The notes: generated by a model from the sequence alone, not told the origin. A DNA stretch of 30,756 nt from Breznakia blatticola (GCF_004365815.1 NZ_SODD01000030.1:1-30756); one strand, 5' to 3'; shown: positions 1 through 30,756, counted from the stretch's first letter. Numbers and translations: made by a program.

Positions 1-30
1 GCGCCCAAATTTTGTAGTAAAAGTCAATAG

Positions 31-65
31 AAAAAAAGAGGGGTCAAAATTAATTGACTCCTCTT
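31..65 (-). terminator. Terminator-like hairpin whose U-tract lies on the minus strand
   Basis: AAGAGGGGTCAA-aattaa-TTGACTCCTCTT (36-65) forms a 12-bp stem with one G.U. It is preceded by A7 (31-37) on +, so it reads as hairpin plus T7 on -. There is no T-tract on +, and no minus-strand gene is visible to its right. Confidence 0.35.
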
Positions 66-127
66 ACAATTCTATTGCTTAACTTAATGACATTAAGTTT
101 CGGCTATTCTTTTTTTATGAAATGACT

Positions 128-157
128 TTGGTTTCCATTTCATTATTGCTGTATAAT
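128..157 (+). promoter_or_regulatory. Candidate sigma-A promoter of the HAD hydrolase gene
   Basis: TTGGTT (128-133), 18 nt, TATAAT (152-157). GGAGGA RBS at 165-170. Confidence 0.4.
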
Positions 158-176
158 AAAATATGGAGGAAATTGA

Positions 177-956
177 ATGAAGAAAAAATATATGTTTTTT
201 GACTTGGATGGAACACTAACAACAGGGGTGAAGCATGGAAATGAAATTCCTAAGCTTACATTAGATACAATTCAAGCATTAAAAGAACAAGGGCATTTTC
301 TATCACTAGCGACAGGACGACCACATTATCATGCAAAAGAAATGGCTAAACAACTAGGAATTCATCATATTGTTAGTAATGGTGGATATTGTGCCCAGGT
401 TGATGATGAGATGATTTTTCATGAAGGAATGAATCAAGAAGAAGTGCAAGCATTACTAAACACCTGTAAGGAATATCAAATCCCAATTGCGGTATCAAAA
501 GATGGGGATGATCAATTTGTGACAAACAGTTTAGCTTTAAAGCAAACGATTGATTCATTTAACTTTTGGGGGAAAGTAACAATTGATCCATATTTTGATC
601 CAAATTCATATGAAAAGATAACTCGTATGATTGTGGATGAATCATATCGTAAATATGAACATTTACATGCATTCAAAGATATAATTCTTGTTGGTTATTA
701 TTCACCATTTATGATTGTTGAACCAGATGATAAATATGGTGGAATTCAAAAGATGATGAAATACTTAGATGCACCACTTGAAGATGTGGTTTGTTTCGGA
801 GATGGACATAATGATATTTCAATGATTAGTCAAGCAGCAACTGGGATTGCAATGGGAAATGCAGTTGATGAACTGAAAGCTGTTGCTACATATGTGACGA
901 CCAATTGTGATGAAGATGGAATCTTACATGCATGTAAACATTTTGGTTGGTTATAA
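177..956 (+). CDS. Cof-type HAD-IIB family hydrolase (sugar-phosphate phosphatase-like)
   Basis: 259-aa ORF with GGAGGA 6 nt upstream. HAD motif I FFDLDGTL, motif II SLATGR, motif IV GDGHNDISM. Confidence 0.9.
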   Translation: MKKKYMFFDLDGTLTTGVKHGNEIPKLTLDTIQALKEQGHFLSLATGRPHYHAKEMAKQLGIHHIVSNGGYCAQVDDEMIFHEGMNQEEVQALLNTCKEYQIPIAVSKDGDDQFVTNSLALKQTIDSFNFWGKVTIDPYFDPNSYEKITRMIVDESYRKYEHLHAFKDIILVGYYSPFMIVEPDDKYGGIQKMMKYLDAPLEDVVCFGDGHNDISMISQAATGIAMGNAVDELKAVATYVTTNCDEDGILHACKHFGWL

Positions 957-1010
957 GCAATTACAGTGCTGTGAACATACAAGAAAGTCAATTCCAAAAA
1001 ACACTAAACA

Positions 1011-1039
1011 AAGAATGGGTTACCTATTCTTTTTTTTTT
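1011..1039 (+). terminator. Rho-independent terminator after the HAD gene
   Basis: AAGAATGGG-tta-CCTATTCTT stem followed by a T10 run (1030-1039). Confidence 0.8.
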
Positions 1040-1047
1040 GGCCACTG

Positions 1048-1056
1048 TGATATAAT
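1048..1056 (+). promoter_or_regulatory. Extended -10 promoter element upstream of nusB
   Basis: TGaTATAAT at 1048-1056, about 50 nt upstream of the nusB ATG. The -35 is poor (T-run). Confidence 0.45.
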
Positions 1057-1104
1057 TCACTAGCATTTTGTGTTAGAATAAGAGATGAAAATAAGGAGTA
1101 TTTT

Positions 1105-1482
1105 ATGAATCGTCACGAAACCAGAGAAGTCGCAATGACTAGTCTATATCAAAGTTTTTTATTACAAAAAGACATCAAGCGTGTACTTGTAGATAATGAT
1201 AAAATTGGGAATGAAATCCCACCGTTTTTGTATACAATTACAATTGATGCTACAAAGAATCTACCTGTATATAAAGAACGTATTAACAAGGTCTTAAATG
1301 GTAGTTGGAACTTTGATCGCTTAGGTTATATCGAGCAAGCAATATTACTTATTGCTGCTACAGAGCTAGATTTTGAAACTGCGCAGCGTCAAATTATTAT
1401 TGATGAAGCCATCGAATTAGCAAAAAAATACTGTGATGATGATGCTTATAAACTAATCAATGGAGTATTGGATCGCCTATGA
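1105..1482 (+). CDS. nusB: Transcription antitermination factor NusB
   Basis: 125-aa ORF with AAGGAG RBS. N-terminus RHETREVAMTSLYQ and C-terminal NGVLD are typical of NusB. It sits directly upstream of xseA, as in Bacillus. Confidence 0.88.
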   Translation: MNRHETREVAMTSLYQSFLLQKDIKRVLVDNDKIGNEIPPFLYTITIDATKNLPVYKERINKVLNGSWNFDRLGYIEQAILLIAATELDFETAQRQIIIDEAIELAKKYCDDDAYKLINGVLDRL

Positions 1483-2744
1483 GTCAAGTTGTAGAGTTAC
1501 GAAAACTCGCTGCATATGTAAAACGCGCAATTGATGGAGATCCAAAATTGCGCTCTTTATATGTTAAGGGTGAAATATCGAACTTTACACATCATCGTAG
1601 TGGTCACATGTATTTTTCTTTAAAGGACGGAAATGTTTCCATGAGTTGTGTGATGTTTGCAAGTCACACCAGAAATGTAAAATTTCAAGTTCGTGAAGGA
1701 ATGCAAGTGATTGTTTTGTGTAGTGTGAGTATGTATGAAGCCCGCGGTAGTGTACAGTTGTATGTTACCAATATGCAAAGCGATGGAGAAGGGGATTTGT
1801 ATTTACGTCTTGAACAGTTAAAAGCACAACTTCATAAAGAAGGTTTGTTTGCGGTTGAACATAAAAAACAAATACCAACCTATTCAATGGATATTGCAAT
1901 TATAAGTGCAAAAACCGGAGCCGCAATTCAAGATGTGTTCAGTATTATTGAACGAAGATGGCCAGCTGCAAAAGTGAAATTATATCCTAGTTTGGTCCAA
2001 GGTGAACAAGCAGCAAGCAATATTATTCAAAATTTGAGAATTGCAGATCAAAATCATCATGAAGTTATATTACTTGTACGTGGTGGTGGATCCATTGAAG
2101 ACTTGTGGTGTTTCAACGATGAAATGCTAGCGCGTCAAATATATACAATGCAAACGCCGATTGTCACAGGGGTGGGACATGAGACGGATACAACACTGGT
2201 TGATTATGTAAGTGATTTGCGTGCACCTACACCAAGTGCTGCTGCAGAAATTGTAACACCTGACATTCATGAAGTAGAAATGCGTTTACAAGAAATAAAG
2301 GCACGTGCAATCCGCAAAGTAGAACAACTACTACTAGATAGTCGTAGTGAATTGCTTTATTATCAAGAAAAGCCATTGTTATCAAATAAAGATGCATTGA
2401 CTAAAGATGATGCATTACATTTACAACTGATTGTACAACGATTAAGTAAAAGTAAGGTATATTATGAAAGAAATGCAAGTGCATTAATTAGAGCAAAAGA
2501 AAGATTATATACGAGTGTAAAACAGTATAGTCAAAAACAAAGACAGGACTATGAAAAGAAAGTTGCATTACTAGATGCATATAGTCCACTTAAAATATTA
2601 AACCGTGGTTACGCGGTAACTTTTGATCAAGATGACCATGTAATTAAAAGTGTAAATGATGTACATGTTGGACAAGGCATTCATATACGATTACAAGATG
2701 GAGAAATCAAAGCGAAAGTCGAGGGAGAAACAGATGGAAAGTAA
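1479..2744 (+). CDS. xseA: Exodeoxyribonuclease VII large subunit
   Basis: 421 aa with an ATGA overlap onto the nusB stop. N-terminal OB fold (VKGEISNF...SGHMYFSLKD) and core RGGGSIEDLWCFNDE...GVGHETDTTL. Confidence 0.95.
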   Translation: MSQVVELRKLAAYVKRAIDGDPKLRSLYVKGEISNFTHHRSGHMYFSLKDGNVSMSCVMFASHTRNVKFQVREGMQVIVLCSVSMYEARGSVQLYVTNMQSDGEGDLYLRLEQLKAQLHKEGLFAVEHKKQIPTYSMDIAIISAKTGAAIQDVFSIIERRWPAAKVKLYPSLVQGEQAASNIIQNLRIADQNHHEVILLVRGGGSIEDLWCFNDEMLARQIYTMQTPIVTGVGHETDTTLVDYVSDLRAPTPSAAAEIVTPDIHEVEMRLQEIKARAIRKVEQLLLDSRSELLYYQEKPLLSNKDALTKDDALHLQLIVQRLSKSKVYYERNASALIRAKERLYTSVKQYSQKQRQDYEKKVALLDAYSPLKILNRGYAVTFDQDDHVIKSVNDVHVGQGIHIRLQDGEIKAKVEGETDGK

Positions 2745-2952
2745 AATGACATTTAGAGAGAGAATGAACCGTTTGGATACAGTAGTAAGCCAACTAGAAC
2801 GCAATGAAGTGGAGTTAGAAGATGCTATCGATTTATTAAAAGAAGCACTGCTAATTGTAAAAAGTTGCGATGAGCAACTACAAGGATTTGAAGAACAAGT
2901 TTCACAATTGATTGCAGAAGAAACAAATGAAAGTGAGGCAACACATGAGTAA
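2734..2952 (+). CDS. xseB: Exodeoxyribonuclease VII small subunit
   Basis: I place the start at ATG 2734 (GAGGGAG at 2721-2727), not at the ORF-track start 2656. The FRERMNRLDTVVSQLE...LEDAIDLLKEA coiled coil is typical of XseB. It overlaps the xseA end. Confidence 0.85.
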   Translation: MESKMTFRERMNRLDTVVSQLERNEVELEDAIDLLKEALLIVKSCDEQLQGFEEQVSQLIAEETNESEATHE

Positions 2953-3793
2953 GTTTGATATTGAACCGTACTTACAAGATGCCTTAGCATATGCACCAGA
3001 CGGTGTGGTAAAAGAAGCTGCGTATTATTCGTTATTAAATGGTGGTAAGCATGTACGTAGTAACATATTGTTTGCAACTTTAGATGCATATCACATTCCT
3101 TTAAATAAAGGGATTGATGCAGCTATCGCAATTGAAATGATTCACACGTATTCATTAATTCACGATGATCTACCAAGTATGGATAATGATACCATGCGTC
3201 GAGGTAAACCAACTTGCCACATTAAGTATGGAGAAGACATTGCAATTCTTGCTGGAGATACATTGTTAACAGAAGCATTTCGTTATGCCGCAAAAAGTTG
3301 TGAAAGAGGAATTGATACAGGCTTAGTGATTGAGCAATTTGTTAATGCAGCTGGTATCAAAGGAATGATCTATGGACAACAACTTGATATTCAAAATGAA
3401 AATAAAGCAATTGAACTTGATGAATTAAAGGAAATCAATAATTATAAAACTGCAAAACTGATTACACTACCACTTATTATTGGTAGTATCATTGCAGATA
3501 AATACAGTAGTGATAAAGAATGTTGGGAGCAAATTGGATATAAACTTGGTTTAGCTTTCCAAATTCAAGATGATATTTTAGATGTAACTGCATCATCTGA
3601 AATGTTAGGTAAAGATGCAAAAAGTGATGAAAGAAATCAAAAAACAACATATGTGTCTTTACTTGGATTAGAAGAAAGTAAGGAAATTGTCGAAACTTTG
3701 TTAAATGATATAGAGAATCTACTTGATACTTTAATCATTGATAAACATTCGATGACAGAGTTGATTGATCAACTAAGAAATCGTCAAAAATAG
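2945..3793 (+). CDS. ispA: Farnesyl diphosphate synthase (polyprenyl synthetase family)
   Basis: Start at ATG 2945 (ATGAGTAA overlap with the xseB stop). First Asp-rich motif LIHDDLPSMDNDTMRRG and second Asp-rich motif FQIQDDILD. Confidence 0.9.
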   Translation: MSKFDIEPYLQDALAYAPDGVVKEAAYYSLLNGGKHVRSNILFATLDAYHIPLNKGIDAAIAIEMIHTYSLIHDDLPSMDNDTMRRGKPTCHIKYGEDIAILAGDTLLTEAFRYAAKSCERGIDTGLVIEQFVNAAGIKGMIYGQQLDIQNENKAIELDELKEINNYKTAKLITLPLIIGSIIADKYSSDKECWEQIGYKLGLAFQIQDDILDVTASSEMLGKDAKSDERNQKTTYVSLLGLEESKEIVETLLNDIENLLDTLIIDKHSMTELIDQLRNRQK

Positions 3794-3801
3794 GAGTTAC
3801 T

Positions 3802-5667
3802 ATGAATGTTCTAGATATAAAACAACCATCAGATATTAAAGTGTTATCCATACCTGAATTAGAAAAACTTGCGAAGGATATTCGTAGTTTTTTAGTTGAA
3901 TCGATAGCACAAACAGGTGGTCATTTATCTAGTAATTTAGGGATTGTTGAATTAACGTTAGCCATGCATTATGTATTTCAATCACCAAGTGATAAGTTTA
4001 TTTATGATGTGGGACATCAGTCGTACATTCATAAAATACTTACTGGACGTGCAAAAGAGTTTTCAAAACTACGTCAATACCAAGGAATCTCAGGATTTCA
4101 AAAACGCAAAGAAAGTGAACATGACTCATGGGAAGCAGGTCACTCTTCTACTGCGCTAAGTGCTGCACTTGGTTTTGCAGTTGCACGTGATTTGAATAAA
4201 GAAGACTATCAAGTATTACCAGTTGTTGGTGATGGTAGTTTAGCTAGTGGAATGTCATTTGAAGCACTCAACGAAATTGGTAGTGAGAAACGCAAAATGG
4301 TGATTGTGTTTAATGATAATGAGATGTCCATTTCTAAAAATGTTGGAGCGATGTCACAAACATTCACAAAACTTCGTTCAAGTAAACGATATACTGGATT
4401 CAAACATGGATTACAGGAATTTTTAAGTAGTAATAGCGCAGGTCAAAATGTATTAGAAGGATTGCGCGATTTAAAAAATAACATTAAGCATACAGTTGTT
4501 GATGCTTCATTTTTCGATGATTTTGGTCTTGATTATATTGGACCAATTGATGGTCATAATCTACACGAATTGATTCGTGTTTTTGAAGTTGTAAAGAAAC
4601 ATGATGGACCAATTGTTGTACATGTAATTACGCAAAAAGGAAAAGGATACTTGCCTGCACAATTAGATGATACTGGTGCTTGGCATGGGGTTGGTAAATT
4701 TGATGTAGCAAGTGGGAAAATGCTAAGTACAAAACCAATTGATCATAAAGATTGGAGTTCCATCATGTCTGATGGTCTACTTCGCTTAGCTAAAGAAAAT
4801 GAAGATATTGTAGCTCTGACACCAGCAATGATGGCAGGTTCAAAACTACAAGGGTTTTATGAAACATATCCAGAACGCTTCTTTGATTGTGGTATTGCCG
4901 AAGAACATGCAGTGACATTTGCTGCAGCTTTAGCAGCAGCAGGGAAGCGACCATTTATTTCCATTTATTCATCGTTTTTACAACGAGCATATGATCAAAT
5001 GAATCACGATATTGCGCGTATGAATTTACCAGTTGTAGTTTCTGTAGACCGTGCTGGTTTAGTTGGTGAAGATGGAGAAACACATCATGGTCTATTTGAT
5101 ATTGCAATGTTTAGAAATGTACCAAACCTTGTCTTATCACAACCAAAAGATGCAAAAGAAGCACATGATTTATTATATAGTGCCTTTCTACATCAAAAAC
5201 CATGGCTAATTCGAATTCCAAGAGGAAGTGTTGCAGATAATCAAGATCCATTTACAGCGATTGAAATTGGTTCTTGGAGTAAATGGCAAGCAAGTGATGC
5301 AGTCGATGCATTTATTCTTACGTATGGTCCAGATGTAGATAACTGTATTCAAAAGGCAAAATTAGAAAAACTGAATATTGCTGTTATAAATGCGCGTTTC
5401 TTTAAACCACTTGATACAGCGATGTTACAGCAAATACTAACAAGTAGTAAACCGGTTGTCATTTACGAAACAGATATGAAAGCTGGTGGTTTATCTAGTG
5501 CTGTTTTAGAATATGCAAATGATTATAATATCGATGCAAATATTGTACGTTTAGGAATTGATGATCATTTTGTTTGTCATGGAAATACGCAAGTATTACG
5601 CCAAGTTGAACATATTGATCTTGACAGTTGCTTTATGGAACTAAAAAAGGTGCTTACATGCGATTAG
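3802..5667 (+). CDS. dxs: 1-deoxy-D-xylulose-5-phosphate synthase
   Basis: 621 aa with AGGAG RBS. GGHLSSNLG, GHSSTALSAALG and the TPP-binding GDGSLASGMSFEALN motif. Transketolase-like C-terminal half. Confidence 0.97.
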   Translation: MNVLDIKQPSDIKVLSIPELEKLAKDIRSFLVESIAQTGGHLSSNLGIVELTLAMHYVFQSPSDKFIYDVGHQSYIHKILTGRAKEFSKLRQYQGISGFQKRKESEHDSWEAGHSSTALSAALGFAVARDLNKEDYQVLPVVGDGSLASGMSFEALNEIGSEKRKMVIVFNDNEMSISKNVGAMSQTFTKLRSSKRYTGFKHGLQEFLSSNSAGQNVLEGLRDLKNNIKHTVVDASFFDDFGLDYIGPIDGHNLHELIRVFEVVKKHDGPIVVHVITQKGKGYLPAQLDDTGAWHGVGKFDVASGKMLSTKPIDHKDWSSIMSDGLLRLAKENEDIVALTPAMMAGSKLQGFYETYPERFFDCGIAEEHAVTFAAALAAAGKRPFISIYSSFLQRAYDQMNHDIARMNLPVVVSVDRAGLVGEDGETHHGLFDIAMFRNVPNLVLSQPKDAKEAHDLLYSAFLHQKPWLIRIPRGSVADNQDPFTAIEIGSWSKWQASDAVDAFILTYGPDVDNCIQKAKLEKLNIAVINARFFKPLDTAMLQQILTSSKPVVIYETDMKAGGLSSAVLEYANDYNIDANIVRLGIDDHFVCHGNTQVLRQVEHIDLDSCFMELKKVLTCD

Positions 5668-6428
5668 ATCAATATCTTGCAACATATAAAGATGTGAAAT
5701 CACGTGCTGCAGCACAAGATTTAATCAAAGAGGGATATGTGGAAGTGAATAAAAAAATCATTCGTAAACCTGCATATACAATCAATGATACAGATTGTAT
5801 TGTTGTGCATAAATCAGAACATGAGTTTGCAAGTCGCGGTGGTTTGAAATTGTTTTATGCAATTGAGAAATACCATGTGCAACTTTCAGATAAAGTTGTG
5901 CTTGATATTGGTGCGTCCACTGGTGGATTTACTGATGTTTGTTTGCAGCAAGGTGCACGTCACGTATATGCTGTTGATGTTGGCGTTGATCAGCTTGCAC
6001 AATCTTTAAAAGATAATCCAAAAGTAAGTAATCTTGAAAGTTGTGATATTCGCACACTAGATCCAGCGAAGATCCAACAAGTTATTGATTTTATATGTAT
6101 TGATGTATCTTTTATATCACTGAAGAAAATCTTTGATGTTGTTGTTACATATTGTAATGATAAAACAGAATTGCTTGTATTGGTAAAACCACAATTTGAA
6201 GTAGGGAAAAACTTTGTGAATAAACAAGGTGTCGTAAAAGATAAAAATGTACATAAACGACTATTGCTAGACTATATGGATTACTTCCAATCTCTTGGAT
6301 TTGGAATCAAAGCAATCGATAAAGCCGCAATACAAGGTCGTTCAGGTAATCAAGAATATATTTTCTATATGAAATATCATAGTGTATCAAAATCGATACA
6401 CATTCAAGATGTATTGAAGGGAGAATAA
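5658..6428 (+). CDS. tlyA: TlyA-family rRNA (cytidine-2'-O)-methyltransferase
   Basis: Start at ATG 5658 (MRLDQYL). N-terminal S4 domain, then SRGGLKL and the SAM-binding LDIGASTGGFTD motif. It lies between dxs and recN, like B. subtilis yqxC. Confidence 0.9.
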   Translation: MRLDQYLATYKDVKSRAAAQDLIKEGYVEVNKKIIRKPAYTINDTDCIVVHKSEHEFASRGGLKLFYAIEKYHVQLSDKVVLDIGASTGGFTDVCLQQGARHVYAVDVGVDQLAQSLKDNPKVSNLESCDIRTLDPAKIQQVIDFICIDVSFISLKKIFDVVVTYCNDKTELLVLVKPQFEVGKNFVNKQGVVKDKNVHKRLLLDYMDYFQSLGFGIKAIDKAAIQGRSGNQEYIFYMKYHSVSKSIHIQDVLKGE

Positions 6429-6429
6429 G

Positions 6430-8079
6430 ATGATTCTAAGTTTATATGTCAAAAATTTCGTGTTAATTGATGAACTAACTTTGGATTTTCAAAATGGATT
6501 TTCTGCGTTCAGTGGAGAAACGGGGGCTGGGAAATCGCTTTTTATTGATGCCATTTCTATATTGTGTGGTGCAAAAGTATCACCAAGTTTTATTCAAAAA
6601 GGTGCTCAAAAAGCAGTACTTGAGATGTGTGTGGAAGTACATAAAAAGCATCCATCACTACAGAAATTAGCTGAAGCAGAAATTGAAGTTGAAGATCACA
6701 GTTTTATTATTTCAAAAACATTTACACAAGAAGGAAAAAGTACAACGAAGGTAAATTCACGTAATGTTACTGCTGCTTTCTTGCGCGATCTAATGAGTGA
6801 CGTTATCGATATTCACTCACAACACGATTCACAGTACTTACTCAATCCAAAATCTCATCTTGGTTTGCTTGATAATTTTGTCCAAGACGATGATTTAACA
6901 AGTAGCGTACGTACTGCATACAAAGACTATAAACAGAAACAACAAGAATTAGATACACTATTGGAAAAAGAATTTAATCAAGAGGATCTTGATTTCTTTA
7001 TGTTCCAATTAGATGAAATTAATGCGCTTGATGCATCAGAAAATGAAATTGAAGAACTAGAAAACTATCAAAAGGATATGATGGCTTTTGAGCGCGTTTC
7101 TAAGGCGCTAAACGAAGCAATGCAAGCAATTGATACATCGAGTTATGAAAATATTTATGAAGCTACAAAAGCGTTAGATGAGCTTGAACAAGAAGCGTTA
7201 GTAAAAATCAAAGAAGAAATGTTAAATGCATATTACTTAATCGATGAGCAAAAAGATGCTCTACATGCTTATGCAAATTCACTTGAATATGATGAAGAAA
7301 AACTTAATCAAGTTCAAGAGCGTTTATTTCAAATTCAAAAGATTGTGCGTAAACATGGACACACATTTAAAGATGTGCTTCTTAAAAAAGAAGAACTAGT
7401 ATCAAAAATAGAACTATTTAGTGATCGTGATGCAGCAATTGCATTAAAACAACAAGAAATCGAGCAACTATATAAAGAGTTTTATAAGCATGCTAGTAAA
7501 TTAAGTGAAAAGCGTAAACAACGTGCAAAAGAATTAGAAAAAGAAATTCAAGTACAGTTAGAAGATTTATATTTACCAAATGCGAAATTTGAAATCACAT
7601 TTACAAACCAAGATAGTGTACATGGAATTGATGGAGTGGAATTCTATATCTCGATGAATAAAGGAGAAAGCTTACGTCCACTGACAAAAGTAATTTCTGG
7701 TGGGGAACTTTCACGTTTAATGTTAGGATTGAAAGTTATCTTCACAAAACTACAACATATTGAAACAATTATCTTTGATGAAATTGATACAGGAGTATCT
7801 GGTAAAGTGGCATATGCGATTGGACAAAAGATGAAAGAATTAGCAAAAGTAACGCAAGTATTCTCAATTACGCATTTGGCTCCAGTAGCTGCACACGCAG
7901 ATGCACATTATTTAGTAAGAAAAGAAGAAGTAAATGATCATACAAGTACTTCAATTGTATCACTATCTTATGATGAACGAATTCGAGAACTTGCAATGAT
8001 TTCAACAAATTCACTTTCAGATAAAGCCCTTGATGCCGCAAAAGAACTACTAGATTCATGCGAGGAATCTCATGGCTAA
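6430..8079 (+). CDS. recN: DNA repair protein RecN
   Basis: 549 aa. Walker A GETGAGKS, long coiled-coil middle, signature SGGELSRLML, Walker B IIFDEIDTGVSG. Confidence 0.95.
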   Translation: MILSLYVKNFVLIDELTLDFQNGFSAFSGETGAGKSLFIDAISILCGAKVSPSFIQKGAQKAVLEMCVEVHKKHPSLQKLAEAEIEVEDHSFIISKTFTQEGKSTTKVNSRNVTAAFLRDLMSDVIDIHSQHDSQYLLNPKSHLGLLDNFVQDDDLTSSVRTAYKDYKQKQQELDTLLEKEFNQEDLDFFMFQLDEINALDASENEIEELENYQKDMMAFERVSKALNEAMQAIDTSSYENIYEATKALDELEQEALVKIKEEMLNAYYLIDEQKDALHAYANSLEYDEEKLNQVQERLFQIQKIVRKHGHTFKDVLLKKEELVSKIELFSDRDAAIALKQQEIEQLYKEFYKHASKLSEKRKQRAKELEKEIQVQLEDLYLPNAKFEITFTNQDSVHGIDGVEFYISMNKGESLRPLTKVISGGELSRLMLGLKVIFTKLQHIETIIFDEIDTGVSGKVAYAIGQKMKELAKVTQVFSITHLAPVAAHADAHYLVRKEEVNDHTSTSIVSLSYDERIRELAMISTNSLSDKALDAAKELLDSCEESHG

Positions 8080-9244
8080 GGTTATCTTTCACATTGATTT
8101 AAATGCGTATTTTGCCAATGCTGAAGTAATTCGCAACAGTTCTTTAGAAGGACAACCCATCGTTGTTGGTGGGTTAAGTAAGCGTAGTGTTGTATGTACA
8201 GCAAGCTATGAAGCACGTGCATATGGTGTCCATTCTGCGATGCCTTTACATGAAGCTTTACGTTTATGTCCAGATCTTATTGTGGTACAAGGAGATCATG
8301 ATTACTATAAAGAACTATCAAAAAAGTTTTTCGCTTTTATAAAAACCTATACACCGTTTGTTGAAATCGCAAGTATCGATGAATGTTATGCAGATATGAG
8401 TGAAGTGATAAAAAACTATGAACGTCCTCTTGATTTAGCTTGGGAGATTCAACAACGTCTAAAAGATGAATTAAGATTAAAATGTTCGATTGGGATTGGT
8501 CCAACAAAATTTCTAGCAAAGATGGCAAGTGATCGTTATAAACCACTTGGAATCTATGTAATTCGCAAACAAGAATTGGATAAGAAATTGTGGCCACTTC
8601 CAATTGGCGATATGATGGGGATTGGAAAGAAAACAGCACCGATACTGATTCAACATGGTGTTGAAACGATTGGAGATTTAGTTAAGGATGAAAATTATGC
8701 AATTGTTCGTCCTATACTAGGTAAACATACACTCCAAATGATTCAAAAAGCCAAGGGAATAAGTAGTGATCGAATTGAATTCTCCAACACGGTACAATCA
8801 ATTTCTCAATCGACAACGTTTGTTAGCGATGTTGAAGAGTATAACGAACTTGTTGGTATCTTGCGTAAATTAGCAGCTTCACTTGCAAATCGAGCAAAAC
8901 AAAAAGCGATGTCAGGAAAACTGATATCTGTATCAATTCGCTATTTTGATTTTCGTAATGTAGTTCGATCAATTACAGTAGAAGAATATATCCAAGATGC
9001 AGATAAGATACTTGAAGTTGCTTTATCTTTGTTTGATGAAAACTATGAGGACATTCCAATTCGTCATTTAGGAATTGGGTTAGGAAGTTTAAAGTCAGAT
9101 AATGAAAGAGTTGATCAATTAAGTTTATTCAACTATGAAAGCAAGTACAAAAAACTAGATATCATTGATGAACTGAATAAAGATATACTAGGAAGTAAAT
9201 TGGTATATGCTTCAAGTTTATTAGATAAAAAGGATCATAAGTAA
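8072..9244 (+). CDS. dinB: DNA polymerase IV (Y-family)
   Basis: 390 aa. HIDLNAYFANAE, SIDECYADMS and the little-finger region. The ATG overlaps the recN stop (ATGGCTAA, 8-nt overlap). Confidence 0.95.
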   Translation: MAKVIFHIDLNAYFANAEVIRNSSLEGQPIVVGGLSKRSVVCTASYEARAYGVHSAMPLHEALRLCPDLIVVQGDHDYYKELSKKFFAFIKTYTPFVEIASIDECYADMSEVIKNYERPLDLAWEIQQRLKDELRLKCSIGIGPTKFLAKMASDRYKPLGIYVIRKQELDKKLWPLPIGDMMGIGKKTAPILIQHGVETIGDLVKDENYAIVRPILGKHTLQMIQKAKGISSDRIEFSNTVQSISQSTTFVSDVEEYNELVGILRKLAASLANRAKQKAMSGKLISVSIRYFDFRNVVRSITVEEYIQDADKILEVALSLFDENYEDIPIRHLGIGLGSLKSDNERVDQLSLFNYESKYKKLDIIDELNKDILGSKLVYASSLLDKKDHK

Positions 9245-9279
9245 GTGTTTTTTTACAAAAATGTAAGAAACACTTTTTT
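9243..9279 (+). terminator. Rho-independent terminator of the nusB...dinB gene string
   Basis: AAGTGTTT (9243-9250) pairs with AAACACTT (9268-9275) and is followed by T6. It overlaps the dinB stop codon. Confidence 0.7.
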
Positions 9280-9464
9280 GTTAGTAAGCGTAAAATAATG
9301 CACGGATTTTCAAAAACAATATACAAATGATATGTCAAACAACTTACATGTTGAATGATATCCAACATATGTGATAGGCGTGCTAAGGGATATTGGTGTC
9401 AGTGTGGAACGACTGTTGCCAACAAACCCAAATTTATCTGGAGAGTTCTTTGTCCAAGTTAAGC

Positions 9465-9514
9465 GTAAAAAAAGACTGAGGTTGAATGTCAAAATAATGA
9501 CACCTCAGTCTTTT
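9465..9514 (-). terminator. Strong intrinsic terminator, mainly minus-strand polarity
   Basis: Perfect 11-bp stem AAGACTGAGGT (9472-9482) / ACCTCAGTCTT (9502-9512). A7 lies on the + side, giving U7 when read on -. Only T4 follows on +. Confidence 0.7.
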
Positions 9515-9701
9515 CAGGTAGCGCTAAATGCTTTACACTTACAATTGAATCAATAAATTCCTCTACTTCAATTTCTCCATTTTCTTCATTATATGTTGCT
9601 AAAACTGATGTCTGAAAAATATAGAAAAGCTTATAAACGGTTATACAAGATGTAATAAGTACCATTAAATATTTTTTTATTTAATGGTATGTTATCCTTT
9701 C

Positions 9702-9715
9702 TTTTTTTTTTTTTT
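9702..9715. repeat. T14 (A14 on minus) homopolymer tract
   Basis: Counted directly: 14 consecutive T at 9702-9715. This is the longest homopolymer I saw in the window. Confidence 0.95.
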
Positions 9716-9765
9716 ATGAATGTTATAAAGAGAATAAATAAGTACAATAAAATCTAAAACGGTCC

Positions 9766-9861
9766 CTATGTGAAAAAATTATTATCAACAATATTAAGTA
9801 CTATTATTATTGTTGATGATATAACTAGGAAAATGTCCACAATATAGAATCCCTCCTTCAT
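9766..9861 (-). CDS. Candidate 31-aa hydrophobic mini-protein (MKEGFYIVDIFLVISSTIIIVLNIVDNNFFT)
   Basis: ATG at 9861. Alternatively a GTG at 9840 lies 10 nt after GGAGGG (9851-9856). One predicted TM helix. It is below the 60-aa ORF-track cutoff, has no recognised homology, and lies upstream of the minus-strand terminator at 9465-9514. Confidence 0.25.
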   Translation of the reverse strand: MKEGFYIVDIFLVISSTIIIVLNIVDNNFFT

Positions 9862-10094
9862 TATTTTAGTTACATACGTAAGATATCTACTTCTATTATG
9901 TTATTTTAAAACATAAAAACAAGACTTATATTCAGATACGAATTTTGATATGATTATAGTGTTTGAAATATAAGGTAATCACCAATTGTCTTACGTTTAC
10001 TTTCGTTATACAATAATCAGTAAAGTATATGTATTTGAGTTGTACTGTGTAGTTATCTTTGCGATAATTGAACTAGAAAAAATGGAGGAATATT

Positions 10095-10622
10095 ATGAGT
10101 AAAGGGATTGTACTATACAAGTCAAAATATGGTGCCACAAAGCAATATGCAACTTGGTTAGCAGAAATGACTGGTTTTGATTTAGTAGAAATAAGTAAAG
10201 CAAATATACACGATGTAGAAACATATAACACAATCATACTTTGTGGTGGTGTGTATGCATCATCAATTGCTGGCTTATCGTTTTTGAAAAAGCATGCAAA
10301 GGCATTACATGGTAAAAAAATAGTGATTTTAGCAGTTGGAGCAACTCCATACGAAGAACATGTACTTGATACGATACGAGAACACAATTTAAAGCATGAA
10401 TTAAAAGATCTACCATTATTTTATGCACATGGAGTCTTTGATGAAAATAAGATGTCATTTCGTGATCGAACACTGATTAAGATGTTAAGAAAGTCTTTAA
10501 AGAAAAAAGATCCAAGTACATATACTACATTGGAACAAACCATCATGTCAGTTAATCAACAAGAAGCAAACAATATTCAAAAAGAGTATTTAGCTCCATT
10601 AATTGCTTATCTATCTAAGTAG
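10095..10622 (+). CDS. Flavodoxin-domain protein (HemG/flavodoxin_5-like)
   Basis: 175 aa with GGAGG RBS at 10084-10088. The N-terminus IVLYKSKYGATKQYATWLAE and ...ILCGGVYA are typical of this family. Confidence 0.8.
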   Translation: MSKGIVLYKSKYGATKQYATWLAEMTGFDLVEISKANIHDVETYNTIILCGGVYASSIAGLSFLKKHAKALHGKKIVILAVGATPYEEHVLDTIREHNLKHELKDLPLFYAHGVFDENKMSFRDRTLIKMLRKSLKKKDPSTYTTLEQTIMSVNQQEANNIQKEYLAPLIAYLSK

Positions 10623-10650
10623 GTATTTATATCTACTTTTTTTGATTATT

Positions 10651-10659
10651 TGATATAAT
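10651..10659 (+). promoter_or_regulatory. Extended -10 promoter element directly upstream of xerD
   Basis: TGaTATAAT at 10651-10659. Only 6 nt separate the -10 from the xerD ATG (10666), and no Shine-Dalgarno is present. Confidence 0.45.
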
Positions 10660-10665
10660 ACGTAT

Positions 10666-11559
10666 ATGAAACTACATGAAGCGATTGAAAACTACATTCA
10701 CTATATTAGTGTTATTGATCAAAAGGCACTGACAACAATTGACAACTATAAAAATGATCTTGTACAATATGAGTCATTTATGCACGAACATAATATAGAA
10801 GATGTAGAAACAATCGAGTACAAAGATATTGAAGCGTTTATTCAAAATCAAGCGTTATCAAAAAAGATGAATTCCATAAACCGGATGATTGTATCAATTC
10901 GTAACTTTCATTACTATGTCACATATAATTTTCCAAGTGTTGCAAACCCAGCAATGCATGTAAAACTAAGTAAAAAAGGAAACAAACTACCTTCATTTTT
11001 AAATGAGAATGATTTAGAAATGTTTATAGGTGCATTTAATGATAAAAAAGATGTTGATTTATATCAACATGCGATTATTGAAGTCATGTATGGTTGTGGA
11101 TTGCGCGTAAGCGAGGTTTGTAACTTGCAAATGAATCAATTACACCTTCAACAAGGCATAATTAAAGCTGTAGGGAAGGGAAATAAGGAACGCCTTATTC
11201 CAATCAATCAACATGCAATTGATTGCTTACAGTTGTATTTTGATGGTCCAAGAACATTTTGGAATACAAAGAACCTTCATTATGTGTTTGTTAATCAAAG
11301 AGGGAATCGACTAACAAGACAATATGTTCATTCGATGATCAAAAAGAAACTTACGGAGTTAGAGATGAATAATACAATTTCTGCGCACTCATTTCGACAT
11401 AGTTTTGCAACACACTTATTAAATGGTGGTGCAGATTTGCGTAGTGTCCAGGAACTACTTGGTCATAGTGATATATCGACAACACAAATATATACACACA
11501 TTCAAAGTGATCGTTTAAAACATGAATATTTACAAGCAATGAACAAAAAGAAGAAATAG
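10666..11559 (+). CDS. xerD: Site-specific tyrosine recombinase XerD (XerC/XerD family)
   Basis: 297 aa. Catalytic motifs GLRVSE, HSFRHSFATHLL and LGHSDISTTQIYTH. The last is closer to XerD than to XerC. The XerD versus XerC assignment is tentative. Confidence 0.85.
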   Translation: MKLHEAIENYIHYISVIDQKALTTIDNYKNDLVQYESFMHEHNIEDVETIEYKDIEAFIQNQALSKKMNSINRMIVSIRNFHYYVTYNFPSVANPAMHVKLSKKGNKLPSFLNENDLEMFIGAFNDKKDVDLYQHAIIEVMYGCGLRVSEVCNLQMNQLHLQQGIIKAVGKGNKERLIPINQHAIDCLQLYFDGPRTFWNTKNLHYVFVNQRGNRLTRQYVHSMIKKKLTELEMNNTISAHSFRHSFATHLLNGGADLRSVQELLGHSDISTTQIYTHIQSDRLKHEYLQAMNKKKK

Positions 11560-11588
11560 TTAACTTTATCTAACTACATCTTCTTTTT
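11549..11588 (+). terminator. Terminator-like hairpin after xerD
   Basis: AGAAGA (11549-11554) pairs with TCTTCT (11579-11584), with an inner TAGTTA/TAACTA helix, then T5. It includes the xerD stop. Confidence 0.55.
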
Positions 11589-11593
11589 ATATT

Positions 11594-11649
11594 ATTAATA
11601 AACACAATTTGCATTGTTTATTGTATTAATAAACGATATATGATAATGT
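11594..11649 (+). promoter_or_regulatory. Promoter plus operator-like repeats upstream of the DUF2087 regulator gene
   Basis: 10-bp direct repeat ATTAATAAAC at 11594-11603 and 11625-11634. Imperfect inverted repeat AATAAACACAAT / ATTGTTTATT (11597-11622). TTGTAT (11621-11626), 17 nt, TGaTAATGT (11641-11649). Confidence 0.45.
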
Positions 11650-11671
11650 TTATATAAAGGATGTGATATAT

Positions 11672-12421
11672 ATGAAGAAAATTGAAGAATTACGTTTAGA
11701 TGAATTAAAATGTGGTTATACAGTACATGATGATGTTTATGCATGTATTTTTTGTGATCAAAAATATGAAACTGGACACATTTATACATGTAAAGATGAA
11801 CTATTAGATGCACATGCAGCTATGAAGCACCATATTTGTGAGGTTCATGGTGGTACTTTACAAGAGTTATTTTCACTTGATAAAAAACAAACGATGCTAA
11901 GTGATGTGCAAAAACGGATGCTTTCATATTTTGCGGATAATAAAAGTGATAAAGAGATTGCCAAGATTACACATACATCATTATCTACGGTTCGACAACA
12001 GCGTTACCAATTAAAAGAAAAAGCAAAGCAAGCTAAGGTGTTTCTTGCAATGTACGAGCTCTCAGAGCAATCGAGTTCCTTTGAAGCGTACATTCCTATA
12101 CATCAAAGCGCGACAATGGTCGATGATCGATATTTAATGACGCTAAAAGAAGAACAAGAGTTCATTGATCGATATTTTAGTAGTACAAGTCCATTGCAAC
12201 TAAAAATGCTACCAGCAAAGCAAAAAGCAAAGTTAGCAGTATTACGTATGATAGCTAAACAATTTGCTGAGAATAAAGAATATACAGAAATGGAAGTTAA
12301 TGAAATACTAAAAGCAATCTACGATGATTTTGTTACGATACGTAGGTACATGATTGAATATGGTTTCTTAAAACGTACAAACGATGGAATTCGATACTGG
12401 AAACCAGAAACTGTACAATAA
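11672..12421 (+). CDS. DUF2087-domain putative transcriptional regulator with N-terminal Cys/His cluster and central HTH
   Basis: Start at ATG 11672 (AAAGGA upstream). The C-terminus LPAKQKAKLAVLRMIAKQF...YTEMEVNEIL...RRYMIEYGFLKR...YW matches my memory of DUF2087. The middle segment SDKEIAKITHTSLSTVRQQRYQLKEKA looks like an HTH. The N-terminus carries CIFCDQ...C...H..H. Confidence 0.8.
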   Translation: MKKIEELRLDELKCGYTVHDDVYACIFCDQKYETGHIYTCKDELLDAHAAMKHHICEVHGGTLQELFSLDKKQTMLSDVQKRMLSYFADNKSDKEIAKITHTSLSTVRQQRYQLKEKAKQAKVFLAMYELSEQSSSFEAYIPIHQSATMVDDRYLMTLKEEQEFIDRYFSSTSPLQLKMLPAKQKAKLAVLRMIAKQFAENKEYTEMEVNEILKAIYDDFVTIRRYMIEYGFLKRTNDGIRYWKPETVQ

Positions 12422-12442
12422 CCCTATAATTCATACATCTAA

Positions 12443-12470
12443 ATATTACATAATACACATTATGCGAAGT
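12443..12470 (-). other. dif: dif site (XerC/XerD chromosome dimer resolution site)
   Basis: The minus strand reads ACTTCGCATAA-TGTGTA-TTATGTAATAT. Compare E. coli dif GGTGCGCATAA-TGTATA-TTATGTTAAAT and B. subtilis dif ACTTCCTAGAA-TATATA-TTATGTAAACT. It lies exactly at the +/- gene-orientation switch and 0.9 kb from xerD. Confidence 0.7.
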
Positions 12471-12503
12471 AAAGCATTCATAATATGTGTTATGAAGGTA
12501 AGT

Positions 12504-12542
12504 AAACCCCCACTACTTATAATAAATGTAGTGAGGGTTTTT
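12504..12542. terminator. Terminator between convergent transcription units
   Basis: AAACCCCCACTAC (12504-12516) pairs with GTAGTGAGGGTTT (12528-12540), 13 positions with 1 mismatch. T5 follows on +. The U-tract on - is weaker. Confidence 0.8.
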
Positions 12543-12549
12543 ATTTATA

Positions 12550-12777
12550 TTATTTAGATTTTTCTGTCTTGTTTGCTTCTCTATGTTCTTTTCTGGCATT
12601 AATATAGATTTCAATAACTGTAATTGTTAGAAGTAATCCCAAGAACTCTGAAGCTAAATTCATACAAAAGTCATGCAAATTGAAGTTAGGATTATCAAAT
12701 ACCCCAATTGCGAATGTCACAGAAAATATAATAACAATGATAATGTATGAAATGAGTAGTTTTTTATTCTTAAACAT
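12550..12777 (-). CDS. Small membrane protein, 2 predicted TM helices (75 aa), unknown function
   Basis: GGGGGA RBS just upstream. Hydrophobic segments LLISYIIIVIIFSVTFAIGVF and FLGLLLTITVIEIYI, with a basic C-terminal tail. It is the last gene of a 4-gene minus-strand cluster. Confidence 0.6.
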   Translation of the reverse strand: MFKNKKLLISYIIIVIIFSVTFAIGVFDNPNFNLHDFCMNLASEFLGLLLTITVIEIYINARKEHREANKTEKSK

Positions 12778-12794
12778 AAATCCCCCTAAGTCGT

Positions 12795-13088
12795 CTATCG
12801 ATGCTGTAAAGTAACTTCTACTTGATCACCAATCGATTTGCCTATTTGATTTCGAATCGCTTTCGTGATTCCTAAGATGTAACAAATATCACCATTTTCT
12901 TTTTTTAATCCCATGTTAACGATACTTCCATCGTATGGAACTCCATCAAAGGTTGCATGTACTGGTAAGCGTCCTTTTTGAAATTCTTTCTTTATATCAA
13001 AAGGAACTTCAATATATGCGCCTCCCTTACCTATTGTGGCTTCTTTTATAATTGTTTTAAATGTATATGGAAATGTGATGTTGTTCAT
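12795..13088 (-). CDS. DUF1905-domain protein
   Basis: Start at ATG 13088 (GAAAGGA 7 nt upstream), not at the ORF-track start 13193. The pattern YTFKT...GKGGAYIEVPFDI...GRLPVHATFDG.PYDGS...IRNQIGKSIGDQVEV fits DUF1905. Confidence 0.8.
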   Translation of the reverse strand: MNNITFPYTFKTIIKEATIGKGGAYIEVPFDIKKEFQKGRLPVHATFDGVPYDGSIVNMGLKKENGDICYILGITKAIRNQIGKSIGDQVEVTLQHR

Positions 13089-13093
13089 TGTAA

Positions 13094-13624
13094 TTATCCT
13101 TTCAAGGCAAGTTTTAGTTTTTTTATTGCCCATGTGTAATGTGCACAAGTTGCTGATATACAATAACTTGCAATATTTGATGATCCAACCCAAGGATACA
13201 TCGCTTTGGTGAATAGTACTTCTTCAGATAGTGATTCAATGACATCAATTACAGCCTTGTGTGAAGCTAACAACATACTTTTCGCGTCATTTAAGCTTGT
13301 TTGTTGGTGTTTTTTCCAAAACTCGACATTCATATCAGCATAGTTGTTCCATTTGTATGGTGCTGGTAAAAACGGTGTATTTTCACCATCATCCATGTTT
13401 CGTTTTAACCAGTGTAAGAGAAGTTGTTGCCACTCATATACATGGATAAGAACATCGCGTAAATTCTTGTCACGTGCCCAGTGTGCTTCTTTCTTACCAG
13501 TTATATCATACGTGAAGTTTGCTTCTTGTTGTGTAGGAGTCATACTATTGATAATCTCTCCTAGTTTGTGAAATTCTGTGGTTGCTTGATCAAGCAATTC
13601 TTTTTTTGTCTTTGGTCTAGCCAT
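13094..13624 (-). CDS. ClbS/DfsB-family four-helix-bundle protein (DUF1706)
   Basis: 176 aa with AGGGGA RBS. PKTKKELLDQATTEFHKL...MTP... and ...LLLHWLKRN...FLPAPYKWN...WKK... align by eye with E. coli ClbS (SKEELIKAINSNF...; LVLHWH...FPEEGFKWNELG). Confidence 0.8.
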   Translation of the reverse strand: MARPKTKKELLDQATTEFHKLGEIINSMTPTQQEANFTYDITGKKEAHWARDKNLRDVLIHVYEWQQLLLHWLKRNMDDGENTPFLPAPYKWNNYADMNVEFWKKHQQTSLNDAKSMLLASHKAVIDVIESLSEEVLFTKAMYPWVGSSNIASYCISATCAHYTWAIKKLKLALKG

Positions 13625-13636
13625 TGTAGTATCCCC

Positions 13637-13918
13637 TTATTTAATATTTTGTGCTTTATTTTTTTGTTGTAAGTAGATAATGATATATGCAACAAATAAA
13701 CATAGATTAATGAAAATAGCTGGCACAGTTGTAATTGCATTCAATTCTGTTAAATCAGCTAGATAGCCATATATGATTCCACTTGCTCCAGAAACAATCA
13801 TAATCATAAGTGTAGATCCCAAACCTAAAAGTGTTTTCGCTCTAAGCAGATTCATCACCATTAATAATATAGTAGCAATGCTTAGTGCATTACAAAAGAA
13901 ATCCAATGTATTGTTCAT
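13637..13918 (-). CDS. Small membrane protein, 3 predicted TM helices (93 aa), unknown function
   Basis: GGAGG RBS at 13926-13930. Three hydrophobic segments and a basic C-terminus. It is the first gene of the 4-gene cluster, with a 12-nt gap to the ClbS-like gene. Confidence 0.6.
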   Translation of the reverse strand: MNNTLDFFCNALSIATILLMVMNLLRAKTLLGLGSTLMIMIVSGASGIIYGYLADLTELNAITTVPAIFINLCLFVAYIIIYLQQKNKAQNIK

Positions 13919-13935
13919 AATTATCCTCCAAATTG

Positions 13936-13959
13936 AAAAAAAGAAGCACAGTGGCTCCT
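13936..13959 (-). terminator. Weak terminator after hup (read-through plausible)
   Basis: On the minus strand, AGGAGC-cactgt-GCTTCT (6 bp with one G.U) is followed by T7. The next RBS follows immediately. Confidence 0.4.
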
Positions 13960-13971
13960 TTTTGATCTAAA

Positions 13972-14253
13972 TTACTTAACTGCTTCTTTTAATGCTTTAG
14001 AAGCTTTGAATTTAGGTGCTTTTGATGCAGCGATTGTTAATTTTTCACCAGTTGCAGGGTTTACACCTTGACGTGCAGCTCTTTCAACTACTTCAAATTT
14101 TCCAAATCCTGAAATATCAACTTTACCACCATCTGCAAGAGTTTTAGTAACTTCTGCGAATACTGTTTCAACTGCTGTAGTAGCGTCTTTCTTTGTAATT
14201 CCAATAGTTTCTGCTAACGTTTCAGCTAATGCTTTCTTGTTTAATGTTTCCAT
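13972..14253 (-). CDS. hup: DNA-binding protein HU
   Basis: 93 aa with GGAGG RBS. GFGKFEVVERAARQGVNPATGE...KAPKFKASKALKEAV is the canonical HU/IHF fold signature. Confidence 0.95.
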   Translation of the reverse strand: METLNKKALAETLAETIGITKKDATTAVETVFAEVTKTLADGGKVDISGFGKFEVVERAARQGVNPATGEKLTIAASKAPKFKASKALKEAVK

Positions 14254-14280
14254 ATCTTATACCTCCGAACATCTAGGTTA

Positions 14281-14309
14281 ATTATAGTCTATCTAAAAAA
14301 ATATAACAA
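14281..14309 (-). promoter_or_regulatory. Candidate sigma-A promoter of hup
   Basis: On the minus strand, TTGTTA (14309-14304), 17 nt, TATAAT (14286-14281). Confidence 0.6.
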
Positions 14310-14349
14310 GGAAAACACATTACGAAAGTGCTAAAAAATACGATAAATA

Positions 14350-15069
14350 CTACTTTTTATCAATAATTTGCAAGATTACGTGCCCTGCGAGCATAATTCC
14401 AGCGATATTTGGCATAAATGCCACGCTTCCAGGCACGTTTCGCTTGGTGATATTTGGGTTATCTTCCCAAGGAATCATTGGTTTTATTGGTTGTTCTGTA
14501 GACCAAAGAACCTCAACTTTTTTGATATGTCTAGCTTTTAATTCTCTACGTAATACCTTAGCTACAGGATCATAACTCGTCTTTGAAATATCACCAATTT
14601 GTAGTTTTGTAGGGTCCAGCTTATTTCCAGTTCCCATGGAACAAATAATTGGTATTTGTATTTCTTTTGCTTTTTCGATAAGTAAAATCTTAGCTACCAT
14701 CGTATCAATACAGTCAATAATGTAATCCACTCCAACTAAATCGATTTCATTAATTGTATCCTTTAATACAAACGTTTCATATGTATGAATTATGGCATCA
14801 GGATTGATATCAAGTAAACGTTTTTTCATTACTTCTACTTTGCTTTGACCAATGGTAGAGTGTAAAGCGACAATTTGACGGTTAAGATTACTTAACGACA
14901 CGGTATCATTATCGATAATACTAACTTCTTTTACACCAGAGCGAACTAATGTCTCAATACAATGTCCCCCTACTCCACCAACGCCAAAAACAGCCACATG
15001 GCTGTTTTGTAAGGTTTTGATTCCGTTTTCTGTTAGTAGCATTTCGCTACGAATAAATTGATTTTCCAT
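14350..15069 (-). CDS. tcdA: tRNA threonylcarbamoyladenosine dehydratase (ThiF/MoeB-like)
   Basis: GVGGVGG Rossmann motif, DNDTVSLSNLNRQ and C.D. I prefer ATG 15069, 5 nt after the gpsA stop. The ORF-track start 15093 is a GTG and would overlap gpsA by 20 nt. Neither candidate has a clear SD. Confidence 0.85.
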   Translation of the reverse strand: MENQFIRSEMLLTENGIKTLQNSHVAVFGVGGVGGHCIETLVRSGVKEVSIIDNDTVSLSNLNRQIVALHSTIGQSKVEVMKKRLLDINPDAIIHTYETFVLKDTINEIDLVGVDYIIDCIDTMVAKILLIEKAKEIQIPIICSMGTGNKLDPTKLQIGDISKTSYDPVAKVLRRELKARHIKKVEVLWSTEQPIKPMIPWEDNPNITKRNVPGSVAFMPNIAGIMLAGHVILQIIDKK

Positions 15070-15073
15070 AACG

Positions 15074-16066
15074 TTATTCTGATTTAAGTTCACGTAACAT
15101 TAAGTCTTTTGCACTTTGTTTTGGCTCTTTACCTTCATATAGTACCTTATAGACTTCTTCAATAATTGGCATATCGATATTCTTGGCTTTAGCAAGTTCA
15201 TGTACAACTTTTGCTGTACGAACACCCTCTACGGTTTTTTTGTTTGTATCCCAGTAGATTTGTGCATCATTGGCTTTACCGATTTCATATCCTGCTTGGA
15301 AGTTACGAGAGTGTCTACTAGTTGCAGTAACAATTAAGTCACCAATTCCAGTTAGTCCCATAAAGGTTTCTTTCTTACCACCATATGCACTACCAAAGCG
15401 CATAACTTCAGCAATACCACGCGTGATTAGTGCTGCACGTGTGTTATCTCCATAACCTATTCCAGCTAAGATTCCACTTGCAACAGCAATTGCATTTTTC
15501 AAGGCAACACCTAATTCAGCACCAATTTCATCATTTCCTGTATATACACGGAAATAGTCATTTGAGAATACACGTTGTATCGTTTTCGCATCTTCTTCAT
15601 TTTGTGAGACTGCAGTGATTGTTGTTAGTAAACGTTCAACTACTTCCTCTGCATGACTAGGTCCAATTAAGGATACAACACTGCTTAATTTATCAGCTGG
15701 TACACTTGCACGAATCACATCGCTCATTCGTGCATTTGTATCAGGATGGAATCCTTTAGAAGTATTCACAAAGATTGCTTTCTTATCTAAGTATGGTGCA
15801 ACTTGCTCACAAACACTTTGAATTGCAATTGTTGGCACACTAAGTAAAACAATATCACTTCCTGTAACTGTAGCTAAATCTGTTGTCGCTTTAATTGCTG
15901 GGTTTAATTTTACCCCAGGAAAAAATGTTGAGTTAAGATGATTGTTTGCTATATCATCAATTTGACTTTCGTCGATTCCCCATATTGTGACATCTACATT
16001 GTTGTCTGCTAGCACTTGTGCTAATCCAGTTCCCCATGAACCACTTCCAATAATTGTTACTTTCAT
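15074..16066 (-). CDS. gpsA: NAD(P)H-dependent glycerol-3-phosphate dehydrogenase
   Basis: 330 aa with GGAGGA RBS. N-terminal IIGSGSWGT dinucleotide fold, NTSKG and GIGDLIVT motifs. It lies downstream of der, as in Bacillus. Confidence 0.95.
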   Translation of the reverse strand: MKVTIIGSGSWGTGLAQVLADNNVDVTIWGIDESQIDDIANNHLNSTFFPGVKLNPAIKATTDLATVTGSDIVLLSVPTIAIQSVCEQVAPYLDKKAIFVNTSKGFHPDTNARMSDVIRASVPADKLSSVVSLIGPSHAEEVVERLLTTITAVSQNEEDAKTIQRVFSNDYFRVYTGNDEIGAELGVALKNAIAVASGILAGIGYGDNTRAALITRGIAEVMRFGSAYGGKKETFMGLTGIGDLIVTATSRHSRNFQAGYEIGKANDAQIYWDTNKKTVEGVRTAKVVHELAKAKNIDMPIIEEVYKVLYEGKEPKQSAKDLMLRELKSE

Positions 16067-16102
16067 TATTCCTCCATGAATGATTTACAAGCTCTTAAGA
16101 TT

Positions 16103-17407
16103 CTATCTTGCACGAGCATTAATGTGGATGGTTGTACCTGTAAAGTTAAACGCATCCCGTAAACGGTTCTCCAAGAATCTTTTGTATGAAAAATGTAATA
16201 ATTCCGGGTTATTTACAAATAATACAAAGGTTGGTGGACTTACACTTACCTGACTTGCATAATAAATACGTAAACGTACTCCATTATGTGTAGGTGGTGG
16301 TGTAACTAATTGTGCATCCAAAATAACTTCATTAACAACATTTGTTGGTAGACGAAGTGTTGAATAATCATGTACTTCATCAATTAATGGAATTAATGTT
16401 TGAATACGACTACGATTTAATGCACTTACAAAGGCAATTGGTGCATAATCTAAATATTTAAATTCTTCACGAATCAATTCAGTGACTTGATTCATTGTTT
16501 TTTCATCTTTATCGACAGTGTCCCATTTGTTGTAAACAATGATAACACCCTTCCCTGCTTCATGTGCATATCCAGCGACGTGTTTATCCTGTTCACGGAT
16601 TCCACTTTCACCATCTAACACAACAAGGACAACATCACTACGTTCAATGGCTGCCATCGCACGTAAGATGGAATACTTTTCGATGTTTTCGTAAATCTTT
16701 CCACGCTTACGAATACCTGCAGTATCGATAACGACATAATCCTTACCATTTACTTTGAATGGTGTATCTACTGCATCTCGTGTAGTTCCTTCAATATTAG
16801 AAACAATAACGCGTTCTTGGTTTAAGATCGCATTTACTAAACTTGATTTTCCAACGTTTGGACGTCCAATGATACAAAATTTTGTCATTTCATCATAATC
16901 TTTACGTTGTACATTTTCAAATGAATCAATGATGCTATCTAATACATCACCAATACCAATACCGTGAACTCCACTGACAGCAATTGGTTCTCCAATTCCT
17001 AGTGAATAGAATTCATAGATATTTGCTTGTAATTGGGTGTCATCGATTTTATTTACTGCCAAAATCACTGGCTTTTTTGTTTTACGTAATAAAGAAGCGA
17101 TATATTCATCATCTTTTGTTACGCCATCAATTCCACTCACGACAAATACAATAGAATCAGCTTCTTCTAAAGCGATATCCACTTGCATTTGTATTTCTTC
17201 TTTAAATGGTTGGTTGTCCAGTTGAATTCCACCAGTATCAATAATTCGAAATTCTTTGGTTAACCATTCTGCTTTTGCATACACACGGTCTCTAGTGACA
17301 CCAGGTGTATCTTCAACAATGGATTTACGTTCTCCAATCATTCGATTAAATATAGTAGATTTTCCGACATTTGGGCGACCAACGATTGCTGTAATCCCAC
17401 TAATCAT
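16103..17407 (-). CDS. der: Ribosome-biogenesis GTPase Der (EngA)
   Basis: 434 aa with two tandem GTPase domains (GRPNVGKS twice, DTGG/DTAG, NKID/NKWD) plus a KH-like C-terminus. 8-nt overlap with the cmk stop. Confidence 0.97.
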
Positions 17408-18065
17408 TTTGTTTCTCTTTCTTTTGTATAATCGACAACACTTTATTGACTACTTGTTCAATATTCAATAAAGATGTATCAATTTCTATGGCATCATCTG
17501 CTTTTTTTAGCGGTGATGTCTCTCGATTCATATCTTGGTAGTCGCGTTGCTCAATATCTTTGGCAATTTGATCGTAATCAACATCGACTCCTTGCATTTT
17601 ATATTCTTCAAAACGACGTTTTGCTCTTGCTTCAACAGAAGCAACCATAAATATTTTTACTTCTGCATCAGGCAATACGACAGTTCCTATATCACGGCCA
17701 TCTAGAATAAATCCTTTAGCTTTGGCCATTTCTCTTTGTTTTGCGACCATCTTCTCACGAACGAGTAAGATTTTAGCAATACTACTTGTACGCATACTAA
17801 TTTCATTGGTACGAATGTTTTTAGAAACATCTTCTCCATTGATAAATACGTTTCCTGCTTTATCAAATGAAATCTCCATGTGTTGCAACATCTCATCTAA
17901 TGCGATTAAATCATTTAGTTCAATGTTATTTTTTAGACTTTGGTAAGCACAGCAACGATACATCGCCCCTGTGTCAATATGCACATAACCTAACTGTTTT
18001 GCTAACAGTTTCGCGATTGTACTTTTACCAGCCGCGCTTGGTCCATCAATCGCAATGTTAATCAT
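17400..18065 (-). CDS. cmk: Cytidylate kinase
   Basis: 221 aa with GAGGAG RBS. P-loop [18 protein letters not shown] and GRDIGTVV. Confidence 0.95.
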
Positions 18066-18080
18066 ACAAAAACTCCTCTC

Positions 18081-18923
18081 TTACATTTTAATGTTCATAA
18101 TCCAGTATACAACAGTAACAACTACTGCTAGTAGCAATACGATTAAGACTGCAATTATGATATTTAAAAGACGGTTATTTTTATCGACTCCATCATTTAA
18201 GGTATGAATTTCTTCTTCTTGCTCGTGAAGTTTTGTTTTCAGTTGCAATGTTTGATCAAGTAATTCATCATAATTTGTTGTATCTTCATCATCTTGGCTA
18301 GAAACACTAGGCATAGACATGTTTGTTGTTACATCTTTAGCAGTTGGTAAAACAATTGTTTGTTCACTTTCTACTGCTACTTCAGGTTGTACGATTTCTT
18401 CACGTACATCTTCAAGTGGTTGTACTTCTTCCTGGTGAATTAAATCTTGCACTTGTCGTGCAATTTCTTGTGTCATTGACATACGATCTTCTTCATCCAT
18501 CGCTTGGATATTCGGAATTTCGTTAGTTGTATACACACTAGGGTTTTCAATCACTCCACTTGCTTCATGAACCTCAGTTTTTTGAGCTTCATTATCCATA
18601 TATGATGCACGTTTTTGACGTTGCTTACTTGATAATTGTTGCAAGATATCAAGTCTTGTATCTTCACTTTCACGAACACCTTTTTTCATATTATAATCAC
18701 GTACCTCTTGTAAGAAGTCATCCAAGTATTCGTTTTTAAACTCTCCTGTTGTTTCTGAGTTTGTATAATTTACCGAACGTTTTTGATGTGAGGGTGCTTT
18801 ATTTTCCTCAACTTGTTTATTTAACTGTTGTAATGCTTGTTGCACAGCTTGTTCATCATCTTGGTTTTGATTTAAGGTTTGACGAAGTGCCTCGTATTTT
18901 TTTACTCTTGAATTTTCACTCAT
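18081..18923 (-). CDS. Hypothetical acidic, Gln/Glu-rich tail-anchored membrane protein
   Basis: I place the start at the second ATG (18923), because the GGAGGA of the first codons (ATGGAGGAT) sits 7 nt upstream of it. About 250 aa of low-complexity polar sequence is followed by a single C-terminal TM (LLNIIIAVLIVLLLAVVVTVVYWI). No family recognised. Confidence 0.65.
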   Translation of the reverse strand: MSENSRVKKYEALRQTLNQNQDDEQAVQQALQQLNKQVEENKAPSHQKRSVNYTNSETTGEFKNEYLDDFLQEVRDYNMKKGVRESEDTRLDILQQLSSKQRQKRASYMDNEAQKTEVHEASGVIENPSVYTTNEIPNIQAMDEEDRMSMTQEIARQVQDLIHQEEVQPLEDVREEIVQPEVAVESEQTIVLPTAKDVTTNMSMPSVSSQDDEDTTNYDELLDQTLQLKTKLHEQEEEIHTLNDGVDKNNRLLNIIIAVLIVLLLAVVVTVVYWIMNIKM

Positions 18924-18946
18924 TTTCAAATCCTCCATACTTGTCT

Positions 18947-18955
18947 ATTATAACA
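18947..18955 (-). promoter_or_regulatory. Extended -10 promoter element for the tail-anchored protein/cmk/der/gpsA string
   Basis: The minus strand reads TGTTATAAT (18955-18947), downstream of the efp terminator. Confidence 0.45.
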
Positions 18956-18986
18956 AATTCCAAATTGCATGCATACCGATATTCAA

Positions 18987-19007
18987 TAAAAAAGCCCCTT
19001 TCGGAGC
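18987..19007 (-). terminator. Rho-independent terminator after efp
   Basis: On the minus strand, GCTCC-gaaa-GGGGC is followed by T6. Confidence 0.7.
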
Positions 19008-19020
19008 ATTTTGTTATGAT

Positions 19021-19578
19021 TTATGCACGCCCTGCATATTTTCCATCAGATGTAGATACAAGAATGATTTCATCTTGATCGATAAATAATGGAACACGGA
19101 TGCTATATCCAGTTTCAAGAACAGCATTCTTTTGTGCGTTTGTTGCTGTATCTCCTTTTACTGCTGGTTCACTTTCAACGATTTTTAGAGCGACTTTATC
19201 AGGTAATACGACTCCAAGAATTTCGTTTTCAAACATAGTGATAACAACATTGTCATTTTCTTTTAAGAAGTTCATTTCCCATTCTACATTGCTTTTAGGA
19301 AGTTCTACTTGTTCATAACTTTCGTTATCCATAAGAATTAAGTTTTCACCATCATCGTATAAGTATTGCATTTCTCTTTTATCGATGTGAGCTGGTTCTA
19401 CTTTATCTGATGAGTTGAATGATAACTCTGTAATTGCTCCTGTACGTAAGTTACGCACTTTCGCTTTGATTGTTGTTGCACTACGAGCCGTTTTGTTGTG
19501 TGAGTAGTCAAGTACAACATAAATATTTCCATCTTGTTGGAATGTAATTCCTGGTTTTAATTCGTTTGATTGTAACAT
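19021..19578 (-). CDS. efp: Translation elongation factor P (Arg32 loop variant)
   Basis: 185 aa with AGGAG RBS. It aligns without gaps to B. subtilis EF-P from residue 1 through residue 44, and other segments match by eye (RNLRTGA, MQYLYDDG, EPAVKGDTA, ETGYSIRVPLF). The loop is HNKTARSAT instead of HVKPGKGAA. Confidence 0.95.
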   Translation of the reverse strand: MLQSNELKPGITFQQDGNIYVVLDYSHNKTARSATTIKAKVRNLRTGAITELSFNSSDKVEPAHIDKREMQYLYDDGENLILMDNESYEQVELPKSNVEWEMNFLKENDNVVITMFENEILGVVLPDKVALKIVESEPAVKGDTATNAQKNAVLETGYSIRVPLFIDQDEIILVSTSDGKYAGRA

Positions 19579-19630
19579 AAGTTCTCCTTTTTCTTGTCTA
19601 TTGTAAACTTTTTTTCATCTTTTTAAAAGA

Positions 19631-21049
19631 TTAACGACGTTTTTTAAGTTTCGATACAAATTTCTTCTTACCTGGCATTTGGTTCATTGCAGGCATACCA
19701 CCTTGTGCCATGTTTTGCATAGCTGCCATATCAGGTGCTTGTCCTTGCTGAGACATACGAGCCATCATCGTCATCATTTTCTTCGATTTTTCAAATTGTG
19801 TCAGAAGTTTATTTACATCACCAACACTATGTCCACTACCATTAGCGATTCTTCTCTTTCTAGAAGAACGAATTTGATCTGGATTCTCTCTTTCAAATTT
19901 GGTCATGGATTGAATCATCGCTTTGGTATGTTTCATTTGATCATCAGCTTTCATATCGTCTATGCTTTCCATCATTTGTCCCATACCTGGTACTAATTTC
20001 ATGATTTTGCTAAGCGATCCCATCTTGTTGATTTGTTCAAGTTGTACCAACATATCATTAAGGTCAAATTTACCTTCCATCATACGACGTGAACTCTCTT
20101 CAGCAGCATCAAGATCCATTTTTTCTTCAGCTTGTTCAAGTAGAGTTAATAAATCTCCCATTCCTAGGATACGTTCTGCCATACGGTCTGGGTGGAACAC
20201 GTCTAAGTCTTCGATTTTCTCTCCTGTACCAACAAACTTAACTGGGACATGTGTGATTGCACGAACGGATAGGATTCCCCCACCACGTGCATCTCCATCA
20301 AGTTTTGTAAGAACTAAACCAGTAACATCTAATTTCTCATTAAAACTCTCCGCAACATTGACAATATCTTGTCCAGTCATCGCATCTACAGTTAATAGGA
20401 TATCACTTGGTTTTACTGCTTTTTTGATTTTCTCAAGTTCTTTCATCAATTCTTCATCTACATGAAGACGACCAGCAGTATCAAAAAGTACAGTATCATA
20501 TCCGTTAGCTTTTGCATATGCTAAAGCATTTTTCGCAGTTGTTAATGCATCAACTTGGACACCTTCAGTATACACTTCAACATCAATTTGTTTTCCAAGT
20601 GTTTGCAATTGTTCAATTGCAGCAGGACGAATCACATCACATGCAGCAAGCAATACTTTACGATCTTGTTTTTTACTCATCAAGTTTGCTATTTTCGCAG
20701 ATGCAGTTGTTTTCCCAGTCCCTTGTAAACCAACCATCATGATTGTTGTAATTCCATCTTCTTTATAGTTGATTTCAGCAGTTGTTGAACCCAATAAATT
20801 GGTTAGTTCATCACGCACGATTTTTAGAACCATTTGTGCTGGATCTAGTGCATCATAAACTTTTTGTCCGAGCGCTTGCTCTTTAATTGTTTCAATAAAA
20901 TCTTTTACTACACGGTAGTTAACATCAGCTTCAAGTAGTGACATGCGCACTTCTTTAAGCATTTCATCCATGTTCTTTTCAGTAAGTTTACCCTTACCAC
21001 TAATATTTTTAAACGCTCGATTGAGTCGTTTTGTTAATGAATCAAACAT
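19631..21049 (-). CDS. ffh: Signal recognition particle protein Ffh
   Basis: 472 aa. N domain, G domain (GLQGTGKTT, DTAGR, TKLDGD) and a Met-rich M domain at the C-terminus. Confidence 0.97.
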   Translation of the reverse strand: MFDSLTKRLNRAFKNISGKGKLTEKNMDEMLKEVRMSLLEADVNYRVVKDFIETIKEQALGQKVYDALDPAQMVLKIVRDELTNLLGSTTAEINYKEDGITTIMMVGLQGTGKTTASAKIANLMSKKQDRKVLLAACDVIRPAAIEQLQTLGKQIDVEVYTEGVQVDALTTAKNALAYAKANGYDTVLFDTAGRLHVDEELMKELEKIKKAVKPSDILLTVDAMTGQDIVNVAESFNEKLDVTGLVLTKLDGDARGGGILSVRAITHVPVKFVGTGEKIEDLDVFHPDRMAERILGMGDLLTLLEQAEEKMDLDAAEESSRRMMEGKFDLNDMLVQLEQINKMGSLSKIMKLVPGMGQMMESIDDMKADDQMKHTKAMIQSMTKFERENPDQIRSSRKRRIANGSGHSVGDVNKLLTQFEKSKKMMTMMARMSQQGQAPDMAAMQNMAQGGMPAMNQMPGKKKFVSKLKKRR

Positions 21050-21080
21050 TGTATCATACCTTTCTATTTTGCCACATCTT

Positions 21081-21089
21081 ATTATATCA
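21081..21089 (-). promoter_or_regulatory. Extended -10 promoter element upstream of ffh
   Basis: The minus strand reads TGATATAAT (21089-21081), about 30 nt upstream of the ffh ATG. GAAAGG RBS. Confidence 0.45.
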
Positions 21090-21099
21090 AATTATCATG

Positions 21100-21456
21100 C
21101 TATTGAGAATATTTTCTTTTGAGTTCATCCATACGGTTTTCTAACATCTTTTCAATAGAATCATACGGCATCTCTTTAGTAAAAGGAAGTTGGATGGTTC
21201 CTTTTGCAGTTTTAAAGCCTGGTTCCAATTTCTGAAAATATAGTACACCAGAAGGGCTAGGATATAGACCTATATGTTGTTTCATAAGTGCAAAATGTAC
21301 AACATTTGTATGCCAGTAAAATGTAGGCATTCCATATCGAATCCGTTCTTCTGCTTCAGGCATAATTTTTTTGATCAAGTAATAAAGATTCCATAGACGT
21401 TCTTGTCTTTCATTTGGAGCATTTTCAATATATGTTTCAATTTCTGTTTTTGGCAT
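21100..21456 (-). CDS. DUF1801-domain protein (YdhG/iron-chaperone-like)
   Basis: Start at ATG 21456 (GAGGTG 4 nt upstream). The pattern IE.YI...P...Q..L..L...I....P.AEE.I.YGMPTF......V.FA..K.HIGLYP fits DUF1801. Confidence 0.8.
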   Translation of the reverse strand: MPKTEIETYIENAPNERQERLWNLYYLIKKIMPEAEERIRYGMPTFYWHTNVVHFALMKQHIGLYPSPSGVLYFQKLEPGFKTAKGTIQLPFTKEMPYDSIEKMLENRMDELKRKYSQ

Positions 21457-21516
21457 ATAACACCTCACTATCTCTTAAGTATAACGCATATTTTATCGAT
21501 GCATACATAAATGACT

Positions 21517-21547
21517 AAAAAAGATGCTCCCAATTGGAAACATCTTT
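21517..21547 (-). terminator. Rho-independent terminator after the 5'-nucleotidase gene
   Basis: On the minus strand, AAAGATG...CCAATTGG...CATCTTT forms a long hairpin followed by T6. Confidence 0.7.
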
Positions 21548-21553
21548 ATTGTT

Positions 21554-23500
21554 TTATGCTTTACGTTTTCTTGTATACATAATTCCTAAGGCACTGCATG
21601 CAAGTAATCCATATAGAAGTACAATACTTGTTGGATCATATGTATTAACAGACCCACCTGCATTTGGTGTTGTACTTGGCTGTGATTGATCAACTGCTTT
21701 TACTTGTACATCAATTTGAACGATTTGTGTATATAGTTCATTTTGTACATCTGTGTATGAAACCGTTAGGAAAAGTGGATATGTTTTGTTTTCATTTTTT
21801 GCATCTTTGATTGCTTTTAAACTAGCTGCATCAATATCTACTGTATACGCATCAACAACTTCTCCGTCAATTGTAACTGTTAGCTTTGCAAGACTTTGAA
21901 TTTGTTTTTGATCTAAAGTTGAAAGTTTATCATAGCGAATATCAAAGTTTGATGCATACACTTGAAGTTCTACTTCGTGATCAACAACTTTTGTTGTATC
22001 TACTAATCGACCTTCAATTTCTGCTTTAAAGGTATGTGCATTTGCTTTAGCATAGGTAATGAAATCAGGATATACAGAACCATGAGCAATATATTCGAAA
22101 TTGGCAAGTCGTTCATCACTTAAAAACCAAGCAAGCATATCTTCACGAGTAATCGCACGATACACAACATCTGCTTCAACTGTACGTCCATCATCTAAAA
22201 CGATTTTTTCAATACGTTCACCTACAGGTCTTGTAGGATCAAAGTACACTTTCATTCCAGCAAAGTGTTGGAAATTGTTGTTTTCCTCCGGATATGTAGC
22301 AAGTGCATTTTCCATTGCAGCATAGATTTCTTTACCACTTAATTCAAATGACAACAAGCGTTGTTCTGAACCAAGTGTATTTAATAATTCATCATATGTT
22401 ACATCACCTTTTGGTAAGTCTTGACGAATGGTAACTCCTGGAGCAAATGAAACATCTGCATTCCCTTTTGCAGTTGCCAAATATGCATCAGATACAATAT
22501 TTCCTAAGTTTGTTTCTTGTTTTCTAATCACTTGACGATTTCCAGTTAGATCGACTGGTGTAGTAAACATAACTTCTTTTAAAATTGTTTCATTTTTTGC
22601 ACGAACATTATCAATAATTTCTTGAATTTGTGCATCTGGTGTAATACCACGTGATTCCGCTTCACTTATTGGAATAATTGTTGAAGTAACATCTACGACT
22701 TCACCATTTTTAAGGTATAACTCCATCACTCCAAAGTTATTTCCGTATTCCCCAGTTTCAGCAATTAATACACCATTATGCATTAAGCCTCCATCATGAA
22801 CTGTATGACAGTGTGCATCAACAATCGCTGTAAACCAGTCGCACTTTTCTGCTAAGTATTTACTTGTCAGTTCTGGATTTGAATCTTTAACGCCTAAGTG
22901 TGTTACACCGATAAAGATTGTTGCACCTTCAGCAGTTGCTTTTGCTTTTAGTTCTTCCGCTTTTGCGACTGTACGTGCTCCAAATCCTTCAGGATTATAT
23001 GCAGTTGTTAATCCTAAGTATGCAATTTTAATCCCGTTATAGTCTTTAATTACATACTCTTCCACATCAGGAATTGCCGCTAATAAATCTGGTTCAGCAT
23101 TGGCTCCTAAAATTGGGAAATTTGCTGCATCGACAATATCGCTAAGCATATCAAATTTCATCGCATATTCATGATTACCTAATGTCATCATATCGTAACC
23201 AACTGCATTCATCACTGTGGCAACATCTAATCCTCGTGACATAGAAGCAAATGAAGTTCCAGCAAATGCGTCTCCGGCAGAAACGATTGTATATGCTTCA
23301 CCTGCCGCTTCTAATTTGTTAGCATAGCCTTTTACGTATGGTTCTACATCAACAAAACTATGCACATCATTTGTGTGAATGATTGTAATTTTCTTATCGA
23401 AATCTAAAGCATGAACTTGCCGTAATGTTGATGGTACAACAAGTGAAAACATGCTGATTGTTACAAATAAACTAAGTACTATTTTTTTTAATCTTTTCAT
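21554..23500 (-). CDS. Secreted, cell-surface bifunctional metallophosphatase/5'-nucleotidase
   Basis: 648 aa. Signal peptide (MKRLKKIVLSLFVTISMFSLVV). Calcineurin-like metallophosphoesterase motifs (TNDVHS, GDAFAG, GNHEY, GVTHLG), a 5'-nucleotidase C-terminal domain and an extra domain. The C-terminus has a TM plus a basic tail. Confidence 0.9.
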   Translation of the reverse strand: MKRLKKIVLSLFVTISMFSLVVPSTLRQVHALDFDKKITIIHTNDVHSFVDVEPYVKGYANKLEAAGEAYTIVSAGDAFAGTSFASMSRGLDVATVMNAVGYDMMTLGNHEYAMKFDMLSDIVDAANFPILGANAEPDLLAAIPDVEEYVIKDYNGIKIAYLGLTTAYNPEGFGARTVAKAEELKAKATAEGATIFIGVTHLGVKDSNPELTSKYLAEKCDWFTAIVDAHCHTVHDGGLMHNGVLIAETGEYGNNFGVMELYLKNGEVVDVTSTIIPISEAESRGITPDAQIQEIIDNVRAKNETILKEVMFTTPVDLTGNRQVIRKQETNLGNIVSDAYLATAKGNADVSFAPGVTIRQDLPKGDVTYDELLNTLGSEQRLLSFELSGKEIYAAMENALATYPEENNNFQHFAGMKVYFDPTRPVGERIEKIVLDDGRTVEADVVYRAITREDMLAWFLSDERLANFEYIAHGSVYPDFITYAKANAHTFKAEIEGRLVDTTKVVDHEVELQVYASNFDIRYDKLSTLDQKQIQSLAKLTVTIDGEVVDAYTVDIDAASLKAIKDAKNENKTYPLFLTVSYTDVQNELYTQIVQIDVQVKAVDQSQPSTTPNAGGSVNTYDPTSIVLLYGLLACSALGIMYTRKRKA

Positions 23501-23663
23501 TTTTTGTTCCCTCTTTTATGTGTTAGTTTCTCCCTGTAAAATGTAAATCCTTTCACAATATGATTCCCCTAAATGCATATTGCTACTTGATTTATGTATA
23601 TTTACAAGCTGTTTTTCACCTTCCTTTCTGTGCTTGTTTTTACCGTATCTTAAAATATGAACA

Positions 23664-23707
23664 TAAAAAAACCTATACGTAGACAAAAACTGTCGATGTA
23701 TAGGTTT
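23664..23707 (-). terminator. Strong intrinsic terminator between the HAD gene and the 5'-nucleotidase gene
   Basis: On the minus strand, AAACCTATACATCGACAG-tttt-TGTCTACGTATAGGTTT (about 17 positions, 2 mismatches) is followed by T7. Confidence 0.75.
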
Positions 23708-23748
23708 AGCTTGCTTATGCAATCACTATCCTGTTCTTTTGTAAATTC

Positions 23749-23777
23749 ATCATAACAAAGCCAAGTAAGCATGTCAA
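23749..23777 (-). promoter_or_regulatory. Near-consensus sigma-A promoter located upstream of the 23664-23707 terminator
   Basis: On the minus strand, TTGACA (23777-23772), exactly 17 nt, TATGAT (23754-23749). Confidence 0.55.
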
Positions 23778-23812
23778 TCATTCTCACAGATTAAATGAAA
23801 GCGATTACAAAT

Positions 23813-24643
23813 TTACCATCCTTTTGGTGCAAATACATGTGTTTCTATAAAATGTGCAAAGCCTTCTTCATCACAAGTTTTTTCTGTAATCACATCGGCA
23901 ATTGCTTTGGTGTCTTCACTACCATTTAATAAGCAAACGCCAAGTCCGCTTGCTTCAAGCATGTCATTATCATTTGACATATCACCAAAAGCCATCACGT
24001 TTGCGACATCGATGTGATTACGTTTGCAGTATTCCTTCATCGCAAATGCTTTTGAGACATTGCTATTGGCAAATTCTAGCATTGTTGTCTGCGTTTTGAA
24101 TGCTTTATAATTATTTGATTCGTGTTGTTTTACATATGCTTCAATCTCTGGCATTTTGTCTTCATCAATTCGAAACATAATCTTTGCATTTTTCTCTTTA
24201 TAAAACTCACTTTTATCATCAACTAAAACAATGGTCTTCCCTACTTTATCTGCAGAATACTGTACCATTTCATCCATTCGTGTCGCTAGAAAACGACCAC
24301 CGTCCAAATACATGTAAGGATTTAAATTGAAAGGTTCCATCAATTCTAAAATTTCCTTAATCCAAGCGGTTTCTAGTAAATAATAGGAATGATAACTACG
24401 ATCATTTCCATCCCATAACTGACAACCATTTAAACCTAAAAGCATCGTTGTTTCTTTTTCTAATCCCCAACGTTTTACTTGTGCTTCAATTTCATCTAAG
24501 GGACGACCAGATGCAAGACCAAAATGTACACCATGTGCATGCAATTTGGAAATCACTTGCTTGGTATACTCTTGCATTTCATGTGTTAGTGGTGAGACAA
24601 GTGTATTATCAATATCACAAATAACTAACTGTAAATTTTCCAT
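23813..24643 (-). CDS. Cof-type HAD-IIB family hydrolase
   Basis: 276 aa with AAGGAG RBS. Motif I ICDIDNTL, GLASGR and GDMSNDNDM. It is a paralogue type of the gene at 177-956. Confidence 0.9.
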   Translation of the reverse strand: MENLQLVICDIDNTLVSPLTHEMQEYTKQVISKLHAHGVHFGLASGRPLDEIEAQVKRWGLEKETTMLLGLNGCQLWDGNDRSYHSYYLLETAWIKEILELMEPFNLNPYMYLDGGRFLATRMDEMVQYSADKVGKTIVLVDDKSEFYKEKNAKIMFRIDEDKMPEIEAYVKQHESNNYKAFKTQTTMLEFANSNVSKAFAMKEYCKRNHIDVANVMAFGDMSNDNDMLEASGLGVCLLNGSEDTKAIADVITEKTCDEEGFAHFIETHVFAPKGW

Positions 24644-24711
24644 TATAAAGACTCTCCTTTATTTCGTTTGTATACCTTTATTATAAACCCTCTAGTAACT
24701 ATAGAGTCCAC

Positions 24712-24739
24712 AAAATAAAAAGACATAAAAATATGTCTC
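24712..24739 (-). terminator. Rho-independent terminator after rlmA
   Basis: On the minus strand, AGACAT-attttt-ATGTCT is followed by TTTTATTTT. Confidence 0.7.
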
Positions 24740-24744
24740 ATTAC

Positions 24745-25521
24745 TTATTTTTGATAGATCGTAATTACAAATTCAATGTCGATATCAAGTACTTCGATTG
24801 ATTCTAATCGTAAACTAGCCTCTTTACTTGTTTTATGGTAATACGGCGTCATCATGAACAGTGCTTGTAGATCGTGGTTTGGACAAGTAATTTGATCTTT
24901 TACATAGATACGATCAATAACGGATAGTTGCTCGTGCATTGTTTCTTCATTCTGGTAGGGTGTTTCGTATAACACTTGTTTTAATTGCATTAAATGATTG
25001 GTTCCAGGTTCTACACATATAAGATACCCTTTATCATGAATCATTCGTGTATATTCTTCATATGCAAATGGTGCAAATACATTGAGTAAGATATCTGCTT
25101 GATGTGCTTTTATAGGCATATGAAATATACTACTTAAGACATACTCTACATACTTGGTACGCTTTGCAGCATATTTAAGTGCACGTTTGCTAAGATCCAC
25201 TCCATATATGGTTGTATCTGGTAAAGCTTGTGCAATCGCATTTGTATAATACCCTTCTCCACAACCAGCATCAACAATCATACGTGGATGTAAATCTTTA
25301 ATGATATTGATTAATTTTTGTTGGAGGATAGTATAGTATCCCTTACTTAAAAAAAGCCTTCTGGCTTGGACCATTGCCAGTTCATCACCAGAAGTTTTTG
25401 CGCTTTTTAAATAGAGGTTTACATATCCTTCTTTTGCAATATCATACATATGATGATTCTTACAAGTATATCGATGCTCTTGTTTGTGTAAATCATGATG
25501 ACATACTGGACAAACTAACAT
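24745..25521 (-). CDS. rlmA: 23S rRNA (guanine745-N1)-methyltransferase RlmA-like
   Basis: 258 aa. N-terminal Zn ribbon CPVCHHDL...YTCKNHH.YDIAKEGYVNL, MVQARRLFL and the SAM motif DAGCGEGYY. It aligns by eye with E. coli RrmA. The TAATG junction with thiI is a 1-nt overlap. Confidence 0.85.
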   Translation of the reverse strand: MLVCPVCHHDLHKQEHRYTCKNHHMYDIAKEGYVNLYLKSAKTSGDELAMVQARRLFLSKGYYTILQQKLINIIKDLHPRMIVDAGCGEGYYTNAIAQALPDTTIYGVDLSKRALKYAAKRTKYVEYVLSSIFHMPIKAHQADILLNVFAPFAYEEYTRMIHDKGYLICVEPGTNHLMQLKQVLYETPYQNEETMHEQLSVIDRIYVKDQITCPNHDLQALFMMTPYYHKTSKEASLRLESIEVLDIDIEFVITIYQK

Positions 25522-26735
25522 TAAAATAAATCCTCTTCATCTTGGAATACTTGATTGTAATAAATGTTTTCTGATTCAGTTGTTGCTACAGCTGTATCCA
25601 GTTCGCTTTGCCAATCAAAATGTGCTTCCATTTTTTCAACTTTTGCAATATTTGGTTTTGTTGTTGGTTTCTTTGGTGTAAAGATTGTACAACAGTCCTC
25701 AAATGGTTGAATTGAAATATCATATGTATCAATTTTTTGTGCAATATCGATAATTTCCAATTTATCGTGACAAACAATTGGGCGAAGTACAGGAATATCT
25801 ACAACTTTACCAATAACATTCATTGATTCTAGTGTTTGACTAGCTACTTGACCTAAACTTTCACCGTTTACAATCGCTAAACAATTTTGCTTTTCTGCGA
25901 TTTGTTGGGCCATACGGTACATCATACGACGCATCACTGTGATTGCATAACTTTCATAGCAGTTTTTGTATATCGCTAATTGCATTTGTGTAAATGGGAC
26001 TACATGTAAGCGAATATGTCCTTGATATAGTGCAAGCTTACTAGCTAGTGCTTTTACTTTATTTAAGGCTTGTACGCTTGTGTATGGTGGTGATGCATAG
26101 TGAATACATTCAATTGCAACTCCACGTTTCATCATTTCATAACAAGCTACAGGTGAATCAATACCACCTGATAACATAACCAACGCTTTTCCGCTACTTC
26201 CTACTGGATACCCACCAGCACCTTTGATTTTATCACTCATTACATAGGTATAAAATTCACGCACTTCAACTTGAATACGTAAATCTGGTTTTTTAACGTT
26301 TACTTTTAATTCTGTGTTTTGTAGGATCTTTGTAGCACAAGCACGATTAATTTCATCACTTGAATATAAAAATGGCTTGTGATGTCTACGTGTATCCATT
26401 TTAAATGTATGAATATCACTACTTGCTTGTAAGGCTACAGCATATGCCGCTTCAATAATGGCATCCAGTTCACTAGGCACTTTCTTAGCTAACGAGAAAC
26501 TAGAAATCCCAAATACGCACTGTAGACGCTTGCTAACGGCTTTATAGTCTTCCCCATTCAGTAAGATATACATGCGATCATGACCTTTTTCATATTCTAA
26601 GTGTTCAAACTCGCGTAGTGATTTTTTTACATTCATCATTAATTGACGAATAAAGTCTTTTTTATTTTTACCTTTTGTTGATAATTCCCCAAAACGAATG
26701 AGGATATGGTTGTATTCATTAGGTGCTGTATGCAT
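25521..26735 (-). CDS. thiI: tRNA 4-thiouridine synthase ThiI (no rhodanese domain)
   Basis: 404 aa. IRFGELSTKGKNKKDF N-terminus, THUMP region and the PP-loop LSGGIDSPVA. Confidence 0.95.
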   Translation of the reverse strand: MHTAPNEYNHILIRFGELSTKGKNKKDFIRQLMMNVKKSLREFEHLEYEKGHDRMYILLNGEDYKAVSKRLQCVFGISSFSLAKKVPSELDAIIEAAYAVALQASSDIHTFKMDTRRHHKPFLYSSDEINRACATKILQNTELKVNVKKPDLRIQVEVREFYTYVMSDKIKGAGGYPVGSSGKALVMLSGGIDSPVACYEMMKRGVAIECIHYASPPYTSVQALNKVKALASKLALYQGHIRLHVVPFTQMQLAIYKNCYESYAITVMRRMMYRMAQQIAEKQNCLAIVNGESLGQVASQTLESMNVIGKVVDIPVLRPIVCHDKLEIIDIAQKIDTYDISIQPFEDCCTIFTPKKPTTKPNIAKVEKMEAHFDWQSELDTAVATTESENIYYNQVFQDEEDLF

Positions 26736-27864
26736 ATAAAATCTCCTTTAGATTCTCTAATAAGATAGACACTTCTTCTTTTGTTGTCAAGTGCGATAAA
26801 GAGATTCTTACTGCACTAAGTGCATGTTTTTCATCATAACCCATTGCTAATAGTGTATGAGATGGACTCTTTGTGCGTGTGGAACAAGCACTTTGACTTG
26901 AAATATAGATTCCTCTTTCATTTAATGCATTCATCAAGATTTCTGAATTCATCGTATGGACAGAGAAATTAATAATATATGGTGAACAAGCACGCGTAGA
27001 ATTTAGATGTACTTGTTCCATTTGTGCTAATGCATCAAATATCATATCACGCAATTGTACTACATGTCGGTAGCTTTTTTGTTGTTCCAATTGAATTAAA
27101 CGCAAAGTTTTTGCCGCAACAATACAACTTGGTGCATCAATTGTACCACCACGCAATCCTTGCTCTTGTGCTCCGCCATGAACAATTGGAACTAACTCAA
27201 TGTTTCTTTTCTTAATTAAAATTCCGCATCCTTTTACCCCATAAATTTTGTGGGTTGTAAAAGTAAATAGATCAATATTACGTAATGAAAGATCGTGCTT
27301 TCCAATTAGCTGTACTCCATCACTCATCATACAAATGCGTGTCTGACTTTTTATATAATCTGCAATTTTCTCAATTGGTTGGATACTTCCTACTTCATTG
27401 TTAATTGCCATAATGGAAAGTAGTATCGTATCTTTGCGAATGGCTTGTTGAACTTGTTCTAGACTTACAAGTCCTTCTTTATTTACATCTAAATACGTTA
27501 CCTCAAAGCCAAATAAGGCCTCTAGTTGCTCAAAAGCATGCAAGATGGATGAATGTTCAATCTTTGTTGTTATCAAGTGTTTTCCCTTGTGTTGATTCTT
27601 TAATGCGTATCCAGTAATTGCTAGTGAATTTGCTTCGCTAGCTCCTGACATAAAGAAGACTTCATCACTATGAACTTGTAACATCTCGGCAATTTTCTTG
27701 CGACTTGCTTCTACATAATCGTGTACTTGTAAAGCTGGCGTATATACACTCTCGGAATTATAAAAGTAGTTTTGGACACATACTTGATATGTATCCAAAA
27801 CCTCTTTTCTGATTGGTGTTGTTGAAGCGTAATCTAAATAGATACTAGATTTGGATGGCTTCAT
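26719..27864 (-). CDS. Cysteine desulfurase (class V aminotransferase, NifZ/IscS-like partner of ThiI)
   Basis: 381 aa. IYLDYASTTP, the PLP-lysine context FTTHKIYG.KG and the active-site loop SSQSACS. It is adjacent to thiI, like B. subtilis nifZ. Confidence 0.9.
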   Translation of the reverse strand: MKPSKSSIYLDYASTTPIRKEVLDTYQVCVQNYFYNSESVYTPALQVHDYVEASRKKIAEMLQVHSDEVFFMSGASEANSLAITGYALKNQHKGKHLITTKIEHSSILHAFEQLEALFGFEVTYLDVNKEGLVSLEQVQQAIRKDTILLSIMAINNEVGSIQPIEKIADYIKSQTRICMMSDGVQLIGKHDLSLRNIDLFTFTTHKIYGVKGCGILIKKRNIELVPIVHGGAQEQGLRGGTIDAPSCIVAAKTLRLIQLEQQKSYRHVVQLRDMIFDALAQMEQVHLNSTRACSPYIINFSVHTMNSEILMNALNERGIYISSQSACSTRTKSPSHTLLAMGYDEKHALSAVRISLSHLTTKEEVSILLENLKEILYAYST

Positions 27865-29599
27865 TGATATCGACGCCTTTCTTTACCAGGTTTTCATAAA
27901 CCCCTGGGTGTAACTTTTCAATAATGTTCATTGCAATCTTTAGTGATTTTGTATATTGTCCATTATTGAAACATAATTCTGCTCTTGTTAATTCATTGTC
28001 TACTTCTGCATATTCACTACGATATTTGTTTCCAAATAAAATTGCATTTTCCACCATAATTGCCATACCAACTAAGTTATTCACTGAGTTGTATAACGTA
28101 TAGATATAATCAATACTTTCTTCAATCTTTGCATTTAAAGCTTCTACATTTAATGGTGTAATAAGTAAAATCGCTTTAATATCTTCAATGTGCTTGTTTG
28201 CCATGATTAAGTCATCATCGTATTTTTCACTTACATTTGGCAAATGATTTTTTTCGATTTTGATGCGAATTTCATTTACGATTAATTGTAATTTAATCAT
28301 TTGTTCTTTCGCACGTTCTTCATCACTGCATGCAGATTCTAAACGTTGTTGCATTTCTTTACATTCAATTTCCAACTTTTGAACCATTGTATCCAATTCT
28401 TCGTACGATAGGAATAGCGTTGAAAATGGAACCGTGTTTTCGCTAATTACTTTCTCTAAACGGAAACGTTGTTCATTTAACTCATCAAGCATCACTTCAT
28501 CTTTTTCTAAACGTGCTGTCCAATTATCAAAACCAAAGCGCACATTTACACGGTCATATAGTTCACGAATGATTTCATAACGTTTATTTAAATCTTTTAC
28601 ACGTTCAAATAGTGGACTTACCTTTTCATGTAGTTGAACATATGCATCATTTTCTTTATCAATATCTTCTTTCACTGAAACAATACGTACTTCTAGATCA
28701 TCAATGTCTTTTTCAATGGTTGGTAAATCAACATCGCTTAGTTTTGCTAGACTTTCACTTAATAGTTCGCGAATGACTTCTAAACGTTTATCAATATCTA
28801 AGTGGTCTAAGTATACACCTTTGGCTTTACTTGAACTGTATAAATATGTAAGTTCATCAGTTGCAGCAGTAAGTGTACCTTTCAATTGTTGGTAATAATC
28901 AGGAAGTGCATGTAATGCATGTTCCAAGTTTTCAATTTCTACTTGAATTTCCATTTGTTTATCTGCAGCTTTATCAAACTCACTTGCAAACATCCATTCT
29001 TCAAAAATCGAGAACATCTCTTCGATATTTTTAATCGAGGAATCTAGATTTTCAATACTTGTATGATAGTCACTACGGTGTTCCATCAATTCCCTTTTTA
29101 GAACACGAAAGCGTTCTTTTAATGTATTGATGCTTTCACGCTGTGTATTTTCTTGTTCCAAAACCTTTTCTAGTTTTGCATCAAGAGCCAAAACAATACG
29201 ACTTGTGTTTGCAACAACTGGTTCTAGTTGATTGATACATTGATTTGCCTTCTTGATTTTCTTTGAGAAGATAAAATCATCAGTTTCAGCAAGTAATACA
29301 CTATACTCTTTTAGACCTTCTTGTGTTTTTTCGTATTCTTCTTGAAATGAAACCACATCATCTTTTAAGTTTGTATTTACCTTGCTTAATGATACAGCTT
29401 TATTTAGTTTGAATGATAAAGGAATTCCTTTAAGTTCAGTAAAACGTAATTCTAGTGCATCAAAATCCTTTTTTGCACGTTTTAATCGAATTGAACGAAC
29501 GATTAATATTATAATAATGAATGCAATTAGGATAATACCTACAATTAATATCCCCATAATTGAAACATTCTGTTTAAAAAAATTAATGAAATTTTCCAT
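27845..29599 (-). CDS. ezrA: Septation ring formation regulator EzrA
   Basis: 584 aa with GAGGTG RBS. A single N-terminal TM (ILIVGIILIAFIIIILIV) precedes a long coiled-coil repeat region. Size and synteny with thiI and rpsD match Bacillus. Confidence 0.88.
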   Translation of the reverse strand: MENFINFFKQNVSIMGILIVGIILIAFIIIILIVRSIRLKRAKKDFDALELRFTELKGIPLSFKLNKAVSLSKVNTNLKDDVVSFQEEYEKTQEGLKEYSVLLAETDDFIFSKKIKKANQCINQLEPVVANTSRIVLALDAKLEKVLEQENTQRESINTLKERFRVLKRELMEHRSDYHTSIENLDSSIKNIEEMFSIFEEWMFASEFDKAADKQMEIQVEIENLEHALHALPDYYQQLKGTLTAATDELTYLYSSSKAKGVYLDHLDIDKRLEVIRELLSESLAKLSDVDLPTIEKDIDDLEVRIVSVKEDIDKENDAYVQLHEKVSPLFERVKDLNKRYEIIRELYDRVNVRFGFDNWTARLEKDEVMLDELNEQRFRLEKVISENTVPFSTLFLSYEELDTMVQKLEIECKEMQQRLESACSDEERAKEQMIKLQLIVNEIRIKIEKNHLPNVSEKYDDDLIMANKHIEDIKAILLITPLNVEALNAKIEESIDYIYTLYNSVNNLVGMAIMVENAILFGNKYRSEYAEVDNELTRAELCFNNGQYTKSLKIAMNIIEKLHPGVYENLVKKGVDINEAIQI

Positions 29600-29622
29600 A
29601 TCAACACCTCTGCGATTATTGT

Positions 29623-29651
29623 ATCATAATTAGCGGAAGAAAAAACATCAA
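29623..29651 (-). promoter_or_regulatory. Candidate sigma-A promoter of ezrA
   Basis: On the minus strand, TTGATG (29651-29646), 17 nt, TATGAT (29628-29623). Confidence 0.5.
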
Positions 29652-29676
29652 AATAATCGATAAGTAAAGAATATAT

Positions 29677-29705
29677 TTGACATTTACCTACTGATTTGAT
29701 AAAGT
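29677..29705 (+). promoter_or_regulatory. Candidate sigma-A promoter of rpsD
   Basis: TTGACA (29677-29682), 17 nt, TAAAGT (29700-29705). Confidence 0.6.
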
Positions 29706-29711
29706 AAACAG

Positions 29712-29886
29712 GCATCATTAATAGCAGCATGCAAAGTTTTATAAATCAGCGTTTGGATCGCACTTGCGAGATAGGAGTAATTCGGCTGCCTTACTTGAAC
29801 GAAACTACATAACTCCAAACACCCTTATAGAATAATTTGTACTGTTATTGTTTTGCATTTGTAAAGCAATATAGGAGGAAACATTA
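29712..29886 (+). promoter_or_regulatory. Long structured 5' leader of rpsD (candidate S4 autoregulatory leader)
   Basis: About 175 nt lie between the predicted start site and the ATG. Long-range pairing GTTTGGA/TCCAAAC encloses the AGTAA/TTACT and CGC/GCG hairpins. S4 autoregulates via its leader in B. subtilis (established knowledge). Confidence 0.45.
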
Positions 29887-30504
29887 ATGGCTAGAATTAC
29901 AAAACCTGTTTTTAAAACAGCAAGACGTCTTAGTTTCTCAATTTTAGAAAGTGGAAAAGAATTTTCTAAAGGAAAACAACGTCAATACGCACCAGGACAA
30001 CACGGTCCTACAAAAAGAATTAAGTTAACTAACTACGGTTTACAGTTACGTGAAAAACAACGTTTACGTTACATGTACCAAATGAACGAACGTCAATTCT
30101 TCAACACGTACAAACGTGCGATTAAAATGAAAGGTGTTACAGGTGAAAACTTCTTATTCTTATTAGAGGCTAGACTTGATAACGTAGTTTACCGTATGGG
30201 ATTTGCACCTACTCGTAGAGCAGCTCGTCAATTAGTAAACCACGGACACTTCTTAGTAGATGGTAAAAAAGTTGATATTCCATCATACCAAGTAAAACCT
30301 GGACAAGTAGTTGAAGTAAAAGAAAAATCTAGAAACTTACAACTAATCAACGATTCATTAGAAGCAGTATACAAGGCACCTGCATTCGTAGACGTTGACA
30401 AAAACGCGAAAAAAGGTACTTATGTTCGTACACCTGAAAGAAATGAATTAAACTCAGAAATTAACGAACTATTAATTGTAGAGTTCTACAACCGTCAATT
30501 ATAA
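29887..30504 (+). CDS. rpsD: 30S ribosomal protein S4
   Basis: 205 aa with AGGAGG RBS. YGLQLREKQ, RLDNVVYRMGFA.TRR.ARQLVNHGH and LIVEFY are canonical S4 motifs. Confidence 0.98.
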   Translation: MARITKPVFKTARRLSFSILESGKEFSKGKQRQYAPGQHGPTKRIKLTNYGLQLREKQRLRYMYQMNERQFFNTYKRAIKMKGVTGENFLFLLEARLDNVVYRMGFAPTRRAARQLVNHGHFLVDGKKVDIPSYQVKPGQVVEVKEKSRNLQLINDSLEAVYKAPAFVDVDKNAKKGTYVRTPERNELNSEINELLIVEFYNRQL

Positions 30505-30513
30505 TACCATCCA

Positions 30514-30547
30514 AAGAGCAAGACAGATTCTGTACTGCTCTTTTTTT
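30514..30547 (+). terminator. Rho-independent terminator of rpsD
   Basis: AAGAGCA (30514-30520) pairs with TGCTCTT (30536-30542), with an inner ACAG/CTGT helix, followed by T7. Confidence 0.85.
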
Positions 30548-30548
30548 A

Positions 30549-30588
30549 AAATAACGCCCTACGTATATGTAGTGACGTTATTTTTTTT
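30549..30588 (+). terminator. Second tandem terminator-like hairpin (possibly bidirectional)
   Basis: AATAACG (30550-30556) pairs with CGTTATT (30576-30582), with an inner CTAC/GTAG helix, followed by T8. A short A-run lies on the 5' side. Confidence 0.55.
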
Positions 30589-30607
30589 AGGTGTGCCAGG
30601 CATGGTG

Positions 30608-30683
30608 CATATCTAGTTGGTGAAAGTCCAACCGCAGGTGTTACCGCTAAGCGTAGTGAACTGTTAAACATCAAATAGATATG
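30608..30683. ncRNA. Compact structured element of unknown class (76 nt closed by an 8-bp helix)
   Basis: CATATCTA (30608-30615) pairs perfectly with TAGATATG (30676-30683). An adjacent hairpin is GTTGG-tgaaagt-CCAAC (30616-30632). The element is locally richer in G+C than its flanks. Strand and function are unresolved, and it lies at the window edge. Confidence 0.25.
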
Positions 30684-30756
30684 ACTAGAAAAACAAAGAA
30701 AAAGTCATTTTATTATTTCCATTGAGATAATCTTGGAAACTATAAATTGACTTTTT

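Follow-up and report, generated by a model that had tools for sequence, protein, structure and literature searches.

Introduction

At the dif site a XerC/XerD-type pair of recombinases adds one crossover, and a dimeric chromosome is thereby converted into two monomers at cell division. In Bacillota, the replichore junction is well approximated by the switch of gene orientation. The system of Escherichia coli comprises XerC, XerD and FtsK, while in Bacillus subtilis the recombinases are CodV (XerC) and RipX (XerD) and dif is a 28-bp sequence of 11-6-11 layout. Single-recombinase systems have also been described, i.e., XerS/difSL of streptococci and lactococci, which has a 31-bp site, and XerH/difH of epsilon-proteobacteria. 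In the dif survey of Kono et al. 2011 (PMC3025954), xerC was mostly found near dif and xerD mostly near the origin, and replication was found to terminate near dif, not at dif, typically within about 1.4% of the genome. No Erysipelotrichaceae genome was included in that survey, and a search of the literature retrieved no paper joining "dif site" with Erysipelotrichaceae.

A complete contig of 30,756 bp from the draft assembly of Breznakia blatticola (Erysipelotrichaceae, insect gut) was analyzed, and this whole stretch of DNA is called the window throughout. It contains a 28-mer that, as judged from its sequence and its genomic setting, is very probably the chromosomal dif (dimer-resolution) site of this species. 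The canonical XerCD/dif kind to which it is assigned is already known.

Results

The 28-bp Site and Its Setting

Read on the minus strand from 12470 to 12443, the site has the sequence ACTTCGCATAATGTGTATTATGTAATAT, and it is present in a single copy in the 30.7-kb window. The first-pass annotation had divided it into ACTTCGCATAA / TGTGTA / TTATGTAATAT, in the 11-6-11 layout of dif, and this division could be reproduced (Table 1). The two arms form an imperfect inverted repeat, of which the inner CATAA and TTATG are a perfect dyad. The XerD-type arm consists of TTATGTAA followed by three variable outer bases.

Table 1. Positions of the features in the window, counted from its first nucleotide.
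Feature	Position	Strand	Basis or remark
Left arm, 12 housekeeping CDS, all on plus	177..12421	+	
Gene for a XerD-type tyrosine recombinase, 297 aa	10666..11559	+	Profile models, structure match, NCBI name XerD
Predicted dif, 28-bp Xer recombination site	12443..12470	-	Layout, dif similarity, weight matrix, conservation
XerC-type arm ACTTCGCATAA	12470..12460	-	
Central region TGTGTA of the predicted dif, 6 bp	12459..12454	-	
XerD-type arm TTATGTAATAT	12453..12443	-	
Degenerate inverted dif-like copy, core CATAA-TATGTG-TTATG at 12479-12494	12475..12502	.	4 bp from the predicted dif
Terminator-like hairpin AAACCCCCACTAC, 11-nt loop, GTAGTGAGGGTTTTT	12504..12540	.	Inverted-repeat and fold search
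Right arm, 19 CDS, all on minus	12550..29599	-	
rpsD, sole plus-strand gene on the right side	29887-30504	+	

The site is located between two converging ORFs, a plus-strand ORF for a DUF2087 protein (11663-12421) and a minus-strand ORF for a membrane protein of 75 aa (12550-12777). A gap of 128 bp had been noted at this flip of orientation, and the same distance was obtained from stop codon to stop codon. The order of the elements in the gap is the DUF2087 stop codon, 21 nt, the predicted dif, 4 nt, the degenerate palindrome, the terminator-like hairpin, 9 nt, and the second stop codon. The predicted dif is thus placed between the DUF2087 stop codon and the hairpin, i.e., in the 3' untranslated region of the DUF2087 gene. 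The hairpin has a stable stem on both strands, a T-run serves either side, and it is common to both converging transcription units. It is kept in Erysipelotrichaceae bacterium MTC7. A simple terminator scan reported nothing in the window and missed this hairpin because its loop is longer than 8 nt.

The gap also contains a degenerate, inverted dif-like copy. The window has two cores of the type CATAA-N6-TTATG, against 0.2 expected, and both are found in the 128-bp gap, so that their co-location is statistically non-random. The second core is 30 bp away from the dif core, it is inverted, and it is complementary to the dif core at 14/16 positions, enabling the two to pair as a hairpin of 16 bp. 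It also occurs in the close relative Breznakia sp. L002/L003 (98%), and it is absent from MTC7, Breznakia sp. PF5-3 (L004) and a Breznakia MAG (L006). With the weight matrix described below the degenerate copy scored less than -1.5 bits and was not among the six best sites of the window, and it is probably not a functional dif.

Comparison with Described dif Sites

The dif sequences given in Kono et al. 2011 (PMC3025954) served as references. Of the 28 positions, 22 agree with E. coli dif (XerC arm 8/11, center 5/6, XerD arm 9/11) and 21 with B. subtilis dif (XerC arm 8/11, center 4/6, XerD arm 9/11). The nine XerD-arm matches previously counted against both species were correct, and the alignment also agrees with the earlier remark that the inner XerC-arm sequence CGCATAA is the same as in E. 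coli. The outer XerC arm, in contrast, is ACTT here and GGTG in E. coli, and the XerD arm is TTATGTAATAT here and TTATGTTAAAT there. The center TGTATA of E. coli dif is found exactly in two of the relatives (L004 and L006). With B. subtilis dif the 28-bp 11-6-11 layout, ACTTC...AA and TTATGTAA are held in common, whereas three segments differ, namely the inner XerC arm (CGCATAA here, CCTAGAA in B. subtilis), the center (TGTGTA versus TATATA) and the outer XerD arm (TAT versus ACT). The dif predicted for Lactobacillus casei (ACTTCGCATAATATATATTATGTAAACT; Kono et al. 2011, supplementary file 2) has an identical XerC arm (11/11) and agrees with the site at 24/28 positions overall, but the center and the last three bases of the XerD arm differ, and L. 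casei belongs to the Lactobacillales.

The value of these plain similarities was determined with random windows, the best of 60 of which reached 21 matches compared with the 22 of the site. In AT-rich DNA the Hamming similarity discriminates rather poorly, and therefore a log-odds weight matrix was made from the 15 distinct Firmicutes dif predictions in the supplementary table of Kono et al. 2011. With this matrix the site scored 24.4 bits, and the runner-up in the window only 4.9. In 500 random windows of matched composition the maxima had a mean of 3.9 and a standard deviation of 3.4, the largest was 18.5, and none of the 500 reached 24.4. The score of the site is thus about six standard deviations above the random maxima, while it is below the range of the training sites of the matrix, which themselves score 28.9-43.6.

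Conservation in Related Bacteria

Related loci (L001, L002/L003, L004, L006, L007 and L010) were retrieved through homologues of XerD. The site is identical at 27/28 positions in Breznakia sp. L002/L003 (XerD identity 98%) and at 28/28 positions in MTC7 (L001; 88%). In Breznakia sp. PF5-3 (67%) as well as in the Breznakia MAG (59%) it reads ACTTCGCATAA-TGTATA-TTATGTAATTT. Two distant Erysipelotrichaceae lineages, both with a XerD identity of 51%, have ACTTCGCATAA-TATATA-TTATGTAATAA (L007) and ACTTCGCATAA-TGTTAA-TTATGTAAGAT (L010). Across five other Erysipelotrichaceae lineages, whose XerD identity lies between 98% and 51%, conservation of the XerC arm is complete (11/11) and TTATGTAA is kept in the XerD arm, whereas four different centers were found across the lineages and the flanks could not be aligned. 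MTC7 illustrates this on a short scale; its 28-mer is unchanged, the remainder of the gap has diverged, and the neighboring proteins are 88% identical. Each of the 20-kb loci of the relatives has the site in a single copy. Invariant arms, a drifting center and unalignable flanks together are the pattern that is expected of a recombinase target.

The position of the site was also compared. In the Breznakia clade it lies exactly in the convergent gap, while in L007 and L010 it is found off the convergent switch, one gene (0.6-1.1 kb) inside the minus-strand block. In two more distant loci, L008 and L009 of C. innocuum, no dif was found within 10 kb of xerD. The linkage of xerD and dif decays with the distance of relationship. 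None of the best 120 XerD homologues was located on a contig longer than 300 kb.

The Motif in Metagenomic and Viral Contigs

A scan of metagenomic contigs with ACTTCGCATAA-N6-TTATGTAAT yielded at least 120 contigs with GC contents of 26-68%. Among the matches listed, TGTATA (51) and TATATA (25) were the commonest centers, and the motif was located within an ORF of at least 100 aa in only six contigs. Contigs with at least 2.5 kb on either side of the motif were regarded as informative for gene orientation; among the matches listed there were 23 of these, and the genes converged on the motif in 19 and diverged from it in none.

The motif was also found in five contigs from IMG/VR that are classed as viral (L011-L015, 34-68% GC). 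In L012 it is located at 10368-10395, 140 bp after a gene for a Tn916-type integrase, and a resolvase gene follows. L015 is a phage contig with genes for a capsid protein and a depolymerase, and its motif (9634-9661) is near the contig end. The viral-classed contigs may be elements that reside at or use the host dif, or the motif may stem from host flanks in provirus calls.

Gene Orientation and Nucleotide Skew

The predicted dif separates two blocks of genes with opposite orientation. The left arm encodes a HAD hydrolase, NusB, XseA, XseB, IspA, Dxs, a TlyA-like protein, RecN, DinB, a flavodoxin-like protein, XerD and the DUF2087 protein. The first-pass annotation had 12 of 12 CDS on the plus strand between 177 and 12421, which was confirmed with xseB (2734-2952) included in the count. 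For the right side it had given 19 of 20 CDS on the minus strand; this is correct if the count is extended to 30504 and includes rpsD, but within 12550-29599 the number is 19/19. Beginning at the dif-proximal end, the right arm encodes a 75-aa membrane protein, a DUF1905 and a DUF1706 protein, a 93-aa membrane protein, Hup, TcdA, GpsA, Der and Cmk, followed by a hypothetical protein, Efp, Ffh, a DUF1801 protein, a 5'-nucleotidase, a HAD hydrolase, RlmA, ThiI, a NifS-like protein and EzrA. The genes of the window are core chromosomal genes, and genes of phages, plasmids or mobile elements were not found in it. The orientation switch is conserved in the relatives.

On the left the total GC skew ranged from +0.05 to +0.2, on the right it was between about -0.02 and -0.23, and its sign changed at about 12.4 kb, in line with the earlier spot checks, in which G exceeded C on the plus strand on the left and C exceeded G on the right. 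Codon position 1 is G-rich on any coding strand. The flip of the total skew resulted mainly from this position, and the caveat of the first-pass annotation that the skew is confounded by the coding strand was therefore justified.

At fourfold sites, the left arm had a coding-strand skew of +0.29 (162 G, 89 C) and the right arm one of +0.01 (173 G, 170 C). The cumulative difference of G and C on the plus strand rose from 0 to 75 over the left arm and then stayed flat, from 75 to 69. The change point is hence sharp and coincides exactly with the gap, but the curve flattens and a mirror-image reversal is missing, and thus the skew is no independent proof that the replication forks meet at the site. 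The claim of a replication terminus is supported at the local level only, in that the gene-orientation switch is real and conserved. Among the relatives, the fourfold skew was symmetric in L006 and L007 and one-sided in MTC7, L004 and L010, and in MTC7 and L010 the plus strand was G-rich at fourfold sites on both sides. Among the metagenomic matches listed, the same fourfold asymmetry was seen in 11 of 16 low-GC contigs, with pooled values of +0.18 versus +0.03. The one-sided neutral skew could result from the codon bias of the gene set, or from forks that meet to the XerC-arm side of dif.

Several further signals were evaluated. The GC3 skew of -0.46 of rpsD, which is oriented head-on, was considered as support for a replication skew and was dropped; the co-oriented and highly expressed efp has a value of -0.43, so that the rpsD value represents codon bias. 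The intergenic skew flipped its sign in 7/7 loci, but it is weak evidence because transcribed spacers and ribosome-binding sites are part of these regions. In six lineages, the KOPS-like sequence GGGNAGGG was found nine times in the direction toward the site and never away from it, but the G-rich background hexamer GNAGGG has a ratio of 70:20, and the polarity of GGGNAGGG, which is confounded by the coding strand, is not diagnostic. For GAGAAGGG and GAAGAAG the ratios toward and away from the site were 3:1 and 48:4, respectively, in the six lineages, and these are likewise confounded by the G-richness of the coding strand. A de novo search for skewed k-mers had ordinary coding-strand words at its top, e.g., GATGAA and GAAGAA, and was uninformative.

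The XerD-Type Recombinase and Its Linkage to the Site

The recombinase encoded in the left arm was compared with profile models and solved structures. It scored 289.5 bits with the XerD model TIGR02225, which is below the cutoff of 329.6, and 277.5 bits with the XerC model, again below the equivalog cutoff. The generic Xer subfamily model PRK00283 (tyrosine recombinase) was passed with 286 bits (cutoff 279). The score with the XerS model was only 106.5 bits (cutoff 267). The best match among solved structures is E. coli XerD (1A0P, E 2.7e-49), and the match to XerH is far weaker (E 5.9e-22). The motifs RVSE, GKGNKER, HxxRH, LGH and IYTH could be aligned, and the catalytic Arg, Lys, His-x-x-Arg, His and Tyr are intact. 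A XerC gene was not found in the window or in the related loci that were retrieved. The XerC arm, which equals that of XerC-bearing lactobacilli, is an indirect hint at a XerC partner.

The gene ends 884 bp from the predicted dif, so that the 0.9 kb stated previously was accurate. Located on the XerD-arm side, it is read in the direction of the site. This arrangement recurred in the Erysipelotrichaceae loci L001-L007 and L010, in all of which xerD is found on the XerD-arm side and transcribed toward dif. The distance varied from 45 bp (L006) to 5 kb in the Erysipelotrichaceae and was 1.2-2.2 kb in many metagenomic contigs. Among the metagenomic matches listed, a XerD-like gene was present on the XerD-arm side in 17 of the 54 contigs with enough flank on that side, and on the XerC-arm side in none of the 52 contigs with enough flank there. 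Two annotated metagenomic contigs have the order dinB-xerD-deoB, dif, converging genes. The metagenomic loci with this polarity of xerD include L020, L030, L068 and L073. The neighborhood of xerD (spoIIM and deoB in L007, L008, L010 and L030) presumably resembles the ripX region of B. subtilis.

Discussion

In its layout, its similarity to known sites, its conserved arms, its position at an orientation switch and the presence of a XerD-type gene, the site agrees with canonical XerCD/dif. The assignment as dif, which had been made by the first-pass annotation, is now supported by a weight-matrix score far above chance, by the conservation of the arms, by the convergent switches around the motif in metagenomic contigs, and by the adjoining gene for a XerD-type recombinase. 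The locus resembles that of B. subtilis in that the site is found on a Bacillota chromosome at the junction of the gene-orientation arms and that a RipX/XerD-type recombinase is present. By analogy with E. coli and B. subtilis, TTATGTAAT would be the arm bound by XerD, and ACTTCGCATAA would be bound by a homologue of XerC/CodV whose gene would lie elsewhere. A translocase of the FtsK/SpoIIIE type would join two copies of dif at the septum, and the strands would be exchanged across the 6-bp center. The junction of gene orientation would, by the same analogy, be the region in which the replication forks meet.

A linked recombinase gene that points to the site is also characteristic of the single-recombinase systems. 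However, the site has the canonical 28 bp of dif and not the 31 bp of difSL, the protein scored 106.5 bits with XerS compared with about 290 bits with XerD, its match to XerH is far weaker than that to XerD, and, unlike in single-recombinase systems, the XerC-type arm matches species that have XerC. The combination of an atypical site with a recombinase of the XerS or XerH family was not found here. In the genomes of the survey of Kono et al. (PMC3025954), xerD is mostly near the origin, and its position 0.9 kb from dif is therefore a lineage peculiarity, which is most simply explained by conserved synteny at one replichore end. A more far-reaching view would be that the polar linkage of xerD and dif, which recurs in low-GC contigs that look unrelated, is a functional module and not leftover synteny, and that the one-sided neutral skew might likewise arise because forks systematically meet on the XerC-arm side; this view is considered improbable. 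If the linkage were a module, it may serve the local delivery of XerD to the XerD arm, or this may be a lineage whose divergent Xer protein, with scores under both the XerC and the XerD equivalog cutoff, acts without XerC.

Other explanations for the 28-mer were weighed against its assignment as dif. Palindromes of ATAA and TTAT are common in AT-rich intergenic DNA, and with its 22 Hamming matches the site is just one above the best random window, so that a chance palindrome at a local inversion boundary, lacking a recombination function, had to be considered. This explanation is extremely unlikely and is effectively refuted by the weight matrix together with the conservation; the score is about six standard deviations above the random maxima, the 28-mer is intact in MTC7 and its arms are kept down to 51% XerD identity while the flanks have diverged, and, among the matches listed, 19 of 23 independent contigs have the motif at a convergent switch. 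The palindrome might instead be an operator for the adjacent DUF2087 protein with its HTH-like stretch, or a 3'-UTR hairpin formed with the inverted near-copy. The location in the 3' untranslated region of DUF2087 and the 16-bp pairing of the two cores would fit, and the gap folds better than shuffled sequences (z = -4.1 on the plus and -3.4 on the minus strand). Yet the dif is kept in MTC7, L004 and L006, where the partner core is missing, and it is still there in L006, L007 and L010, where the DUF2087 gene is absent. This persistence led to the rejection of an operator or RNA element, which is scarcely probable also considering that Rfam returned no match and that, among the matches listed, the motif is found in contigs of 26-68% GC with other neighbors.

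It is very unlikely, too, that the site is a secondary dif-like site left or used by a Xer-exploiting integrative element (IMEX), with the true dif elsewhere. The four accessory genes that adjoin the site (12550-13918) and are absent in PF5-3 and the Breznakia MAG, the degenerate inverted core 4 bp away, and the five viral or mobile contigs with the motif, one of them 140 bp from a Tn916-type integrase gene, would be compatible with such an origin. [quoted passage not shown] The remaining alternative accepts a genuine dif and concerns the terminus. The point at which the forks meet, i.e., the GC-skew extremum, could be displaced, most likely to the XerC-arm side, so that the word terminus would be an overstatement. 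To the right of the site the fourfold skew flattens and does not reverse, the same asymmetry was found in 11 of 16 low-GC metagenomic contigs among the matches listed, and a displacement would agree with termination near but not at dif (Kono et al. 2011, PMC3025954). However, with a displaced meeting point all 19 genes of the right arm, der, ffh, efp, cmk and hup among them, would be oriented head-on, which is unusual for Bacillota, the gene arrangement is conserved over a deep divergence, and the asymmetry may be a codon bias of the gene set, given that efp and rpsD have a strong preference for C at codon position 3 whatever their strand. A displaced fork meeting is thus possible, though on the whole unlikely, and it is a realistic qualification that the forks need not meet exactly at dif.

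With the 28-mer taken as dif, the poorly studied insect-gut lineage gains an anchor for the replichore junction, for the orientation of draft contigs and for the Xer target, and a consensus at the level of the family Erysipelotrichaceae can be proposed, ACTTCGCATAA-TRTRTA-TTATGTAAT. The understanding of chromosome dimer resolution is unchanged by this site, which is a textbook kind of feature; only the tight polar linkage of xerD and dif and the one-sided neutral skew are mildly unexpected.

Additional Observations

The gene content beside dif is variable. Between dif and hup, B. blatticola has four small accessory genes (12550-13918) for the 75-aa membrane protein, the DUF1905 protein, a DUF1706/DinB_2 protein and the 93-aa membrane protein. 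Neither Breznakia sp. PF5-3 nor the Breznakia MAG has these genes, hup directly adjoins dif in both, and the set of MTC7 is apparently shorter, as judged from ORF lengths alone. On the other side, the DUF2087 gene (11663-12421) encodes a protein of 252 aa with a C-terminal DUF2087 domain, and inspection by eye revealed a Cys/His-rich N-terminus and a stretch that resembles a LuxR/GerE helix-turn-helix. The gene was found in the closer Breznakia lineages only and is absent from L006, L007 and L010.

Between dinB and the gene for the flavodoxin-like protein, an AT-rich stretch of 850 bp (9245-10094, about 28% GC) is devoid of a convincing ORF, and Rfam and tRNA scans of the window, which included this spacer, gave no match. 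The corresponding spacer in Breznakia sp. L002 has a length of 124 bp only. In L008 (52% identity), a type II CRISPR-Cas locus with the genes for Cas9, Cas1 and Cas2 (15262-20776) follows the block xerD-deoB-murT-gatD, at the position where the other relatives have the convergent switch and dif.
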